Of a DNA stretch of 64,000 bases, positions 1 through 64,000 are shown piece after piece. Position 1 is the first letter of the stretch. Each line of letters begins with the position of its first letter. The stretch is from assembly GCA_015063625.1 (NCBI GenBank), contig SVTT01000004.1, forward strand, positions 2,223 to 66,222, in the 5' to 3' direction. The notes beneath the pieces are model-generated. The model was given only the letters and a program-made list of their open reading frames with translations, made no database searches and had not been told where the DNA came from. Position numbers and translations under genes: made by a program. The stretch comes from Oscillospiraceae bacterium (GTDB lineage Bacteria; Bacillota; Clostridia; Oscillospirales; CAG-272).

Positions 1-304
1 GAACACGGTTTCAAGGGGCAGATGTCCGCCCATGCTGCCGCAAAAGCCTTGTAAATATCCGCATATTCACGGCGGCTTTTGCGTTGCCTTGGCAAAAATC
101 TGCTCCCTTAAAACTCGCCTCGACCCACAGTCGATGGTTTTCGCGGTGATTTTGCCACTGCTCGATGCAGTCAAGTATTACTTTACAAAGAGAGCAGGGG
201 CAAAAGCGCCCGTAAAATGCGCCTGTGGGCGTGTTCGACTCGCTCTCTTGTCCCTAAGCGGGGTGTACGGGGTGGTCAATATGACAATTTTTAGCACAAC
301 CCCT

Positions 305-333
305 TGACATCAAAACAGATAGGTTATATAATT
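305..333 (+). promoter_or_regulatory. sigma-A type promoter (TTGACA-N17-TATAAT) upstream of serC
   Basis: TTGACA at 305-310, 17-nt spacer, TATAAT at 328-333, read directly from the sequence. Confidence 0.5.
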
Positions 334-357
334 AAGGTTAATATTTTATTTGAATCG

Positions 358-377
358 GATCCTTGTATACAAGGATC
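358..377. promoter_or_regulatory. perfect 20-bp palindrome GATCCTTGTATACAAGGATC between the serC promoter and RBS; candidate operator or leader hairpin
   Basis: 10+10 perfect inverted repeat immediately upstream of the GGAGG RBS and ATG at 390. Confidence 0.4.
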
Positions 378-389
378 ACGGAGGTTGCT

Positions 390-1481
<1,092 letters not shown>

Positions 1482-1494
1482 AAGGAATCCCGAT

Positions 1495-2661
1495 ATGAAA
1501 CATATTCAGTTGCTCAATAAGATCGCCAAGGTCGGCGTGGAGCGTCTTGACCCCACCGAGTACCGTTGCGGTGCTGACGTTGAGAACCCCGTCGGCATCA
1601 TGGTTCGCTCTGCCAAGATGCACGATATGGAGCTTGGCAAGGAGCTGCTCGCCATTGCCCGTGCGGGTGCAGGTGTCAATAACATTCCCGTCGATCGCTG
1701 TGCCAAGGAGGGCATCGTGGTCTTCAATACCCCCGGTGCCAATGCCAACGGTGTCAAGGAGCTTGCCATCTGTGCGCTTCTGCTTGCCTCGCGCAAGATC
1801 GTTGAGGGCGTTAATTGGGCGCGTTCGCTTTCGGGCACCGCTGACGTTGCCAAGCAGGTCGAGGCGGGCAAATCCCAGTTTTCGGGCACTGAGCTGCGCG
1901 GCAAGACCCTTGGTGTCATCGGTCTTGGTGCCATCGGCGGCCTGGTTGCCAACGTTGCCATCCGCCTCGGCATGAAGGTGATCGGATGCGATCCCTATCT
2001 GTCGGTTGCGGGCGCTTGGAATCTTGATCATCATATCCAGAAGGCAGCAACCTATGAGGAGGTCTACAAGAAATCCGATTACATCACCCTGCATGTGCCC
2101 GCCACCGATACCACCAAGGGCATGATCAATGCCGCCACCATTGCCACCATGCGCAAGGGCGTCAAGATCATCAATCTTGCTCGCGCGGAGCTGGTCAATG
2201 CAGCCGATCTTGCCGCAGCGATGGCGTCGGGCAGAGTGTCGGCATACGTGACCGATTTCCCCACCGAGGAAACGGTCGCCATCCCCGGTGTCATTACCAT
2301 TCCTCATCTCGGCGGCTCGACTGAGGAGTCCGAGGAGAACTGTGCCGTGATGGCAGCGGAGGAGCTTGACGAGTATCTTTCCACGGGCAATATCCGCAAT
2401 AGCGTGAATTACCCCAATGCTTCGATGGCGATCTCGGGCGCGGCGCGCATCTGCGTGCTTCACGCCAACGTTCCCTCGTTGCTCGCCAACATCTCCACCG
2501 CGATCTCACAGAAGGGCATCAACATTGAGAACATGCTCAATCAATCCAAGGGAGAAAACGCCTATACCATCCTTGACGTCAATACCGTTGTGGATGATGA
2601 CGTGTACCGCGCGCTTGCCAATATCGGGGGCGTGCGCCGCGTTCGCATCATCCATTTCTGA
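1495..2661 (+). CDS. serA: D-3-phosphoglycerate dehydrogenase
   Basis: 2-hydroxyacid dehydrogenase NAD-binding GxGxxG (GVIGLGAIG) plus a C-terminal ACT-like segment; follows serC in the same orientation; start at MKHIQLL. Confidence 0.9.
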   Translation: MKHIQLLNKIAKVGVERLDPTEYRCGADVENPVGIMVRSAKMHDMELGKELLAIARAGAGVNNIPVDRCAKEGIVVFNTPGANANGVKELAICALLLASRKIVEGVNWARSLSGTADVAKQVEAGKSQFSGTELRGKTLGVIGLGAIGGLVANVAIRLGMKVIGCDPYLSVAGAWNLDHHIQKAATYEEVYKKSDYITLHVPATDTTKGMINAATIATMRKGVKIINLARAELVNAADLAAAMASGRVSAYVTDFPTEETVAIPGVITIPHLGGSTEESEENCAVMAAEELDEYLSTGNIRNSVNYPNASMAISGAARICVLHANVPSLLANISTAISQKGINIENMLNQSKGENAYTILDVNTVVDDDVYRALANIGGVRRVRIIHF

Positions 2662-2686
2662 CAAGACGGTCTTGGGAAGCAAAGGA

Positions 2687-2724
2687 CCCGCAGGGAAAAT
2701 CTTTCCCTGCGGGGTTTTCCTTTG
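2687..2724 (+). terminator. rho-independent terminator after serA
   Basis: hairpin CCCGCAGGGAAA...TTTCCCTGCGGG followed by GTTTTCCTTTG. Confidence 0.6.
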
Positions 2725-2820
2725 CATTTCCCCTTGCCAAAATGGGAAAAATATGTTATAATAATACCATCTATCATTATACTTAATGAAAGCCGCATTT
2801 GCGCGGCGGGAGGTATTTCT

Positions 2821-3933
2821 TTGATCATCGCACTGGAGAATGCAAAAAGAGATCTTGTGGATATGCGAGCCAAGCTGGTCGACCTTGGCAGTGCCCTGAG
2901 GATCGAGGCGCTTGGTGGCCGCGTGGCAGAGCTGGAGCAAAAGACGGCAGACCCTGCCTTCTGGAGCGACCAGGAGAATTCGTCCAAGGTCCTGCAGGAA
3001 TTAAAGCAAAGCAAGGATACCATTGCAAATTACGAGGCGCTGTGCGCGCGGCTCGAGGATGCCATTGCACTTGCCGAGATTGCCATTGAGGCAGAGGATG
3101 AATCCTGCACGGAGGAGGTCGAGGGCGAGCTTGCCGCCATCCGCGCCGCTGAGGAAACGCAGCGCATGGAGGTGCTTTTGCACGGTGAATACGACCATAA
3201 TAACGCCATCGTTTCCTTTCATCCCGGTGCGGGCGGCACTGAGGCGCAGGACTGGGCGCAGATGCTTTACCGCATGATCACCCGTTGGGCAGAGCGCCAC
3301 AATTTCAAATATAAGCTGGTGGATTGGCTTGACGGCGACGGCGCGGGCATTAAGTCTGCCACCATTATGGTGGAGGGAAATAACGCGTACGGCTATCTCA
3401 AGAGTGAAAACGGCGTGCACCGCCTGGTGCGCGTATCGCCCTTTGATGCCGCAGGCAGAAGACAGACCTCCTTTGCTTCGGTTGAGGTCATGCCCGAGTT
3501 TGCCGATGTCGATAAGGTCGAGGTGCGTGATGAGGATATTGAGGTCACCGCGCATCGCTCCAGCGGCGCCGGCGGTCAGCACATCAATAAGACCGATTCG
3601 GCGATCCGTATTTTGCACAAGCCCACAGGCATCGTGGTCGGCTGTCAGACCGAACGCAGCCAGCTCCAGAACAAGGAAACCGCCATGAAGATGCTGAAGG
3701 CAAAGCTGATGGAGATCAAGCTGCGTGAACGCCTTGATACCATAGAGCAGATCCAGGGTAACAAGGTCAATATTGAGTGGGGCTCGCAGATCCGATCTTA
3801 CGTTTTTATGCCCTATACTCTGGCAAAGGATACGCGGACCGGCTTTGAAAACGGCAATATCGGTGCCGTGATGGACGGCGATATCGACGGCTTTATCAAT
3901 GCCTATCTGAAAATGAACGCCAAGCAATCTTGA
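2821..3933 (+). CDS. prfB: peptide chain release factor 2, uninterrupted (no programmed +1 frameshift), TTG start
   Basis: SPF loop region SPFDAAGRRQTSF, GGQ motif SGAGGQHINKTDSAIR; GGGAGG RBS 7 nt upstream of TTG at 2821; reading frame is continuous through the position where other genomes carry the CUU UGA shift site. Confidence 0.85.
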   Translation: MIIALENAKRDLVDMRAKLVDLGSALRIEALGGRVAELEQKTADPAFWSDQENSSKVLQELKQSKDTIANYEALCARLEDAIALAEIAIEAEDESCTEEVEGELAAIRAAEETQRMEVLLHGEYDHNNAIVSFHPGAGGTEAQDWAQMLYRMITRWAERHNFKYKLVDWLDGDGAGIKSATIMVEGNNAYGYLKSENGVHRLVRVSPFDAAGRRQTSFASVEVMPEFADVDKVEVRDEDIEVTAHRSSGAGGQHINKTDSAIRILHKPTGIVVGCQTERSQLQNKETAMKMLKAKLMEIKLRERLDTIEQIQGNKVNIEWGSQIRSYVFMPYTLAKDTRTGFENGNIGAVMDGDIDGFINAYLKMNAKQS

Positions 3934-3954
3934 TGATCCGAAAGGAGTGATACC

Positions 3955-4332
3955 ATGAAGCTCTCACAACGAAAAAGAGAAATCGTCGGGCTTTCCATGC
4001 TCGTGTCGGCTGTTTCGCTTTGCGTGACCTTTATCGTGCTCAGCTTCCGCAAAAAGAGCGTGTGGCAGGCATTGCTTGCCATTGCCGCGGCAGAATGCGC
4101 TGTCGGCTCTGCGCTGCTGATCAAAAGGGAGCGCTGTCGGACGGTCAATGCGCCCGTCGAGGAAGTAAGCACCGAGGAAGAGGAGCTCTTTACACCTGCC
4201 GAGGCGGCTGAGGCACAGCTCCGCATCCGCAGTGTGCTGGGCGGCACGCGCGAGGGAGAGGTGGCAAAGGCACCCTCGCTTCGTCGCGAGATCCCGCGTG
4301 ACGAGGAGGCAACCGAGGCGGACTTTCAATAA
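3955..4332 (+). CDS. small membrane-anchored hypothetical protein
   Basis: ORF with N-terminal hydrophobic helices and an acidic C-terminal tail; no recognisable family. Confidence 0.4.
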   Translation: MKLSQRKREIVGLSMLVSAVSLCVTFIVLSFRKKSVWQALLAIAAAECAVGSALLIKRERCRTVNAPVEEVSTEEEELFTPAEAAEAQLRIRSVLGGTREGEVAKAPSLRREIPRDEEATEADFQ

Positions 4333-4374
4333 AATCGCATTCGCACATTCGGTCGGATGGAAAGGGGGGACGGA

Positions 4375-5766
4375 ATGAAGACCTTTTTGCGTTATACGTC
4401 GGGTGTGTTGCTTTGCTGCATGCTGGCGGTGTTCTGTCTTTGGCGATATGATGCGATCCCCGATCTTTCGGCTGTGACGTCGTTTTTGAAGAGCACGGCG
4501 GATTACGTGGGTCATGCCGTTTCCTTTGTAGAGCAGACAACCTCCCCCTCGGGCGGAGGCGAATCGGGGGGCGGCGCGGGCAAGCCCCAGCGTCCTGTGG
4601 ATACCGCAGGCTCTTATGGCGGATACGATCTTTCCGAGAGCGTCCCCCCCGATATTGAGGCGGCGATCCTTGAGGGATACCGCACGCTTGCCCCCGAGAT
4701 CGAGCTTTCCTCCTTTGGTATGACCAAGGACGAGGTAAATTCTGCCGTGGCTGCGATCCGCTTTTCCTCGCCCGAATTTTTTTACGTGGGCAATTCCTAT
4801 GTGATCAACTATACGTCGGGAGATCTTGTGAGATCGGTTGCCCCCACCTACACTCATGACCTTGATGAGATCGCACAGATGCAGGTGGAATACGAGGCGG
4901 CGCTTGACGCCATTGTGGCGGGCGTGCCCGACGGCAGTGAGTTTGATAAGATCCTTTATCTCCACGATTATTTCGTGCAGAATTATACTTACGACCATAC
5001 GCTGACCATCCGTGATGCCTATACCTTCTTTACGCAGAAGACAGGTGTCTGTCAGGCGTATATGCTGGCGTTGATCGCGGCGGCAGAGCGCGTGGGTATT
5101 GAGTCGCTTCCCGTGACCAGTGAGGTGATGGCGCACGCATGGAATCTTGTGAGGATCGACGGCGCGTGGTACCATATTGACGTCACGTGGGACGACAGCA
5201 TGACCCTGCCCTCGCACGTGAGCTATACCTATTTTCTCCGGAGCGATCGCGGCATGATCAATGCTGATGCGGCACGCGAGGAGAGCGCGCGGCATCGCGA
5301 CTGGAGTGCCGAGCAGGCTGCCGCCGACGAGCGCTATGAAGATGTGATCTTCCGCACCTCCAATACGCCGATCGTCAAATGGAACGACACCTATTTTTGT
5401 GTCGGCACGACCGAAAACCGACATGCGCGGGGCGCTGTCTATTCGGGTACCGATGTGACCGAGCTGATGCACTGCTTCGATATTACGGGCGGTTATTGGC
5501 TTGCGGGCACTGACAGCTATTATACCGATTGCTTTTCGGGACTTGCTATTCTTGACAATATCCTTTACTGCAGCTCGGGCAATTCCATTCATTACGTGGA
5601 GCTCGATGAGCCCTCTGCCACCCCGAAGGTCTATCTTGTGACAGGACTTGGTAGAGGGGAGTGTATTTATGGGTTTGTGGGAGGCGGAACGAGCGTGCTT
5701 GATTATGTGATCGCCACCTCGCCCACCGCCGCCGATTATCGCCTTGGAAGCTATACGCTTCCTTGA
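4375..5766 (+). CDS. transglutaminase-like (Cys-His-Asp) domain protein with N-terminal signal/TM segment
   Basis: GVCQAY...HAWN...D motif arrangement typical of the transglutaminase-like cysteine protease fold; start at MKTFLRY after the AAAGGGGGGA RBS. Confidence 0.7.
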   Translation: MKTFLRYTSGVLLCCMLAVFCLWRYDAIPDLSAVTSFLKSTADYVGHAVSFVEQTTSPSGGGESGGGAGKPQRPVDTAGSYGGYDLSESVPPDIEAAILEGYRTLAPEIELSSFGMTKDEVNSAVAAIRFSSPEFFYVGNSYVINYTSGDLVRSVAPTYTHDLDEIAQMQVEYEAALDAIVAGVPDGSEFDKILYLHDYFVQNYTYDHTLTIRDAYTFFTQKTGVCQAYMLALIAAAERVGIESLPVTSEVMAHAWNLVRIDGAWYHIDVTWDDSMTLPSHVSYTYFLRSDRGMINADAAREESARHRDWSAEQAAADERYEDVIFRTSNTPIVKWNDTYFCVGTTENRHARGAVYSGTDVTELMHCFDITGGYWLAGTDSYYTDCFSGLAILDNILYCSSGNSIHYVELDEPSATPKVYLVTGLGRGECIYGFVGGGTSVLDYVIATSPTAADYRLGSYTLP

Positions 5767-5767
5767 A

Positions 5768-5812
5768 AAAAGACCGTGTGTTCCCATGGGAACACACGGT
5801 CTTTTTCTTTTA
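5768..5812. terminator. bidirectional rho-independent terminator between the transglutaminase-like gene (+) and fucA (-)
   Basis: 30-nt perfect hairpin GACCGTGTGTTCCCATGGGAACACACGGTC flanked by an A-run and a T-run. Confidence 0.7.
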
Positions 5813-6502
5813 TTGCTCGTCCTTGTTGTAGTGCTTGTAGCCGGGGTGCTTGCCCGTCACGTGATAGTAATGCTCGCGCAGATAAAGCAGCTTGTCGATC
5901 TGGGGACGCTCGATCTCCTTCGCGCCGCCCAGCAGATGTGCCGCGAGGGAGATCTTGGCAAAGAGCTCCAGCGTTTCCATGCGGTAGTAGGCGGTGATGA
6001 GGTCGGCACCCACGGTCAGTGCGCCGTGGTTTTGCAGCAAAAACACGTCGTGCTCGGCAAGGTATGGAGTGATCGCCTCGGGCACCTCGTCGGTGCTGGG
6101 TGTGCCGTAGGGCGTGAGAGGGATCGAGCCGATGGCGATCACGGTTTCGATCATTGAGTATTGGTCAAGGCTTTTTCCCGCGACGGCGTAGCCGGTTGCC
6201 GTCGGTGGGTGTGCGTGCACCACGGCACCCACGTCCTCGCGCTCTCGGTAGCAGCGCAGGTGCATCTTGATCTCGCTGGAGGGCTTATAGCCGGGCTCGC
6301 CCTCCAAGACTCTTCCTTCGGCATCGATGATCACCAGCTTTTCGGGGGTGATCATGCTCTTGCTGATGCCCGTGGGCGTGGCAAGGAAGTTGCCGTCGGG
6401 CAGTTTGACGGTCACGTTGCCGTCGTTGGCGGCGACCCAACCAAGCTGCCACATCTTGTGGCAGACGTCGCAAAGCTGCTCTCGCAGTTCCATATATCTC
6501 AT
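5810..6502 (-). CDS. fucA: class II aldolase, probable L-fuculose-phosphate aldolase
   Basis: class II aldolase/adducin family sequence (metal-binding His cluster AVVHAHP); adjacent to and co-oriented with fucI. Confidence 0.7.
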   Translation of the reverse strand: MRYMELREQLCDVCHKMWQLGWVAANDGNVTVKLPDGNFLATPTGISKSMITPEKLVIIDAEGRVLEGEPGYKPSSEIKMHLRCYREREDVGAVVHAHPPTATGYAVAGKSLDQYSMIETVIAIGSIPLTPYGTPSTDEVPEAITPYLAEHDVFLLQNHGALTVGADLITAYYRMETLELFAKISLAAHLLGGAKEIERPQIDKLLYLREHYYHVTGKHPGYKHYNKDEQ

Positions 6503-6520
6503 GCTGTGTTCTCCTGTTAC

Positions 6521-8317
6521 TTATTTTTTGAAGAGAGGTCCGAAGGCGGCGCAGGCGCGGTAGTCGGCGCCCTCCTTGTCCATGCCGAAGGCGTTCCATG
6601 CGGCGGGACGGAAGATCTGATCCTCGTCCACGTTGTGCATGGAAACGGGGATGCGGAGCATGGAGCAGAGTGTGATCAGATCTGCACCGATATGCCCGTA
6701 GGAGATGGCACCGTGGTTGGCGCCCCAGTTGTTCATCACGTCATAGGCGCTGGCAAACGCACCCTTGCCCGTCACACGGGGGGCAAACCAGGTGCAGGGC
6801 CAGGTGTAGTCGGTGCGCTTCCAGAGTGTGTCGCTGACCTCGTCGGGAAGGTCGACGGTGTAGCCCTCGGCGATCTGCAAAACAGGACCAAGTCCCTTGA
6901 CGAGATTGAGGCGGATCATGGTTGCGGGCATTTGTGCCTTGGTCAGGAAGCGGGAGGAATACCCGCCGCCGCGGAAGTAGCCAAGGTCGGCATAGTTAAA
7001 GGTGGAGCTTGCCATGATCGCCTTCTGATCCTCCTCGGTGACCTCGTACCAGGGCTTCATTTCACCCTCGCCGTGTGCGTTCTTGGCAGCGCCGTTTGCG
7101 TCAAGGCAGCAGGCGCCCGAGTTGATCAGATGGATCAGACCGTTTGCCTCCTTCGCCTTGCCCTTGACCTCATAGCCCGTTACGCGCTTGATCGACTCGG
7201 TGCTCCAGTAGGTGCGCACGTCGGCAAACATCTGTGCGCGGTTGGTGAGCAGCTTCATAAAGAGCATGCCGATGCCGTTGAGCACGTCATTTTCGGTAGC
7301 AAGGATGTAGGGCTCGCGTGCACCGTTCCAGTCAAAGGAGGTGTTCAGCAGAGCCTCGGGGAAGTCGCAGTTGGGGTAAAAATCGGTCCACTGGCGCTGA
7401 CCCTGGAAGCCTGCGGCGATGGCGTTGTGTCCGACACGCTCCTCCTCGCAGCCCTCGGGCAGCTTGTCGTTGCCGTTCATGAGGTCCTTGATGATGATCA
7501 TCATTTTCACCACGAAATCCCAGTCGGCATCCTTTTCCTTGCGGCTTCTTTGCAGCTCCTCGGGATTTTTGTCAAAGCCCTCGATGCAGTATTGCTTGAC
7601 CCAAGCCACTGCCTTTTCGTATTCGCTCTGATCGTAAATGCCCTCGGTCATACGGCGGATGATCTCGACCTCGTCCACCGATTCGACACGCATGCCGAGA
7701 TAATCCTCAATAAAGTCGGTGCTGATGATCGAGCCACCGATGCCCATGCAGATCGATCCGATCTGCAAGTAGGATTTGCCTCTCATGGTGGCGGCGGCAA
7801 CGGCAGCTCTGCCAAAGCGGAGCAGCTTTTCCTTGACGTCCTCGGGGATGGAGGTATCGTCGGCGTCCTGTACGTCATGCCCGTAGATGCCAAAGGCGGG
7901 CAGTCCCTTTTGTGCGTGTGTGGCGAGCACCGAGGCAAGATAGACCGCGCCGGGGCGCTCGGTCCCGTTAAAGCCCCACACCGCCTTGATGGTATGCGGA
8001 TCCATGTCCATTGTTTCGGCACCGTAACACCAGCAGGGGGTCACGGTCAGCGTGATGTCCACGCCCTCGCGACGGAACTTGTCGGCGCAGGCGGCAGCCT
8101 CTGCCACACGGCCGATGGTGGTGTCGGCGATCACGACCTTTACGGGCTCGCCGTTTGAGTAGCGAAGATGCTCGGTAAAGAGTGCGGCGGCACTCCTTGC
8201 CATATTCATGGTTTGTTCCTCCAGCGATTCGCGCACCTTCAGCACGCCGCGTCTGCCGTCAATGGTCGGGCGAATACCGATGACGGGATATTCGCCGATG
8301 AGTCTGTTTTTTGCCAT
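6521..8317 (-). CDS. fucI: L-fucose isomerase
   Basis: near full-length similarity to FucI ([48 protein letters not shown]). Confidence 0.9.
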
Positions 8318-8430
8318 AAAAAGCCCTCCTTATTTTTATTTTACTAATTGCATTATAGTATATTTTGTGTTAAAATACTTGTAAAATCAAGGCGTCTTAT
8401 GGGACGAAATTCACTTTTTAGGAGGACGGC

Positions 8431-9309
8431 ATGAGAGATCATCTCTTAAAGGAGGCGACCAAGCACGGTACCCCCGATTTTCCTGTGCAGTATTATTACG
8501 TTGATACGGGTCATCCGCGCTACGAAATGATCCTGCATTGGCACGAGGAATTTGAGATCGTGCGTGTGTTGGAGGGCGAGCTGCTGCTTTATATTGACAA
8601 CGAGCGACATGATATGCACGCGGGTGACGTGGCATTTGTCGGCTGCGGCTGCTTGCACCGCGCAGAGCCGAACAATGCGATTTACGAGTGCGTGGTGTTC
8701 GATCTTCATATGCTCTGCCGCCACGCTACGGGGCGCGTGACGAGTTATCTTTTGCCGCTTTTTGATCACCGTGCAAGGCTTTCCCTGCTGAGGGCACAGG
8801 AGCAAAGCGATCTGCACTGTGCGGTGGCATCCTTTTTTGGAGTGCTTGCCTCCGTTTTGCCGTACTTTGAATTGAAGGCGTACGCTGCCGCCGCCGAGAT
8901 CATGTATCTGCTCTATGCCGAACGGCGCATCAGGCTGCCCGCGCGCGGCATCCATGTGGGGCATAAGCGAGAAAGCATTGCAAGGCTGATCGACTGGATC
9001 GAGCAAAATTATGCCGAGCATCTCACGCTCTCGGGTCTTGCTGCCATTGTGGGGATCAACGAAAAATATCTCTGCCGTTTTTTTGCCGAGTATACGGGTA
9101 GCACACCCATCGAATACGTCAATCGCCTGCGCATCGAGCGCGCCTGCTATCGGCTTGCTGAGGGAGAGCTGAACATTACCGAGGTTGCCTTTGAGGTTGG
9201 ATTTAACGACAACGGGTATTTTACCAAGATCTTCAAGCGCTACAAGAGCATGACCCCACGGGAGTATCGCACGCTGCTGCTCGAGCAGGCATCTTCCCAG
9301 GGTGAGTAA
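8431..9309 (+). CDS. AraC-family transcriptional regulator (cupin sensor + HTH), divergent from fucI
   Basis: C-terminal AraC-type HTH (YLCRFFAEYTGSTPIEYVNRLRIERACYRL ... GYFTKIFKRY). Confidence 0.85.
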   Translation: MRDHLLKEATKHGTPDFPVQYYYVDTGHPRYEMILHWHEEFEIVRVLEGELLLYIDNERHDMHAGDVAFVGCGCLHRAEPNNAIYECVVFDLHMLCRHATGRVTSYLLPLFDHRARLSLLRAQEQSDLHCAVASFFGVLASVLPYFELKAYAAAAEIMYLLYAERRIRLPARGIHVGHKRESIARLIDWIEQNYAEHLTLSGLAAIVGINEKYLCRFFAEYTGSTPIEYVNRLRIERACYRLAEGELNITEVAFEVGFNDNGYFTKIFKRYKSMTPREYRTLLLEQASSQGE

Positions 9310-9378
9310 GTATAGGATGTGTGCAAGAAGGGCTGTTGCATTTCACACAGATCAAAGACACACAAAATGAAGGAAAAG

Positions 9379-9421
9379 GAAGCCGCCTTTGCGATCAGAG
9401 CAGGATCGCAAAGGCGGCTTC
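9379..9421. terminator. bidirectional terminator between the araC-family gene (+) and tyrS (-)
   Basis: 18-bp stem GAAGCCGCCTTTGCGATC...GATCGCAAAGGCGGCTTC with T-runs on both strands. Confidence 0.6.
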
Positions 9422-9563
9422 TGGGGTAAAATTTCTGGGAAATCTCAATTTTGATGTGTGTTTTCGGGGATCGAATAGCCTCCTCTGATCCGTTGGGGAC
9501 TGACCGTAGCGGATGGGAGTGATCGAGTGTTCTTTCCGAAGATTTTGATGGGTGAGGCGTCGC

Positions 9564-10781
9564 TCAGGCCTTGAAAATCGCACGACGGTAGCTCTTTTTG
9601 CCGCGCTTCACAAGCAGACCGCCTGCCAGCTCCTCCTTGGTGTAGGTCTTGGTAAAGTCGGTCACCTTGTCGCCCTCCACGGTCACACCGCCCTGCTGCA
9701 CGTTGCGGCGCGCCTCGGATTTGGAGGCACAGAGCTCAGTCTTGACCAGCAGGGTCAGAATGTCGATGGCACCGTCGGTAAGGTCGTCGTCAGAGAGCTC
9801 GGTGGTGGGGGCGTCAGCACCCGAGCCGGCACCGAAGAGCGCCTTGGCGCTCGCTTCTGCCTTCGCTGCCTCCTCCTCGCCGTGCACCAGCTTTGTCAGC
9901 TCAAAGGCAAGGATCTCCTTGGCGCGGTTGAGCTGCTCGCCCTGCCACGAGTCCATTCTGTCGATCTCCTCAACGGGGAGGAAGGTCAGCATACGGATGC
10001 ATTTGAGCACGTCGGCATCACCCACGTTGCGCCAGTATTGATAGAACTCGTAAGGGGTGGTCTTTTCGGGATCGAGCCAAACGGCACCGCTTGCTGTCTT
10101 GCCCATCTTCTTGCCCTCGGAGTTGAGGAGCAGGGTAATGGTCATGGCGTAAGCGTCTTTGCCCAGCTTTTTGCGGATGAGCTCGGTGCCGCCCAGCATG
10201 TTCGACCATTGGTCATCGCCCCCGAACTGCATGTTGCAGTTGTAGGTCTTAAAGAGGTGATAGAAGTCATAGGACTGCATGATCATATAGTTGAATTCAA
10301 GGAAGGAGAGCCCCTTTTCCATGCGCTGCTTATAGCATTCGGCGGAAAGCATCTTGTTGACCGAGAAGCAGGCACCCACGTCGCGCAGCACGTCGACGTA
10401 ATTGAGGTCAAGCAGCCAGTCGGCGTTGTTGACGAGAATGGCGTTGTCAAAGTCGATGAAGCGCGCCATCTGCTTTTTGAAGCACGCCACATTATGGTCG
10501 ATGGTTTCGCGCGTCATCATTTTTCTCATATCGGTCCTGCCCGAGGGGTCGCCGATCATGGCGGTGCCGCCTCCGATGAGGACCACGGGCTTGTTGCCTG
10601 CCATTTGCAGGCGCTTCATCAGGCAAAGCGCCATAAAGTGTCCGACGTGCAGGGAATCGGCGGTAGGGTCAAAGCCGATATAGAAGGTTGCCTTTCCGTT
10701 GTTGACGAGCTCGCGGATCTCCGCCTCGTCGGTCACCTGTGCGATCAGACCGCGTTGTAGCAATTCTTCGTAGATCTGCAT
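9564..10781 (-). CDS. tyrS: tyrosine--tRNA ligase
   Basis: class I HIGH (HVGHF) and KMSKS-like (KMGKT) motifs; start at MQIYEELL with AGGAGA RBS. Confidence 0.9.
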
Positions 10782-10789
10782 GGTTGTTC

Positions 10790-11117
10790 TCCTTTTTCGC
10801 TTGTTTTTTAACACATTTTCGGGAAGACTCGGAGAATCGCGCATAAAAAAAGTCGCTCCTCTGCCGAAAGCAAGAGGGCGATCGATCTTCGGGTCGCGGT
10901 ACCACCTCTGTTTGTCGTTCCCTTGCGGAAAACGACCTTATGGGCACACGGATGTATGCCACCTCGCGTAACGGGCGATACCGTCACAGCCTACTGGGGA
11001 AGCCCGTTCGGTGTGCAGCTCACGAAGGTATTCGGCAGGACACTCCCACCGCCTTGCACCACCCGGCGGCTCTCTGTGCGGAACGCTCCTGCGTACTTTT
11101 TTCGGTCATAGCCTTTA
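10790..11117 (-). promoter_or_regulatory. T-box riboswitch leader (Tyr) of tyrS, with its own promoter and terminator/antiterminator
   Basis: T-box core AGAGGUGGUACCGCG (minus strand of 10894-10910), terminator hairpin 10853-10880 plus U-run, UAC-containing candidate specifier region, consensus promoter TTGACA-N17-TATACT on the minus strand at 11125-11153. Confidence 0.75.
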
Positions 11118-11200
11118 CCCGAACAGTATAGCACATCTTTCCCGGCTTGTCAAGGGGAATTGTAAAAAAGGGACCGCTGTGGCGATCCCCCGGGGTAAGC

Positions 11201-12421
11201 TCAGAAAAAGTATCCCTTGACTTCATAAATGCAATTGCCCGCAAGGTAATGTGCCTTGAGTGCGCGTTCCAGGCGCGTGCCCTCGGGCAGTGAGGAGATA
11301 TCCACATTTTGGGGATCCGGCTTGAGGAGCACAAAATCAAACACAGCATTGCCGTCGCTCCTGGTGGTGAGGGGGGCAAATCGTTTGCCAAATCGGACGA
11401 TGTTGGATTCGGGACCCAGCAAGTGCTCCAGCTGAGGATCAAGCAGCCAGCTGCCGCAGTAAAAGCCCTTGTAGGCGTAATCCGGATAGTAAATTTTCAA
11501 AAATTCCTTTGCTCTGACAAGGGTTTCGTCGATCGCGCTCTCGTCCAAGCGGCCGTCCGCAGGGATATGCAGACCGACGATGGGATCGCCGTATTCCAAT
11601 ACCTTGTGCCATTCATTCCTCCACAGAGTCACGGTCGTTTGTTCGACCAATCCCTTCTCGTTATAGGGGTGGCCCGACCAAGCGGTGTCGTTTTCGCACA
11701 CGTCGGCACGCCAGCTGCAATTCTCGCTTTCGCAGTACCTTGAGCCGAGCGCGCGACCGCTTTTATGCAATACGATGTCGTGGGCAAGAGCAATATGCTT
11801 GCCCTCTGCGTTCTCGAAAATTTGTGCGCGTCCGCTAAAGCCCGTAAAAATTTCGATCTCCAAGCGGTGGATACGGAAAAGATGACCGTGGATCCAGCGT
11901 TGGAACCATTCCAGCAGATGATAGCCGGGGGTGCCATTGTGGCGCTTGGCGTATTCGTCCACACCCTTTTCGGGCATTTGTACCGTGCGTAGGATCACAT
12001 CCTTGGGTAAGCCACGCTCGGTCAGTAGCTTGTACTGATAGGGGATCTGACAGCAGATGGCAAGACCCGAGAGCATATCGGTGGCAAGATCGTGCGCTCC
12101 GTCCGCAGCCGTGGGAGCAGAAAAGGCCTTGACATCGCGCCAAGCGTTTTCGGGGTCGGAAAGGGATGCCACCAAGAGGGCGAGCAGGCGGGAGAGGGGC
12201 TCGCTCTCGGCGACCGCGGCAGCTGCCTGCCGATAAAGATGGAGATGATGAGGGAGAGCGTTATAGCCTTCGTGCAGACGGTCATAATAGGCAGGGTCGG
12301 TCAGCGGACAGCCGTTTTGCTCAAAATCCTGCATAACGGTGTCAAAAATCTCTGCCCACCGTGCGGGATACTCGGAGCACCCAACCGACTGCATCAGTGC
12401 CTCAAGCGTGGTCTTCATCAT
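11201..12421 (-). CDS. hypothetical protein (406 aa), no confident family assignment
   Basis: long ORF with RBS GGAGGAAAATG; preceded by a consensus promoter and a leader of about 180 nt. Confidence 0.5.
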   Translation of the reverse strand: MMKTTLEALMQSVGCSEYPARWAEIFDTVMQDFEQNGCPLTDPAYYDRLHEGYNALPHHLHLYRQAAAAVAESEPLSRLLALLVASLSDPENAWRDVKAFSAPTAADGAHDLATDMLSGLAICCQIPYQYKLLTERGLPKDVILRTVQMPEKGVDEYAKRHNGTPGYHLLEWFQRWIHGHLFRIHRLEIEIFTGFSGRAQIFENAEGKHIALAHDIVLHKSGRALGSRYCESENCSWRADVCENDTAWSGHPYNEKGLVEQTTVTLWRNEWHKVLEYGDPIVGLHIPADGRLDESAIDETLVRAKEFLKIYYPDYAYKGFYCGSWLLDPQLEHLLGPESNIVRFGKRFAPLTTRSDGNAVFDFVLLKPDPQNVDISSLPEGTRLERALKAHYLAGNCIYEVKGYFF

Positions 12422-12610
12422 TTTCCTCCTTGCATATCTTCGTACTGTTTGTAAAGGCGTCCATCTCTTTTGACAACCGTGATGGAATTGGCAAAACGCT
12501 CTGCCTCAATACGCATCGAAGCCTTGCCGAGGACGGAAATTTTCGCTTGTCCTGTCAGGCAGCACGGTTTTCTAACGGCTTTTCTTTTGCGCCCCCGTGT
12601 CGTCAAGGTT

Positions 12611-12639
12611 ATTTTAAGATGCTTGCGGCGGTGTGTCAA
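12611..12639 (-). promoter_or_regulatory. sigma-A promoter (TTGACA-N17-TAAAAT) for the 11201-12421 gene with a leader of about 180 nt
   Basis: perfect -35 and near-perfect -10 read on the minus strand; leader contains a 32-codon uORF whose stop overlaps the main ATG (ATGATG). Confidence 0.45.
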
Positions 12640-13021
12640 GCCCTTTTTTGTGAAATGGAGATTTGCGAACTTTTTGCGAACTTTTTTGGATGCATCATTA
12701 CCGTTGAGATCATGGCAGCATCGGCGGTGTCCATATATCTGATCGTACCTTCCCATGGAATTCCATGCGTTTTGCGGCGGAGATCGCGCGGTAGGGTTTT
12801 TGATCAAGCACGCAAGACGGTATTTGCGTGATGCCCTCGGCAAAGTATTACAAGCTTGTTTTTGTGCGAACAGGAAAAGAGAGGATATCTCTGTTACAAT
12901 GGGAGGTTTTTAAATTTTTGCTAAAAGCATCACCGATTCCGCCACTTGACTTTTTCATGACATCGTTATATAATAAATAAGATGTGGCGCAGAAGACCTG
13001 CCCACCCATGCGGAGGAAGAT

Positions 13022-13882
13022 ATGAAGCAGAATCTGTTACAGCTGATGAGTGAGCGTATGCCCGAATTTTCAAAGGGACAGCGCCATATTGCAGAATATA
13101 TCATCGCGCATTACGACCGTGCGGCGTATATGACCGCTTCAAAGCTCGGCGCGGCCGTCAAGGTTTCCGAATCCACGGTGGTGCGCTTTGCCGACGAGCT
13201 TGGATTTCAAGGATACCCCGAGCTCCAACACGCCCTTCAGGAGCTGGCAAAGACCAATCTGACGGCGGCACAGCGCATGGAGGTCGCAGATAATCTGCTT
13301 GCCCCCGAAAACGTGCTTGACAAGGTCCTGCTTGGCGATGCTGACAAGATCCGACAGACGCTTGAGGGGATCGACCGTGCGGCGTTTGATGCCGCGATCA
13401 GGAGGATCATTTCGGCGAGGAATATCTATATTCTCGGTGTGCGTTCCTCGGCGGCGCTTTCGGATTTTCTGACCTTCAACTTCCGTATGATGTTTGACCA
13501 CGTGCGCCCTGTTGCGGGTACAACGGGCAGTGAGATCTTTGAGCAGATCATGGATATCGGCAGAGAGGACGTGTTTATTGCCATCAGCTTTCCGCGCTAT
13601 TCCAAGCGCACGGTGCGCGCGGTAGAATATGCCCACGATGCGGGGGCGGACGTCATTGCCATCACCGACAGTAAGGCATCTCCCCTCGTTCCCCACGCCG
13701 ATCAGGCGCTGATCGCACGCAGCGATATGGCGTCCTTTGTCGATTCTTTGGTCGCGCCCCTTAGCATCATCAATGCCATGATTGCCGCCGTGTCGATGCG
13801 CAAGCACGACGAGGTCGCGGTCCGCCTGCGCCGACTTGAGAGAATTTGGGATGAATATGACGTCTATGATAAAAACGGTTGA
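13022..13882 (+). CDS. RpiR/MurR-family transcriptional regulator (HTH + SIS domain)
   Basis: N-terminal HTH (KLGAAVKVSESTVVRFADELGFQGYPEL) and C-terminal SIS sugar-phosphate binding domain. Confidence 0.85.
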   Translation: MKQNLLQLMSERMPEFSKGQRHIAEYIIAHYDRAAYMTASKLGAAVKVSESTVVRFADELGFQGYPELQHALQELAKTNLTAAQRMEVADNLLAPENVLDKVLLGDADKIRQTLEGIDRAAFDAAIRRIISARNIYILGVRSSAALSDFLTFNFRMMFDHVRPVAGTTGSEIFEQIMDIGREDVFIAISFPRYSKRTVRAVEYAHDAGADVIAITDSKASPLVPHADQALIARSDMASFVDSLVAPLSIINAMIAAVSMRKHDEVAVRLRRLERIWDEYDVYDKNG

Positions 13883-15140
13883 TCCGAGCACCCCTGTACC
13901 TCGGGATGTTGCTGTCGTGGGTGCGGGTGCCGCAGGTATGATGGCGGCGATCCATGCGGCAAGAATAGGCGCGGCAGTCACACTGTATGAAAAAAACGAG
14001 CGCTGCGGCAGAAAGCTGCGTATCACGGGTAAGGGGCGGTGTAACGTCACCAACCACTGCACACGGGATGAGTTTTTTGCCAACGTGACGGGGAATTCCC
14101 GTTTCCTTTATTCGGCGTGGAGCCGCTTTTCCTCGGAGGATGCCGAGACTTTTTTCGAGTCGCTCGGCGTGCCCCTGAAGGTCGAGCGCGGAAACCGTGT
14201 CTTTCCTCTCTCGGACAAGGCGACCGACGTCGTCGATGCCCTGGTACGTGAGTGCAGACGCCTCGGCGTGCAGCTCGTGAACGAGCGCGTGGAGGGGCTT
14301 TTTGTGAGGGAGGGCAGATTGCTTGGCGTTTCGACGGGCAAAAAAACGCTTGCGCACGGGGCGGTCATTCTTGCCACGGGCGGCGCATCCTATCCCTTGA
14401 CCGGCTCGACCGGTGACGGATATCGCTTTGCGCGTGCCGTGGGGCATAGCGTGGTGACACCGACGCCCTCGCTGGTTCCTCTGGTGGAGAACGGGGATTT
14501 CTGCGCCTCGGTGCAGGGGCTTTCACTTCGCAACGTCAGGCTCTCGGTGCTGGATTCCCAAACGGGGAAGACGGTATTTGAAGACTTTGGAGAGATGATG
14601 TTCACGCATTTCGGCGTCACGGGACCCTTGGTGCTCTCCGCCTCGGCGCATCTCTCGGAGATGGCGCCCGACAGGTACCGACTGCTGATCGATCTTAAGC
14701 CCGCACTCGATGAAAAAACGCTCGATGCCCGGATTCTTTCGGACTTTGAAAAATATAAGAACCGTGATTTCCTCAATGCACTTGCCGATCTGCTCCCTCA
14801 GAAGCTGATAGGGCCGCTGGTGTCACGCTCGGGCATCGACGGGCACAGAAAGGTCAATTCGGTGACCAGAGAGGAGCGTCACCGCTTGCTTTCGCTTCTG
14901 AAGGCGTTGCCGATCGACGTGCGCGGATTTCGCCCCATTGCCGAGGCAATTGTGACAAAGGGAGGCGTTTCGCTTGCTGAGATCTCTCCCCGCACCATGG
15001 AATCAAAGCTGCTTTCGGGGCTGTATTTTGCGGGCGAGGTGATGGATCTGGATGCCTACACGGGCGGTTTCAATCTGCAGATCGCCTTCTCTACCGCGGT
15101 GCTTGCGGGCGAGAGCGCGGCGATCGCAGTGCTTTCCTGA
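13851..15140 (+). CDS. HI0933/BaiN-family FAD-dependent flavoprotein
   Basis: N-terminal Rossmann DVAVVGAGAAGMMAA, family signature RITGKGRCNVTN; start overlaps the rpiR stop. Confidence 0.8.
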   Translation: MNMTSMIKTVDPSTPVPRDVAVVGAGAAGMMAAIHAARIGAAVTLYEKNERCGRKLRITGKGRCNVTNHCTRDEFFANVTGNSRFLYSAWSRFSSEDAETFFESLGVPLKVERGNRVFPLSDKATDVVDALVRECRRLGVQLVNERVEGLFVREGRLLGVSTGKKTLAHGAVILATGGASYPLTGSTGDGYRFARAVGHSVVTPTPSLVPLVENGDFCASVQGLSLRNVRLSVLDSQTGKTVFEDFGEMMFTHFGVTGPLVLSASAHLSEMAPDRYRLLIDLKPALDEKTLDARILSDFEKYKNRDFLNALADLLPQKLIGPLVSRSGIDGHRKVNSVTREERHRLLSLLKALPIDVRGFRPIAEAIVTKGGVSLAEISPRTMESKLLSGLYFAGEVMDLDAYTGGFNLQIAFSTAVLAGESAAIAVLS

Positions 15141-15182
15141 AATTTTAACAAACGGGGATTCCCCCGATCAAAGGAGATAGCT

Positions 15183-15851
15183 ATGTTACAGATCGCGATT
15201 GACGGACCGAGCGGCGCGGGCAAAAGCAGCGTCGCCAAGGCAGTTGCCAAAAAAATGGGCATCGTCTACGTGGATACGGGGGCGCTTTATCGCACCGTCG
15301 GCTACTATGTAAGGAGCCGTGGGGTCGCCCGTACCGATGCCGAGGGCATCGTGAAATGCTTGCCCGAAATCACCATCGAGGTGCGCTACGCGGAGGGGGC
15401 ACAGCGCGTATTTCTCAACGGCGAGGACCTTGGTGACCGCATTCGAGAGCCCGAGATCTCCATGTACGCCTCTGCCGTCTCGGCGATCCCCGAGGTGCGC
15501 GCCTTTCTGCTTGATACCCAGCGCGATATTGCCGCGAAAAATTCGGTCATCATGGATGGCAGAGATATCGGAACTGTCATTCTTCCGAACGCCAACGTCA
15601 AGATCTTTCTCTATGCCTCCAACGAGGCGCGCGCCGAGCGCCGCACGCGTGAGCTTCGCGAAAAGGGGATGCAGGTGTGCTATGAGGATGTGCTCCGTGA
15701 GATGATCGAGCGCGACAGCAACGACCGCAACCGTGCGGTCGCCCCTGCCGTTGCCGCCCCCGACGCCGTGTTGCTTGACAATTCCGCACTTTCCGTCGAG
15801 CAAACGGTGGATGCCGTGATCGCTCTGGTGGAAGAAAAAACGAAGGAGTAA
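15183..15851 (+). CDS. cmk: cytidylate kinase
   Basis: P-loop IAIDGPSGAGKSS and overall Cmk similarity. Confidence 0.9.
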   Translation: MLQIAIDGPSGAGKSSVAKAVAKKMGIVYVDTGALYRTVGYYVRSRGVARTDAEGIVKCLPEITIEVRYAEGAQRVFLNGEDLGDRIREPEISMYASAVSAIPEVRAFLLDTQRDIAAKNSVIMDGRDIGTVILPNANVKIFLYASNEARAERRTRELREKGMQVCYEDVLREMIERDSNDRNRAVAPAVAAPDAVLLDNSALSVEQTVDAVIALVEEKTKE

Positions 15852-15857
15852 GACGGA

Positions 15858-16478
15858 ATGAAAAGCGTTTTTTATACCGTGCTCCATTTTCTTCTGGTGA
15901 TCCCCGTGCGCCTGATCTTCCGCATCAGGGTGAAGGGAGCAAAAAACGAGCCGAAAAAGAGTGAGGGGCCCTATCTTGTCTGTGCCAATCACCAAAGCGT
16001 GCTTGACCCTGTCATCATCTGTGCCGCCACCCGCCGCCAGCAGCCGCATTTTATGGCAAAGGCAGAGCTGTTTCGCGTTCCGGTGCTGGGCTGGCTGGTG
16101 CGCAAGCTGGGGGCATATCCCGTTTCGCGCGGCAAAAGCGACGTGGGAGCGGTGAAAAAGACCATCGCGCTGCTTGAAAAGGGTGTCAGCACGGGCATGT
16201 TCCCGCAGGGAACGCGCTGTGCGGGAAAGGACCCTCGCGATTGCAGGATCAAGTACGGTGCCGCCATGATCGCCGCCCACGCCGGAGCGCAGATCCTGCC
16301 CGTTCATATCAAAATGAAAAATTATACCTGGAAATTTCTTCGCCGCGTCACGGTGGTGATCGGCGAGCCCATTCCCTTCGAGCGCTTTGGATACGATCCC
16401 GAAAAGTCGGGCGAGTACGCGCGCATTGCCGACGAGATCTACCGTGAGATCTGCCGCCTTGGCGAGGACGTGCAATGA
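15858..16478 (+). CDS. plsC: 1-acyl-sn-glycerol-3-phosphate acyltransferase
   Basis: HxxxxD acyltransferase motif (CANHQSVLD) and FPQGTR motif. Confidence 0.85.
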   Translation: MKSVFYTVLHFLLVIPVRLIFRIRVKGAKNEPKKSEGPYLVCANHQSVLDPVIICAATRRQQPHFMAKAELFRVPVLGWLVRKLGAYPVSRGKSDVGAVKKTIALLEKGVSTGMFPQGTRCAGKDPRDCRIKYGAAMIAAHAGAQILPVHIKMKNYTWKFLRRVTVVIGEPIPFERFGYDPEKSGEYARIADEIYREICRLGEDVQ

Positions 16479-18514
16479 GCGAGATCATCGTAGCAAGAAG
16501 CGCAGGCTTTTGTCCCGGCGTGCGGGGCGCCACCGAGCGCCTTTCCCGACGTCTGGAGGAGAGGAGAGAGGGGGAGCGCATTTTCACCCTCGGTCATCTC
16601 ATCCACAACGAGCAATATAACCGCATGCTGGAGCAGAAGGGGGTTCGCGCCATCGACGCTACGCACCTTTCCTCTCTCGCGGACGAGGCATCAAGGAGCG
16701 CGCCCGTCACCGTTTTTATCCGCGCCCACGGTATCAATGCACAGACGCGCGCGCACCTGGAGGCACTCTCTGCCGCACATCCCTATTTCAGCTTTGAGGA
16801 TTGCACCTGCCCCTTTGTGACCAAGATCCACCGCATTGCCGCGGAAAAAAGCGAGCAGGGCGCGGACGGTTATATTTTCCTTTGCATCGGAAATGCACAT
16901 CATCCCGAGGTCGAGGGCTTTATGAGCTGCTTTGCGGGAGAGAAGCACGTCTTTTCGGATGCTGCGGAATTTGAAAAGGCGCTTTTTGACAAAATTGCAC
17001 AAAAATTTTCGTCAAAAGTGCCCGTGATGGTGGCTCAAACGACCCAGAATTTAACAGAATGGAAAAAATGTCAGAAACTTTTAAAAAAGGTATGTACAAA
17101 CGCGTTAATTTTTGATACAATATGTAATGTTACCGACTTGCGCCAGACAGAGGCGGAGGTCCTGTCAAAGGAATGTGACGGCATGGTGGTCATCGGCGGA
17201 AGCGAGAGCTCCAACACCGCAAAGCTCTTCGATATCTGCCGCACACATTGCAGGGACACGCTCCGGATCACGGACACCTCCAGGCTGCCCGATCTCAAGT
17301 CGTTTTCATTGGCCCATCGCAAAGTGGGTATCGCCGCCGGGGCATCCACCCCGTCGGAATTCATTGAGGAGGTACATAAAACAATGAGCGAAATTGAAAA
17401 CTTTGCAGAATTGCTTGATGGCGCAGCCATCAAGACTTTAAATACAGGAGAAATCGTTACCGGTACCGTGACCCATGTGTCCGATACTGAGCTGCAGCTG
17501 GACCTCGGAACCGGCGTAACCGGCTACATCAAGGCCGACCGTGTAACCGATGACCCTTCTGTAAAGCTGACCGCTGCCTATCACGTCGGTGATACCGTCG
17601 AGGCAAAGGTCATCCGCGTCAGCGACATTGACGGTGTTGCCGAGCTCGACAAAAAGCGTGTCGATTCGAGCAAGAACTGGGAGAAGGTCGTTGCCGCAAA
17701 GGAGGAGGGTGCCGTTCTTGAGGCAACCGTTTCCGACGTTGTCAAGGGCGGTGTGATCGTATTTGTTTACGGCAACCGCATCTTCATTCCCGCATCGCAG
17801 TCCGGCGTTCCGAAGGACGGTGATCTCACCCCCCTGAAGGGCACGACCGTGAAGTTCAAGGTCATCGAGATCAAGGAGCCCGGTCATAAGGCGATCGGCT
17901 CGATCCGTGTCGTGGCACGTGAGGAGCGCCGCGCCAAGGAGGAGGAGTTCTGGGCAAGCATCGAGGAGGGCAAGTCCTACACCGGTACGGTCAAGAGCAT
18001 GACCAGCTACGGTGCGTTTGTTGACCTCGGCGGTGTTGACGGTATGGTCCACACCAGCGAGCTTTCCTGGAAGCACATCAAGTCCCCCGCAGAGGTGGTT
18101 TCGGTCGGCGACGTGGTAACGGTGTTCGTCAAGTCCTTCGACCGTGAGAAGAAGCGCATCTCTCTTGGCTACAAGACCGAGGAGACCAACCCTTGGTTCA
18201 TTTTCACCGGCAAGTGCCAGGTGGGTGACGTGGTTCCCGTTAAGATCGTCAGCATGATGCCCTTCGGTGCATTTGCCGAGATCGTTGACGGCGTTGACGG
18301 TCTGATCCACATTTCCCAGATCGCCATGACCCGCATCGGCAAGCCTGCCGACGTGCTGGAGATCGGTCAGTGCGTGGATGCCAAGATCATCGAGATCGAT
18401 ACCGAGAAGCAGAAGGTCAGCCTTTCCATCCGTGCTCTCCTTGAGGAGGTTGCCGCCGCAGAGGCAGCAATGCCTGAGGATGCCGCCGTGGAGGAGCTTC
18501 CCACCGAGGAGTGA
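16475..18514 (+). CDS. ispH: bifunctional 4-hydroxy-3-methylbut-2-enyl diphosphate reductase / ribosomal protein S1 fusion
   Basis: N-terminal 300 aa is IspH/LytB (conserved Cys and His residues); C-terminal 380 aa carries four S1 RNA-binding repeats; ATG overlaps the plsC stop (ATGA). Confidence 0.9.
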   Translation: MSEIIVARSAGFCPGVRGATERLSRRLEERREGERIFTLGHLIHNEQYNRMLEQKGVRAIDATHLSSLADEASRSAPVTVFIRAHGINAQTRAHLEALSAAHPYFSFEDCTCPFVTKIHRIAAEKSEQGADGYIFLCIGNAHHPEVEGFMSCFAGEKHVFSDAAEFEKALFDKIAQKFSSKVPVMVAQTTQNLTEWKKCQKLLKKVCTNALIFDTICNVTDLRQTEAEVLSKECDGMVVIGGSESSNTAKLFDICRTHCRDTLRITDTSRLPDLKSFSLAHRKVGIAAGASTPSEFIEEVHKTMSEIENFAELLDGAAIKTLNTGEIVTGTVTHVSDTELQLDLGTGVTGYIKADRVTDDPSVKLTAAYHVGDTVEAKVIRVSDIDGVAELDKKRVDSSKNWEKVVAAKEEGAVLEATVSDVVKGGVIVFVYGNRIFIPASQSGVPKDGDLTPLKGTTVKFKVIEIKEPGHKAIGSIRVVAREERRAKEEEFWASIEEGKSYTGTVKSMTSYGAFVDLGGVDGMVHTSELSWKHIKSPAEVVSVGDVVTVFVKSFDREKKRISLGYKTEETNPWFIFTGKCQVGDVVPVKIVSMMPFGAFAEIVDGVDGLIHISQIAMTRIGKPADVLEIGQCVDAKIIEIDTEKQKVSLSIRALLEEVAAAEAAMPEDAAVEELPTEE

Positions 18515-18534
18515 TCCCAAAAACCGCAGTGCGG

Positions 18535-18766
18535 CTTAGCGTGATGTCCTTAACGGACAATCACGCTAAACGATGTTTGCCCTTACGGGCAAGTGATGTC
18601 GGCTTCGCCTTGTGATGTTCACTGCGTGCATGATGTTGTGCCTTCGGCACAGTGGGCAAACATCACGTCACTGCGAGCCTTGGCGAGCAACATCATTATG
18701 AGCGAAGCGAATAACATCACTTTTGCGATAGCAAAAACATCACTAACAGAAAAAGAGAGAACATTT
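18535..18766. repeat. structured intergenic repeat element, copy A (GTGATGTT x3 ... AACATCAC x4 interleaved with short stem-loops)
   Basis: direct 8-mers in the first half, their reverse complements in the second half, tetraloop-type hairpins between; homologous to the 21971-22112 and 27973-28230 copies. Confidence 0.7.
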
Positions 18767-18769
18767 GAT

Positions 18770-18814
18770 ATGCACCCCAAAAGTTAGACACTTTTGGAGG
18801 TGCATATTTTTTAT
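18770..18814 (+). terminator. rho-independent terminator downstream of ispH-rpsA
   Basis: hairpin ATGCACCCCAAAAGT...ACTTTTGGAGGTGCAT followed by ATTTTTTAT. Confidence 0.65.
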
Positions 18815-18949
18815 GGGGAAAACAGGAAGAAAGAGCAGAATATATTTGCCGGAATTTAAGATCGATGTTATAATGGATATGCGAGAACACCGCTTGCCGC
18901 ACTGCGGTTTTTTATGCCGCAGCTTTGTGTATATTTTTTCACAATCCCA

Positions 18950-18979
18950 TTGACAGGTGAAAGGATCTTATGTTATAAT
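18950..18979 (+). promoter_or_regulatory. sigma-A promoter (TTGACA-N18-TATAAT) upstream of the MGS-like gene
   Basis: read directly from the sequence. Confidence 0.45.
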
Positions 18980-19043
18980 AAATCAGAGTATTATCATATA
19001 ATACGAAGCGAAACCCGACAATCGAGGAAGGATGGTGCACGAA

Positions 19044-19472
19044 ATGGAGATCGCAATTGTTGCGGCAGATATGAAAAAAGAATTGATGACACAGTTTTGC
19101 ATTGCATACTGTGGCATTCTCAGCAAGCATAACCTTTGTGCCACCAGCATTACCGCGAAATACATCTCGGAGGCGACCGGCCTGAATATCGAGCGCCTTT
19201 TGGCGGGTGAGCAGGGGGGAGAGCAGCAGATCGCGACGCGCATTGCCTATAACGAGATCGATATTCTGCTCTATTTCCGCGATACCAGCCCCAGCGAGGT
19301 CTATGATGCCGTGGGACAGGAGCTGTTGCTTTCCTGTGACCGCTACAATATTCCCGTCGCCACCAATATCGCGACGGCGGAGGCGCTGATCACGGCGCTT
19401 GACCGCGGCGACCTTGAATGGCGCAACTTCATCAATCCCACCAGCGAGTACAATCGCAAAAAAAGAAGATAA
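19044..19472 (+). CDS. methylglyoxal synthase-like (MGS-like domain) protein with substituted catalytic residues
   Basis: aligns with MgsA along its length (LxATxxT..., GGxQQ, RD, IPVATN); His of the HDKK motif is Ala, GGDQQ is GGEQQ, and the PH(D/E)PD catalytic His motif is absent. Confidence 0.7.
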   Translation: MEIAIVAADMKKELMTQFCIAYCGILSKHNLCATSITAKYISEATGLNIERLLAGEQGGEQQIATRIAYNEIDILLYFRDTSPSEVYDAVGQELLLSCDRYNIPVATNIATAEALITALDRGDLEWRNFINPTSEYNRKKRR

Positions 19473-19499
19473 AAACCGTGGTCGGAACACGCTTGACGG

Positions 19500-19690
19500 T
19501 GTGCCCGTGTACAGAGAGGGGACAGCCTGCTGAAATGTCCCTCATGGGTGCCGTTTGAGTACCGCCCGACTGCTACTGCGTATATGATCGAAAAGTGAAA
19601 CGTTCGGGTGGAACCGTGCGGAGATGATCCACACCCCGAGTGCCTTGCCAGGCGCTCGGGGTGTATTAATATTGAGTTGTTTTTCTAAAA
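19500..19690 (+). promoter_or_regulatory. T-box riboswitch leader (Thr) of thrS
   Basis: T-box core AACGUUCGGGUGGAACCGUGCGG at 19599-19621, ACC-containing candidate specifier region, terminator hairpin 19631-19664 plus T-run before the RBS. Confidence 0.75.
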
Positions 19691-19697
19691 GGAGAAT

Positions 19698-21641
19698 ATG
19701 GATATGTATGAGGTAAGATTTCAAGAAAAGACTGTTGCATTCGAGGCGCCGGTCACGGTATATGACGCTGCCCGTGCCGCGGAGCTTGCAAGCCGTTCTG
19801 TGCTCGCCGCCGAGGTCAACGGCAAAACAGTGGCACTCACCGAGCAGCTTTCGGCGGATACCGACGTGAAGCTGCTGACCTTTGCCGATGCCGCAGGCAA
19901 GCATGTGTTCCACCACACTGCCGCCCACGTGCTGGCACAGGCAGTCAAGCGTCTTTATCCCGACACCAAGCTGACCATCGGTCCTGCAATTGAAAACGGC
20001 TTTTACTATGACTTTGACAGCAGCGTACCCTTTACGCCCGAGGTCCTGTCGGCACTTGAGGGCGAGATGAAAAAGATCGTCAAGGAGAATCTCGTTCTCG
20101 AGCGCTTTGAGCTGCCCCGCGAGGAGGCGCGTTCGCTGATGAGCGAGAAGAACGAGCCCTATAAGGTCCAGCTGATCGATGAGCTGCCCGAGGATGCCGT
20201 GATCAGCTTTTACAGACAGGGCGAGTTTACCGATCTTTGCGCGGGTCCTCACCTGTTCTCCACGGGCGCCATCAAGGCATTCAAGCTGACCCAGTGCACG
20301 GGCGCTTATTGGAAGGGTGACCAGAACAATAAGATGCTTCAGCGCGTATACGGCGTGGCATTCCCCACCAAAGATGAGCTGAAGGCACATTTGGAGGCGC
20401 TGGAGGAGGCGAGAAAACGCGATCACAACAAGATCGGCAGAGAGCTTGAGTATTTCACGACCGTGGAGTCGATCGGTCAGGGGCTGCCCATCCTGCTTCC
20501 CAAGGGCGCACGTGTCATCCAGACCCTGCAACGTTGGATCGAGGACGAGGAGCAAAAGCGCGGCTATCTGCTGACCAAGACCCCTCTGATGGCAAAGCGC
20601 GATCTTTACCGTATTTCGGGTCACTGGGATCACTACCGTGACGGTATGTTCATCCTCGGAGATGCCGATGATGAAGCCAAGGAGTGCTTTGCGCTTCGCC
20701 CCATGACCTGCCCCTTCCAGTATCAGGTATTCCTCAATAAAAAGCGCTCCTATCGCGATCTTCCCATGCGCCTTGGCGAAACCTCCACGCTCTTCCGCAA
20801 CGAGGACAGTGGCGAGATGCACGGTCTGATCCGCGTGCGCCAGTTCACCATTTCCGAGGGGCATCTGATCCTGCGCCCCGAGCAGCTGGAGGAGGAGTTC
20901 CGCGGCTGCCTGGAGCTTGCCAAATACGTTCTCGATACCGTCGGCATGCTCGAAAACTGCTCATTCCGCTTCTCGCAGTGGGATCCTGCACGCGCAGGCA
21001 TCAAGTACGAGGGCACGGCGGAGCAGTGGGAGCACGCGCAGTCGGTCATGAAGGATATTCTCGATCACTTGGGCTTGGAGTATGAGGTCGGCATCGATGA
21101 GGCGGCATTCTACGGCCCTAAGCTTGATATCCAGTATAAGAACGTGTTCGGCAAGGAGGATACCATCGTTACCATCCAGATCGATATGCTGCTGGCGCAG
21201 AAGTTTGGCATGGAATACGTGGATTCCGACGGTCAGATGAAGACGCCTTATATCATTCACCGCACCTCGCTTGGCTGCTACGAGCGCACACTTGCCTATC
21301 TGATCGAGCGCTATGCGGGCGCGCTCCCCACGTGGATGGCACCCGTACAGGCAAAGCTCCTGCCCATCGGTGACGAGCATATCGATTATGCCTACGAGGT
21401 CAAGAGGCGGCTGGAGGCGGCGGGGCTGCGCGTTGAGGTCGATGACCGCAACGAAACCATCGGCAAGAAGATCCGTACCACGCAGCTTGAAAAAGTCCCT
21501 TATATGCTGGTCGTCGGCGACAATGAGATGAATGCGGGCGCGGTTGCCGTCCGTTCCCGTAAGGAGGGCGATCAGGGCGCGGTCAGCGTTGACGAATTTC
21601 TTGAAAAGATCCTCGTTGAGGTTGCGGAAAAGAGAAGATGA
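19698..21641 (+). CDS. thrS: threonine--tRNA ligase
   Basis: TGS + editing + class II core + anticodon-binding architecture; motifs FRNEDSGEMHGLIRVRQF and GPKLD. Confidence 0.9.
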   Translation: MDMYEVRFQEKTVAFEAPVTVYDAARAAELASRSVLAAEVNGKTVALTEQLSADTDVKLLTFADAAGKHVFHHTAAHVLAQAVKRLYPDTKLTIGPAIENGFYYDFDSSVPFTPEVLSALEGEMKKIVKENLVLERFELPREEARSLMSEKNEPYKVQLIDELPEDAVISFYRQGEFTDLCAGPHLFSTGAIKAFKLTQCTGAYWKGDQNNKMLQRVYGVAFPTKDELKAHLEALEEARKRDHNKIGRELEYFTTVESIGQGLPILLPKGARVIQTLQRWIEDEEQKRGYLLTKTPLMAKRDLYRISGHWDHYRDGMFILGDADDEAKECFALRPMTCPFQYQVFLNKKRSYRDLPMRLGETSTLFRNEDSGEMHGLIRVRQFTISEGHLILRPEQLEEEFRGCLELAKYVLDTVGMLENCSFRFSQWDPARAGIKYEGTAEQWEHAQSVMKDILDHLGLEYEVGIDEAAFYGPKLDIQYKNVFGKEDTIVTIQIDMLLAQKFGMEYVDSDGQMKTPYIIHRTSLGCYERTLAYLIERYAGALPTWMAPVQAKLLPIGDEHIDYAYEVKRRLEAAGLRVEVDDRNETIGKKIRTTQLEKVPYMLVVGDNEMNAGAVAVRSRKEGDQGAVSVDEFLEKILVEVAEKRR

Positions 21642-21662
21642 CACCTTGCAGCAAGGCAAGAG

Positions 21663-21700
21663 GGGAGGCTCCTTTCGGAGCCTCCCCCATTTTTGTGTTT
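21663..21700 (+). terminator. rho-independent terminator after thrS
   Basis: GGGGAGGCTCC-TTTC-GGAGCCTCCCC then ATTTTTGTGTTTT. Confidence 0.7.
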
Positions 21701-21970
21701 TCTGCTCCTATGACCGATCTTTGGTGCTTTTTTGGAAAAACATTCGAATCGCACCTCAAAAATTGGAATATTTTAATCAATAATTGGAAAGTAAGACGTC
21801 TTTGAGCCTTATGCGGGAAAGAGAAAAAAGAAAAGGAGCTCCTGTGGATACCTACCGTAAAGCAGTTTTTTATCAATATCAAAAGGGACGAGGTTTTCTC
21901 GTCCCTTTTGCACACTTCCTTGCCTGCAAGGTATAGTGTGTTATACCGTATTATCTTTTCGGGCGGTAAA

Positions 21971-22112
21971 AGAGTGATGTTTTTGCTTGCGCAAAAGTGA
22001 TGTTACTCGCTTCGCTCATAGTGATGTTGCGCCCGTCGGTCGCGGTGATGTGATGTTTGCCCATTGCGCCGTCAGGCGTAACATCACTTGCCCGCAAGGG
22101 CAAACATCGCTC
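21971..22112. repeat. structured intergenic repeat element, copy B (inverted, partial relative to copy A)
   Basis: GTGATGTT x4-5 then AACATCAC; reverse complement of copy A matches B segment by segment (e.g. GTGATGTTTTTGCTTGCGCAAAAGTGATGTTACTCGCTTCGCTCATAGTGATGTT). Confidence 0.65.
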
Positions 22113-22172
22113 GGCGTACCTGCTTTATCGCAGGTCGCCGTGTGGAGTCCCTTTTCTCTTTTCACGAATCGT

Positions 22173-23834
22173 TTACTTCACGTCGATCACGGATTCATCC
22201 CACATCTCGGGCGCTTCAAAGCCGAGCAGGTTGACCATGGTGGCGGCGACGTTGGAAAGTCCGAAACTACCCTCGTCCTTCTTCACTGTGTAAGCGTTCT
22301 TTGCGGGGGTGTTGTCATAGATGATGCAGGGAACGGGATTGAGGGTGTGGCTGGTCTTTGCCTTGAAGTTGCCGTTCTTGTCCGCCTTGGGACCCTTGGT
22401 CTTCTTGTCGATCTCGTACATTTCGTCGGCGTTGCCGTGGTCTGCGGTGATCAGAGCTACACCGCCGAGGCGGTCGATGACGGGCAGAATGCGACCGAGC
22501 TGGAGGTCAAGCGCCTCCATCGAGCAACGGGTAGCGGCAAGGGAGCCGGTGTGTCCCACCATATCGCCGTTGGGGAAGTTGACGCGCAGATAGCGGTACT
22601 TGCCGCTTTCAAGACACTCGATCAGCTTGTCGGTGATCTCGGCGCACTTCATCCAGGGGCGCTGCTCAAAGGGAACGACGTCGGAGGGAATCTCGATATA
22701 GGTCTCAAGCTCCTCGGAGAACTTGCCGGATTTGTTGCCGTTCCAGAAGTAGGTCACGTGACCGTATTTTTGGGTTTCGGAGATGGCAAGCTGGGGAATG
22801 CCCATGTCGGCAAGATATTCGCTCATGGTGTTGGTGATCTCGGGGGGAGAAACCAGATACTTTTTCGGAATGTGCAGATCGCCGTCATATTCAAGCATGC
22901 CTGCGTAAACGACCTCGGGAACGCGCACGCGGTCAAATTTGTCAAATTCCTCGCCGCCGTCAAACGCCTTGGAGATCTCGATCGAACGGTCACCGCGGAA
23001 GTTGAAGAAGATCACGCTGTCGCCGTCCTCGACTGTGCCGAGGGGCTTTCCGTCGCGCGCGATGACGAAGGGGGGGAGATCCTGGTCGATCACATGGTAT
23101 TCGTTGCGGTATGCCTTGACCGCCTCTGCGGCAGAGGCGAACTGACGTCCCTCGCCGAGCACGTGAGTTTTCCAGCCCAGCTCTACCATGCCCCAGTTTG
23201 CTTCATAGCGGTCCATGGTGATGCACATGCGGCCGCCGCCACTGGCAATCGCAACGTCAAAGGAGGCATCGCGGAGCTCGGCAAGGAATGCCTCGAACGG
23301 ATCAATGTATTCGAGCGCCGAGGTCTCGCCCACATCGCGACCGTCAATGAGGACATGGATGCGTACGCGCGCCACGCCCTCCTTCTTTGCCTGCCTTACC
23401 ATTGCCTTCAGATGGTCGATGTGCGAGTGCACGTTTCCATCCGAGAAAAGACCGAGGAAGTGAAGCGTGCCCGCAGTCGCCTTCACGTTGCCGATCAGCT
23501 CCTGCCAGGTGCCGCTGGCAAACATTTTGCCGGATTCGATCGAATTGGAAACCAGCTTTGCACCCTGCGCAAAGACCTGACCTGCACCGAGGGCGTTGTG
23601 ACCGACCTCGGAGTTACCCATGTCGTCGTCGGAGGGGAGGCCGACTGCCGTGCCGTGTGCCTTGAGTGCCACGGTGGGGTAGGTTTTCATCAGCATGTCA
23701 AGCACGGGGGTGTAGGCGGTGGTCACGGCGTTGCCCACAGTGTCGGGAGCAATGCCCACACCGTCCATCACGATGGTCAGAACGGGACCCTTGATGCCAC
23801 CAAAGCTTTTGAGAGAGTTGAGCTTTTTATTCAT
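22173..23834 (-). CDS. gpmI: 2,3-bisphosphoglycerate-independent phosphoglycerate mutase
   Basis: iPGM signature (SDGNVHSHIDHL, metal-binding Asp/His set, C-terminal ADHGNADEM); start at MNKKLNSL with AAGGAGA RBS. Confidence 0.9.
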   Translation of the reverse strand: MNKKLNSLKSFGGIKGPVLTIVMDGVGIAPDTVGNAVTTAYTPVLDMLMKTYPTVALKAHGTAVGLPSDDDMGNSEVGHNALGAGQVFAQGAKLVSNSIESGKMFASGTWQELIGNVKATAGTLHFLGLFSDGNVHSHIDHLKAMVRQAKKEGVARVRIHVLIDGRDVGETSALEYIDPFEAFLAELRDASFDVAIASGGGRMCITMDRYEANWGMVELGWKTHVLGEGRQFASAAEAVKAYRNEYHVIDQDLPPFVIARDGKPLGTVEDGDSVIFFNFRGDRSIEISKAFDGGEEFDKFDRVRVPEVVYAGMLEYDGDLHIPKKYLVSPPEITNTMSEYLADMGIPQLAISETQKYGHVTYFWNGNKSGKFSEELETYIEIPSDVVPFEQRPWMKCAEITDKLIECLESGKYRYLRVNFPNGDMVGHTGSLAATRCSMEALDLQLGRILPVIDRLGGVALITADHGNADEMYEIDKKTKGPKADKNGNFKAKTSHTLNPVPCIIYDNTPAKNAYTVKKDEGSFGLSNVAATMVNLLGFEAPEMWDESVIDVK

Positions 23835-23907
23835 AATATCTCCTTGTTTGTCGGCGCGGCACTTGCCAAAACGCCGTTCCTGTGTTATACTTTTAAAGAA
23901 ATCGGAC

Positions 23908-25140
23908 TTATTTGCGTGCTGCGCTGACCAGCGCCTCGGTGTCACGTGCGATCACCAGCTCCTCGTTGGTGGGGATGAGGTAGACTGCCACCTTGGAGTC
24001 GTCGGTGGAAAGCTTGACGATGTTGGATTGACGCAGCATCTTGGCGTTGAGCTCCTTGTTGATCTTGATGCCGAAGTAATCCATGTCCTCGCATACGATC
24101 TCGCGCAGATGGGGGTTGTTCTCGCCGATGCCTGCGGTAAAGACGACGGCGTCAAGGCCGTTCATCTCGGCGGTGTAGGCACCGATATATTTTTTGATCT
24201 GCAGCTTGAGGATGTTGACCGCAAGGTTGGATTGCTCGTAGTGGGGATTGGAGGGACCCTCGCCGATTGCCTTTTCGAGGTCGCGCGAGTCGGAGGAATA
24301 GCCCTCGGTCACGCCAAGGAAGCCCGACTTTTTGTTCATCAGCTGGTTGACGCCCTCGGTGGTGAGGTTCAGCTTTTCCATCATGAAGGGAACGATCGCG
24401 GGGTCGATGTCGCCGCAACGCGTGCCCATTTCCACACCTGCAAGGGGGGTAAAGCCCATCGAGGTGTCCATCACCTTGCCGTCCTTGACAGCCGAGATCG
24501 ATGAGCCGTTGCCGATATGACAGGTCACGATCTTGGTGCCCTCGGTGCGACCGAGGATCCTTGCCATCTCACCCGCCACAAAACGGTGGGAGGTGCCGTG
24601 TGCGCCGTAGCGGCGAACGCCGTAATCGCGGTAAAGCTCGTAGGGAAGCGCATACATGAATGCCTCGGGTGCCATGGTCTGATGGAAGGCGGTGTCAAAT
24701 ACCAGTACCTGCGGCTTGTCGGGCATGACGGCAAGGCAACCCTCAATTCCCTGGATGTGAGCAGGGGTGTGGAGGGGAGCAAAATCGTGGCAAAGGCGCA
24801 GCTTTTCAAGCACCTCGTCGGTCAGCAGAACCGACTCGGAGAAGAAGGCGCCGCCGTGCACCACGCGGTGCCCCACAGCCTCGATCTCGTCCATGCTGGC
24901 GATGCAACCGTAGGTGCTGTCAAGCAGCTTTTCCACGACAAGCTTCATGGCATCGGCATGGTTCTTGAGGGGGCGTGCCTCCTCGCATTTCAGATTTTTC
25001 AGAAGGTGCTTGTGCTCAATGGCAGAGCCCTCGGTTCCGATACGCTCGCAGATGCCCTTGGCAAAAACGGTTTCGGTGTTGGTATCAAAAAGTTGGTATT
25101 TGAGGGAGCTTGATCCCGCATTGACGACCAGTACGTTCAT
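23908..25140 (-). CDS. ackA: acetate kinase
   Basis: N-terminus MNVLVVNAGSSSLKYQLF, HRVVHGG, VTCHIGNGSS, AHGTSH motifs. Confidence 0.9.
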   Translation of the reverse strand: MNVLVVNAGSSSLKYQLFDTNTETVFAKGICERIGTEGSAIEHKHLLKNLKCEEARPLKNHADAMKLVVEKLLDSTYGCIASMDEIEAVGHRVVHGGAFFSESVLLTDEVLEKLRLCHDFAPLHTPAHIQGIEGCLAVMPDKPQVLVFDTAFHQTMAPEAFMYALPYELYRDYGVRRYGAHGTSHRFVAGEMARILGRTEGTKIVTCHIGNGSSISAVKDGKVMDTSMGFTPLAGVEMGTRCGDIDPAIVPFMMEKLNLTTEGVNQLMNKKSGFLGVTEGYSSDSRDLEKAIGEGPSNPHYEQSNLAVNILKLQIKKYIGAYTAEMNGLDAVVFTAGIGENNPHLREIVCEDMDYFGIKINKELNAKMLRQSNIVKLSTDDSKVAVYLIPTNEELVIARDTEALVSAARK

Positions 25141-25261
25141 ATAAGTCCTCCGTGGTTTAATATATCGCCTATCAGTATAACATAACTTTCCGTTGTTTTC
25201 AATCACTTGTCCCGAAAAAAGGGAAATTTTTCCCCTGCTTGGGGAAAAGAGGAGTCAGATC

Positions 25262-26428
25262 ATGAAGCACGTTGGTATTATTTGTGAATACAACCCGATC
25301 CATACGGGACACGCGCATTTGCTGCGCGAGGTCAGGAATGCCGAGACCGTCATTTGCGTAATGAGCGGTAACTTCACTCAGCGCGGCGAGGCGGCGATCC
25401 TGCCACCTGTGGTTCGCGCGGCAATGGCGGTCGAGGCAGGCGCCGACCTTGTGCTGGAGCTTCCCTTTCCCTTTTCGGCATCCTCGGCGCGCTATTTTGC
25501 CACGGCAGGTGTGCGCGCGCTGGCAGGCGTGGGAGCAGACCATATTGCCTTTGGCAGCGAAAGCGGTGATCTTGCAATGCTTCGGGATCTGGCGGAGCGC
25601 GTGCCGGAGCACGGTGCTCTGGCAGCATCCCCGGAAAAGGGCAGTGCCTCTGCGTATTTCACGGCGCTCGGAGCCGCACTTTCCTCCAACGACATTCTTG
25701 CGGTCGAGTATCTTGCGGCGATCGCGCGCGAGAAGCTTGCCCTTGTGCCCCTTGCCGTGCGCCGTACAGGCGCGGCATACCGCGATACGGTGGCTGAAAA
25801 TGGCGCGTTCCCCTCGGCAAGCGCACTGCGGGCACGCTTGGAGGCGGGAGAGGATGTGAGAGGGGATATGCCCCCTGCCGCCGCACGCGTATTTGAGGAG
25901 GCTCTTTCCCGATATCCCATCGCACGTACCGAGAAATTGGGGGATGCTATGCTGGCGCTTTTGAGGAGAGGGGCGACCGATCATCTGACGGGCAGGGAGA
26001 ACGGAAGCTTTCTTGATGTTGCCGATTGCGGTGGCGGCTTGCTGAGGCGGCTGCAAAAGGCGGCGCTGGTTTCGGGGGACTACGAATCGCTTTGCCGTGC
26101 GGCGGCAACCAAGCGCTATACCGACGGACGTATCCGCCGTGCCTTGCTTTATCTCCTTTCGGGCGTCACCGAGGCGGATCTCGCGGCGCCTCCCGCCTAC
26201 CTGCGGTTGCTTGCCATGAACAGCAGGGGCAGAAAATTTCTTGCAATGACCGAAAAAACACGCACCGTTCCCGTGGTAACCAAGCAAAGTGAGATCGCGG
26301 CGAATATAAGCGCAACGCGTGCGCGTGCGCTGGCGCTTGTCGCCGACGGACTTTATTCCATCTGCCTTGACGGCAGTCTGCTTCCCCACGAGCTTCAGAC
26401 CGCCAAGCCCTATTTTTCCTGCCTTTGA
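25262..26428 (+). CDS. tmcAL: nucleotidyltransferase-family protein, probable tRNA(Met) cytidine acetate ligase
   Basis: HIGH-like nucleotidyltransferase N-terminus (GIICEYNPIHTGHAHLL) and YlbM/TmcAL-like length and layout. Confidence 0.7.
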   Translation: MKHVGIICEYNPIHTGHAHLLREVRNAETVICVMSGNFTQRGEAAILPPVVRAAMAVEAGADLVLELPFPFSASSARYFATAGVRALAGVGADHIAFGSESGDLAMLRDLAERVPEHGALAASPEKGSASAYFTALGAALSSNDILAVEYLAAIAREKLALVPLAVRRTGAAYRDTVAENGAFPSASALRARLEAGEDVRGDMPPAAARVFEEALSRYPIARTEKLGDAMLALLRRGATDHLTGRENGSFLDVADCGGGLLRRLQKAALVSGDYESLCRAAATKRYTDGRIRRALLYLLSGVTEADLAAPPAYLRLLAMNSRGRKFLAMTEKTRTVPVVTKQSEIAANISATRARALALVADGLYSICLDGSLLPHELQTAKPYFSCL

Positions 26429-26438
26429 GAATTGTTCT

Positions 26439-26466
26439 TGACTTTTTTAAAAAAGCGTGCTATACT
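26439..26466 (+). promoter_or_regulatory. sigma-A promoter (TTGACT-N16-TATACT) upstream of the 26505 ORF
   Basis: read directly from the sequence. Confidence 0.4.
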
Positions 26467-26504
26467 ACAATTTGTGGAAATCTATATCATAAGGAGGCGT
26501 TACG

Positions 26505-26807
26505 ATGGCTGATACGAGAAAAAAAGTAGAAGGCGAATATCTGCAGTATCAGGGAAAGCCCCTGGTGCGAGAGGAAAATACAATCATTTACGGTGATCTC
26601 AATCACGACCCCTGCGTGCTTGCACTGGAGATCATGTCCTACCGTGAGGACGGCGGAGAGAAGGTCCCCTCCAAGGTCCTGATCCAGATCCTTGACGCCA
26701 AGGATCCCAACAAGATCATCAAGCAGGGCAATAAGGATAGCCTGCATGATGCGTTTGCGCTCGGTACGACCTGGCTTGATCTCGAGCTGAAGAAAAATGC
26801 CCGTTGA
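26505..26807 (+). CDS. small hypothetical protein (100 aa)
   Basis: AAGGAGG RBS 7 nt upstream of ATG; no family assigned. Confidence 0.5.
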   Translation: MADTRKKVEGEYLQYQGKPLVREENTIIYGDLNHDPCVLALEIMSYREDGGEKVPSKVLIQILDAKDPNKIIKQGNKDSLHDAFALGTTWLDLELKKNAR

Positions 26808-26814
26808 TCGACCC

Positions 26815-26858
26815 AAAAAAGCAAAGAAGGACGAGAGATCGTCCTTCTTTGCTTTTTA
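26815..26858. terminator. bidirectional terminator (A-run, 12-bp stem, T-run)
   Basis: GCAAAGAAGGAC...GTCCTTCTTTGC stem flanked by AAAAA and TTTTT. Confidence 0.65.
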
Positions 26859-27131
26859 AAGATACAGAAAAATCAAAGCTGCCAGCGCGGCGTGCAGCAG
26901 AAGTCCAAGCAGATTCACGGCGTGAAAATACCAGTGCTTGGTCTTATGGCGGAACAACTGCATCGCAGCGATGCCGCCAAGCGCACCGCCGAAAAAGGAA
27001 AGGGAGAGGAGAACACGCTCGGGTATACGCCATGCCCCCCGCTTTGCCTTGCTCTTATCTGCGCCGTAAAAGATAAAGGTGATCAGGCTCATCACCAGAA
27101 TCGCGCAGGGATAGATCACGCGCAGATTCAT
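26856..27131 (-). CDS. DUF1294-like small membrane protein
   Basis: about 90 aa, two TM helices, KRGAWRIPE motif characteristic of DUF1294. Confidence 0.55.
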   Translation of the reverse strand: MNLRVIYPCAILVMSLITFIFYGADKSKAKRGAWRIPERVLLSLSFFGGALGGIAAMQLFRHKTKHWYFHAVNLLGLLLHAALAALIFLYL

Positions 27132-27340
27132 TTTTTGGAGTAATCCTGCTTGCGGATCTTGCCATCCTTTTTGTGGATGACGAAATTGCCGTCCTGATTT
27201 TCGGCGATGGTTTCGGCGTAGGCGATCGCCTCGACCTGCGTGTTAAACAGCTTGAGTGCTTTGGCTGCCTTTTCTGCCTTGACCTGCCATTTGCCGTCCT
27301 CGTTGAGGGATACGTGATAGGTTTTTCCTGCTGCTGCCAT
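27128..27340 (-). CDS. small DUF2188-like protein
   Basis: 70-aa KW/G-rich sequence (YHVSLNEDGKWQVKAEKAAKALKLFNTQVEAIAYA) resembling DUF2188; ATGA overlap with the upstream gene. Confidence 0.45.
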   Translation of the reverse strand: MAAAGKTYHVSLNEDGKWQVKAEKAAKALKLFNTQVEAIAYAETIAENQDGNFVIHKKDGKIRKQDYSKK

Positions 27341-27491
27341 GAGAAGCTCTCCTTTCGGTGTGTGAGATTTGTCCGATCACTTCAATTATAAAGCGAATTT
27401 CGGCAAAAAGCAACAATTTTTTATGAAAATGTGGAGAAAAAGTATAGCGCGGATGAAACGAAAAAACGCCAAAAATTTTTTCAAAAACCTA

Positions 27492-27520
27492 TTGACATCA
27501 GAGAACCTTTGTGCTAAAAT
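27492..27520 (+). promoter_or_regulatory. consensus sigma-A promoter (TTGACA-N17-TAAAAT) for the tRNA-Pro/tRNA-Leu pair
   Basis: read directly; TSS predicted about 10 nt upstream of tRNA-Pro. Confidence 0.6.
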
Positions 27521-27537
27521 GTATGAGTCGCTGATAT

Positions 27538-27613
27538 CTGGGTGTGGCGCAGTTGGTAGCGCGCTACCTTGGGGTGGTAGAGGCCGCACGTTCAAGTCGT
27601 GTCACTCAGACCA
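27538..27613 (+). tRNA. tRNA-Pro (anticodon GGG)
   Basis: hand-folded cloverleaf: 7-bp acceptor stem (one G-U), D stem GCGC/GCGC, anticodon stem CTACC/GGTAG with loop TTGGGGT, T-loop TTCAAGT, encoded CCA. Confidence 0.8.
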
Positions 27614-27700
27614 GCGGGTATGGCGGAATTGGCAGACGCGCTAGATTCAGGTTCTAGTGGGGGCAACTTCGTGGAGGTTCAAGTCCTCTTACCCGCACCA
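27614..27700 (+). tRNA. tRNA-Leu (anticodon CAG), long variable arm
   Basis: GCGGGTA...TACCCGC acceptor stem, anticodon loop TTCAGGT, long variable arm, encoded CCA; close match to canonical tRNA-Leu(CAG). Confidence 0.85.
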
Positions 27701-27742
27701 AAGCAAAAGGGACGTCCCGAATGGGGCGTCCCTTTTGCTTTG
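27699..27742 (+). terminator. long perfect hairpin immediately after tRNA-Leu (terminator or processing structure, no U-run)
   Basis: 16-bp perfect stem CAAAGCAAAAGGGACG...CGTCCCTTTTGCTTTG. Confidence 0.45.
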
Positions 27743-27923
27743 GTGCGGTGGAGGTTCGAAGAACCTCCGCCGAGTTTTCGTCTTTGCGCTTAATATTTCT
27801 CGTGGGGGGAAAATTATCTGTTACAGCACACGCGGCTTTCGATGGAACGCTTTTCGTAACGCGCAAAGTGCAGGCGTTTAGCCTGCAAGAAACACTCTTG
27901 TCGTGGCGGAACGCCACGTGGTT

Positions 27924-27952
27924 GGAGAGTTCAAGTCCTCTTACCCGCACCA
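27924..27952 (+). repeat. 29-nt direct repeat of the tRNA-Leu 3' end (T-arm + acceptor + CCA), att-like fragment
   Basis: GGAGAGTTCAAGTCCTCTTACCCGCACCA versus tRNA-Leu 3' end GGAGGTTCAAGTCCTCTTACCCGCACCA; no 5' half present. Confidence 0.7.
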
Positions 27953-27972
27953 TAAAAAAAGCAGCTCGTGGG

Positions 27973-28230
27973 TTAGCGTGTTATCCTTAACGGAGAACAC
28001 GCTAAAACTAGGTTTGCCCTTTGGGCAAGTGAAGTTATCTGCGATAGTGAAGTTTACTTTGCAAGTGAAGTTTCGCCTATGGCGAAGTGATGGGCAAACT
28101 TAACTTCACTTGTGCGTAGCACAAACTTCACTGCGTAGCAACTTCACTTTCGCGTCAGCGAAAACTTCACCAACAGAAAAAGAGAGAACATTTCGGCTAT
28201 AAACCGATTTGTTATCTCTTTCTGTTGTTA
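27973..28230. repeat. structured intergenic repeat element, copy C (GTGAAGTT x3 ... AACTTCAC x4 variant)
   Basis: same architecture and flanking modules as copy A (TTAGCGTG..CCTTAACGG..CACGCTAAAC, GTTTGCCCTT.GGGCAAG, AACAGAAAAAGAGAGAACATTT); both the 8-mer and its complement carry the same single-base change. Confidence 0.7.
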
Positions 28231-28285
28231 TAAGGGTTTGGGCTTAGCCCATTTGCGTTTGACTAGTCAAATGCGATGCTCGCTC

Positions 28286-28612
28286 TTAATAGTGCTTTTC
28301 AAATTCTCCGCTAAGAAGATCACCCATTTTCTCACGGGCTGTTTTTTGTTTGCAAAACGCTCCGGCAAGATCCTTGGTAACCATTACCTTGCGACACCGG
28401 GTGTAATGCAGATAGATATTTGACGTTGTGCACGTCGATCGGGCGTAGCTCATCACCTTTTCCTCTCGATACGCATATGTGAGCTCATAGCCGACTCCGA
28501 TTTGCCAACGATATGTAACGATCAAGTAGCTGATATCCTTGCGGATTTCAAAAAACAGAAAAGCGCCTTGCAGACCGATGCTTCCCTCAAGGCTTAGCCA
28601 AGGCGATCTCAC
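28286..28612 (-). pseudogene. lower-GC ORF (108 aa) of unknown function next to the tRNA att-like fragment; possible remnant of an integrated element
   Basis: GC content of 28.26-28.70 kb is visibly lower (about 48%) than surroundings; no start context or family recognisable. Confidence 0.3.
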
Positions 28613-28770
28613 GCAGGCTTGACCGTCCCCTTTGCAAAAACAGCCCGTGCCTTGTGCCCGTATCCTATGCTTTGAAAATGAAATTGTTGAACTTTGTCGT
28701 TTTATCTATACAAATTCCGATTTTTGTGCTATAATGGCGTTGCCCGATATTTTGAATCTGTGGGAGTAGC

Positions 28771-29562
28771 ATGATGAAGGAGTTTTTTGGTTGGGGCGGA
28801 TACAGCCGAGATGCAGAGGGCTTTTTGTCGTGGCAGCATCTTCTTTTCGTTACCGGTCTGATGGCGGTCATGGTGGCGCTTGCCGTGCTTGTGGGGCGAC
28901 GGAGCCGAACGAAGGATGACCGACAAAAGAACCGTGTGCTGATGGTCGCGGCGATCCTGATCGATTCGATCGAGCTGTTCAAGATCGTGTTTCTCTGCCT
29001 GAGGTCGCAGGATGCGATGACGTGGCTCTACGAGCTGCCGCTGTTTTTGTGCAGCATCCAGCTGATCGCCATTCCGATCGCGGCGTTCTCGAAGGGAAGG
29101 ATCAAGCAGGCTGCGTTGGATTTCGTTTTGATCTTCGGTATCCTGGGTGCAATTTTGGGGACCTACGGAGCAGGGAATAATTACGGATCGTATCCCGTGC
29201 TCTGCTTTGATAACGTTGTGTCGGGAATGACCCACTCGATTTCTGGCTTTTGCTCACTGTACATCGCTGTTTCCGGTATGGTGAGCATGAAAAAGAAGAA
29301 CATTCCCGTCACGTTTGCGATCCTGCTTGCCTTCTGCGCCTCTGCGACCGTTGCGAATCTGCTGCTTGATTACAATTACATGTTCCTGGTACGCGGAGAC
29401 GGAACGCCCTATGACATTCTTTATGGGCTGGTAGGCGGACATCCCGTTCTCTATCCCATCGGTGTGATCCTGCTGTTCGTCTTTTACATTTTGACCTTCT
29501 ACGGTGTGTGTTTTTTGATACGAGCCGAACGCGCAAGGCGGTCGGCGGATATTGAGGCTTGA
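28771..29562 (+). CDS. integral membrane protein (possibly YwaF/TIGR02206-type)
   Basis: 7-8 predicted TM helices; ATGATG start downstream of a TATAAT box. Confidence 0.5.
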   Translation: MMKEFFGWGGYSRDAEGFLSWQHLLFVTGLMAVMVALAVLVGRRSRTKDDRQKNRVLMVAAILIDSIELFKIVFLCLRSQDAMTWLYELPLFLCSIQLIAIPIAAFSKGRIKQAALDFVLIFGILGAILGTYGAGNNYGSYPVLCFDNVVSGMTHSISGFCSLYIAVSGMVSMKKKNIPVTFAILLAFCASATVANLLLDYNYMFLVRGDGTPYDILYGLVGGHPVLYPIGVILLFVFYILTFYGVCFLIRAERARRSADIEA

Positions 29563-29729
29563 TGCTGCAAATGCAGGCACGGGAGCTGCGCCCCACAAGG
29601 GCGCGGCTCCTGTGTCCTTTGTCAAGCTCCTTGCTTGTGATAGCCCTTGTCGTGCTGTGAGCGTGCCTTGCGAGGCGCTTACATGTGTTATGAGCAGTTC
29701 GGGCGATCTGATAAAAATTTCAGAATGAG

Positions 29730-29758
29730 TTGACAACGGGGTCGAACGGGGGTATAAT
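29730..29758 (+). promoter_or_regulatory. consensus sigma-A promoter (TTGACA-N17-TATAAT) for the MATE transporter gene
   Basis: read directly from the sequence. Confidence 0.55.
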
Positions 29759-29836
29759 GCAGGCAAGAATGACTGCTCTGCTGAGAAAAAATTTCGTTTT
29801 TTCGAGGGGCAGGATAGAGAAAGGGTGGATAATGGT

Positions 29837-31210
29837 ATGAGAATTGGCAGGAAAGCCGATCTTGACATGACCGAAGGACCTTTTTTGAAGAAGATTCTCA
29901 TCTTCATCATTCCCGTCTGCCTGACGCATGTTCTGCAAAACCTGTATCATGCAGCAGACCTCGCCGTGATCGGACGCTTTCGCGGGGATGCCGCGCTCGC
30001 CGCGATCGGTAGCGTGGCATCCCTCAACGCCATGATCATCTCACTCTTTATGGGACTTTCCTCTGGTGCGGGCATTGTGGTGGCACAGGCGATCGGTGCC
30101 AGACGTGGGGAGCGTGTCAGTCGCGTTCTGCACACTGCGGTCCTGATGGCAGCCCTCCTTGGCGTCATGGTGGGTGGCACCTGCTTTGCGGTTGCCCCCG
30201 CGTTTTTGCGATGGATCGAGGTGCCGGCAAATATCTTTGACCAAGCGCTTCTTTACATACGCATCATTTTTTGCGGTTTTCCCGTTTCCATGGTCTATAA
30301 TTACGCTGCTTCCATGGTGCGCGCTACGGGTGATTCCACGCATCCGCTGATGTTTTTGACCATTTCGGGTGTGACCAACGTGCTTTTCAATCTTTTGATG
30401 GTTCTGTCGTTCGGTATGGGAGTAGAGGGCGTTGCCATCGCAACAGTGGTATCCCAGGCACTGTCGGCGACCCTGATGATCGCCTTTCTTGTGCGGCAAA
30501 AGGGGGATATGCATTTGTCCCTTCGCAGGCTTGCGCTTGACGGGGCGGCTGCCAAGGATATCCTTTATATCGGTGTGCCGCTTGGGATTCAAAATACCCT
30601 CTTCAACTTTGCCAACGTGCTGGTGCAGTCTGCCGTCAACCGCTTCGGTGACGTTGCCATTGCGGCAAAAACGGCAGCGGGCAATCTTGAGAACTTCGTC
30701 TACGTGGCGATCGGCTCGGTCAATCAGGGTGCGATCACCTTTGTGGGGCAGAACGTCGGTGCCGGCAAGAAGGAGAATATCAAGCGCATCACGTTCAGCT
30801 GCCTTACGCTCGGTCTTGTGATCGCCTCGGTCGGCGCGCTGGCGCTTCTCCTCTTCCGATCCTTCTTCGTAGGGCTCTACGTGGATAACCCCGCGGTTGC
30901 CGAGATCGCCTATCGCAAGCTTTTTCTGACTATGCCACTGTATCCTCTGGTTGCCGTGATGGAGATCCTGAACAGTGAGCTTCGCAGCATGGGTAAATCG
31001 ATCACTGCCATGTGTATTTCGTTGTTTGCGGCCTGTGCCGTTCGCATCTTCTGGGTCGAGGTGATGGTGAGCCTCTATCCCAGCATCGATATGGTGTTCC
31101 TTGCCCATCCCGCCTCTTTCATCGTCGGCTTTGTCGCCAACGTGAGTATTTTTATTCTGACCTTCCGCCGCTTCTGCGGCAAAAAAAGTGAGGTCGCCGA
31201 GCCGGGATGA
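29837..31210 (+). CDS. MATE-family multidrug/oligosaccharidyl-lipid efflux transporter
   Basis: 12-TM MATE architecture with conserved glycine- and aromatic-rich helices; alternative in-frame starts at 29825 (GTG) and 29867. Confidence 0.85.
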   Translation: MRIGRKADLDMTEGPFLKKILIFIIPVCLTHVLQNLYHAADLAVIGRFRGDAALAAIGSVASLNAMIISLFMGLSSGAGIVVAQAIGARRGERVSRVLHTAVLMAALLGVMVGGTCFAVAPAFLRWIEVPANIFDQALLYIRIIFCGFPVSMVYNYAASMVRATGDSTHPLMFLTISGVTNVLFNLLMVLSFGMGVEGVAIATVVSQALSATLMIAFLVRQKGDMHLSLRRLALDGAAAKDILYIGVPLGIQNTLFNFANVLVQSAVNRFGDVAIAAKTAAGNLENFVYVAIGSVNQGAITFVGQNVGAGKKENIKRITFSCLTLGLVIASVGALALLLFRSFFVGLYVDNPAVAEIAYRKLFLTMPLYPLVAVMEILNSELRSMGKSITAMCISLFAACAVRIFWVEVMVSLYPSIDMVFLAHPASFIVGFVANVSIFILTFRRFCGKKSEVAEPG

Positions 31211-31225
31211 CCGTGAAAAGGCACC

Positions 31226-31267
31226 GCAGCCGCCCCCCTTCGGACAGGGGGGCGGCTGCTTTTTTGC
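31226..31267 (+). terminator. rho-independent terminator after the MATE gene
   Basis: GCAGCCGCCCCCC-TTCGGACA-GGGGGGCGGCTGC then TTTTTTG. Confidence 0.75.
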
Positions 31268-31350
31268 GGTTAGGGGTAAGGGGGCATCCCAGCCGCCCGC
31301 AAGCCACCTGTTTTCGGCGCCCTCGACGACCCGTTTTCGGCGCCTGGTCC
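31268..31350. repeat. single copy of the GC-rich dispersed repeat family (GGCGCC-YTCGACGACCCGT core) at the left edge of the accessory locus
   Basis: GGCGCCCTCGACGACCCGTTTTCGGCGCC closely matches the 70-bp repeat units at 61.07-61.32 kb and 63.89-64.0 kb. Confidence 0.6.
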
Positions 31351-31468
31351 GTGAGCATCGTTCGTTTGTAACGTGCTGTCGTGGGCGTCGTTTGTCCCAT
31401 CCGTTCCGCATCAGAGGATGCGCACGCGCATACGATAAAATATTATTATATAAATGTATTACAATTTA

Positions 31469-31497
31469 TTGACATCTGTCACGGGAAGTGCTATAAT
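31469..31497 (+). promoter_or_regulatory. perfect consensus sigma-A promoter (TTGACA-N17-TATAAT) at the head of the accessory operon
   Basis: TTGACA 31469-31474, TATAAT 31492-31497, 17-nt spacer; no terminator seen until at least 54.5 kb. Confidence 0.65.
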
Positions 31498-31579
31498 GAA
31501 AAACGGTATATTTTTCATGAACGGTGATGCGGGAAGAGCACGCGTCACCCCCACAAAAAACATTTTGAAGGAGAAAATT

Positions 31580-32506
31580 ATGAGCAATACCATCGAGATC
31601 AAAAAAAGAAATTCCGAGGAGGTCGCCTGCTGGAAGGTCGAGGTGGATGCCGTGACCCCCAACACCGTGATCGCGGCGGAAACCGGCGTGACCGCTGTGC
31701 TGAAGATCAACGGTCAGATGAGATTGGTGCTGGGCACGACGGCCGTGGTCAACAGCCTGATGAATCCCGGAAAGGGCGCCAAGCTGCTGGGCGGCAATAA
31801 GCCCTACGATAAGGTTGAGATCTACGCGATCGACCAGACCAGTGACTTTTTTGCCGAGTGGGGACTTGCGGGCAATATGGCGATCCCCGCATACGATAAG
31901 GAGAACGACGTGCATTGCAACGTGGTCGCCTTTGGTGAGTACTATTACAGGATCGAGAACTTCCTCAACTTCATCAGCTCCTTTTCCTTTAACAGCGCGG
32001 GCGAGATCACGCGCGATGACGTGCGCGAGCTGCTCCGTGCCGAAACGGCGGGCGTCGTCAAGTCCTTCTTTACCTCCAAGCTCAATCAGTTCGGTCTGCG
32101 CGCCTGCCAGTCAAGACTGGGCGAGTATGCCGAGGACATCAAGGAGGCGATCAATGCCAAGCTGGAGAAGAAGGGCCTGACGGTCTACAACTTCGTGGTA
32201 CTTAAGCTTTCCTACGATCCCAAGCACGAGGCGGCAATCAAGGCGCTTGACGACCTCAAGCTCGGTGTCAAGGGCAAGAAGATCGTCAACGTCGGCAACC
32301 GTGACGACATCGACGTTGCCAAGGCTGCGGCGGATATCGATCTTGCCTTCATCAAGGCGAAGGGCGAGGCGAACAGAGCACAGGTCGGCGCTCCCGAAAA
32401 GCCTCGGGAGATCACTGCGTCAAGCGTGGTCTGCCCCCGCTGCAAGGAGAGAAATCCCGAGGGCACCAACTATTGCAGCAGATGCGGCGAAAAGCTTTCC
32501 AAATAA
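31580..32506 (+). CDS. SPFH/band-7-like protein with C-terminal zinc ribbon (COG4260 / YdjI-like)
   Basis: about 300 aa, stomatin/prohibitin-like core and terminal CPRC...CSRCG zinc ribbon; GAAGGAG RBS; B. subtilis YdjI of this family partners with PspA. Confidence 0.65.
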   Translation: MSNTIEIKKRNSEEVACWKVEVDAVTPNTVIAAETGVTAVLKINGQMRLVLGTTAVVNSLMNPGKGAKLLGGNKPYDKVEIYAIDQTSDFFAEWGLAGNMAIPAYDKENDVHCNVVAFGEYYYRIENFLNFISSFSFNSAGEITRDDVRELLRAETAGVVKSFFTSKLNQFGLRACQSRLGEYAEDIKEAINAKLEKKGLTVYNFVVLKLSYDPKHEAAIKALDDLKLGVKGKKIVNVGNRDDIDVAKAAADIDLAFIKAKGEANRAQVGAPEKPREITASSVVCPRCKERNPEGTNYCSRCGEKLSK

Positions 32507-32532
32507 ACATGACGACAAGGAGAAATTGAAAA

Positions 32533-33441
32533 ATGGGATTGTTCGGATATAACGCGAAAGACTATGCGAAGAACACCGAGATCATGAAGCAGAAGATCCA
32601 GGATCTTTGGCAGCGTGCCATGCAGTACCCCGGTGTGGGTACTGCGCTGAACACGGCGATGATCAAGATGCAGGAGTTCCCCAAGGGCGCTGACGGCAAG
32701 CAGCTGGAGCAGATCGATGCACGTATCTTCAAGCTCATCGATCAGATGATGACCGACGTGCAGCAGGAGAGCGCAGGTAAGCTTTCGGCGCATGCCAATA
32801 TGCTGATGGCTGCCGTCACCAAGTCGAGAAACTACGGCAAGGAGGCGTATCCGCCCGAGCAGCTGAAGGCACAGGAGATGATGGCGGAGTGCAATGCCAA
32901 CATCGAGGAGAACCTTACACAAAAGGAGAAGATCGCCAAGGAGATGGAGGCGATCATCAATCGTGCCAAGAAGATCCAGGCAGAGAACCCCAATTCCGCC
33001 GAGCTTCAGCGCCTGCAGCTCAAGTACGCACAGTTCAACAAGGAAAAGGATCGTATCGAGCAGAATCTTCAGCTCTGGGTCAAGCAGTACAACAACACCG
33101 TCAGACAGCTCAAGGTCATGGAGGACGGCTCGGTCTATGACGAGATCAGCGCCACCAATCTGCAGACTCCCGCGCAGTTCGCGCACATGGTCGAGCAGGT
33201 CAGCGTGAAGCTTAACAAGATCGTTGAGGACCAGACTGCCATCGACGACATTGCCAGCGGCTACGAGGAGGAGAAGAGCGCAGGCGTGCGTAGCACCGCC
33301 AGCGCCGATGACGGCGGCTTCTGGGCAGCCATGAACAATAGCAGCGACGTGAGCTCGGATATCTTCGGCTCCACCGCGACCGCCAAGGACAGCGGGGAAA
33401 CGGGCGGCGATCAGTCTTCCTCCAACCCGTTCGGTTGGTAA
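32533..33441 (+). CDS. coiled-coil protein, divergent PspA/ESCRT-III (Snf7)-like candidate
   Basis: begins MGLFGY like the two paralogs downstream; all-helical heptad-rich sequence with an acidic Ser/Asp-rich tail. Confidence 0.4.
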   Translation: MGLFGYNAKDYAKNTEIMKQKIQDLWQRAMQYPGVGTALNTAMIKMQEFPKGADGKQLEQIDARIFKLIDQMMTDVQQESAGKLSAHANMLMAAVTKSRNYGKEAYPPEQLKAQEMMAECNANIEENLTQKEKIAKEMEAIINRAKKIQAENPNSAELQRLQLKYAQFNKEKDRIEQNLQLWVKQYNNTVRQLKVMEDGSVYDEISATNLQTPAQFAHMVEQVSVKLNKIVEDQTAIDDIASGYEEEKSAGVRSTASADDGGFWAAMNNSSDVSSDIFGSTATAKDSGETGGDQSSSNPFGW

Positions 33442-33471
33442 TCAAAAGATCGAGAAAAAGGGGAAAAGAAA

Positions 33472-34119
33472 ATGGCGTTGTTTGAGAGTAAAGAGAAAAA
33501 GCTGAAGAAGCAGCAGGAGGCAGAGGCTGCCAAGAGCGAGGCGGAATTTCAGGCGAAATTTGCGGCAAAGCAGGAGAAGAAGAAGGTTGAGAAGACCATT
33601 GCCGAGGTGGATAAGTCCTTGCAGATCCTGATGACCAAGGCGGCAGAGTCCAAGGCAAAGGGCTATCTTGACGTGTACCGCCAGTGCGTCGGTATGATCA
33701 AGATCGCCAAGGGCAGAAAGATGCAGGCGGAGAAGTTTCTGTTCCAGATGGAGGCAATGCAGGAGATCCAGAACATCTCCAAGAACTCCATGGAGCTTCT
33801 CGGCTCGATGAATACCATCATGAACTCGCTCGGTAAGCTGTCGCTTGATCCCGCGGTCCTGCGCACCACCCAGGCGAACTTCATGAAGGCGCAGGGAGAG
33901 CTGGATAAGCAGTCGAGTACGATCGACAGCTTTGTGGAGGGCATGACCATGAATATGCCCGATGATTCCGAGCTCGGTGCCAACTTCTCGGATTCGGATA
34001 TCGAGGCGGACATCGATTCGATGATGGTCGGTAATCAGATCAACAGTGCAACCGTTTCTCCCTCGGGCAGGAGCGAGAGCGACGAGCTTGCCGAGCTGAG
34101 AAAAATGGTTGGCATGTGA
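33472..34119 (+). CDS. PspA/IM30 / ESCRT-III (Snf7)-superfamily protein with C-terminal MIM1-like motif
   Basis: MALFESK N-terminus, basic helix 1-2 then acidic C-terminal half; the segment EIQNISKNSMELLGSMNTIMNSLGKL parallels the CHMP alpha3-alpha4 region; terminal ESDELAELRKMVGM resembles a MIM1 and the B. subtilis PspA C-terminus (DDELAALKAKM). Confidence 0.55.
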   Translation: MALFESKEKKLKKQQEAEAAKSEAEFQAKFAAKQEKKKVEKTIAEVDKSLQILMTKAAESKAKGYLDVYRQCVGMIKIAKGRKMQAEKFLFQMEAMQEIQNISKNSMELLGSMNTIMNSLGKLSLDPAVLRTTQANFMKAQGELDKQSSTIDSFVEGMTMNMPDDSELGANFSDSDIEADIDSMMVGNQINSATVSPSGRSESDELAELRKMVGM

Positions 34120-34135
34120 TCGGTGGGGTGACGGA

Positions 34136-35284
34136 ATGGAAAACAATATGATCCTCGCCCAGCACTATCAGACGCATTTTGATACGGCGAGAGCCTATAT
34201 CAAGCAAAACAACCTTTATGATGCGCAGGTGCACTTCAAGAAGGCGCTGGAGTATGCCATCAAGCTGGCGGATTCCACCTACGGTGCAGAGCGCACCAAC
34301 TATTTCACCAAGGCGAAGAGCATTGGCGACTTTATCAAGCAGATCGAGCAAAAGATCGCCGAGGCAGAGGCGGCGGCGAAGAATAAGCCCGCAGGCGGAG
34401 CCGCCGCCGTGACCAAGAAGGCGGCAGCAGCGAAGAAGGAGGACGGCAAGGAGGGCGAGCAGCGCCCCAAGCCCACGGTCGAGGAGGCGCTCGGCAAGCT
34501 CAATGAGCTGACCGGCCTTTCGGGCGTGAAAAAGGAGGTCAGCGATCTCGTTGCCGAGCTGAAGGCACAGCTCATCCGCGAGGAGCGCGGCATGGGAAGC
34601 GGAGATGCCCCCCCTCGCCATCTTGTCTTTAAGGGTAACCCCGGTACGGGTAAGACCACCGTGGCAAGAATCATGGCGGATATCTACTGTGCACTGGGCG
34701 TGCTTGAGGGCGGACAGCTGGTCGAGGTGCAGAGAAACGACCTGGTTGCCGGCTATGTCGGTCAGACTGCCATCAAGACCAAGGAGGTCATTGAGAAGGC
34801 AATGGGCGGCGTGCTCTTCATCGACGAGGCATATACGCTTGCCAAGGGTGGCAACGACTTCGGTCAGGAGGCGATCGATACGCTTCTCAAGGAGATGGAG
34901 GACCATCGCAAGGATCTGATCGTCATCGTTGCGGGCTACGACGAGCCCATTGAGAAATTTATCGGTTCGAACGCGGGTCTGCAATCGCGCTTCCCGACCT
35001 CGATCCAGTTCACCGACTATAACGGCGAGGAGATGTACGCCATTTTTGAGCGCATGAGCAAGAAGGCGAATTACACCTACGGGGATCAGGTCAAGGAGAT
35101 GCTCAAAAAGCATTTCGTGCAGCTGTACGAAAATCGCGGCGAGAACTTCGGTAACGCGCGTGACGTGCGCAACTTCTTTGACAAGGTCAAGCGCCGTCAG
35201 AACGTGCGTATCTCGAAGATCGAGGGCTACATCTCGAATGAAACTCTGGCAGAGATCCTGCCCGAGGACCTGAATCTTTCCTAA
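34136..35284 (+). CDS. AAA+ ATPase of the SpoVK/CbbX type with an N-terminal MIT-like three-helix domain
   Basis: N-terminus LYDAQVHFKKALEYAIKLADSTYGAERTNYFTKAKSIGDFIKQIEQKI fits the MIT helical pattern; Walker A GNPGTGKTTVARI, Walker B LFIDEAYTL, SpoVK-family VAGYVGQTAIKTKEVI. Confidence 0.65.
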   Translation: MENNMILAQHYQTHFDTARAYIKQNNLYDAQVHFKKALEYAIKLADSTYGAERTNYFTKAKSIGDFIKQIEQKIAEAEAAAKNKPAGGAAAVTKKAAAAKKEDGKEGEQRPKPTVEEALGKLNELTGLSGVKKEVSDLVAELKAQLIREERGMGSGDAPPRHLVFKGNPGTGKTTVARIMADIYCALGVLEGGQLVEVQRNDLVAGYVGQTAIKTKEVIEKAMGGVLFIDEAYTLAKGGNDFGQEAIDTLLKEMEDHRKDLIVIVAGYDEPIEKFIGSNAGLQSRFPTSIQFTDYNGEEMYAIFERMSKKANYTYGDQVKEMLKKHFVQLYENRGENFGNARDVRNFFDKVKRRQNVRISKIEGYISNETLAEILPEDLNLS

Positions 35285-35328
35285 AGCGTCCACTGACATA
35301 ACATCAATTTTACAAGGAGAAAACGATC

Positions 35329-35916
35329 ATGGGTTTGTTTAAATCGAAAGCACAAAAAGAGCAAGAAAGAAAAATGCTGGTCAAGCAGTCGATGAAGGAG
35401 CTGGAGAAGCGCATCGTCAAGCTGAAGGCACAGGAGAGCAAGTATGTAGAGGCCGCAAAGATTGCTATGCGCGAGGAGCTGCCCGATCAGATCAAGCTTG
35501 CCGAGGAGGCACTGCGCATGACCATCAGCGAGAGAAAGCGCACCTACAAGATGCTGCTGAACGCACAGATCATCTCGCAGATGAAGGATATGACCTCTAT
35601 GACCAATGAGTTCCTGAAGGCGATCCACGTGATCAGTAAGGACATTGCCAACGGCACGACCGCCGATATGAGCAAGCTGACGGGCGAGCTGCGTATTGCC
35701 ATGGACAGAGTGGCAGAGCAGACCGAGCAGCTCGGCGATATGCTGGAGGATTCTCAGGAGAGCGTCAGCGACTTCTCCACCGATTCCTCGCTTGTCAGCG
35801 ACGACGAGGTGAAGAGCATGATCTACGGCACCTCCACCGCAGGCGCCCCCGCCACTGCCCCCACCTCCGACAAGTCGATCGACGATCAGCTGAAGGAACT
35901 CGAGAAAATGTTATAA
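35329..35916 (+). CDS. PspA / ESCRT-III (Snf7)-like protein with C-terminal MIM1-like motif
   Basis: MGLFKSKAQKEQERK N-terminus, helical hairpin, acidic tail ending SIDDQLKELEKML (compare Vps2 DDLQARLNTLKK). Confidence 0.5.
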   Translation: MGLFKSKAQKEQERKMLVKQSMKELEKRIVKLKAQESKYVEAAKIAMREELPDQIKLAEEALRMTISERKRTYKMLLNAQIISQMKDMTSMTNEFLKAIHVISKDIANGTTADMSKLTGELRIAMDRVAEQTEQLGDMLEDSQESVSDFSTDSSLVSDDEVKSMIYGTSTAGAPATAPTSDKSIDDQLKELEKML

Positions 35917-35956
35917 TCATACCTATTAATTATAGTAGGTCAATTCGGGAGACACG

Positions 35957-38146
35957 ATGAACGAAATGGAAATGATGCTGACCACCTTTGTGAGTCAGGC
36001 TAAAGACGCAATCAAAAACGAGCAATACGACGTGGCATCGGAGCGCCTTGTCAATGCGCAGAAGTGCGCCCTGCTGCTGGCGAAAAAATTTGAGGGAAGT
36101 GCACGCGAAAAGTATCTTGCCTCGGCAAAGAGCCTGAAGGCGCTTTACGAGCAGGTGCTGGCAAAGAGCGCAAGCGTAAAGAATACGCCCACCGCGCCCA
36201 CCGCGCCCACTGCCGCCCCCTCCGCCCCCGTCACGGGGGGGGCACCCCAAAAGGACAGTGCGGGGAGCAGTGCGCCTGCACGGGCATCGGGTAATGAGGG
36301 CGGCGCGTACGTCCCTCCAAAGCGGAACGATGCACTCAGCCCGCTGTACCTTTCCGACTATATCGGTCAGCCGGGTGCGGTCATGGCAGTGCGCGATCTG
36401 ATCACCGCGGCACGCCTGAAGAATGCGGCAATGCCTCACCTGATCGTATACGGTTCGCACGGTCTTGGAAAGACCACCTTCGCCAAGATCATTGCCAACG
36501 AGATGCGCGCCAAGTTCACCGAGATCAACGTCTCCAAGATCAATCCGGCGGAAATGATCGCCATTCTGAAAAAATTGCAGCCCAAGGAGATCCTGTTTAT
36601 CGACGAGATCCATACCCTGCCGCTTTTGGTGGCGGAATCTATTCTTTATTCCGCCATGCAGGATGGGCGCATTACCTATACGGTGGGTAAGGGACAATTT
36701 GCCAAGACCGAAACGCTGGAGCTGCCGCCCTTCACACTGATCGGCGCGACCACCGAGATCGGTAAGCTGGCAAAGCCCTTTACCCAGCGTGCCATTCAGG
36801 TAAGACTGGAGGAATATACCGACGAGGTGCTTTCGGGCATCATCTCGGGCTCCTTCTACAAGCTTGGCGTGAAGATCACTCCCGAGCGGGCATTGGTGAT
36901 CGCCAAGCGCTGTCGCAACAACCCCAGAGTTGCGAACAGCATGGTCAAGCGCATCTCGGATAAGGCACTGGTGCGCTATGCCAAGATCAACAATCTTGAA
37001 ACCTTCGGCGCCTTTGATTCGGTCGATGCCATCCGTAAGCTCGGCATCGAGGTATCGGATCAGGTGATCGCAGAATTCTTTAAGGAAAACGGTATCGACG
37101 AGCACGGACTTGAAAACGGTGACAGAGAGCTGCTGCGCATGATCATTCATCGCTATCACGGCGGTCCTGTCGGCATTGATACGCTCGCGCGTGCCATGAA
37201 CGAGAGCAACAACGTGCTTGCTCAGAAATATGAGGCGTACCTGATCAAAAAGGGTATGCTGCGGGTAGATCGTGACGGTCGTGTCGCCATGGCGGCGGCA
37301 TACGAGGCACTGGGTCTTCCCGTGCCCCCCGAAAAGAGGGGAGAGCAGGCGGGCGAAAAGGAGCCTGCCGCGACCGAGGAAAAGAAATCCAAGTATGACA
37401 AGCGCACCGTGATCGTGTCGCACGTTGCCGAGGAACTGAAGTGCAAGAAGGTGGAGGACCTGATCGTCTATCCTTCGAACGTCAGAACCGTCAGCGAATC
37501 GCTTGACGAGCTCTTCCCCGACGTGGAAAAGCCCTATGAGGCAGAAACACGGCACTTATGTGAGCTTGAGCTTGACTTTGACACGCACAAGCGCATCCTG
37601 ATCTGTGATTCCTTCCTTGAAAGCCGCTTTGCCACGATGATGGCATCGGTTGGCTTCCTGCACGATATCAAGGCGCAGACACTGGAGATCCCCTATATCT
37701 CCCAGGAGCTTGCCAACAGAAGATATTTCCCGGATTTTGTGGTCAAGGACAACAAGGACCGCATTGCGGTCATCGAGATGAAGAACTTCGATATGCTGTC
37801 CTACCATCTCAACATTGACAAATACGAGCATCTCATGCGTTATTGTGAGCAAAAGGGATACGGCTACGCCGAGGTGGCAAAGGAGTACGATGCCGATACC
37901 TACGTATCGGTGGAAATGCTCAAGAGCGCCCCCGTTGACCGTGAGCTGGAGCAGTTCATCATTGAACGGATCGAGAAGAACGGCAATGAAACGGGCGAGG
38001 GCATGTTCCGCGAAAAGGACTTTGCCGATTACGTTGCCGCGCACGGAAAGACCGATCGGAAAAAGCTCTATACCGTGCTGCTCAATAACCGTGCGCTCAA
38101 AAACGTTGACCGTATCGGCAACGATATGAAGATCGTGATGAATTAA
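35957..38146 (+). CDS. three-domain protein: N-terminal MIT-like domain, RuvB-like AAA+ ATPase, C-terminal PD-(D/E)xK nuclease-like domain
   Basis: MIT-like helices (QYDVASERLVNAQKCALLLAKKFEGSAREKYLASAKSLKALYEQVL); RuvB signature (GSHGLGKTTFAKIIANE, LFIDEIHTL, PPFTLIGATT, RNNPRVANSMVKRI); C-terminus has E...PDFVV...IAVIEMK acidic/lysine motif spacing of PD-(D/E)xK nucleases. Confidence 0.6.
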   Translation: MNEMEMMLTTFVSQAKDAIKNEQYDVASERLVNAQKCALLLAKKFEGSAREKYLASAKSLKALYEQVLAKSASVKNTPTAPTAPTAAPSAPVTGGAPQKDSAGSSAPARASGNEGGAYVPPKRNDALSPLYLSDYIGQPGAVMAVRDLITAARLKNAAMPHLIVYGSHGLGKTTFAKIIANEMRAKFTEINVSKINPAEMIAILKKLQPKEILFIDEIHTLPLLVAESILYSAMQDGRITYTVGKGQFAKTETLELPPFTLIGATTEIGKLAKPFTQRAIQVRLEEYTDEVLSGIISGSFYKLGVKITPERALVIAKRCRNNPRVANSMVKRISDKALVRYAKINNLETFGAFDSVDAIRKLGIEVSDQVIAEFFKENGIDEHGLENGDRELLRMIIHRYHGGPVGIDTLARAMNESNNVLAQKYEAYLIKKGMLRVDRDGRVAMAAAYEALGLPVPPEKRGEQAGEKEPAATEEKKSKYDKRTVIVSHVAEELKCKKVEDLIVYPSNVRTVSESLDELFPDVEKPYEAETRHLCELELDFDTHKRILICDSFLESRFATMMASVGFLHDIKAQTLEIPYISQELANRRYFPDFVVKDNKDRIAVIEMKNFDMLSYHLNIDKYEHLMRYCEQKGYGYAEVAKEYDADTYVSVEMLKSAPVDRELEQFIIERIEKNGNETGEGMFREKDFADYVAAHGKTDRKKLYTVLLNNRALKNVDRIGNDMKIVMN

Positions 38147-38158
38147 CGTGGTTATGAC

Positions 38159-39112
38159 ATGAATAAGACTTTTTATAAACGCAAGCAACTGCCAAAGGTC
38201 TTTTTTGACAGACATATGCAGGTGCGCTCCTATGCCTACGGCAGCGAGGTCCATGCGCGTTTTCTTGAGTGGCAGCGTGACTATGTAAACGCAAGGGGTG
38301 GCACGGGCGAAAAGCTGATCATTGCGGCACAAAGCAGCATTTACGGTGTGGGGGATACCGCACACGCAAGGGTGGGTGATGCCTCGGTGCTTCCTCCGCT
38401 GCTCGTTGACGGCATGCGCTTCACGGCGGATGCCGACGGCTGGGTGTCGATCGGCGGCTCTCGCACCGCACTGAATCTCGGGCTTGAATTGAAGGCATGG
38501 GCACTTCTCACTCTGAGTGAACGGCAGGCAAAGCGTCAGCTGCTTTGCGTGATCGGTAAGCCCAACGGCGTCGATTGCCTCAAGCTCTCCTTGTACCCCG
38601 TTTCCCGACGCGGCGTTGATGAGCATGCCGAGCAGTCGCTCGATATGGAGCATACCTTGAGTGCCGAAAGCTTTTTGATCTGCCTTGGCAGACACATGTT
38701 TGTCGTGCATAACACACAGCTCCATTATTATTACTATCACCCGGAACGGGGTGGGCTTGAGGAGGTTGCCATCGGTGGCGATCTGCCCTGCGCCGAGGCA
38801 CCCGCCTGTCGGCAAGTGCTTCCCCGTGTAGTGACCAATACCGCGGGGTATGTATTCTGGATGTCGGGGGATACGGTATACGGCTTTCCTGTCGGCTATC
38901 CGAGGCGGCTGCTCCGCATTGAGTGTGACGCAAGGGAAACGCTCTCGGGCATCACCTGCGTCGGCGAGGCACTGCTCGTTTACCGCAAGAGCAAAAACAC
39001 CTCAAGGCTCTCCTGTGTACGCTATGTCAAGGGACAGGGCGGCGAGCTGATCGGCACGCCGCTTGACGAAAATGCGCGTCGGATGTACGAGGGGGCAAAG
39101 GAACGGCGATGA
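38159..39112 (+). CDS. hypothetical protein (317 aa)
   Basis: ORF tightly packed between the RuvB-like gene and the SNF2 helicase; no family recognised. Confidence 0.5.
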   Translation: MNKTFYKRKQLPKVFFDRHMQVRSYAYGSEVHARFLEWQRDYVNARGGTGEKLIIAAQSSIYGVGDTAHARVGDASVLPPLLVDGMRFTADADGWVSIGGSRTALNLGLELKAWALLTLSERQAKRQLLCVIGKPNGVDCLKLSLYPVSRRGVDEHAEQSLDMEHTLSAESFLICLGRHMFVVHNTQLHYYYYHPERGGLEEVAIGGDLPCAEAPACRQVLPRVVTNTAGYVFWMSGDTVYGFPVGYPRRLLRIECDARETLSGITCVGEALLVYRKSKNTSRLSCVRYVKGQGGELIGTPLDENARRMYEGAKERR

Positions 39113-39163
39113 AACAGACAATGATATTTACAAAGTGGCAATACCACCAAGGAGGCAATGGTT

Positions 39164-42100
39164 ATGATCGATAAGAATGACGTCAAAATGCCTGTACAAC
39201 GGGAAAATATGGAGTCCATGCTCGGCGATAAGGAGCAGGTGCGAAAAATAGAGGACCTTCTCGATATGGTCAGTGAGGTGGAGAACAAGCAGGAGCTGCG
39301 TCTGAAATCCGACTACTATTCGAGATTCCATTGGTTCGGCGCCTCTGCGGGGAAAAGCGATAAGAGCTATTTTTCCTATCAGGAGCAGGCGGTCTACGAC
39401 TTTATCTTCAATCTGAATAAGAGTGGTATCCTTTCCGACCAGGTCGGTATGGGTAAGACCATTGAGGCAGGCATGATCATCAGTGAGCTTGCCAGCCGTA
39501 ACGAGCTTCGCTCTCTGCTCATCATCGTGCCCAACGAGATCATGGCGCAGAAATGGGAGTACGAGCTTGCCAATAAATTCGGCATCAAGCCCTACCGCAG
39601 AACCGTCAACGGTGTAGAGGAGATCTATCCCGACGTCAAGGCGCTGCGCAATTTTGACGACTTTTGCAAGTGCGTCTTCGAGTGCCTTGCCGAGGAGAAG
39701 TTTGTTGAGCTTTACGAGCATCAGTTCAAGCACAAATATAAGGCAGCCCCCGGCGCAAAGGATACGCTTGACGGGCTGATCCGCGGCTTCATCAATGACG
39801 ATATCCGCGAGGCGGTAGAGATGATCAACCGCGGTCTTGAGGCAAACGAGATCGAGGGCATCGAGGTCGTATTCGACGGCAAGAAATATGCGATCAAGGG
39901 CACCTCCTTCGAAAAGGCGTATACCTACGATGACGGAGGCGAGATCGCCCGCTTCCTCAACGGCAGACAGAATCAGAGCATGCTGGAGAACACCATCAAC
40001 AACGCCTTCTTCGTCAAGCAGTACGAGCGCCTTGTGAAGCAGGAGCTGAACGGTCTTTATACGCTGATCGGTGAGTATTTCACCACCGTTCCCGAGGAGA
40101 TCTCCTCGATCGCCGAAAGCATGTCCAACCGCTATCCCATCCTGGTCATTCCGATCTCCTATTCCGAGAACAAGGGGGACAAGGTGGTGCATCATCAGTT
40201 CCTCAACCGCACGCTGCTGCCCGAGATCAAGAATTACAAGCACAAATATATTATCCAGGACAAAAACGATCATATCGACGAGATCTATGAGAACTACCGT
40301 ATCATCGATTTCTTCATTGACGTGGCATACCAGACCCTGATCGTCGATGAGGTGCATGATTACATCGACGTTGCCTCCAAGATCGATCGCAATCAGTTCC
40401 ATAAAAACCAGGGCTACGCCAAGTTCCCCTCCAAGGAATACGACCGCTTTGAGCTCTTTGACGATTACTACTTTATCAAGAAGAGCAGCCTTTACAAAAA
40501 GCTCAAGACCCTCTCGGATAAGGCAAGCCGAAAGATCTTCCTCACGGCAACGCCGATCAAGTCGGACATGGTCGACTTCTATTTGCTGACCCTGCTTGCC
40601 AGTAACAAGGACGCTGATGCCTATAAGCGCGTCAGCATCAACCTTGACCAGGCATATCCCTTGAGCGAGGACCGCGAGGAGGCGATCGCCAACCTCTACA
40701 ACACCTTCAAGGCGTGTGTGGAGTACAATGCTGCCAGAAACTTCTGTGACCGCCACAGTGACTTCACCAGACGCGAGCGCAGTGATACGGGTGCCGAGAT
40801 CGGCAGATTCGTTTATCCCTATTTCAACAACTCCTTCCTTCTCACGACCACCGACGAGCGCGCCGTGAAGGATTATCTTCTCAGCCAGATCAGCTATATG
40901 TCGATGGAGGAGGTCGTGCTGGAGCTGATACTTTCCTACAATGCCGAGAAAAATGACAGCTCGAGCAGCGATTTTGACATCAAGAACGTCATGAAGGAGC
41001 TTTGTGAGCTGCTGTCCTACCCCGATAACGAATACCGTATTCTCAGCCTCCAGACCCGCGTGGTGTTCAGAAGCCTTTTCAATAACAGCATCAAGATCCG
41101 CTTTGAGGAGGATTTTACCCAGAACGGCAAGCCCATCAAGCGCATCAGACAGCTGCTTGAGCTGGAGGACGGTGCGAGAAAATGGAACAAGACCTATCAC
41201 AGATACGGTATCCGTCATACCCGTCACCAGACCTACAATCTCAGTAACTGCAAGGAGCTGCAAAAGCTCAGCCAAAACCGCATTGAGCGCTATAAGAACC
41301 TGCCCGTCTGGCCCAAGCGTGACGGCAAGGTCATTTACCTCGTGCGTGACGATATCTTCTTTGACTGTCTGCTTGACGTGAAGCGCCCCTGCGAGGCAAC
41401 CAAGCAGAGCGTGATCCGCATGGAGGATCTGCCGAACTTTGACCGTCTGATCGGAAGCGAGGCAGAGAAGAAGGAGCGCTTTGAGAGCGCAACGGCGATC
41501 TTCAATTACATCAACGATTCGATGAGCGGCGGCGTCCCCGGGACGCACGAGCCTGCCAGTAGCCGTTACGAGTCGGTCGATCTTGACGATGCGGGCATGG
41601 TCGATTATAAGCTTGCTCTTGTCAATAAGCTGATGCTGGGCAGAGAAAAGGCGCTCGGCTCGATCAGTAATAAGGTGCTACTGTTTGCCGAGAACAACCG
41701 TGATGAGATCGTGGAATGGTTCAAGTACCAGAAGTGTGCTCCCCTTTATTCGGGCGAGACGTTGGATGACAAAAAGGTGCAGACCTATCGCGAAAAGTGG
41801 CGCAGCTATGCGGTGGATACCGTGGGTGATGAATGGCACGTTTCGGAGGATGCAGAGGACCTGAGCCGTTATGACGGCAATCTGCTCATCATCATCGACC
41901 CGAAGCGCTATGAAAAGGGCGTTGACCTGCAAAAGGCAGATACCATCATCAACTTTGATATCAACTATGACCCGCTGAAGATGGAGCAGCGTATCGGTCG
42001 TATCGACCGTATCCGTCCGACGGGCAAGGTGCCTCAGATCAACATCGTGTCCTTCGTTCCCATGAACGACATGAGTGGCTTTGTCATCAACTTTTTCGCC

Positions 42101-42991
42101 AACGAGCTCAAGATGTTCACGCAGTGGATGGGTGAAACCACGGGTATCGTATCGGTGGAGGAGGACGGCACCTCCAAGAAGGACGGCGAGGATGTGTCCT
42201 TCGAGGGAAAGGTCTACGGACTTGAAGCCTACTATAAATACATGTACGAGCTTTGCAACCGCGGCGTGACCGATGCTGAGATCGAGAAGATGGCGGCAGA
42301 CTTCTCCAAGAAGTTTGGCGTGGATAAGAATATGGCAGAGATCGATTTCCGCTTCCTCAAGACGGTTCGCGGACAGTTTGATGCCATCTTCCGCAATTCG
42401 ATCTCTCCTCAGCGTGCAGGCTACACGGTGTCCAACAAGCCGGGCACCAGGCTGATGCGCTTTAACAGCTCTATGGGTGTATTTATGCCTTGTAGCGCCG
42501 CAGACTGTAAGTCCTGCCCCAACAGCAAGGACTGTAAGGCTCAGGGCAGCGGCATGCGCAACCAGTACAGCAGCTTCCGTCGCGGCGTGGAGGAATTCTT
42601 TGATAACAGCATCAAGTATTATCAAAAGGAAACCGAGACGTTTCTCAAGCGCCTCAGCGACCGCGTCATTTCGGGCAGTGACGGTGAGCATATCAAAAAC
42701 GAGCTCAACGCACGCACCAATCTCTTTAAGCAGAAGGCAAAGGAGATCAAGGCGCTGCTTCCCGGCGTGTCAAGCGATGCATTCGTTATGCCCTTCGCCG
42801 ATTATCTGAAGATCTTCAACCCCATCAAGGAGCTTTATTGGGATACGGTGGTCTATAAGTACCTCGGACTTGTCATCGAGCAGTTCCATAAGCAGTGTGA
42901 CAGCGTTCTTAAGGGCGCGCGCCTGTTTGAACGCTTTGTCAAGACCCTCTCGATCGCAGACTTTATGAAGAACATGGAAGGAACGGTATAA
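39164..42991 (+). CDS. SNF2-family helicase (1277 aa)
   Basis: motif I DQVGMGKTIEAG, motif II LIVDEVHDY, motif III FLTATPIKS, C-terminal helicase domain with QRIGRIDRI (motif VI); AAGGAGG RBS 8 nt upstream of ATG 39164. Confidence 0.8.
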   Translation: MIDKNDVKMPVQRENMESMLGDKEQVRKIEDLLDMVSEVENKQELRLKSDYYSRFHWFGASAGKSDKSYFSYQEQAVYDFIFNLNKSGILSDQVGMGKTIEAGMIISELASRNELRSLLIIVPNEIMAQKWEYELANKFGIKPYRRTVNGVEEIYPDVKALRNFDDFCKCVFECLAEEKFVELYEHQFKHKYKAAPGAKDTLDGLIRGFINDDIREAVEMINRGLEANEIEGIEVVFDGKKYAIKGTSFEKAYTYDDGGEIARFLNGRQNQSMLENTINNAFFVKQYERLVKQELNGLYTLIGEYFTTVPEEISSIAESMSNRYPILVIPISYSENKGDKVVHHQFLNRTLLPEIKNYKHKYIIQDKNDHIDEIYENYRIIDFFIDVAYQTLIVDEVHDYIDVASKIDRNQFHKNQGYAKFPSKEYDRFELFDDYYFIKKSSLYKKLKTLSDKASRKIFLTATPIKSDMVDFYLLTLLASNKDADAYKRVSINLDQAYPLSEDREEAIANLYNTFKACVEYNAARNFCDRHSDFTRRERSDTGAEIGRFVYPYFNNSFLLTTTDERAVKDYLLSQISYMSMEEVVLELILSYNAEKNDSSSSDFDIKNVMKELCELLSYPDNEYRILSLQTRVVFRSLFNNSIKIRFEEDFTQNGKPIKRIRQLLELEDGARKWNKTYHRYGIRHTRHQTYNLSNCKELQKLSQNRIERYKNLPVWPKRDGKVIYLVRDDIFFDCLLDVKRPCEATKQSVIRMEDLPNFDRLIGSEAEKKERFESATAIFNYINDSMSGGVPGTHEPASSRYESVDLDDAGMVDYKLALVNKLMLGREKALGSISNKVLLFAENNRDEIVEWFKYQKCAPLYSGETLDDKKVQTYREKWRSYAVDTVGDEWHVSEDAEDLSRYDGNLLIIIDPKRYEKGVDLQKADTIINFDINYDPLKMEQRIGRIDRIRPTGKVPQINIVSFVPMNDMSGFVINFFANELKMFTQWMGETTGIVSVEEDGTSKKDGEDVSFEGKVYGLEAYYKYMYELCNRGVTDAEIEKMAADFSKKFGVDKNMAEIDFRFLKTVRGQFDAIFRNSISPQRAGYTVSNKPGTRLMRFNSSMGVFMPCSAADCKSCPNSKDCKAQGSGMRNQYSSFRRGVEEFFDNSIKYYQKETETFLKRLSDRVISGSDGEHIKNELNARTNLFKQKAKEIKALLPGVSSDAFVMPFADYLKIFNPIKELYWDTVVYKYLGLVIEQFHKQCDSVLKGARLFERFVKTLSIADFMKNMEGTV

Positions 42992-45666
42992 TGGCAACAT
43001 CCGCATTTGAAAAAAATATCGGCGGCGAATATTCCTGTACGCTTTCCGCCCGTTTTCGCGAGCGAGGGGGCAGGCTGTTCTTGGTCGATTATTCCAAGCG
43101 TTGCGCGGCGTCGGCACTGACCTCACTGTTCGGCGAGGGCACGTACGGCTCGTTCCTGCTTCTCGTCAGCAATCCCGAGGTCGCCGCTACCTTCAAGACC
43201 GTTCTCGCACCTCTTTTCTCTGATCTTGCGGTCATTGATTCGGAGAGTGCTCTGAACGGTGCGCTGGGGAATTGCGGCAGAACGGCAGGCGAGCTGCGCT
43301 CGCATGCCGAGCGCCTTGCGCAGTCCAAGCCGCATCTGATCGTCGTTAAGGCGGCAGGCGGCAAGGAGATCTTCAATATGCCCCTTGCGGCAGACGATGC
43401 CAAAAGCGGTGTTTATGGGGGAGAGAGCTGCGGAAAGCTGCTCTTCTCGGATCTGCTTGCCGAGGGCAATTATGAGTTTGTTGCCGTAGACGACGTGCAT
43501 TCCTATCTTTTGCTGGAGGAGGCAGATCGCGAGCACCGCGTGGCACACCCTGCCGCCGCATACGAGCGACTTGATTTCCTCGGCAAAAATTATTACACCC
43601 CCATCTCCTCCTCTCTGAAGCGGCTCAAGCAGCTGACCACGGGTGCCAAGGGTGTCGTGGTAATGTCGGATACCGTGCTGGAGAAAAACGCCGTCGAGCT
43701 GTTTGCCGTTCTCGAGCTGCTGGATACGCGCTTCTCCGCCCGTCGCGTCAAGGAGATCGTTAAGCCCGTGGCGGATCACTTTTCCTTTGACGGTGCAAGC
43801 GGCTACGGGGGCGCGTGCGATATCATCTATAACGCCGTGACCTACGGACGTGACGAGGAGAGCATCCTCAGTGCCTGCCTGCAAAGGACCAAGGGCATCG
43901 CACAGCGCGTTCCCGGCGATATCAATACCATGCGCGACTATCTGACCGAGGCAATTGACTATCTCTCCTTTGAAGAGGTCTTCCTCATGGTCATGCATAC
44001 CCGTATGACCGACAAGCAGAGCACGAGATGTCCCTCGATCGATACGGTCATCAACAATATGCTCAACAGCTATGACGAGATGGCGGCGTGCTTTGCCGAC
44101 ATGTTCTTCAACAACCCCGTCAAGGGTGAGCTTGAAAGAGCCGTTTCGACCCCGTATGTGCTGGATATGTCGGCAAAGGAGATGAGTGCCGTCCTCTCGG
44201 TCTTCCTAAAATACGGCGCCTACCATTATATGAATAACGCCCCTGAGCGCCTCGGCGTCATTCGTCTGAAGCGTGACGATTCGGGCTTTGAGTATTTTGC
44301 AAGAAGATACGCGAAAAACGAGATCGAGGATGCACGCTGCTTCTCCGTGCTGGGAGAAGGCAGTGATGACGTATGCAAGTGCGTCGAGCTGAAGCGCCTT
44401 GCCGACGGCAAGGATGCCGATGCAAGCGTGACCTCGCCGCTGGTGATCGTGACCGACCGCGACCCTGCCTCGCTGCAATCGCAGGTCAAGAGCGCGCTGA
44501 CGGGCTACACGATGCTTCCCGGTATCGATGCGATCAAGCATGGTGCAGGCGCAGAGGCGGTGCTGATGAGCGTGAAGCAATTCCGTGAGACGCCCTATTC
44601 CGCAGAGCTCGGCTCGGTGGTGTTCTTTGACGCCGTTGCTGACGTGGTGCTCGCAAAGCGCCTGATCGCAAAGGCACAGGAGGTCACCAAGGGCAAGGTG
44701 TTCTTGCTTGCCTCCTACGGCAATATGGACGGTGTGCTTGCCGACGAGTGGCAGGTAGAGCTGAAGGCGGATGACAGGATGCTGCCCTTTGCCTCCTCGG
44801 AGATCTCGCTCAAGCACGGTGCCCGTTACGATTATGCCGATGTGGTAGATCGCATTGACCGTATCTATGGGGATCTGCTGGTCACGGTGACCAACGGGAC
44901 GCAGGAGCGAGTGAAGGAGCTGCCTGGCGCGATCAATAATCTTCTGGTCAGCTTTGCGACGAGAGCGACCTTTGATCCCGAAATGATGGCGCTCGATCTT
45001 GAGTATACCGCCAAGCTCGGCAAATATTTTGACGGCGTATTCCGCAACACCGCTTCGGTTGGCAATCACGGCGAGCATTTCGTGGTGAGAGCCACCGATT
45101 ATGCCCCCGCGGTCGGCGGCAAGGTCCCTGTGCCCAAAACGCTCGGAGAGTCGGTCGGCGTGTTCTTTAACACCTGTGCCAAAATGCTTCGGCACGAATG
45201 TGATATCATTCATAACAACTGTGCCGACTGTGCCGATTATCAAAAATTTTTAGCCAACCGCTTTGATGAGCTTGAGAGCTCGATGAAGGAATTCTTTGAG
45301 ATGGCAGATCATTACGTTGCCAAGGCAAGAGATCTTCGCTACCAGATCCAGCATGACGATATCATCATCGGTCACGGTGATGATGAGGATGACGTGGGAC
45401 TGAGTGCGGAGCTCATCAAGAGCCATCAGACGGCAGCCGTCAACGCGCTGCGTCAGCTGCAAGGCAGACAGGCGGGAGCGAGCAAGGTCTTTCATGCCGA
45501 ATACAGTCATGTTCTCGCCATCCGCGAGGCGGTGTATCAGGTTCTGCGCAAGGTCCTGCGCAAGTACTACAAGGCGGTCATGATGGTCTTTGCCGACTCT
45601 ACGGCTTTGGCGAAAAGCGGACTTGTCGGCGCTCGCGAAGCGGTGCGTGCGCTTGACAGGACCTAA
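42991..45666 (+). CDS. large hypothetical protein (891 aa) with a C-terminal Cys cluster
   Basis: start overlaps the SNF2 stop (TAATG), indicating translational coupling; CxxxCxxxxxxCxxC cluster near residue 730. Confidence 0.55.
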   Translation: MATSAFEKNIGGEYSCTLSARFRERGGRLFLVDYSKRCAASALTSLFGEGTYGSFLLLVSNPEVAATFKTVLAPLFSDLAVIDSESALNGALGNCGRTAGELRSHAERLAQSKPHLIVVKAAGGKEIFNMPLAADDAKSGVYGGESCGKLLFSDLLAEGNYEFVAVDDVHSYLLLEEADREHRVAHPAAAYERLDFLGKNYYTPISSSLKRLKQLTTGAKGVVVMSDTVLEKNAVELFAVLELLDTRFSARRVKEIVKPVADHFSFDGASGYGGACDIIYNAVTYGRDEESILSACLQRTKGIAQRVPGDINTMRDYLTEAIDYLSFEEVFLMVMHTRMTDKQSTRCPSIDTVINNMLNSYDEMAACFADMFFNNPVKGELERAVSTPYVLDMSAKEMSAVLSVFLKYGAYHYMNNAPERLGVIRLKRDDSGFEYFARRYAKNEIEDARCFSVLGEGSDDVCKCVELKRLADGKDADASVTSPLVIVTDRDPASLQSQVKSALTGYTMLPGIDAIKHGAGAEAVLMSVKQFRETPYSAELGSVVFFDAVADVVLAKRLIAKAQEVTKGKVFLLASYGNMDGVLADEWQVELKADDRMLPFASSEISLKHGARYDYADVVDRIDRIYGDLLVTVTNGTQERVKELPGAINNLLVSFATRATFDPEMMALDLEYTAKLGKYFDGVFRNTASVGNHGEHFVVRATDYAPAVGGKVPVPKTLGESVGVFFNTCAKMLRHECDIIHNNCADCADYQKFLANRFDELESSMKEFFEMADHYVAKARDLRYQIQHDDIIIGHGDDEDDVGLSAELIKSHQTAAVNALRQLQGRQAGASKVFHAEYSHVLAIREAVYQVLRKVLRKYYKAVMMVFADSTALAKSGLVGAREAVRALDRT

Positions 45667-45680
45667 CAGAGGAGGAACGT

Positions 45681-47372
45681 ATGGCTTTAACTGATATAGC
45701 AAGACAACTAAAGGAAACATTTGAGGGCTTTGGCGGCGCAGAGCACCGTGATGAGCTGAAGCAGTACCGTGAGATCTACGGTGATGCCGAATGCGTCCAG
45801 ATCGGTGAAATGGATTATATCGTCATCAACGACGTTTATAAGAGCAAAGAGTACGCCGACGTGCCGGAGAGCACCAGCCCGCTGTTCTTCAACAGCATCA
45901 ATAATTCCTATGCGATCATTGATGCCGAGACCTCCTCGACTCTGATTGACGAGGTCTATTCGCGTGTCACCTACATGCAGCGCGTCTGCCGCGTGGATAC
46001 CGCCCCCGACAAGGAGGAGATCCGCCGTTCGCTGCGCGATCTGATCGGAAAGGGGATCACCCTTTCGGATGTTCTGATCAAATCCGAGAGCACCGATTCC
46101 AATAAGGCAAACATCTTCCAGTGCCAGCTGATCAAGGATACCGGCGTATCCGCCGTGCCCGACGTTTATAGCTTTGTTCTGAAAAACGGTGAGATCAAGG
46201 AGATCGCCGAAAATATCATGCGTCAGATCCGTCGCTCGGGTGAGGTCAACCTTCTTAAGGACAGAAATGTGCTGGAGGAGAACAAGGCCGCGATCCAGCA
46301 GGCGGTGTTTGATAAGTACATCAACTCGGACGTGGATATCCAGGGCATCACGGTCAAATCCATCTTCGAGATCAGCATGACCTTCCTCAACATTCACGTC
46401 ATGCTGACCGACGAGGCAAAGAGAAGGGGCGTGTTCAACACCTCCTATCTTGCCAGCGAGAACAATGAGTTTGAGGCGCTCAATGCCAACATTCATGTCT
46501 GTAACTGCGGTCATGAGCTGGTTGACGTGAAGGATCCGAGCAAGATCTACCGTCTGCACGTCAACACCGATGCCTACGACGAGGAGTTTTCCACCGAGAA
46601 CCAGCGCGTGCATGCGGTGGGCTGTGAGGATTGCCTTGTCAAGTGCGAGGAATGCGGCGGATGGCACTTCAATTATGAAAAGTTCATTGGCTCGGATTAT
46701 TACGACAAGGTCAAGCTCATGCCGGGCAGAGGCTTCATCAAGGGGCTTCGTACCATCGATGTGAACTACTGCTCCTGCCGAGAGGGCATTGAGTGGATCT
46801 ATGACGAGCGCACCGGCTCCGAAGAGGAGCACGACGTCATTCCTCTGAAGAAGATGGCGTTCATCAACTATGCCAACGAGCAGATCGCCTCCTATGATGA
46901 CTACATGGCATATTATGAAAAGAGAAGGGGCAACAAGAAGATGGATGCCCTTGAGGAGGTCAAGCTTGCCAAGCGCGTTCGCGCCGATTTCAAAAAGCAC
47001 CTGGCGAGCAAGTTTGATATCGACGTAAAGGATATCAGGATCTCCTCCTCGGATAAGTGCATGACCTGCAGCATCTGCGGCGGCAATTATTACAGAGGAA
47101 CCGTTGCTTCGGATTATGACGATATCTACCGTTGTGAGATCTGTGATGAGCTGATTTCGGAAAAGCGCAGCAGCGTCACGAGAATCGACGGCATCGTATT
47201 TATGAATCACAAGGTGAAGAACCGTTCGGTGATCAGTAAGTATATCGTTACCAAGTTCGGCAACCTGAAAAAGCTATCCTCCTCCTTCCTTGAGATCGAG
47301 CCCTCCGTCGAGCCCCAAGAGGCACCTGTCGAGGCAGAGGTCGAGCCCGAGGAGCAGGTGGCCGAGAATTGA
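45681..47372 (+). CDS. hypothetical protein (563 aa) with multiple Zn-ribbon-like CxxC pairs
   Basis: GAGGAGG RBS; several CxxC...CxxC pairs (CNCGHE, CEDCLVKCEECGG, CMTCSICGG, CEICDE). Confidence 0.55.
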   Translation: MALTDIARQLKETFEGFGGAEHRDELKQYREIYGDAECVQIGEMDYIVINDVYKSKEYADVPESTSPLFFNSINNSYAIIDAETSSTLIDEVYSRVTYMQRVCRVDTAPDKEEIRRSLRDLIGKGITLSDVLIKSESTDSNKANIFQCQLIKDTGVSAVPDVYSFVLKNGEIKEIAENIMRQIRRSGEVNLLKDRNVLEENKAAIQQAVFDKYINSDVDIQGITVKSIFEISMTFLNIHVMLTDEAKRRGVFNTSYLASENNEFEALNANIHVCNCGHELVDVKDPSKIYRLHVNTDAYDEEFSTENQRVHAVGCEDCLVKCEECGGWHFNYEKFIGSDYYDKVKLMPGRGFIKGLRTIDVNYCSCREGIEWIYDERTGSEEEHDVIPLKKMAFINYANEQIASYDDYMAYYEKRRGNKKMDALEEVKLAKRVRADFKKHLASKFDIDVKDIRISSSDKCMTCSICGGNYYRGTVASDYDDIYRCEICDELISEKRSSVTRIDGIVFMNHKVKNRSVISKYIVTKFGNLKKLSSSFLEIEPSVEPQEAPVEAEVEPEEQVAEN

Positions 47373-47401
47373 GAAGCACATGAAAGGTATTAAGGACAGA
47401 C

Positions 47402-50400
47402 ATGACAAACAATAATGTGAATTCTTCGATCCTTTCGGAACACAGAAGTGTCGTCAAAACAAGATATATTCTTGCGATCTTCAACTTCCTTGCGATCTTT
47501 GCAGGAACGCTTGTGACGCTCTTCTTCGTGTCCCGAAGGGGTGTTTACGATGTGATCTTAAAGCATCTGTATGTTCTGGCGGTCATCAATATCCTCCAGA
47601 TCATTCTCTGTATCACCGAATACGTGTTGAGAAATCACAAGGGTATCAGCTATAAGCGGATGCCGCTTTTGACCTATGGCGTCGGTGTGCTCTGGCTGCT
47701 GGCGCTGGTCGGCGAGCTGGTTTCGGGCACCATGAAGCTGGGAACGCTCAGAACCGACCTTGCGATCATTGCAGGCATCCAGCTCTTCGTTGCCATTATG
47801 ACTTACCTCACCTGGCCGAGCATGGACAGGCGTGCGATCGATGCCATGATTCGCCCGAGTGTCAGAGGTGACGAGAAAAAGAGGGCAAAAAAGGCAAGAT
47901 CCTTTGTGCGGAGGTATGCCGTGCTGTTCGTGGTGATCCTGCTCGCGCAGGTGGGCACGCTGGTTGCTTACAAGATGCCCCCCACGTTCTACGATCTTTT
48001 CTCGGACACCCGTGCGCTGGAGTACGAGCTGAACGAGGAGGGTGACGGCTATATCGTCACTGCGGTCTACAAGGGAACCTCTACCAAGGTCAATATCCCT
48101 GCCACCTATAACAATCTGCCCGTCGTGGGCATTGCCAAGGGTGCACTAATCGATGACAATTTGCTGGAGAATTACCAGTATAACGAGATCGTGTTCGGCA
48201 CGCCCACCACCGTCGAGGGTGAGAGCGTGCTGGTCAGCAATCTGCAATATCTTGAGGATGGCGCGATTGCCAACAACAAGATCGAAACGCTGACGCTTCC
48301 CGCGTCGCTCAAGAGCATCGGTGTCAACGCCGTGCGAAGCAGCTCGCTGCGCACCGTTGAGTACTGTGCCGCTGCCGATTTCCGCTTTGAGAGCTTTGCT
48401 GAGTGTACGGCGCTTTCCAAGGTGGTCATGTCGGGTGACAGCGTGGGCAAGATCATTTCGCTCAACGGAATGGATGCCGATCGCGTTGTGATCCAGGTCA
48501 ATAAGGATATCTATAACCGTTACCGCGAAAACAACCTGAACTACGTCAAGAGCTTCCGTCCCATTCTTCCCGACGACGAGTTCTGCGTGGATTTTTACAC
48601 CAACTGTGATTATTACATCGACAGTATCTTCTGCAAGATCGGCGAGAGCGTCAGTCTGAAGGTCACCGACCTGAAGAAGGCAAGCGCCAACGATAAGGGG
48701 CTTACCGAGGATACCGCAGCATATCTTGCCGACCACCATGAGCTTGGTACCGACGGTGCCAAGGCGCACAGTGCCTTCCGCGGCTGGTATTACGATGCTG
48801 CCTTTGTGTCGGAGTGCGATATTTCCGATACCACGGCTCTGGTTCTTACCGGCAACACCTCGCTCCACGCCAAGTGGATCGACGAGTATAAGGCAGTGGT
48901 CGACTGGGGCGTGATGCCCGACAGAACGGGCGTAAGGGAGCTGTATTGGACCGATGAGGATGTCTGCACCTTCCCTGTGGTTACCGACCGTGTCGGTTAT
49001 TCGCGCGGCGTGGTCTGGAGTGTTGACGATTCCACCGAGCAGGTCTTCACCTCGGCAGGAATCAAGAAGGATGTCACGCTGAAGGCAACCTGGCTGCTGG
49101 ATGCCCCTGTCATTTCGATCGCACACACCCTCAGCGGCGCGGCAAGCGGCGAGGAAACCACCCAGAACTATGCCGCCTTCGTTTACGATGAGCATAAGGT
49201 GCTTTCGCTGTCCGCCAACCGCACGCATCCGCTTGACGGACGCAGTCTGGACGGAAGGGTCACCGATTATACCTATGAGTGGATCAGGCAGGGGAGCACG
49301 GAGCCCGATAAGGCTCCTTCCGTCAACCTGCAAAACGTCGCGGACACCGGTATTTATACGCTGCGCGTGACGGTACATTCGCCTTATGGCGAAACGGCGA
49401 CCAGCGAGGTCACCTACGAAGCGCGCATTGATAAAAAGCCCATTGATATCGGCACGGCAGAGCTTTTGAATGAAAGCATGGTGTACAATGCCACCAACAG
49501 GACGCTGGTGATGGGGGGCACGCTCAACACCGAGCGCATCGACGTTCTTTATAAGTATTACAGCAACGTCGGCGGCGTGAGAAGCTTTGTTTGTGACAAT
49601 GTGGGCGTGATGAATGCGGGCACCTATACCGTCGAGGCAGTCCTTTCCAAGAACAATGCGGCGGAGGCGGCAAACTATGAGACCCGCACCCTGACTGCGA
49701 CCATGCAGATCACCCCGAAGCCCCTTTCCTTCATCAGCTGGTCGAATGACAGCTTTGTTTACAACGGCACCGAGCGCACGGTCGTCATGAACGTGGGCGG
49801 TATTCTCGGCAGCGACGTGGTGGAAATCACCTATCGCGGCAATAAGGAGACTGACGCGGGCAGCAACTATACCGCCGTTGCCGTCGGGGTCACCAATCCC
49901 AACTACTCGTTTGCGGCGATCGAGGCAACCAATGACAATACGCTGATCTGGCGCATCGATCCCAAGCCCGTCACGGTCAAGAACTGGCAGACCGACGGCA
50001 GCGACTGGTCCTCCTTCAGCGTTGTTTACGATGGGCGTCAGCATAGCGTTTACGCTGTGCTGGAGGGTGCCATCGAGGGGGATGTCGTCAGCTTTGTCTA
50101 CGATCATGTCAATCACAGCGTCAATGAGCAGATCAATGCAGGTCAGTACGTGGCGTCCATCATCGGCACCACCAACTCCAACTACGTCTATGACGCCGAT
50201 GCCGTCGATGCAAGAGCAACACAGGTGTGGGAGATCACGAGAAGAACGCTCACGATCAACTATCTGTCGTCGGGCACCTTCTATTACAACGGACAAAATC
50301 AGGGTATCGGCGTGCAGATCCTGAACTTCTGCGGCTCCGATGCTGAGAATTTCAATATAGAGATGCTGGATCTTGCCGACAATACCGCAACGGCAAGATT

Positions 50401-53400
50401 CATTTCGGCTGAAAACGGCATTTATACGATTGCCATGACGGGGCTTGATGCAGGCAGCTATACGGCAAATATTCAGGGTCTTATCGGCAGCAGTGAGATG
50501 CTCAACAACTACACGATGAGCACCGGAAGCCGCAGCTTTACCATCCGTCCCAAGCCTCTCACGGTCACGGCACCCGCCGCCGCGCTGGTCTATAACGGCT
50601 CCGCACAGGAGTATTGTGTGCGTATCGGCGGCATGCTGGAGGAGGATCTTCCTCTGTTCGCCTTTGAGCAGTTTGGCACCACGGCGCTTTCGGGCCGTGT
50701 GGAGGAAGGGGAATTCCTGCTTTCCTACCGCGGCACGGATGCGGGCAGCTACACGCTCTCGGTCAGTGATTTCTCCTTTGTCAACGGCAACTACGTGCTG
50801 TCCGATCCCTTCAGCGGCAGCTTCTCGATTGCGCGAAAGCCCATCTCGGTCTCTGCATGGCAGATCGCCGATATGGCAAACGGCAGTGCGCTTCTTCCTC
50901 TTGAGGGCGGCTCCGGCTTCGTTTACAATTACAGCGGTTATCGCGTCAACGCCATCCTTTCGGGCGTCGTCAGCGGCGAGAGCGTTGTGATCTCGCTCAA
51001 CAGAGCCGATTACCGTGACGCAGGCGCTTACCGCACCATTGCAACGCTTGACGAGGCCGTCTATACCAACTATACGCTTCTCTCCAATGCCGACGTCAGC
51101 TGGCAGATCACGCCCTATGTACTGGATCTCAGCTGGACCGTCAACGGCGGAACTGCCACGCTCTTTACCTATGACGGTGTTGAAAAGGTGGCAACCCCCT
51201 CCTTTGCCGCATTGGGTGATGACACCGTTTCGCTGATCTATGGCATGGATGGCAGAAGCCGCACCGATGCGGGACTTGCAGAGATCCTGGTAGCACGCAC
51301 CGACAGCGCCAACTACACGCTGGGCAGGGGCGCAAGCTTTAGCTTTACCATTCTGCCGAAGACCGTAACCGTTGGATTCTCCGATCTTGGCAGCGTATTC
51401 TACAACGGCAGCTATCAGGGCCCCGAGTTTACGATTTCGGGTCTTGTGGCAAGCGACGTGGAGAGTGGCAATCTTTCGGTGTTTGCACAGACGGGTGCCA
51501 ATTCGCCGGTCAGCGGCAGCAGTCAGCCCACCTTCACCTTCCTTGTGGATGGATCCGCCTCCTATTCCTTTGCGGATCAGTCCTTTGCGGTCGATGCGGG
51601 TGAGTATGAGATCAGCCGTCTGGTCATCTACAAAAACGGCGCGGTGGACGGCAACTATACCGTTGAGGCACATACCTCCTTCCGTATTCTGCCCAAGACG
51701 ATCGCTCTGACGGGCGTCTGGCAGTACCAGAACAGCCGCCGTGCGAGCGCGGTCTTTACGGGTGCGGTCGGTGAGCTGATCTATAATAAGGCGACTTACA
51801 CCTTCACCACCGAGATCGCAAGCGGTCTTGTGGAGCGTCTTGGAGTGCTTGACACGGTGACGCTGGATTATGAGGGCACCAATGCGGGCATGAACGCAGG
51901 CACCTACACCACCACTGTATCGGGACTTCTCGGCACCTATGCCGCGAACTACACGCTTCCTGACAGCAATGCTGTGGTCGAATGGACGGTCGTTCCCAAG
52001 ATCGTGACCCTTAACTGGTCCTCCAATTCCTTTATCTATAACGGCAGTAACCGCACACAGTCTGCGTCTCTCAGCTCCTCGGCATCGGCAGATGACGACG
52101 GCAGGATCTATTCGGGCGATAGCTATTCTCTCTCGTACGACGGCAATGTCGCCTCGGACGCGGGCAGCTATGTGGCAACCGTTCTCTCGGTCGGCAACAG
52201 CAACTATGCGCTGGACGCCTCCAGCAATACCGAGTACGAATGGTCGATCGCCAAGCGTGCCGTGAGCCTGAGCTGGTCCTACACGAGCATTGTTTACAAC
52301 GGCAGCGTGCAGTATCCGCAGGCAACGGTTTCCAACGCGGTTTACGGTGATGCCGTGAACGTGACGGGCTATACGGGCTATGCAGGTAACCGTGTTGCCG
52401 CCACCGGCTATACCGTTAGCGTAACGGCGATCGATAATGAGAACTATACGCTGGAGGAGGGTACTAACCTGACCGCCACCTACGACATCACCAAGAGAGT
52501 GCTGGAAACGCGCTGGTATGCGACCTATGACGGTGTGTCCAAGGTTGAGCTTTCCTCGCTCGTCTACAACGGTCGGAGTGCAACCGTTCTCGTCGAGTTC
52601 CTCAATAAATGCACAGGAGATGACGTTGAGCCTGTCTACAGCACCAACGTGTTCCTCGATGCCGCAGACGATTATACCGTTTCGCTCGGACTCAGCGGTG
52701 AGGACAGCGCCAATTACACGCTGGACGGTCTCGCGGTCGGCTTCGGCATCGCCAAAAAGCCTGTCACCGTTACCTGGCTCTGGGATGGCGAATATAGCTC
52801 TATGCCCACCATCGTTTACGACGGCAGTGCACATACCCTTGTTCCGACCATCAGCGGTCTTGTCGGCAGCGATGCCACGGGCAGAGAGATCGTTTGGACC
52901 CGTGTTTCGGGCGGCACCAACTTCACGGCGGCAGGCGCTTATGATGCAGGTCTGTTCTGCGTGAGCATTGAGTCGCTCACCAATCCCAACTACACCGTTG
53001 AGGGTGTTTCCTCGGCAGTCGAGTATATCGAGATCCTGCCGCAGCCCGTTCGCATCACCTGGTCGGGTGAGTTCTCCGCTGTTTATGACGGCATAGGACA
53101 CCAGATCCAAGCCAGCGTGGTCGGTAAGAATAACGGTGTAACGGTTCCGTTCCACTACCTGAACGACGAGAACGGCGCCATCAATGCCGGCAGCTATACC
53201 TTCTATGTGAGCACGCTGGATGATCAGAACTATACCCTGGAGGGCGTGACCGGTTCGCTTTCGAGCATGATGACCGTCGCACCGAGAGTGGTAGAGATCT
53301 CCTGGGCGAACAACACCACCTTTGTCTATACGGCAGGTGTGTCGCATACGCTTGAGGCAAGCGTGACCAATGTTGCGCTTGGTGATCGTGTCGATGTTAT

Positions 53401-54499
53401 TTACAACGGCTCGAACACGTATACGAATGCGGGCAGCTACACCGCCGTGATCACGGGCGTGGACAACAGCAACTACACTACCAACGGTGCACAGGCGCTT
53501 TCCGCCACCATGATCATCGAAAAGCGCGTGGTCAGTGTCATCTGGTCGGGCACGAACGCCTTCACCTATGACGGTAATACGCATGCGCTGACGGCAACCG
53601 TCACCGATTCGGATTCGAACCCCGTTGATTTCGTTTACCAGAACAACAACAACCGCAATGCGGGCAGATACACCGTGTCGATCAGACTGTCGGATACCGC
53701 CAACTATACCGTGAATCCCGAAACTCCCGTGACGAGAACTCTGGTCATCAACCCGCGCACGCTGGGTGTGACCTGGACGGGTATGGGCGAGTACACCTAC
53801 AGCTACGGCGAAACGCATACGCTGGAGGCACAGCTGACCAACGTCGTCAGCGGTGATACGGTGACCCCCGTGATCGACGGATACACGATGCCGGTTTCGG
53901 GCGTCGGTGTCTACACCAATACCGTTACTGCTCTTAGCGGAAGCAGCGCAGGAAACTACTCGCTTCCCACAGGTGCCACCGTGACGGCAACCCTGACCAT
54001 CGTGCCCCAGGCAGTGCGCATTACCTGGACGGGCGCGACCTCGGTGGAATACGACGGCTCCGCACATCGCCTGACCGTAACCGTCGTTGGTGCAACCGAT
54101 GGCAATGCTGTTCCCTTTGTGGCAAGCGGTATCGGCTCCTATGATGCGGCCGGCGTTTACAACTACGCCGTTACCGAGCTCCAGAGCACGAACTACACGC
54201 TTTCCGGCGCGATCGGTGATCTTAGCAAGACGCTGACCATCGAAAAGCGCGTGGTGACCCTCGATTGGACCGACCTCGAGCAGGTGGTCGGCTCCACCTA
54301 TGCACCGACCGCAGTCGTAACCAATGCGGTGGTGGGTGAAGCGGTGACCGCGGTCATCTCGGTACCCCAAAACGTCGCGGAGCTGACCGCGGGCGCATAC
54401 GATCTGACCGTCACCGCGCTTTCGGGTGCCGACGCTGCCAACTACACGCTGGTCGGTGCCACCAACCTTGCTGCGACCTTAACGGTCACCGCATCGTAA
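47402..54499 (+). CDS. giant (2365 aa) membrane-anchored surface protein composed of about 25 tandem MBG-type repeats
   Basis: four N-terminal TM helices, then repeated units of about 75 aa with VYNG..Q, AG.YTV and NYTL...TLTI motifs typical of the MBG (YDG) domain. Confidence 0.7.
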   Translation: MTNNNVNSSILSEHRSVVKTRYILAIFNFLAIFAGTLVTLFFVSRRGVYDVILKHLYVLAVINILQIILCITEYVLRNHKGISYKRMPLLTYGVGVLWLLALVGELVSGTMKLGTLRTDLAIIAGIQLFVAIMTYLTWPSMDRRAIDAMIRPSVRGDEKKRAKKARSFVRRYAVLFVVILLAQVGTLVAYKMPPTFYDLFSDTRALEYELNEEGDGYIVTAVYKGTSTKVNIPATYNNLPVVGIAKGALIDDNLLENYQYNEIVFGTPTTVEGESVLVSNLQYLEDGAIANNKIETLTLPASLKSIGVNAVRSSSLRTVEYCAAADFRFESFAECTALSKVVMSGDSVGKIISLNGMDADRVVIQVNKDIYNRYRENNLNYVKSFRPILPDDEFCVDFYTNCDYYIDSIFCKIGESVSLKVTDLKKASANDKGLTEDTAAYLADHHELGTDGAKAHSAFRGWYYDAAFVSECDISDTTALVLTGNTSLHAKWIDEYKAVVDWGVMPDRTGVRELYWTDEDVCTFPVVTDRVGYSRGVVWSVDDSTEQVFTSAGIKKDVTLKATWLLDAPVISIAHTLSGAASGEETTQNYAAFVYDEHKVLSLSANRTHPLDGRSLDGRVTDYTYEWIRQGSTEPDKAPSVNLQNVADTGIYTLRVTVHSPYGETATSEVTYEARIDKKPIDIGTAELLNESMVYNATNRTLVMGGTLNTERIDVLYKYYSNVGGVRSFVCDNVGVMNAGTYTVEAVLSKNNAAEAANYETRTLTATMQITPKPLSFISWSNDSFVYNGTERTVVMNVGGILGSDVVEITYRGNKETDAGSNYTAVAVGVTNPNYSFAAIEATNDNTLIWRIDPKPVTVKNWQTDGSDWSSFSVVYDGRQHSVYAVLEGAIEGDVVSFVYDHVNHSVNEQINAGQYVASIIGTTNSNYVYDADAVDARATQVWEITRRTLTINYLSSGTFYYNGQNQGIGVQILNFCGSDAENFNIEMLDLADNTATARFISAENGIYTIAMTGLDAGSYTANIQGLIGSSEMLNNYTMSTGSRSFTIRPKPLTVTAPAAALVYNGSAQEYCVRIGGMLEEDLPLFAFEQFGTTALSGRVEEGEFLLSYRGTDAGSYTLSVSDFSFVNGNYVLSDPFSGSFSIARKPISVSAWQIADMANGSALLPLEGGSGFVYNYSGYRVNAILSGVVSGESVVISLNRADYRDAGAYRTIATLDEAVYTNYTLLSNADVSWQITPYVLDLSWTVNGGTATLFTYDGVEKVATPSFAALGDDTVSLIYGMDGRSRTDAGLAEILVARTDSANYTLGRGASFSFTILPKTVTVGFSDLGSVFYNGSYQGPEFTISGLVASDVESGNLSVFAQTGANSPVSGSSQPTFTFLVDGSASYSFADQSFAVDAGEYEISRLVIYKNGAVDGNYTVEAHTSFRILPKTIALTGVWQYQNSRRASAVFTGAVGELIYNKATYTFTTEIASGLVERLGVLDTVTLDYEGTNAGMNAGTYTTTVSGLLGTYAANYTLPDSNAVVEWTVVPKIVTLNWSSNSFIYNGSNRTQSASLSSSASADDDGRIYSGDSYSLSYDGNVASDAGSYVATVLSVGNSNYALDASSNTEYEWSIAKRAVSLSWSYTSIVYNGSVQYPQATVSNAVYGDAVNVTGYTGYAGNRVAATGYTVSVTAIDNENYTLEEGTNLTATYDITKRVLETRWYATYDGVSKVELSSLVYNGRSATVLVEFLNKCTGDDVEPVYSTNVFLDAADDYTVSLGLSGEDSANYTLDGLAVGFGIAKKPVTVTWLWDGEYSSMPTIVYDGSAHTLVPTISGLVGSDATGREIVWTRVSGGTNFTAAGAYDAGLFCVSIESLTNPNYTVEGVSSAVEYIEILPQPVRITWSGEFSAVYDGIGHQIQASVVGKNNGVTVPFHYLNDENGAINAGSYTFYVSTLDDQNYTLEGVTGSLSSMMTVAPRVVEISWANNTTFVYTAGVSHTLEASVTNVALGDRVDVIYNGSNTYTNAGSYTAVITGVDNSNYTTNGAQALSATMIIEKRVVSVIWSGTNAFTYDGNTHALTATVTDSDSNPVDFVYQNNNNRNAGRYTVSIRLSDTANYTVNPETPVTRTLVINPRTLGVTWTGMGEYTYSYGETHTLEAQLTNVVSGDTVTPVIDGYTMPVSGVGVYTNTVTALSGSSAGNYSLPTGATVTATLTIVPQAVRITWTGATSVEYDGSAHRLTVTVVGATDGNAVPFVASGIGSYDAAGVYNYAVTELQSTNYTLSGAIGDLSKTLTIEKRVVTLDWTDLEQVVGSTYAPTAVVTNAVVGEAVTAVISVPQNVAELTAGAYDLTVTALSGADAANYTLVGATNLAATLTVTAS

Positions 54500-54528
54500 T
54501 TCCAACAAAAACGGGGCGTTCCCCACAT

Positions 54529-54559
54529 CACCCCCGAGGAGGAGTCCTCCTCGGGGGTG
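54529..54559 (+). other. GC-rich hairpin downstream of the giant gene (no U-run)
   Basis: CACCCCCGAGGAGGAGTCCTCCTCGGGGGTG; possible weak terminator or processing site. Confidence 0.35.
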
Positions 54560-54606
54560 CCGAAGAGCGATCTCTTCGACATCAAGAACAACTGCGAGGA
54601 TGAAAT

Positions 54607-55395
54607 ATGGTTCAACAGGTCAACCCTTCGAAAAAGGATAAATGGAGCGATTTCGTAATTGATAGCATCGGCGCGTGCATTGCCATGCCCGAGGAGAAGA
54701 AGAGCCATCCGTGTATCATCGTTGCATATATGGTGGGGGCAGGGAAGAAGATCTCCTTCCTTTGCATGGAGCTTCCGCCCAAAAATAAGCTTTATACACC
54801 CGAGGATATTCTGCATGCCATCCGTTCGGCGGAGGGGGTCAGAAATATCTCCTATGCCGATGCCGAGGGGGCAAAGCGAAATCTTTATTTTTGTCGCGAG
54901 CACGAGGGAAAGCTTCTTGACGTGCTGGAGCGCGATTATGAGAACAACCGATTTGTCGGCAATGTCGCCGAGGTCTATACCGCCAGCTTGAAATTTTTGA
55001 TCGATAACCTTGCCGAGGCGGTTTTCAAGCCGGGTAAACCGATCGATCTGCATATCAGTGCCTCGGTAAAAAACGAATACCGTCCAAACACATACGCACA
55101 CGCTGCGATCAACGCCTATAACGCCTGTCTGCTCGGTCATTTGTTTGAGCGTGAGGAGCTGCAGCTCGAAACCAAGGAGCGCAAGCGTGTGAAGATCGAG
55201 GTCCGTACCGTGACCTCCAAGTTCCTTGATGACGGTGTGATGTATATCGCACCCATCTTCCGCGAATCCGAGCAGGTCGTGGATTACTATGAAACCGAAG
55301 AATTCAATTATATTGACGGGGAAGACGTTTATACCCGAAAATATCGGATCATATATAGCAACCGCTTAAACGGTTATAACCTTGTCAGGGTCTAA
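54607..55395 (+). CDS. hypothetical protein (262 aa)
   Basis: ORF with ATG start; no family recognised. Confidence 0.5.
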   Translation: MVQQVNPSKKDKWSDFVIDSIGACIAMPEEKKSHPCIIVAYMVGAGKKISFLCMELPPKNKLYTPEDILHAIRSAEGVRNISYADAEGAKRNLYFCREHEGKLLDVLERDYENNRFVGNVAEVYTASLKFLIDNLAEAVFKPGKPIDLHISASVKNEYRPNTYAHAAINAYNACLLGHLFEREELQLETKERKRVKIEVRTVTSKFLDDGVMYIAPIFRESEQVVDYYETEEFNYIDGEDVYTRKYRIIYSNRLNGYNLVRV

Positions 55396-55411
55396 GAGGA
55401 GTTATTTCAGT

Positions 55412-58400
55412 ATGAGTCAAGAGAAAAACAAAAACGCCAAAAAGGCAAATGCACCGAAGAGTGCCGCAACGGGCAACGCAAAGGTCGTTGCCGAAAAGGC
55501 GGAACAGCCGAAGCAATCGGCGCCCGTGCAAAAGAAGGAGGCTGCCGTCACGCCCGTACAAAGATTGGGGGATAAGATCCCTCCCGAGCATGCGCAGGAG
55601 TTTTTGCTGGGTCCACGTTCGGTAGGCGACGTTTCGAATTCCGCGATTCTTTACGAAAGATTTGGTTATACGCATAAGACGGTGCAGATGAGCGTGACCT
55701 GCCATGGGTATTACGATAAGGATACCGCAAAGCTGATCGGCATTCTGCCCCGTATAGCTCTCGTTACGGTATGGGAAAAGGCGAGCAGATGGTTTGTCGA
55801 GCACCCGGAGCAGGGTAAGGCATGCTCTCTGACGCTTTCCGAGTGGGAGGAGAATCGCTCTAAGCTTGAAAAATATCTTGCCCGCGTCAATCGGAACACC
55901 GAGCTGACGGTGGGGGAGGTCATGGATATCCCCGAGCTGGTGTTCGAGGAGCTGTTTTTGACCAAGGCAGACCGCACGGTCTTGCTGCTCAAGGCGGCGA
56001 TCTTTTACGAGATCGAGGAGATCAACCGTCTGAAGAAGCGTTGGAAAAAGATCAAGAAATACAAGCACCGTGTGGCGCTGAACGTGGCGGACGGTGGCGT
56101 GTTTACCGCCGAGGAAACGCTGATCCTGAGCGAGCTTGGCATCCGTCGGCTCAATGATATCCGCAAGAGTGACATCTACTTTTTGAAGCACCACCTTCAG
56201 ACCCGTGATTTCTTCACCATCGTAGAGGAGATCAATGCTGCCTTCAAGGAGGATCTTGAGCGCCGCAAGGATAAGCGTTATAAGTTCTATCCCTTCCTTA
56301 TCGGGTATCTTGCCCTCGGCATTGTCGCTTACTTCAGCTTTACCTATCAGTATACGCTGATCAAGGACGCTGCCGCCAACACGGTCTACATCAATGCTTT
56401 GGCGTGCGCGTGGATCCTTGGACTTCTTCTTTTGCTGCGCGGTGCGCTGCGTGCCATCCGTCGCCGCCGTACCAAGGCACCAGATTACTACTATTTCACG
56501 CGCAAGGTGCGCCGTGCCACCAAGTTCCTTGCCGTGCTGTCACTGGCGATCCTCGGCGCGACCGCCATGTTCTATCAGCGCTATGACGATTATGACAGCA
56601 CCCTGTATTACCGCGAGGTGAAGGAGGGCGGCATCGCCGTCGCGGGGCTTCGCAATGAAGAGGTGAAAAATATCACTGTTCCCGAGTCGGTCGGTGATCG
56701 TCAGATCGTTTTGGTCGATACGGCTGCCTTTAAGGGGGATGATATTGTCGATATTGTGTTGCCGGGGGGTGTCACAAAGATCAAGAGCAGCGCCTTCGCG
56801 GGCTGTGAACAGCTGAAATACGTGCTGCAGGATGCTTCGCTTGGCGGTGTGACCGAGGTCGGAAGATCTGCTTTCCGCGATTGCACCTCCTTGCAGACGG
56901 TTGATTTTTCCTCGCAGCTGAGGCTGATCGGCGATCGCGCCTTTGAGGAGTGCAAGTCCTTCCTTGATGTGAGCCTTGACAGTGCCGAGGTCATCGGCAA
57001 AAAGTCCTTCTTCAATTGCAAGGGCTTCCGTCAGATCGTGATCCAGCCCGTTACGCAGGAGATCGGCAAGAACGCCTTCGGCGGCTGCACCTCCATCACC
57101 GATATCACGCTGCCCTTTATCGGCAAAAACCGTGCGCTTGCCGATAAGCAGTCGCTCAATTATATCATTGACTGTGATTCGCACACGGGCGGTAGCACCT
57201 TTACCGTTACCATCACCGATATCTCCTTCATCCACGGCGCGGCGTTCAACGATTGCGAATCGGTGGGCGAGATCCGTTTGCCCGAATACATCACTGAGAT
57301 CGAGGAGGGTGCATTTGACGGTGCAAAGAATCTGCGCGCGGTCAATATTCCGAATGCTGTCACCGTTTTGAATAAGCATCTCTTTAAGGATTGCCGATCT
57401 CTGACCACCATCACGGGCGGTACGGGGATCACCACCATCGGCGAGGGCGTGTTCTCGGGCTGCAGCGCGCTGGTCTCCGTCAATTTCCCAAGCCTTACTG
57501 TCATCGGCAAGGAGGCGTTCCTCAATTGCGGCTCGCTGCTCGAGATCGGCGAGCATACGAGACTTTCCCGGGTGGAGGAGGCTGCCTTTGCGGGCTGTGC
57601 CTCGCTTTCCTCCATGGATCTTTCCTCCTGCAGCAGTGACGGCATCGGAGAAGCGGTCTTCCGTAATTGCGGAATGCTCTCCACGGTACTGCTCCCCGCA
57701 GGTATGCAGACCATTCCCGCAGCGCTCTTTGACGGATGTCATTTTCTCAATGATTTCACCTTTGATCCTGCCACCACAGCCATCGGTGACGAGGCGTTCC
57801 GCGGCACGGGTCTTCGCACACTTTCGCTTCACGAGGGCTTGACCTCGATCGGCGATTCGGCATTTGAGTCCTGTACGGGCATCGGCATTCTGCTGCTCCC
57901 CGAGTCGCTGACGCACGTTGGCAAGGATGCGTTCTCCTCCTGCTCGGGTGTCTACGAGCTGAAAACGCCCTTTATCGGTGAGTCGCGCGAGCATGCGAAG
58001 AGGGGACTCTCCTATATGTTCGGCAATCACACTTCGATTTCGACGATCATCGTCACCTCCATGTCCACCATCACGCCCGACACCTTTAAGGCGGCGAAGT
58101 CCTCGCTTTCCAAGGTCGTGCTGGGGGACGGTGTGCAGATCATTAAGAACAAGTCCTTCAAGGGCTATACGCATCTGGGCTCGATCTCCTTCGGTCAATC
58201 GCTGACCACGGTCGGCAGTGAGGTGTTTGCCGACTGCAAGGGACTGACCCACTTTGATTTCGGCGAAACCAATGTGCAAAAGATCGGCAAGGGAGCCTTC
58301 TCCAACTGTACGTCGCTGCAAGGCGTGGTGCTGCCCGGCACACTCGAAAAGATCCCCGATAAGCTTTTCCGCAAGTGCACACAGCTCCGCACGGTCGAAA

Positions 58401-59092
58401 TGCAGTATGGCATCAGGGAGATCGGTGACGAGGTCTTTTACCGTTGCACGTCGCTCACCTCTCTCAGCTTCCCCGACAGCGTGACCAAGCTGGGTAAAAA
58501 TGTGGCGAGATATTGTAGCTCCTTGCTTTTGGTTGAGCTTCCTCAGGGTCTGCTTGAGATCCCCAAAAATTCCTTCCGCAACTGCACAGCTCTGGTTGGC
58601 GTGGAGATTCCGGCGTCGGTCAAAACCATCGGAAATCGCGCCTTCTATAATTGCAAGGCAATGAGCGCGCTCATCATGCACGATGGACTGAACAAGATCG
58701 GCAAGAAGGCGTTTTACCATTGTGAGGGCCTGACCGAGGTTTCAATTCCTTCCACCGTTACCAAGCTCGGCAAGGCAACCTTCCGCGGATGCGAAAATCT
58801 GACCGATCTGGTCACTCCCTTCGTCGGTCCGAACGCCAAAAATGCCAAGCGCATTTCCTACATCACCAATAGCGACGAATTGATGTATATTGAAGTGACC
58901 TCTGCCAAAAAAATTGCCAAGAAGGCGTTCAAAAACTGTGAGTATCTGATCGCCCTGACGCTCAACGAGGGGATCACCTCGATCGGAGAGGGCGTTGTGG
59001 ACGGATGCATGCTGCTCCGTATCGTCTATCTGCCCCGGTCACTTTCAGAGTTCTCTGAGCTCTTCCCGCCGAGCGTCGTTCAATACCAATAA
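55412..59092 (+). CDS. membrane-anchored leucine-rich-repeat (BspA-type LRR) protein, about 1226 aa
   Basis: Lys-rich N-terminus, TM helices, then more than 20 repeats of the F..C..L..I.LP..L..IG..AF..C type characteristic of BspA-like LRRs; AAGAGGAG RBS before ATG 55412. Confidence 0.75.
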   Translation: MSQEKNKNAKKANAPKSAATGNAKVVAEKAEQPKQSAPVQKKEAAVTPVQRLGDKIPPEHAQEFLLGPRSVGDVSNSAILYERFGYTHKTVQMSVTCHGYYDKDTAKLIGILPRIALVTVWEKASRWFVEHPEQGKACSLTLSEWEENRSKLEKYLARVNRNTELTVGEVMDIPELVFEELFLTKADRTVLLLKAAIFYEIEEINRLKKRWKKIKKYKHRVALNVADGGVFTAEETLILSELGIRRLNDIRKSDIYFLKHHLQTRDFFTIVEEINAAFKEDLERRKDKRYKFYPFLIGYLALGIVAYFSFTYQYTLIKDAAANTVYINALACAWILGLLLLLRGALRAIRRRRTKAPDYYYFTRKVRRATKFLAVLSLAILGATAMFYQRYDDYDSTLYYREVKEGGIAVAGLRNEEVKNITVPESVGDRQIVLVDTAAFKGDDIVDIVLPGGVTKIKSSAFAGCEQLKYVLQDASLGGVTEVGRSAFRDCTSLQTVDFSSQLRLIGDRAFEECKSFLDVSLDSAEVIGKKSFFNCKGFRQIVIQPVTQEIGKNAFGGCTSITDITLPFIGKNRALADKQSLNYIIDCDSHTGGSTFTVTITDISFIHGAAFNDCESVGEIRLPEYITEIEEGAFDGAKNLRAVNIPNAVTVLNKHLFKDCRSLTTITGGTGITTIGEGVFSGCSALVSVNFPSLTVIGKEAFLNCGSLLEIGEHTRLSRVEEAAFAGCASLSSMDLSSCSSDGIGEAVFRNCGMLSTVLLPAGMQTIPAALFDGCHFLNDFTFDPATTAIGDEAFRGTGLRTLSLHEGLTSIGDSAFESCTGIGILLLPESLTHVGKDAFSSCSGVYELKTPFIGESREHAKRGLSYMFGNHTSISTIIVTSMSTITPDTFKAAKSSLSKVVLGDGVQIIKNKSFKGYTHLGSISFGQSLTTVGSEVFADCKGLTHFDFGETNVQKIGKGAFSNCTSLQGVVLPGTLEKIPDKLFRKCTQLRTVEMQYGIREIGDEVFYRCTSLTSLSFPDSVTKLGKNVARYCSSLLLVELPQGLLEIPKNSFRNCTALVGVEIPASVKTIGNRAFYNCKAMSALIMHDGLNKIGKKAFYHCEGLTEVSIPSTVTKLGKATFRGCENLTDLVTPFVGPNAKNAKRISYITNSDELMYIEVTSAKKIAKKAFKNCEYLIALTLNEGITSIGEGVVDGCMLLRIVYLPRSLSEFSELFPPSVVQYQ

Positions 59093-59164
59093 CCCCCTTG
59101 TCGGCGCTTCGCCTCGCTTGAGGCGGAGTGCCGATGAGAATAACTTTTGGAGTAATACCTGATT

Positions 59165-61021
59165 ATGATTTATACCTGTCAACATTGCGGCGCGTGGTTT
59201 TCCGCAAAGGATATCCGCGCGGCACTCGAGAAAAATGAGACCGTCATCGTGTGTAAGAGCTGTGGCATGGTCAACGAGTTCCGTGAGATGAAATCCTCTC
59301 ACGCGGCACGCGGCTATGATTATCTTTGCATCGGTGATTTCTACCGTGCCTCTTATTCCTTTTCCACCGCCATTGACGATGCAAAACGGCACGCCCATCA
59401 CCCCTCGCCCGACACCTATCTCGGCTATGCGCTGGCGCAGTTCCGCGTGCAGACCGTTTTCAGTGACGATGACAGCGCGCGCCTTGAATTGCCCGAGCTG
59501 ATCTGCCACCGCTGCAATGAGATGTATTTTTCGGACAGTGAGGCCTATATGAACGCCAAGAACAGCATCAAGACCGAGATGGAGGTCGCGATGCAGGCAG
59601 AGCAGCTCCAAAAGCTTGACAACTATGCCAAATATATCGATGGCATCAAGGATTATTATGACGGCATCAAGCGCACCAAGGGCAGCTCGTTCAAGTACAA
59701 TACCTTTATTGCATATGAGGATCGCAGCGCCGAGATCGGCAATCGCGGCTACGAGTATGCCAATAAGGTGAGAAACAGCCTGCCTGATAGGATCAAGGAT
59801 GTCTTTTTGCCCGATATTGAGGAGTATTCCTCGGATGAGGAATACGAGGCAGCGATCCTTTATGCACTGGAGAACTCCAGCTGTATGCTGGTCATTACCG
59901 ACAATGACATCGATTCGCGCCTCACGAACCTGTATTCGCGCTTTTACTATATCAGCCGCGAGCAGAAAAAGGGTGGCAATAACCTTGGCTTCGTGCGCTA
60001 TTGCGGTCATATCACCATTGCGCTTCCCGACAGGACCATCGCCGAGAAAAACGTATTCGATATCGAGAACAAGGCGGATTACTGCAACTTTGTGCTGAGC
60101 AAAAACGGTATCGTGCATGACGTCTCGGTTCAGACGGTGATTGATACGGATGTGCGCAATCTGATCGACGCGAATCCGGATGATGAGGTGATCGCGGCGG
60201 ACGATTTCGGCTCAGATAAGCCCTATCACAGTCTGCCCGGTAAGTTTATCTCGTTCGGAAGCTATCCGCAGAAGCATGTGGCGAACAAGGAGCTTGAGGA
60301 GCATTTCCTCGGTTACGGCAGACCCTCTCCGTCAGATGACAAGGGGTGGTGCACTCTGTCCTATACCAAAAAGGGCAATCCCCATATGTGGTATCGCGAT
60401 GAGGTCGTGGGCGAAAAGAAGTACCGTGCCGTGTATTTTTCCAAGGCGCGCGAGCTTTATTCGGTGCAGAGCTCGGATATTCTCAATGCCTCGCAGAAGA
60501 AAAACGGCTACCTGCCGATGCGTGTGTATTGCTTTGAGTTCGAGCCTATCATTTGGCAGATGCGCAATATCACGGGAGATACGGCAATTCTCATTGCCAA
60601 CCATGGCATTGACAGCCGCGAGTATAACAATACCGAGCTGAGTGGCGATTGGAGCAGATCCACCATCCACCGTTGGCTCAATGAGGAGTTTGTCAAGACG
60701 GCGTTTACGGAAGAAGAGCAGGAATACCTTGGTATGCTCGACAGCGTCGATGAAAACGACAGGATCTATCTCGTCGACCGTTCCTTTGACCGCGATTTTT
60801 ATAGCGACTCTCAGAGGTCCATTCGCGGTAGCGATTATTACAAGTGTATCGGCGGCCTTGGCGAATTCAGCATCAATAATTACTGGATCACCGCAGGCAT
60901 CGGCACAAACGACCGAGAGGCAAACGTGGTATTTCCTTCCTCCAAGGCGGGACTTGGTACGCAGTATGTTGACTGCACGGGCGTTGCCGTGCTTCCCAAG
61001 ATCGTTATCAAGCTTTCATAA
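59165..61021 (+). CDS. hypothetical protein with N-terminal zinc ribbon, a possible TIR-like domain (residues about 170-290) and an uncharacterised C-terminal domain
   Basis: CQHCG...CKSCG ribbon; segment NTFIAYEDRSAEIG...VFLPDIE...AAILYALENSSCMLVITDN has a TIR-like beta-alpha pattern, but the assignment is weak. Confidence 0.45.
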   Translation: MIYTCQHCGAWFSAKDIRAALEKNETVIVCKSCGMVNEFREMKSSHAARGYDYLCIGDFYRASYSFSTAIDDAKRHAHHPSPDTYLGYALAQFRVQTVFSDDDSARLELPELICHRCNEMYFSDSEAYMNAKNSIKTEMEVAMQAEQLQKLDNYAKYIDGIKDYYDGIKRTKGSSFKYNTFIAYEDRSAEIGNRGYEYANKVRNSLPDRIKDVFLPDIEEYSSDEEYEAAILYALENSSCMLVITDNDIDSRLTNLYSRFYYISREQKKGGNNLGFVRYCGHITIALPDRTIAEKNVFDIENKADYCNFVLSKNGIVHDVSVQTVIDTDVRNLIDANPDDEVIAADDFGSDKPYHSLPGKFISFGSYPQKHVANKELEEHFLGYGRPSPSDDKGWCTLSYTKKGNPHMWYRDEVVGEKKYRAVYFSKARELYSVQSSDILNASQKKNGYLPMRVYCFEFEPIIWQMRNITGDTAILIANHGIDSREYNNTELSGDWSRSTIHRWLNEEFVKTAFTEEEQEYLGMLDSVDENDRIYLVDRSFDRDFYSDSQRSIRGSDYYKCIGGLGEFSINNYWITAGIGTNDREANVVFPSSKAGLGTQYVDCTGVAVLPKIVIKLS

Positions 61022-61071
61022 GGATAAGAAAGCGAATCAAACCCTCCCCAAGTCCTCGATCTTCAGTACCA

Positions 61072-61322
61072 CGGCGCCCCGTCCAAGGGCGTCCTCGCGG
61101 TATGTCCGAACATGATCAACCCGGTAGGGGTCGGCGCCCACGACGACCCGTCCAAGGGCGTCCTCGCGGCACATTCGGGCATGATCAACCTCGGTAGGGG
61201 TCGGCGCCCACGACGACCCGTCCAAGGGCGTGCTCGCGGCACATTCGGGCATGATCAACCTCGGTAGGGGTCGGCGCCCACGACGACCCGTCCAAGGGCG
61301 TCCTCGCGGTATGCTCGAATAT
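61072..61322. repeat. 3.5 tandem copies of a 70-bp GC-rich repeat
   Basis: period 70 (CCGTCCAAGGGCG at 61079, 61149, 61219, 61289); units nearly identical so no spacers (not CRISPR); same family as 31268-31350 and 63885-64000. Confidence 0.8.
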
Positions 61323-61429
61323 CCTACCATGTACGATGTAATAGGAGCATGACTTCCTCTCGCCCCCGAGGATTCCAAAACAAAAGAGCCCGTGTGCTTC
61401 AAGCACACGGGCTCTTTTATTATATTGGT

Positions 61430-62353
61430 TCAAGCCTTGGTGCGGTTTGTCAGCTTGGCGTAAACGCCCTTGACAACGCGCTCGATCAGCTCGATAAAGT
61501 CGTAAACAAGGTTGGCACCTGCGATCACGGTGTTAGCGATGGCAAGCGCTTCGGTGCGCGAGCTCTCCCGTACCACATCATCGGCAAGCGAGTCGTGGGG
61601 GAGCTTCAGCTGATCCTCCACGGTGTGAAGGAAGGCACATGCCGTGTCGATCGGAATGGCATATTTCATACCCACCGCCTCGTTTCTCGCCGAAACGTGC
61701 ACGCCGATGACCTTACCCTCCTCGTTAAAGAGAGGACCGCCCGAGTTGCCGGGGTTGGTGGCGGCGTCGGTCATGATGTAGTAGCGCTCCTCAACCTTGC
61801 GGTAGTTGTCGCTGACGATACCGCCTGTCATGCAAAGACCCTCGCCCTTGGAGTTGCCGATATAATAGACGTGCTGACCGATGCGAACGGTAGAGGACTG
61901 ACCGAGCGTGAGGTTGACGGCACCTCTTGGCATATCCTCGGTGGCAAGCAGAGCAAGATCGGCGCTGTCGGCGTCATCCCCGTCGGTATTGCCGATGGCG
62001 ATCACGTGGGCGCGGATGAAGTGATCTCCCAGCTTGACAAAAATGTTTTTCGAGATCTTCTCGCTCGGGTCAAGCACGGCGTGTGCGTTGGTCAGCACAA
62101 GACCGTTTTTGGAAATGACAAAGCCCGAGGCAGCACCGGTATCGGTTCTGATCTCCACCACGCCGTCCTTGTTGTCGGCATAGATATCCTCCGAGCTGGT
62201 GGCTTTGATCGCAGGTGCCTGCACGGAGGGCAGGTCCTTTGCGGGTTCAAAGTCGGTTTTGTCAAAGCAAGAGCCGCAATAAACGCAACGGAAAGCGCCC
62301 TTGGCATCCTCTTTGCAGGTTCCGCCGCAGGCGAGACAGGTTTTCACAGACAT
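61430..62353 (-). CDS. trypsin-like serine protease (S1C-type) with N-terminal zinc ribbon
   Basis: GNSGGPL catalytic serine motif, His/Asp upstream, N-terminal CxxC...CxxC. Confidence 0.75.
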   Translation of the reverse strand: MSVKTCLACGGTCKEDAKGAFRCVYCGSCFDKTDFEPAKDLPSVQAPAIKATSSEDIYADNKDGVVEIRTDTGAASGFVISKNGLVLTNAHAVLDPSEKISKNIFVKLGDHFIRAHVIAIGNTDGDDADSADLALLATEDMPRGAVNLTLGQSSTVRIGQHVYYIGNSKGEGLCMTGGIVSDNYRKVEERYYIMTDAATNPGNSGGPLFNEEGKVIGVHVSARNEAVGMKYAIPIDTACAFLHTVEDQLKLPHDSLADDVVRESSRTEALAIANTVIAGANLVYDFIELIERVVKGVYAKLTNRTKA

Positions 62354-62384
62354 AGTATCCTCCTTGAGTCAGATGAGCGGTGCC

Positions 62385-62702
62385 TTATCTCCAGAATTTT
62401 TTATCCAGACGGGCAAGCGTTCTCTTGGCGTGATTTTGTTTGATCTTCAAAAGCAGGATTTTTGGAGAGCCCTTGGAGTAGTCCATACGGGCAATGTCGA
62501 CCATGTGGTCGTTCTTCTCACTTTCATCCAGCTTGGCAGCCAGCTTTTGCAGCTTTTTCAGTTTGGCATAGAGCTTTTCAACGTAGGGATTTGCGGATAT
62601 GTCCTTTTTGGAGCAGTCAAATGAGAATGCCTCAAGGCAATCTCTGATGTAGGCACGGTAGCCAACTGTCTTGTCATCTCGCATTCGCCTATACCTCCGC
62701 AC
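62385..62702 (-). CDS. small hypothetical protein (105 aa)
   Basis: ORF only; basic, helical. Confidence 0.35.
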   Translation of the reverse strand: MRRYRRMRDDKTVGYRAYIRDCLEAFSFDCSKKDISANPYVEKLYAKLKKLQKLAAKLDESEKNDHMVDIARMDYSKGSPKILLLKIKQNHAKRTLARLDKKFWR

Positions 62703-62782
62703 ATCGATTTTAACAGTTTCATTTTACTACAAAAAAGCAGAGATGTCAATGAATTGTCGAAAATTCCCCGAGATAAAGAAAA

Positions 62783-63709
62783 TCATTCGAACAAGGGGGT
62801 GGAGAAGTAGCGCTCTGCGGTGTCGGGGAGAACGGTGACCACGGTTTTGCCCTTGCCGAGCTTTTTGGCAAGGCGGATGGCGGCGGCAACGTTGGTGCCG
62901 CTGGAAATGCCGCACATGATGCCCTCGTGGGTGGCAAGCATCTTGGAGGTGCGGATCGCCTCCTCATCTCCCACGATGCAGATGTCGTCGTAGATATCTT
63001 GATTCAGAATAGCAGGGATCAGTCCGTCACCGATACCCATTTGCAGGTGCGTGCCGATCGAACCGCCCGAAAGAATGGCGGCGTGCTCGGGCTCCACCGC
63101 CCAGATCTCCATGTCGGGATTGGCTGCCTTCAGTGTTTCGCCGATGCCCGTGATGGTGCCGCCCGTGCCGATGCCCGAGCAAAAGCCGTGAATGGGACAT
63201 CCCGCTTGCTCCAAGATCTCCACGCCCGTGCAGCTGCGTTGCACGGCAACGTTGGCGGGGTTTTCAAACTGTTGAGGCACGAAAACACGGGGATCCTCAC
63301 GCCGCATGCGCAGCGCGGTTTGCAGGCATTCCTCAATGCAGTCGCCGATGTTGCCTGCGTCGTGGATGAGAATGACCTCGGCACCGTAGTGCTCTACCAG
63401 CTTGCGGCGCTCTTCGCTGACCGAATCGGGCATAATGATACGGGTTTTGTAGCCCCGCACGGCGCCGACCAGGGCAAGACCGATGCCTTGGTTTCCGCTG
63501 GTCGGCTCAACAATGATGGTGTCGGGGCGGATCAGCCCCGACTCCTCGGCTTCGCGGATCATATTAAAGGCAGTACGCGTCTTGATCGAGCCACCGACGT
63601 TCAGACCCTCGAATTTGACTAAGATCTCCGCCCCGTCAGGATCCGGTAGGCGGCGCAGCCGAATGAGAGGAGTGTTGCCGATGGCATCGAGAATAGAGTG
63701 ACAGATCAT
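62783..63709 (-). CDS. cysK: cysteine synthase A (O-acetylserine sulfhydrylase)
   Basis: PLP lysine motif SIKTRTA, GTGGT glycine loop, overall CysK similarity; start at MICHSILDAIGNTPLIRL. Confidence 0.9.
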   Translation of the reverse strand: MICHSILDAIGNTPLIRLRRLPDPDGAEILVKFEGLNVGGSIKTRTAFNMIREAEESGLIRPDTIIVEPTSGNQGIGLALVGAVRGYKTRIIMPDSVSEERRKLVEHYGAEVILIHDAGNIGDCIEECLQTALRMRREDPRVFVPQQFENPANVAVQRSCTGVEILEQAGCPIHGFCSGIGTGGTITGIGETLKAANPDMEIWAVEPEHAAILSGGSIGTHLQMGIGDGLIPAILNQDIYDDICIVGDEEAIRTSKMLATHEGIMCGISSGTNVAAAIRLAKKLGKGKTVVTVLPDTAERYFSTPLFE

Positions 63710-63884
63710 GTAAAAAACCTCGCAAAACATTCTGTTAAAATTGTATACCAAAAGAGGGAAAATGTCAACCGCCTGCAAGCATAAATATGTAAATATATAG
63801 GGTATACGGAAGAAGCAGCCGATGCTTCCATCGGCTGCTTCTTAGGGACAAGAGTGCGAGTCGGACACGCCCGAAAGCCCTGAT

Positions 63885-64000
63885 TCCGGTAGGGGTCGGC
63901 GCCTTCGACGACCCGTTTTTGGACGCTTTTGCGGCATGCTCGGGTGTGATCAACCCGGGGGGGAGGGTGCGGCGCCTTTGACGACCCGTCCATGGGCACC
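63885..64000. repeat. further copies (1.5 or more, running off the window) of the GC-rich dispersed repeat
   Basis: CCGGTAGGGGTCGGCGCCTTCGACGACCCGT... closely matches the 61.1 kb units; an inverted partial copy (GGGCGTGTTCGACTCGCTCTCTTGTCCCTAAG) is at 226-258. Confidence 0.7.

Follow-up and report, generated by a model that had tools for sequence, protein, structure and literature searches.

The three intergenic repeats in this window (the whole 64,000-nucleotide stretch analysed) belong to a family that we regard as probably mobile: a MITE-like, non-autonomous repeat of gut Clostridia, ~357 bp long, non-coding, strongly self-folding, and usually lodged in the apical loops of terminators. A pattern scan of gut Clostridia genome bins found the repeat at >117 sites, and a profile search returned 137 matches, 59 of them full length, from at least 83 genome assemblies, so that the family is now documented across uncultured gut Clostridia. 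It is conserved across several Clostridia families, with a length of ~345–390 nt (typically ~357 nt) and a low copy number per genome (1–5 among the matches listed); bins holding several copies include JAFVXI, JAFTOZ and JAZLCY.

A profile built from the family and searched across the window recovered only three copies, A, B and C (Table 1), at the places where the first-pass annotation had put them. The 8-mers it assigned to them are likewise borne out: GTGATGTT occurs nine times in the window, always within copies A and B (shuffled sequences averaged 1.8 and never reached nine), and seven of the ten occurrences of GTGAAGTT lie within copy C (shuffled mean 1.65). The proposal of a family of structured intergenic repeats is supported. 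Its boundaries, however, were wrong. The unit had been taken to end at AACAGAAAAAGAGAGAACATTT, after ~230 nt, a motif found in the window exactly twice (18745 and 28172), whereas the conserved unit spans ~357 nt; ending the feature at 28230 shortened copy C, which reaches ~28329, by ~100 nt.

Table 1. Coordinates of the three repeat copies and their parts in the window.
Copy	Feature	Positions	Strand	Remarks
A	host terminator, 5′ half	18518–18535	+	A-run then CCGCAGTGCGGC; exact reverse complement of 18896–18913
A	element, ATG subfamily, 360-nt insert	18536–18895	+	profile match 18536–18771, model positions 1–226
A	hairpins	H0 18537–18568; H1 18575–18592	+	
A	direct 8-mers	18593–18600, 18612–18619, 18630–18637	+	first GTGATGTC; third ATGATGTT
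A	inverted 8-mers	18659–18666, 18689–18696, 18713–18720, 18736–18743	+	second AACATCAT
A	purine box	18745–18766	+	
A	divergent 3′ domain	18767–18895	+	
A	host terminator, 3′ half	18896–18913	+	GCCGCACTGCGG then T-run
B	element, ATG subfamily, internal fragment	21972–22110	−	model positions 35–200
C	host terminator, 5′ half	27954–27972	+	A-run then GCAGCTCGTGGG
C	element, AAG subfamily, full length	27973–28329	+	profile match 27974–28328, 388 bits
C	hairpins	H0 27974–28005; H1 28015–28028	+	
C	direct 8-mers	L1 28029–28036; L2 28047–28054; L3 28065–28072	+	
C	centre	28087–28101	+	GTGATGGGCAAACTT
C	inverted 8-mers	R1 28102–28109; R2 28124–28131; R3 28140–28147; R4 28163–28170	+	
C	tail hairpin	28171–28227	+	
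C	small hairpin	28239–28251	+	
C	palindrome	28255–28274	+	
C	conserved 3′ box	28301–28328	+	
C	host terminator, 3′ half	28331–28347	+	CTCACGGGCTG then T-run

Position within host terminators

A perfect stem, its sequence particular to the locus, encloses copy A and likewise copy C; an A-run borders it on one flank and a T-run on the other, which puts both copies within the apical loops of intrinsic terminators. In copy C, the 5′ half of this terminator lies immediately 3′ of a duplicated tRNA-Leu 3′ end, and its duplex with the 3′ half (−26.6 kcal/mol) is present in the folds of both strands. In copy A, the 5′ half follows directly on the ispH-rpsA stop at 18514, the halves pair in both the MFE and centroid folds, and the insert is bounded by AAAAAACCGCAGTGCGGC and its exact complement GCCGCACTGCGGTTTTTT; given these paired halves and a 360-nt insert with a divergent 3′ domain, we rejected the view of copy A as a truncated element. 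On one side of copy B, which lacks a closing stem, is the gpmI stop (22173), and on the other the terminator common to thrS and gpmI. The closing stem is absent from the first-pass annotation, as is the relationship to the Rfam family Gut-1 described below.

The same arrangement recurs through the family. The flanks of 40 of 54 full copies form a duplex below −15 kcal/mol, compared with 10 of 54 when one flank is taken from another locus; the mean duplex is 15 bp, with the A:T pairs of the runs counted, and mostly 0–4 nt separate the stem from the element. A T-run is present in 33 of 39 flanks and an A-run plus a T-run in 30 of 39, and since these 30 are bidirectional, the orientation of the element relative to a unidirectional terminator is uninformative. 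Judged by their sequence, the flanks alone would make an intrinsic terminator: at a gene 3′ end, a GC-rich stem and then a T-run. Copies lie between convergent (35), tandem sense (17), tandem antisense (8) and divergent (2) genes. The association with highly expressed genes claimed earlier gives way to one with intrinsic terminators at the 3′ end of any gene; among 159 flanking ORFs no family recurs (the largest homologous cluster has three members).

Fold and covariation of the 8-mer arrays

We counted 8-mer states and base pairs in 108 aligned copies. All seven 8-mer sites carry AAG in 56 of these copies and ATG in 28, and ~3 copies mix A and T. This all-or-none swap in 84 of the 108 supports the direct and inverted 8-mers as pairing partners, as the first-pass annotation had proposed. 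A concerted change over seven or eight sites is unusually clean for a multi-helix fold. A second compensatory change is position-specific, with ATGATGTT at L3 accompanied by AACATCAT at R2 (L3:R2 counts: GC 66, AT 29, GT 4, AC 3), while any other R site would give 27–30 A·C mismatches, which supports the nested pairing L1:R4, L2:R3, L3:R2. In one copy (L114) the identical variant pair is shifted to L2/R3.

The nested fold pairs 91.9% of cells, compared with 38–45% in slid controls, and its covariation score (0.203 vs. 0.085 in shuffles, reached by 0 of 500) comes from copies that are not independent, since most covariation stems from a few subfamily-level events. RNAalifold found compensatory changes in 19 of 55 pairs and, together with the pair counts, favours this fold and with it the multi-branched structure suggested earlier; the hairpins between the 8-mers covary too. 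The register L1:R3, L2:R2, L3:R1 was rejected, as its L3 helix is 90.3% paired vs. 98.5% for the nested L3:R2. The plus strand has a folding-energy z-score of −11.7 and the minus strand one of −9.2, and wobble asymmetry (G·T 167 vs. A·C 128) was too weak to assign the strand that folds. A competing helix, in which the linker plus the 5′ half of H1 pairs with the central GGGCAAAC(T/A)T, covaries as well and can coexist with the nested fold only as a pseudoknot. Finally, the 8-mers are much more conserved than the hairpin stems, and neighbouring stems vary freely; this excess conservation is beyond what pairing alone explains.

Full-length copies usually occupy the apical loops of intrinsic, mostly bidirectional terminators at gene 3′ ends, and we propose that the element folds when single-stranded, most likely as RNA read through from the adjoining gene while the terminator's 3′ half is still to be made, with single-stranded DNA during mobilisation as a possible alternative form. 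The predicted fold would start with the two 5′ hairpins, H0 and H1; next, the three direct 8-mers would pair in nested register with all of the four inverted ones but the first, a small hairpin jutting from each junction to give a stack of four-way junctions, followed by a long purine/pyrimidine hairpin and then by a hairpin domain at the 3′ end. So compact a fold would bring the split terminator halves together, and termination would thus survive at low cost to the host. The 8-mer is uniform within an element, presumably because every direct repeat has to stay complementary to the inverted one it pairs with, and probably also because the helix sequence is recognised by some factor. It differs between subfamilies that are probably ancient, namely AAG, ATG, and the ATA of the Gut-1 relatives.

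Dispersal and coding capacity

Copies in the same genome that are 95–99% identical (some pairs 97–99%) have unrelated flanks, and the AAG and ATG subfamilies occur together in at least six genomes. Decayed fragments (e.g., copy B) and copies broken by other repeats are common, and no large insert was seen in split copies among the profile matches. The ends of the element resemble an imperfect terminal inverted repeat, in which AGCGTGAT on the left matches the reverse complement of AGGGTGAT on the right at 7 of 8 positions (18 of 25 over 25 nt), and the left repeat doubles as one strand of hairpin H0. Most copies are flanked by TT..TT, and 6 of 8 AT-type copies by AT..AT; as this pattern tracks element lineage, these nucleotides could belong to the element instead of being a target-site duplication.

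ORFs inside the element are not conserved, and their frames differ from copy to copy. We rejected a protein gene at copy C, where a 108-aa ORF (28286–28612, minus strand) and the other surrounding ORFs (28286–29910) have no Pfam match; in other loci, conservation of these ORFs ends after ~10 codons and the frames differ. Gene callers currently mis-annotate the element as small ORFs, and its copies can break or chimerise metagenome assemblies. Clustering of 750 ORFs within 8 kb of 117 loci yielded no recurrent transposase or other protein family near the element. A phage or plasmid origin was also rejected, with no blastn match in plasmid or phage collections and no pattern match in viral contigs. 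Searches for empty sites gave none: the exact reconstructed hairpin of copy C had 0 matches in the metagenome scan, and relatives were too divergent or non-syntenic, with relatives of ThrS (65–77% identity) leading to 80 loci that lack the element and are non-syntenic, and loci found through relatives of YwaF (78–81% identity) non-syntenic too. All strains with an identical YwaF carry copy C.

Relatives and rival explanations

Both arms of copy C and the left arm of copy A match the Rfam Gut-1 model (RF01706) at E ~1e-5. The Rfam search suggested by the first-pass annotation found matches on both arms, but at scores (33.5, 36.8 and 34.1 bits) below the 50-bit gathering threshold; a scan of the window at that threshold returned no Gut-1, only a T-box and two tRNAs. 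ROOL, GOLLD, HEARO, group I and group II models gave no matches in the regions searched, even at E up to 10. In both families a GC hairpin leads into small variable hairpins split by a repeated GUGAnnU(U) spacer, and three hairpins with the GUGAnnU spacer align over positions 1–77 in both arms. They differ in that the 8-mers here are GUGAAGUU and GUGAUGUU, whereas Gut-1 has GUGAAAU or GUGAUAU, and in that the Rfam model covers one arm, ~77 nt of a ~357-nt element. Gut-1 seed sequences contain a third variant, GUGAUAUU three times and then AAUAUCAC four times, within their own closing stem. Weinberg et al. 2010 (PMC2864571) described Gut-1 as a human-gut-only small-RNA candidate, with palindromic architecture, terminators and mobility unmentioned, and we found no follow-up in the literature searched. 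Rather than standing alone as a small RNA, Gut-1 appears to form one arm of a larger palindromic mobile element, which reinterprets this orphan Rfam family.

Like MITEs, the element is small and non-coding (~345–390 nt, no Pfam match), with multiple copies that have unrelated flanks and near-identical ones in one genome; a related autonomous IS with matching ends was found neither in the 8 kb around 117 loci nor in plasmid and phage collections. The first-pass annotation had held that an IS or MITE lacking a conserved fold would count against it; the MITE-type mobile appearance is there, but so is the conserved fold. BOX-type repeats share the element's modular build, in which complementary ends enclose repeated internal units, boxA-(boxB)n-boxC; like the element described here, their copies can be truncated or nested, and they are co-transcribed with adjoining genes, as the element would be, but no sequence relationship was apparent, and the internal repeat here is an 8-mer that pairs long-range with an inverted array. 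Pneumococcal BOX, RUP and SPRITE elements are also short, non-coding, multi-copy, intergenic and strongly self-folding (reviewed in PMC10969869), whereas the element here has a specific insertion site, the apical loop of a terminator hairpin, and no known parent IS. Passages of that 2024 MITE review on terminators, hairpins and palindromes describe no element targeting terminator loops. REP, BIME and REPIN sequences are likewise palindromic and extragenic: their units alternate in orientation, each hairpin has a short conserved motif beside it, and they are often found between convergent genes and at the 3′ ends of genes. Their hairpin, however, is the repeated unit, whereas here each hairpin differs and only the 8-mer recurs; we found no single palindromic unit with a 5′ GTAG motif, no RAYT gene nearby and no recurrent neighbour, and copies number in units vs. 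hundreds. IS1397 and ISKpn1 insert into REP loops and class C group II introns adjoin terminators, in the latter case inserting after the terminator and not within its loop; all are autonomous, with a transposase or reverse transcriptase of their own. The resemblance would lie in a hairpin or terminator structure guiding insertion in place of primary sequence, and the difference lies in the 357-bp size of the present element and its lack of coding capacity.

It is unlikely, in our view, that the family is instead a host-selected functional RNA domain, a Gut-1-type structured RNA of 3′ UTRs spread by selection and not by selfish mobility, which might shield mRNA from 3′ exonucleases, act by binding or titrating a protein, or give rise to a stable small RNA by processing. 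Strong structural covariation, very low folding energies and conservation in several Clostridia families would suit such a domain, as would the classification of Gut-1 as a likely non-coding RNA (PMC2864571) and a constant position at gene 3′ ends inside the terminator, where the element would be co-transcribed. Yet between tandem genes it occurs both sense (17) and antisense (8), it has no preferred neighbour gene, folds about equally well from the two strands and has ends that resemble terminal inverted repeats, and its near-identical copies at unrelated sites within one genome and common decayed or interrupted copies count against such a domain too. Somewhat more doubtful still is that the 8-mers are double-stranded DNA sites for a sequence-specific protein (transposase, recombinase or nucleoid protein), arrayed directly on the left and inverted on the right, much as Tn7- or Mu-type transposons carry several binding sites at their ends. 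The complementarity of the arms would then follow trivially from their inverted orientation, and a subfamily switch would mirror co-evolution with the protein. A nearly invariant 8-mer beside freely varying stems, the joint switch of seven sites, three to four left and four right sites, and apparent inverted repeats at the ends all agree with this. Such a model predicts neither the change in position 1 of L3 that is mirrored at position 8 of R2 alone nor the swap seen in L114, and covariation of the hairpins between sites indicates that single-strand folding is under selection; moreover, no recurrent candidate protein gene lies near the copies, and both subfamilies share at least six genomes. 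Protein recognition is in any case compatible with pairing, as a protein could recognise the L:R helices.

Against a mobile element count the missing empty site and autonomous partner and the ambiguous target-site duplication. On the mobile-repeat reading that we prefer, the steady terminator-loop position suggests either structure-guided insertion or strong selection for insertions that keep termination. A bolder version seems improbable to us: that the element is of a mobile kind not recognised before, which targets structure and enters terminator loops as folded single-stranded DNA or RNA, and that its ladder of four-way junctions, made of identical 8-bp helices, is the recognition code of a trans-acting, subfamily-specific enzyme, in which case the AAG, ATG, ATA and AAA variants would be distinct specificity classes.

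Copies in the window and extent of the family

The first-pass annotation had described three copies (A, B and C) of a repeat carrying direct and inverted 8-mers, and reading of the regions together with counts of the 8-mers and the 22-mer bore this out. Within the 64-kb window, GTGATGTT occurs nine times, always in copy A or B (shuffles: mean 1.8, never nine), GTGAAGTT occurs 10 times, seven of them in copy C, and the 22-mer AACAGAAAAAGAGAGAACATTT exactly twice; the family profile gives exactly three matches, copies A, B and C. The observation is genuine and extends further than first described: the proposed end of the unit was wrong, and conservation across aligned loci continues for ~135 nt beyond it.

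Scanning one genome per species for the 5′ module CACGCTAAA..TTTGCCC..GGGCAAGTGA found >117 sites among the matches listed, nearly all of them in genome bins from uncultured Clostridia of ruminant and other animal guts (Oscillospiraceae, Acutalibacteraceae, Christensenellaceae, Ruminococcus and Faecousia). An nhmmer search with copy C as query returned 137 hits among loci of the matches listed, 59 of which span model positions 2-356 and are full-length copies of ~345-390 nt. The consensus begins with hairpin H0 (TTAGCGTG...CACGCTAA), a linker, and hairpin H1 (TTTGCCC-loop-GGGCAA), followed by three direct 8-mers (L1-L3), each with a small hairpin, the centre GTGATGGGCAAACTT, and four inverted 8-mers (R1-R4) with three small hairpins, one between each successive pair. 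Next comes a long purine/pyrimidine hairpin, with the previously noted 22-mer as its 5′ strand, then two further hairpins, one being the palindrome GCATTTGACTAGTCAAATGC, and a conserved 3′ box ending in CATCACCCATT.

The expanded left arm at locus L016 indicates that the unit of 8-mer and hairpin can amplify. Within the AAG subfamily, a third lineage (rows L101, L046, L072, L075, L109, L058, L037 and L103 of alignment A1) differs in its tail hairpin (GAGAGTTAATGGCT..CCGTTAACTCTC) and 3′ palindrome (GCATTTGTTTAACAAATGC), which argues for modular evolution of the 3′ domain. Hypothetical ORFs of 63-108 aa, called automatically inside elements in the window, L001 and L202, have no Pfam hit and no conservation. 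The 108-aa ORF in the window was rejected as a gene, as conservation elsewhere ends after a few codons and the frames differ.

Coordinates of element copies and associated features (window positions unless a locus is named)
Feature	Position	Strand	Description
Copy A	18536-18771		Profile match
Copy A closing stem, 5′ half	18518-18535		AAAAAACCGCAGTGCGGC
Copy A closing stem, 3′ half	18896-18913		GCCGCACTGCGGTTTTTT, exact complement of AAAAAACCGCAGTGCGGC
Copy A 3′-domain hairpin	18768-18807		Long hairpin GATATGCACCCCAAAAGT...ACTTTTGGAGGTGCATAT, then T-run
Faecousia genome-bin element, L057	~2454	and reverse	Same hairpin at equivalent place
Copy B	22110-21972	minus	Profile match, model positions 35-200 only
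Hairpin adjoining copy B	22114-22140	minus	GGCGACCTGCGATAAAGCAGGT(A)CGCC
Copy C	27974-28328		Profile match
ORF, window	28286-28612	minus	108 aa
ORF, L001	8122-8313
ORF, L202	2013-2339
Expanded left arm, L016	~3170-3500	minus	At least 5 tandem units of GTGATGTT + GCCT(T/G)CGGCA
Metagenome contig L205	1-1702		Homology to window starts at 27973
tRNA-Leu(CAG), last 24 nt	27677-27700		GTTCAAGTCCTCTTACCCGCACCA
Exact repeat of tRNA-Leu end	27929-27952		GTTCAAGTCCTCTTACCCGCACCA
T-box leader	10871-11118	minus	Rfam 114 bits

Pairing of the 8-mers and the fold

The 8-mer variant defines two subfamilies, ATG (copies A and B) and AAG (copy C). The first-pass annotation had claimed that the two arms pair with compensatory change, naming uncorrelated changes as evidence against this. 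Among the matches listed, 108 copies aligned to the model were scored at seven clear sites: 56 are AAG throughout, 28 are ATG throughout, only about three are mixed A/T, and the remainder have isolated uncompensated point changes or gaps. The linker's degenerate 8-mer copy changes along with the subfamily (ACTAAGTT vs ACGATGTT). A second substitution, in the ATG subfamily (L3 ATGATGTT, R2 AACATCAT), is informative because it is position-specific: among the matches listed, L3 position 1 and R2 position 8 form GC 66, AT 29, GT 4 and AC 3, with 27-30 A.C mismatches when L3 position 1 is set against R1, R3 or R4, and in L114 the variant pair has moved to L2 and R3. These counts and the swap match what a putative nested register, L1:R4, L2:R3, L3:R2, would predict.

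RNAalifold on the full-length copies recovers the nested helices, H0, H1, several small hairpins and the tail hairpin, with compensatory changes in 19 of 55 predicted pairs. The complete proposed structure pairs in 91.9% of cells (38-45% with partners slid by 1-3 columns), and the L3 helix is 98.5% paired in the nested register vs 90.3% in an alternative one. The covariation score is 0.203 vs 0.085 in shuffles, none of 500 being as high; a few subfamily-level events among related sequences account for most of the covariation. Small hairpins covary freely, one pair in hairpin hp1 being AU 25, GC 16 and UA 5 and its neighbour UA 26, CG 10, AU 9 and GC 3. The predicted folding energy of copy C plus flanks is −163.5 kcal/mol (z = −11.7) for the plus strand and −147.9 kcal/mol (z = −9.2) for the minus strand, and the closing stem forms in both. 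The weak wobble asymmetry (G.T 167, A.C 128) discriminates neither RNA from single-stranded DNA nor one strand from the other. A conserved 11-bp helix between the linker plus H1 5′ strand and the central GGGCAAAC(T/A)T competes with this arrangement; it would exclude the nested fold unless a pseudoknot forms.

Terminator setting and dispersal

The 10-13 nt directly 5′ and directly 3′ of the element are mutual reverse complements, different in sequence at each locus, mostly 0-4 nt from the element and enclosed between an A-run and a T-run (both present in 30 of 39 flanks among the matches listed). Flank duplexes fall below −15 kcal/mol in 40/54 full-length copies among the matches listed vs 10/54 with the 3′ flank of another locus (means −19.7 vs −10.2 kcal/mol). 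The halves are AAAAAAAGCAGCTCGTGGG (5′) and CTCACGGGCTGTTTTTT (3′) in copy C. Exact stem halves also enclose copy A, giving an insert of 360 nt in which other hairpins replace the 3′ third of the element; its reading as a truncated copy was rejected. Copy B is an internal fragment without a closing stem. Crude gene calls place 35 copies among the matches listed between convergent genes, 17 between tandem genes in sense, 8 in antisense and 2 between divergent genes. Taken together, stems, runs and gene context place the element within the apical loop of predicted intrinsic terminators, most of them bidirectional, at gene 3′ ends, in either orientation; the preference for highly expressed genes suggested at first was not found.

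The 3′-domain hairpin of copy A, shared with L057, is either a second 3′-domain variant or a separate small repeat family. The hairpin adjoining copy B also adjoins a truncated copy in another genome (L017); it may be an additional mobile hairpin or a scar of recombination.

Copies occur in at least 83 genome assemblies, with both subfamilies together in at least six genomes. Same-subfamily copies within a genome reach 95-99% identity (two L072 copies, 99%; L084/L053/L045, 97%), with unrelated flanks, each in its own terminator; others are truncated, internally deleted, expanded or split by another small repeat. The element ends are imperfect inverted repeats (AGCGTGAT vs the right-end reverse complement, 7/8; longer span, 18/25), and the flanking dinucleotides, TT..TT or AT..AT, which correlate with element lineage, might be a 2-bp target duplication. 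Such features form, on sequence grounds, the signature of a putative MITE-like non-autonomous mobile repeat. Among the matches listed, the 159 ORFs flanking copies contain no recurrent family (largest cluster, 3 members), and no protein family beyond common ones recurs within 8 kb. Plasmid, phage and viral-contig collections gave no match to the element. No empty site was found in an exact-pattern metagenome scan for copy C or in related genomes, which were not syntenic; the insertion event itself is thus inferred rather than observed.

We consider it somewhat probable that the family is a non-autonomous mobile repeat sitting in terminator loops. Its self-folding architecture would close the loop like a zip, so that the split terminator could still form, and the 8-mers, paired in nested order, would build a stack of four-way junctions. 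The fold and the position at gene 3′ ends also suit a 3′ UTR RNA domain selected by the host, a reading we hold unlikely; copies lie in either orientation. Pairing accounts for neither the conservation of the 8-mers far above that of the hairpin stems nor the identity of all helices. That the 8-mers are double-stranded DNA binding sites for a putative protein is compatible with pairing, and we rate it slightly less likely still.

A different repeat of ~45-80 nt, GGGGTTCCCCGAAGCGAAG.ATGAGCTTTGGGGG, lies in or beside copies in L025, L026, L028 and L049 and is absent from the window. In L205, homology to the window has the first base of copy C as its exact starting point. The left flank consists of an unrelated terminator half, and the element departs from copy C over its left two-thirds; recombination of one copy with another or a chimeric assembly at the repeat would account for this.

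Relation to Gut-1 and neighbouring features

The Rfam search proposed in the first-pass annotation gave a single signal for the element, Gut-1 (RF01706), which matches the direct arm on the plus strand and the inverted arm on the minus strand with scores of 33.5-36.8 bits, below the threshold of 50; the window elements are thus Gut-1 relatives, not members by the Rfam criterion. The 2010 report (PMC2864571) lists Gut-1 as a candidate non-coding RNA from human gut metagenomes only, without further comment, and our search found no later paper on it. Sequence flanking the published seed alignment carries GUGAUAUU three times, then AAUAUCAC and close copies four times; it also has a linker/centre pair that matches and a closing stem particular to each locus. 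Thus the same architecture, with a different 8-mer, is already present in the Gut-1 seeds, and Gut-1 itself seems to correspond to one arm of an element of this kind. The competing linker/centre helix also recurs in these relatives, with different sequence. In function, the element most resembles REP/BIME elements on the one hand and, on the other, bacterial MITEs and structured repeats of which pneumococcal BOX is an example; a keyword search of a 2024 review of prokaryotic MITEs (PMC10969869) found none described as targeting terminator loops.

Directly 5′ of copy C, the end of tRNA-Leu(CAG) is repeated ~250 nt downstream, with two terminator-like hairpins in the spacer; the duplication looks like an att-type scar of an integrative element or a tRNA gene remnant. 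The T-box leader is ordinary and not connected with the element.

Follow-up and report, generated by a model that had tools for sequence, protein, structure and literature searches.

Several described systems offer points of comparison for the locus analysed here. Zorya consists of the MotAB-like membrane complex ZorAB, of ZorC, and of ZorD, an SNF2 protein with an Mrr nuclease domain, while RuvB is the motor of Holliday-junction branch migration. As regards membrane remodelling, passages of two reviews hold that bacteria lack ESCRT components beyond PspA/Vipp1, as well as Vps4-like ATPases (PMC10936438, PMC7619361), and a passage of the second describes the shedding of DNA-carrying vesicles by the archaeal ESCRT-III/Vps4 system. 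Makarova et al. 2024 (PMC10936438) describe, in one passage, an archaeal ESCRT variant with an SPFH-coiled-coil-zinc-ribbon protein, and in another the PspA-YdjGHI system of B. subtilis, in which the SPFH protein YdjI recruits PspA and YdjG is a zinc-ribbon protein. The operon presented here, carried by uncultured gut and rumen Clostridia, brings together ESCRT-III-like proteins, a motor-nuclease fusion, an SNF2 ATPase with its apparently dead twin, and giant surface proteins, and it matches no described system.

Extent and composition of the predicted operon

An original prediction, made on the window (the whole stretch of 64,000 nucleotides that was analysed), had proposed a co-transcribed module of an SNF2 helicase and three large unknown proteins at 38159-47372, downstream of an ESCRT-like module. 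The four genes are real, in that their ORFs lie on the + strand at 38159-39112, 39158-42991, 42991-45666 and 45681-47372, are tightly packed, with gaps of -1 to 45 nt, and are conserved in related loci. The limits drawn around them were too narrow: the four genes are the proposed DNA-handling core of a larger conserved operon of 13 genes and ~27.6 kb, with predicted co-transcription from ~31469 to ~59138, and the earlier boundaries omit the RuvB-TnsA fusion upstream and the giant LRR/MBG and second LRR proteins downstream. The features are as follows.

31469-31497, + strand: predicted operon promoter, TTGACA-17-TGcTATAAT (hexamers matched 12/12, with the extended -10 TG)
31580-32506, + strand: opening gene of the operon, coding for an SPFH/Band-7 protein whose C-terminus carries a zinc ribbon (Pfam Band_7_1, Band_7, Zn_Ribbon_1)
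32533-33441, + strand: 302-aa helical protein with the N-terminus MGLFGY (hhalign)
33472-34119, + strand: 215-aa ESCRT-III-like protein with the C-terminal amphipathic helix DELAELRKMVGM (hhalign)
34136-35284, + strand: AAA+ ATPase of SpoVK/CbbX/EccA type with a putative MIT-like (TPR-like) N-terminal three-helix domain (Pfam AAA, AAA_lid_6)
35329-35916, + strand: 195-aa ESCRT-III-like protein with the N-terminus MGLFKSK (AF2, Foldseek, hhalign)
35957-38146, + strand: 729-aa fusion of a putative MIT-like N-domain, a Pro-rich linker, a RuvB AAA+ motor, a winged helix and a TnsA-type PD-(D/E)xK endonuclease (Pfam, NCBIfam)
38159-39112, + strand: 317-aa accessory protein (no family matches)
39158-42991, + strand: 1277-aa SNF2-family ATPase, predicted to be active (Pfam domains, invariant motifs)
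42991-45666, + strand: 891-aa pseudo-SNF2, predicted catalytically degenerate paralogue of the preceding helicase (BLASTP, hhalign)
45681-47372, + strand: 563-aa Cys-rich protein with three predicted metal sites, strongly conserved
47402-54499, + strand: 2365-aa membrane protein with a conserved N-terminal polytopic TM domain, an LRR-like domain and a long array of MBG/Ig-like repeats (translation)
54607-55395, + strand: 262-aa protein, cytosolic-looking, present in most loci
55412-59092, + strand: membrane protein with a cytosolic N-domain of ~290 aa, TM segments and an extracellular BspA-type LRR array (Pfam LRR_5, E 4e-183; translation)
59097-59138, + strand: 19-bp stem-loop, likely end of the operon

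The predicted sigma-70 promoter follows the strong terminator of a MATE gene (31226-31259) and falls within the longer of two candidate first ORFs; the first gene is therefore taken to start at 31580, where GAAGGAG precedes the start codon, and not at 31454. The earlier claim of linkage and apparent co-transcription with the ESCRT-like genes appears sound, since no credible terminator was found between 31260 and 59097, terminator-like matches within the operon being at chance level (18 observed against 16.2 expected). Shine-Dalgarno-like sequences precede most of the genes.

The membrane module and the motor-nuclease fusion

The SPFH-zinc-ribbon protein that heads the operon has orthologues in four related loci (L006, L014, L015, L016). 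For the three small proteins encoded next, on either side of the AAA+ ATPase gene, the label "ESCRT-like" survives in part: it fits the 195-aa and 215-aa proteins and fails for the 302-aa protein, which matched neither ESCRT-III nor the 195-aa family (E195) by hhalign and which has instead a paralogue of 260-273 aa in some loci (99.2% to that family, X260). The AF2 model of the 195-aa protein (pLDDT 73) holds five helices in all (7-48, 52-107, 114-145, 158-166, 184-194), the last a MIM-like helix behind a disordered linker, and fits the ESCRT-III pattern of an alpha1-alpha2 hairpin with alpha3-alpha5. Its top Foldseek matches are CdvB and CHMP2A-CHMP3, with probabilities of 0.97-1.0 and E values of only ~0.1, and hhalign places it at 88% against an ad hoc set of CHMP/Snf7 sequences. 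The 215- and 195-aa proteins are paralogues, the former matching the E195 family by hhalign at 95.8% (E 8e-9, 175 columns) and reaching 84% against an ad hoc alignment of CHMP/Snf7 sequences; both carry short C-terminal amphipathic helices behind a disordered linker. Neither matches Pfam Snf7 or PspA_IM30, nor any PDB sequence profile. Membership of the two proteins in the ESCRT-III superfamily is thus likely but not proven. The 195-aa family comprises 189 homologue clusters.

The AAA+ ATPase scores 274, 240 and 238 bits against the SpoVK, EccA and CbbX profiles of NCBIfam; the sporulation protein SpoVK is the closest, the 274 bits for spore_V_K lying below the cut-off. A Vps4-type identity was considered and rejected, as the AAA+ domain groups with SpoVK/EccA/CbbX and Pfam MIT gives no match. 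The N-domains of this ATPase and of the RuvB-TnsA fusion are homologous to each other (hhalign 96.2%). That of the fusion reaches 89% against an ad hoc set of Vps4 MIT sequences, that of the ATPase being connected to them only indirectly, and Pfam yields for this domain no MIT match and only TPR, below threshold. We regard the MIT-like assignment of both N-domains as a weak prediction.

In the fusion, Pfam recognises RuvB_N (140.8 bits), RuvB_C (56.2) and AAA_lid_4 (40.1), and the RuvB equivalog level is reached (NCBIfam NF000868, 287.7 bits against a cut-off of 282); the RuvB part is 67-72% identical among loci. The nuclease domain matches Tn7_TnsA-like_N at 33.4 bits (Pfam cut-off 26.5), and its residues E555, D593, E607 and K609 are invariant in 10 orthologues of the fusion.

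A TnsA-type nuclease above the Pfam cut-off, in company with AAA+ ATPases, raises the question of a Tn7-like or other mobile element, in which these proteins would serve transposition and the SNF2 block would be cargo. The genomic position varies by locus, as such an element would have it, and a 24-nt direct repeat (31314-31337 and 63896-63919; 0 copies expected by chance) brackets the cluster. The repeat, however, also encloses apparently ordinary genes, among them one for a PLP-dependent enzyme, and its right-hand context ends with the window. Against a mobile element stand also the fusion of the nuclease to RuvB and an MIT-like domain, and the conserved, operon-like internal gene order. In the cluster and window there is no TnsB/DDE transposase, TnsC, TniQ or integrase, and no transposase or other mobility gene lies within or adjoining the cluster. 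We consider a mobile element very improbable. Tn7 itself was rejected, the TnsA-like N domain standing alone in the window with no TnsB or TnsC, and the domain looks like the recruitment of a PD-(D/E)xK nuclease domain rather than a transposon. A phage- or plasmid-borne element was rejected as well: searches of 50,697 phage records and 72,556 plasmid records returned no match for the 563-aa protein, the 563-aa and 195-aa families were not found in IMG/VR viral contigs, and PHROGs gave no matches. From the absence of the family in these collections we take the operon to be cellular.

The SNF2 pair, its partners and the surface proteins

That the 1277-aa protein belongs to the SNF2 family of SF2 helicase-like ATPases, as had been proposed, is borne out by profile and motif: SNF2-rel_dom (39.6 bits, cut-off 24.9), ResIII (32.7, 22.5) and Helicase_C (31.5, 23.5) all exceed their Pfam cut-offs, and motifs I (GMGKT, 97-101), II (DEVH, 397-400), III (TATP, 463-466) and VI (QRIGRIDR, 944-951) are invariant across 5 orthologues. 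Between the helicase motifs lie large and unique insertions of ~250 and ~370 aa, and the protein ends with a 4-Cys cluster and a conserved tail; it is 60-78% identical among loci. The TAATG overlap with the next gene also proved exact: the stop TAA occupies 42989-42991, and its last A doubles as the first base of the ATG at 42991. Of 10 related loci, 8 retain this 1-nt overlap, L012 overlaps by 4 nt and L011 has a gap. Through the overlap, the 891-aa gene is predicted to be translationally coupled to the SNF2 gene.

The original prediction counted the 891-aa protein among three large unknowns. Here it did not hold, for the protein aligns with the neighbouring SNF2 ATPase over 773 columns (hhalign 99.3%, E 1.7e-20), and BLASTP gives collinear segments at E 1e-7 and 3e-5; the paralogy, predicted by sequence comparison, is firm. 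Where the ATPase has GMGKT the 891-aa protein has GEGTYGS, so that the Walker A lysine is missing; the histidine of DExH is not conserved, and the motif VI arginines are missing. By these degenerate motifs it is predicted to be an inactivated duplicate of the SNF2 ATPase. It evolves fast, at 29-42% identity among loci. For the 317-aa and 563-aa proteins the description as unknowns stands: neither they nor the 891-aa protein match Pfam, NCBIfam, PADLOC or PHROGs.

In the 563-aa protein, for which several zinc ribbons had been suggested, 12 Cys in CxC/CxxC pairs (C274/276, C315/318/322/325, C364/366, C463/466, C485/488) are invariant over 79 homologues, and three metal sites are predicted. The protein is 61-76% identical among loci, and its structure model is confident; the PDB holds no structural relative. 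The 317-aa protein evolves faster (38-48% identity); 60 relatives were found among 1.84 billion representatives, none informative, the gene is missing from the two most distant loci (L011 and L012), and no invariant residues of catalytic look were seen.

Downstream, the 2365-aa gene follows the 563-aa gene in every locus seen. The Pfam matches of its product to MBG_3 and LRR_5 are weak; the TM part is 43-70% identical among loci and the distal repeats 27-55%. The LRR_5 protein comes after the giant or the 262-aa gene in L002, L011, L012 and L013. To our knowledge, such giant surface proteins occur in no known defence system.

The nearest profile matches of the SNF2 ATPase are the defence helicases DrmD, DpdE and BrxH. 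A divergent member of DISARM, Dpd, BREX (BrxH), Hma or Zorya, its other genes lost or elsewhere, would explain the partial matches to DrmD (NF038317, 102.6 bits, cut-off 610, E 2e-29), DpdE (NF041062, 96.3 bits, cut-off 500, E 1e-27), BrxHI/II (77 bits), HmaA and ZorD (a marginal 23 bits over 74 residues). These matches cover motifs I-Ia and V-VI only, however, and lie far under the curated cut-offs, by 5-6 times for DrmD, DpdE and BrxH; those three matches, as well as that to RapA, the best PDB match (E 1e-7), are confined to residues ~70-145 and ~880-1000. PADLOC, run on the SNF2 ATPase and ten other proteins (the giant, 262-aa and second LRR proteins being scanned against Pfam or PHROGs only), found no system, and 0 of the 10 other proteins match components. 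DISARM was rejected with no DrmA, DrmB (DUF1998), DrmC (PLD) or DrmMI/MII among the proteins of the four genes and of those upstream (PADLOC, NCBIfam), Dpd with no DpdA (TGT-like), DpdB, DpdC or other Dpd match, BREX with no PglX, PglZ or BrxC, and Zorya with no ZorA, ZorB or ZorC (PADLOC for both). The operon genes encode no methyltransferase or PLD domain by Pfam, nor were a DUF1998, PglZ, TGT or MotAB-like protein found, and the conserved partners are wholly different in all loci. Descent from a named system is thus largely refuted and can be given hardly any weight; the earlier statements that neither a methyltransferase nor another partner known from a named SNF2 system accompanies the ATPase (Pfam, PADLOC, NCBIfam), and that no named system fits, were both upheld, PADLOC and NCBIfam matching the ATPase over generic helicase motifs only.

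Distribution, proposed function and relation to known systems

The homologues are not scattered or unlinked. Gene order is retained in every independent long metagenomic locus examined, to 38% identity, and linkage is conserved in metagenomes and MAGs of independent origin whose 563-aa proteins span 38-100% identity; in most loci the RuvB-TnsA fusion and the SPFH/ESCRT-III-like/AAA+ module precede the SNF2 block. The flanks are a MATE transporter, tRNAs and a PLP-dependent enzyme (ordinary genes) in the window, an integrase fragment, PTE and lipase in L014, an amylase and a TIR-LRR protein in L015, radical SAM in L016, and GNAT and a trypsin-like peptidase in L017. Because these neighbourhoods differ, the linkage is not inherited synteny. 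Modules also separate: L006 is without RuvB-TnsA, its AAA+ ATPase being fused to DUF4145 (with a weak sub-threshold HEPN-family match), and L015 and L017/18 have the membrane module and RuvB-TnsA without the SNF2 block, adjoining a cytosolic TIR_2+LRR_5 protein. Members of the family are rare: clustering at 90% identity leaves 120-189 clusters among 5.8 billion proteins. A genome scan of low sensitivity, which looked for no more than two exact peptide patterns, both from the fast-evolving 891-aa proteins, gave 1 match among 185,579 species genomes. Within the window the GC content of the cluster equals that of its flanks, and there is no known defence gene. The defence-island reading put forward earlier is plausible, with support from related loci only; the flanks in the window are ordinary.

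Our best explanation, held tentatively and at somewhat less than an even chance, is that these uncultured Clostridia carry a multi-gene conflict system not described before and associated with the membrane, in which a complex of SNF2, pseudo-SNF2 and the 563-aa protein would act with the nuclease on DNA where ESCRT-III marks the membrane. Sensing of a surface or envelope event, most likely phage attachment or DNA entry, would fall to the two membrane LRR proteins, and SPFH and ESCRT-III-like polymers would form at the sensed site. The C-terminal tails of the ESCRT-III-like proteins might then bring in the AAA+ recycler and the RuvB-TnsA nuclease through their MIT-like domains, while an SNF2/pseudo-SNF2 heterodimer, joined by the 563-aa protein as metal-binding subunit and by a variable 317-aa adaptor, would translocate on or remodel the incoming DNA to let the nuclease cut it. 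The parts that evolve fast, namely the dead paralogue, the 317-aa protein and the distal repeats at the surface, may confer specificity or take part in an arms race, and the slowly evolving SNF2, 563-aa protein and RuvB may form the enzymatic engine.

Observations bearing on a conflict role point in both directions. Conserved linkage, differing neighbourhoods, rate heterogeneity, invariant nuclease and SNF2 motifs, the firm pseudo-SNF2 paralogy, the N-domain common to both ATPases, the ESCRT-III-like fold, rarity, absence from the phage, plasmid and viral collections, defence helicases as the nearest profile matches of the SNF2 ATPase, and the modularity of L006, L015 and L017/18, which is typical of conflict systems, speak for it, support for a conflict role as such coming from related loci only. 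Association with defence genes amounts to two TIR-LRR neighbours, in loci without the SNF2 block; the weak MIT-like assignment and the Foldseek E of the ESCRT-III match also count against such a role, as do the empty PADLOC result, the giant surface proteins, and the missing mobility and defence genes and flank-like GC of the window. The very high conservation of SNF2, the 563-aa protein and RuvB also suits a housekeeping-like machine. A serious rival, though an unlikely one, is a lineage-specific cell-biological apparatus for ESCRT-III-like membrane fission in division, engulfment or budding, positioned by the membrane LRR proteins, in which RuvB-TnsA and the SNF2 pair would clear or resolve trapped chromosomal DNA. 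FtsK/SpoIIIE and the midbody nuclease LEM-3/ANKLE1 at eukaryotic abscission would be its analogues. Strong purifying selection on the three conserved proteins, a RuvB motor joined to a nuclease whose active site is intact, the proximity of the AAA+ ATPase to a sporulation protein, and the native GC and housekeeping flanks of a window free of mobility genes all accord with it, and an MIT-like domain on the nuclease would parallel the MIT proteins that a passage of PMC9477494 describes as recruited to ESCRT-III at abscission. Such a machine fits poorly with a rare and apparently patchy distribution, with genomic positions that differ between loci, with separable modules and a swappable effector (L006, L015, L017), with fast-evolving partners, and with the TIR-LRR neighbours at two loci.

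That DNA motors and a nuclease are obligatorily linked to proteins of membrane remodelling and to two surface proteins of very large size would also suit an apparatus for DNA export or exchange. In it, LRR/MBG adhesins would contact other cells, ESCRT-III/SPFH proteins would bud membrane vesicles or remodel the contact, and the nuclease and SNF2 pair would cut DNA and pump it into vesicles or across the contact; Sulfolobus, whose ESCRT-dependent vesicles carry DNA, supplies an archaeal analogy. We hold this to be improbable, as there are no relaxase, origin, coupling protein, competence or packaging genes, no presence of the module on plasmids, phages or viral contigs, and no sign of a DNA cargo; the reading proceeds by analogy throughout.

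Compared with Zorya, the proposed conflict system is alike in overall logic only: genes for a membrane component, an SNF2-family ATPase and a nuclease are linked, and the last two would act on DNA near the membrane. Here the nuclease is a separate RuvB-TnsA fusion instead of an Mrr domain on the SNF2 protein, Zorya has no ESCRT-III-like/SPFH module, pseudo-SNF2, Cys-rich 563-aa protein or giant LRR proteins, and no component is shared. DrmD of DISARM, DpdE of Dpd, BrxHI/II of BREX and RapA/HepA belong to the same helicase superfamily as the SNF2 ATPase, which differs from them in its two insertions, its Cys4 C-terminal region and the absence of their partner genes. The C-terminal domain of the 729-aa protein resembles Tn7 TnsA, down to the conserved E/D/K catalytic residues, but is fused to RuvB and an MIT-like domain and lacks TnsB, TnsC and TnsD/TniQ. 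With PspA-YdjGHI, for which we also draw on established knowledge, the operon shares an SPFH/zinc ribbon linked to members, here probable ones, of the ESCRT-III superfamily, implying a membrane-damage response; it differs in having no Pfam PspA_IM30, proteins closer to the CHMP/CdvB type, and AAA+ ATPase, nuclease and helicase partners. Literature searches turned up no ESCRT-like module with giant LRR proteins and an SNF2 block beside it. The likeness to archaeal and eukaryotic ESCRT-III lies in several small proteins whose helices follow the ESCRT-III pattern, with MGLF-type N-termini and C-terminal helices behind a disordered linker, and an SPFH-zinc-ribbon protein heads the operon much as an SPFH-coiled-coil-zinc-ribbon protein occurs in the archaeal variant. 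The module described here differs from these in being bacterial, in having a SpoVK/CbbX-type ATPase rather than Vps4, in carrying the ATPase N-domain also on a RuvB-nuclease fusion, and in sharing its operon with an SNF2 block and with giant LRR proteins.

The 317-aa, SNF2 and neighbouring genes and their predicted transcription unit

Four genes on the plus strand lie close together, with gaps of 45, -1 and 14 nt, and the compact block of an SNF2 helicase and three large proteins described in the original prediction is confirmed.

Genes of the four-gene block
38159-39112, plus strand, 317-aa protein
39158-42991, plus strand, SNF2 protein of 1277 aa
42991-45666, plus strand, 891-aa protein
45681-47372, plus strand, 563-aa protein

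The TAATG junction reported between the SNF2 gene and the gene of the 891-aa protein is real, and its 1-nt overlap is retained in eight of ten loci. The block belongs to a longer run of 13 closely spaced plus-strand ORFs, from 31580 to 59092, whose linkage is operon-like. Upstream, the gene of a MATE transporter ends in a GC-rich, 14-bp terminator (31226-31259), 3' of which a sigma-70 promoter with a 12/12 match and an extended -10 is found at 31469-31497. The earliest good start codon preceded by a Shine-Dalgarno sequence lies at 31580. Since this perfect promoter falls inside the longest ORF of the first gene, the SPFH gene, which begins at 31454, the true start is almost certainly the ATG at 31580 with GAAGGAG before it, in agreement with orthologue lengths of 297-324 aa. 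Terminator matches within the operon remain at chance level until 59097, including the stretch between the block and the ESCRT-like genes, where the original prediction likewise saw none, and a 19-bp stem-loop (59097-59138) lies directly 3' of the last LRR gene. Because no terminator above chance level separates the promoter from this stem-loop, a single predicted transcription unit of about 27.6 kb is the simplest reading. Minus-strand ORFs overlapping these genes were rejected, their translations being low-complexity antisense artefacts.

The window as a whole has a GC content of about 55% and is a segment of a bacterial chromosome, with housekeeping genes such as thrS, tyrS with a T-box leader, prfB-like, cmk, an IspH-S1 fusion and acetate kinase. 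The T-box leader (114 bits, 10871-11118, minus strand) stands upstream of the tyrosyl-tRNA synthetase gene (9564-10844, minus strand) and represents ordinary Firmicutes regulation. Phage, conjugation and integrase genes are absent from the window, and a prophage or ICE was rejected on these grounds. A 24-nt direct repeat, TCGGCGCC(C/T)TCGACGACCCGTTTT, is present in exactly two copies in the window (31314-31337 and 63896-63919; 0 expected by chance), both intergenic and together enclosing the whole cluster and three further genes, with the window ending 80 nt past the second; it may mark an att-like island border or serve as a shared operator. Adjacent genes for tRNA-Pro(GGG) and tRNA-Leu(CAG) (27538-27700) are situated some 3.8 kb 5' of the cluster, where GC is lower (0.49-0.52), with no integrase near the pair. 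Just past the putative terminator, a 618-aa protein (59165-61021) matches DUF6273 and, below threshold, DNA_meth_N (E 0.001); the related loci stop short of the corresponding position.

SNF2 protein, its inactive paralogue and their small partners

The 1277-aa protein contains SNF2-rel_dom, ResIII and Helicase_C above the Pfam thresholds, and motifs I, II, III and VI are invariant in five orthologues of 61-78% identity. Its lobes are split by unusually long insertions, of about 250 aa between motifs Ia and II and about 370 aa between III and IV, and four invariant cysteines (C1112, C1117, C1120 and C1126) are found in the C-terminal 300 residues. The nearest SNF2 profiles are those of DrmD, DpdE, BrxH and RapA, with matches confined to generic motif regions and scores five- to six-fold under the curated cut-offs.

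The 891-aa protein matches nothing in Pfam, NCBIfam, PADLOC or PHROGs, and its family profile found nothing significant among PDB sequences. BLASTP aligns it with its upstream neighbour SNF2 in two collinear stretches (E 1e-7 and 3e-5). When the orthologue sets of both proteins are compared profile to profile, the probability is 99.3% (E 1.7e-20) across 773 columns, in which SNF2 residues 273-1251 correspond to residues 51-869 of the 891-aa protein. The catalytic motifs have been lost: GEGTYGS, without the Walker A lysine, stands in place of the GMGKT of SNF2, the DExH box has kept no invariant residue but its first aspartate, and no motif VI is left. On the basis of this homology and these losses, the 891-aa protein is, as judged from its sequence, an inactivated duplicate of SNF2 translationally coupled to it, and the two make up an active/inactive SNF2 pair. 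The duplicate has an invariant Cys/His cluster of its own (C729, H735, C737, C744 and C747). Pairs of active and inactive members are known from eukaryotic remodellers and other ATPases; we know of none in bacterial SNF2 systems.

MBE6555157.1, from a MAG labelled Ruminococcaceae/Oscillospiraceae bacterium, has the same sequence as the 563-aa protein, whose 120 homologue clusters are all 540-680 aa long and all derive from Clostridia-type MAGs or metagenomes. Twelve cysteines of the 563-aa protein, arranged in CxC/CxxC pairs, are invariant, and an AlphaFold2 model built from 79 sequences is confident (pLDDT 84.7, pTM 0.72). Its N-terminal peptide MALTDIARQLK is nearly invariant; residues 1-14 (45681-45720; MALTDIARQLKETF) hardly vary in 79 homologues, which is unusual for a terminus and suggests a docking motif. 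For the 317-aa protein, an exhaustive HMMER search of 1.84 billion representatives returned 60 relatives, all orthologue-like; two odd matches, P0310 and P0311, are repeat proteins without informative domains. No catalytic-looking invariant residues were seen in it, and its gene is missing from the two most distant loci. Searches of Pfam, NCBIfam, PADLOC and PHROGs were empty for the 563-aa and 317-aa proteins and sequence-profile searches of PDB gave nothing significant, the latter protein having no informative remote match either.

Membrane module, surface proteins and related loci

The genes from 31580 to 35916 encode an SPFH protein with a zinc ribbon, a pair of ESCRT-III-like paralogues whose C-terminal helices are MIM-like, and an AAA+ ATPase bearing a MIT-like N-domain, a module that looks like a bacterial ESCRT-III system of the CHMP/CdvB type. 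The two ESCRT-III-like proteins, of 195 and 215 aa, are paralogues (95.8%), and the model of the former shows the five-helix ESCRT-III pattern, with the terminal helix beyond a disordered linker. Its best Foldseek matches are CdvB, CHMP2A-CHMP3, Asgard ESCRT-IIIB, Vipp1 and CHMP1B, at E values of only about 0.1; hhalign against CHMP/Snf7 sequences gives 84-88% for the two proteins, and the 195-aa family profile found only coiled-coil noise among PDB sequences. A 302-aa protein begins with MGLFG as the ESCRT-III-like proteins do, with no detectable homology to them, and its candidacy as an ESCRT-III found no support.

The 729-aa RuvB-TnsA fusion is RuvB at equivalog level (287.7 bits against a cut-off of 282), and in its C-terminal TnsA-type PD-(D/E)xK domain E555, D593, E607 and K609 are invariant in ten orthologues, so that the predicted nuclease site is intact. 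An N-domain is common to both ATPases: residues 1-70 of the fusion share homology with the N-terminal end of the SpoVK-type AAA+ ATPase (hhalign 96.2%, E 2.5e-9), and they run in register with Vps4 MIT sequences (89%, E 2e-6). This domain is probably MIT-like, a label preferred to MIT because in ten N-terminal segments Pfam, up to E 10, called no MIT domain and gave sub-threshold TPR only. No such domain was found in the SNF2, pseudo-SNF2 (891-aa), 563-aa, 302-aa and SPFH proteins.

Two LRR proteins of defined membrane topology follow the block. In the giant protein (2365 aa, 47402-54499), a conserved cytosolic ILSEHR motif stands ahead of the first TM segment, and a polytopic TM domain with 43-70% identity between loci, an LRR-like domain (49-64%) and faster-evolving MBG/Ig-like repeats (27-55%) follow in that order, while the product of the last gene carries its TM segments and its BspA-type LRR ectodomain after a cytosolic stretch of about 290 residues. 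The cytosolic N-domain of the latter (55412-56281) is Lys-rich and without a family match, and, with the ILSEHR motif, it is a candidate contact point for cytosolic machinery. Two contigs, L002 and L003, are 99.93% identical over about 20.8 kb; what separates them is a stretch of about 275 nt among the MBG repeats of the giant gene, and in one of them this gene is called as fragments. The difference points to a varying number of repeats or a frameshift, unless it is an artefact of assembly.

With homologues of the 891-, 563- and 195-aa proteins serving as anchors, thirteen further loci from independent metagenomes and MAGs were read (12 distinct, L002 and L003 being near-identical copies of one locus). 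Wherever the 563-aa gene is present and the locus extends far enough to reveal the genes around it, the order is the same, even where identity of the 563-aa protein has fallen to 38%; the homologues are thus linked rather than scattered.

Conserved gene order
5' part: [trypsin-like peptidase] - SPFH/zinc ribbon - [260-aa] - ~303-aa - ~215-aa - AAA+ (sometimes two copies) - ~190-aa - RuvB/TnsA
3' part: [317-390-aa] - SNF2 - pseudo-SNF2 - 563-aa - giant (1957-2705 aa) - [262-aa] - BspA-type LRR protein

Flanking genes
Window: MATE transporter, tRNA genes
L014: integrase fragment, PTE, lipase
L015: amylase, TIR-LRR protein
L016: radical SAM
L017: GNAT, trypsin-like peptidase

Since the flanks differ between loci, this order is not inherited synteny. 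Variants are also seen. The Clostridiales MAG SIG416 (locus L006) is without RuvB-TnsA, and its SpoVK-type AAA+ ATPase is fused to a C-terminal DUF4145 (L006 3243-4778), a region with a further weak, sub-threshold HEPN-family match. Loci L015 and L017/L018 have the membrane module and RuvB-TnsA without the SNF2 block, and in both a cytosolic TIR_2+LRR_5 protein adjoins the module. The system is therefore modular, and the SNF2/pseudo-SNF2/563-aa/giant-protein block is one exchangeable unit of it. The TIR proteins (L015 2218-5304; L017 12847-14574, minus strand) combine a zinc ribbon, a TIR domain and BspA-type LRRs and look like TIR-LRR pattern-recognition immune proteins. A trypsin-like peptidase gene lies 5' of the SPFH gene in both L006 and L017.

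Identities to the window's proteins across the same loci fall into two groups, SNF2 (60-78%), the 563-aa protein (61-76%) and RuvB-TnsA (67-72%) on one side and pseudo-SNF2 (29-42%), the 317-aa protein (38-48%) and the giant protein (36-53%) on the other; the enzymatic cores are thus slow and their partners fast. The families are rare, with 12 (891-aa), 120 (563-aa) and 189 (195-aa) clusters out of 5.8 billion, and absent from phage and plasmid collections (searched with the 563-aa protein) and from IMG/VR (searched with the 563-aa and 195-aa families). A metagenome scan with the 563-aa family added four short contigs and no more, and a genome scan with the 891-aa family found a single species genome, with patterns so restrictive that no reliable prevalence figure follows.

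Possible functions and comparison with known systems

The original module has proved real, linked and unnamed; it extends further than was stated, one of its unknowns is the dead SNF2 paralogue, and a role in defence is putative. A membrane-associated conflict system has, in our estimate, slightly less than an even chance of being correct. It is favoured by the swappable nuclease (TnsA in most loci, and another C-terminal domain, DUF4145, on the AAA+ ATPase of L006), the TIR-LRR proteins adjoining the module in two loci, the varying genomic positions of the cluster, the rarity of the families, the slow cores with fast partners, and nearest SNF2 profiles that belong to defence helicases. In such a system, the LRR membrane proteins would report an envelope event, the SPFH and ESCRT-III-like polymers would mark or repair the site, the AAA+ recycler and the RuvB-TnsA nuclease would be drawn in through their MIT-like domains by the tails of these polymers, and a complex of SNF2, pseudo-SNF2 and the 563-aa protein would translocate on or remodel incoming DNA, leading to cleavage. 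Against it stand the lack of defence or mobility genes in the window, the native GC and the very high conservation of the cores. In the main rival reading, which we regard as less likely, a resolvase-like RuvB-nuclease and an SNF2 translocase would serve a cell-biological machine that clears DNA from a site of ESCRT-III-driven membrane fission; DNA export by vesicles or cell contact, conceivable by analogy alone, is improbable.

A more specific proposal, put forward tentatively, is that CHMP/CdvB-like ESCRT-III polymers on an SPFH-zinc-ribbon scaffold form a membrane landing platform, on which MIT-MIM-type contacts recruit the AAA+ recycler and, uniquely, a RuvB-nuclease fusion, coupled to an SNF2/pseudo-SNF2/Cys-rich translocase and to transmembrane LRR receptors, which would be the first such bacterial machine. 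If so, it would be a receptor-triggered, membrane-localised system of DNA destruction or DNA clearance with no counterpart among known immune or division systems, and archaeal ESCRT components taken up in the gut or rumen may have contributed to its assembly. An archaeal ESCRT variant with an SPFH-coiled-coil-zinc-ribbon protein has been described (PMC10936438); the likeness to the first gene of the operon hints at an archaeal connection.

According to recent reviews, PspA/Vipp1 are the only ESCRT components that can be identified in bacteria, which also lack a Vps4-like ATPase (PMC10936438, PMC7619361). If the present reading is true, the operon would be a counter-example to both statements, the principle of MIT-MIM recruitment would become testable in a bacterium, and an SNF2 protein that is always accompanied by its inactive duplicate and by a metal-binding subunit of a new kind would represent a new architecture of prokaryotic DNA translocase. 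On the same condition, the coupling of transmembrane LRR proteins, ESCRT-III-like remodelling and nuclease/helicase effectors suggests either a new surface-triggered immunity or a new way to clear DNA from fission sites, and in either case it would concern the fields of phage defence, ESCRT evolution and chromatin remodellers. A first context would also be provided for three protein families, those of the 891-, 563- and 317-aa proteins.

Membership in DISARM, Dpd, BREX or Zorya was tested for each, by profile scans of the proteins of the block and of those encoded upstream of it, and rejected, which bears out the original view that no named system is matched, and a Tn7-like transposon was likewise tested and rejected. 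In the literature, no description was found of the ESCRT-SNF2-RuvB/TnsA gene combination. Zorya is the closest functional analogy, in logic only, with no component in common; the operon is rated as a system outside every described kind, its enzymatic domains (SNF2, RuvB, PD-(D/E)xK and AAA+) being individually ordinary.
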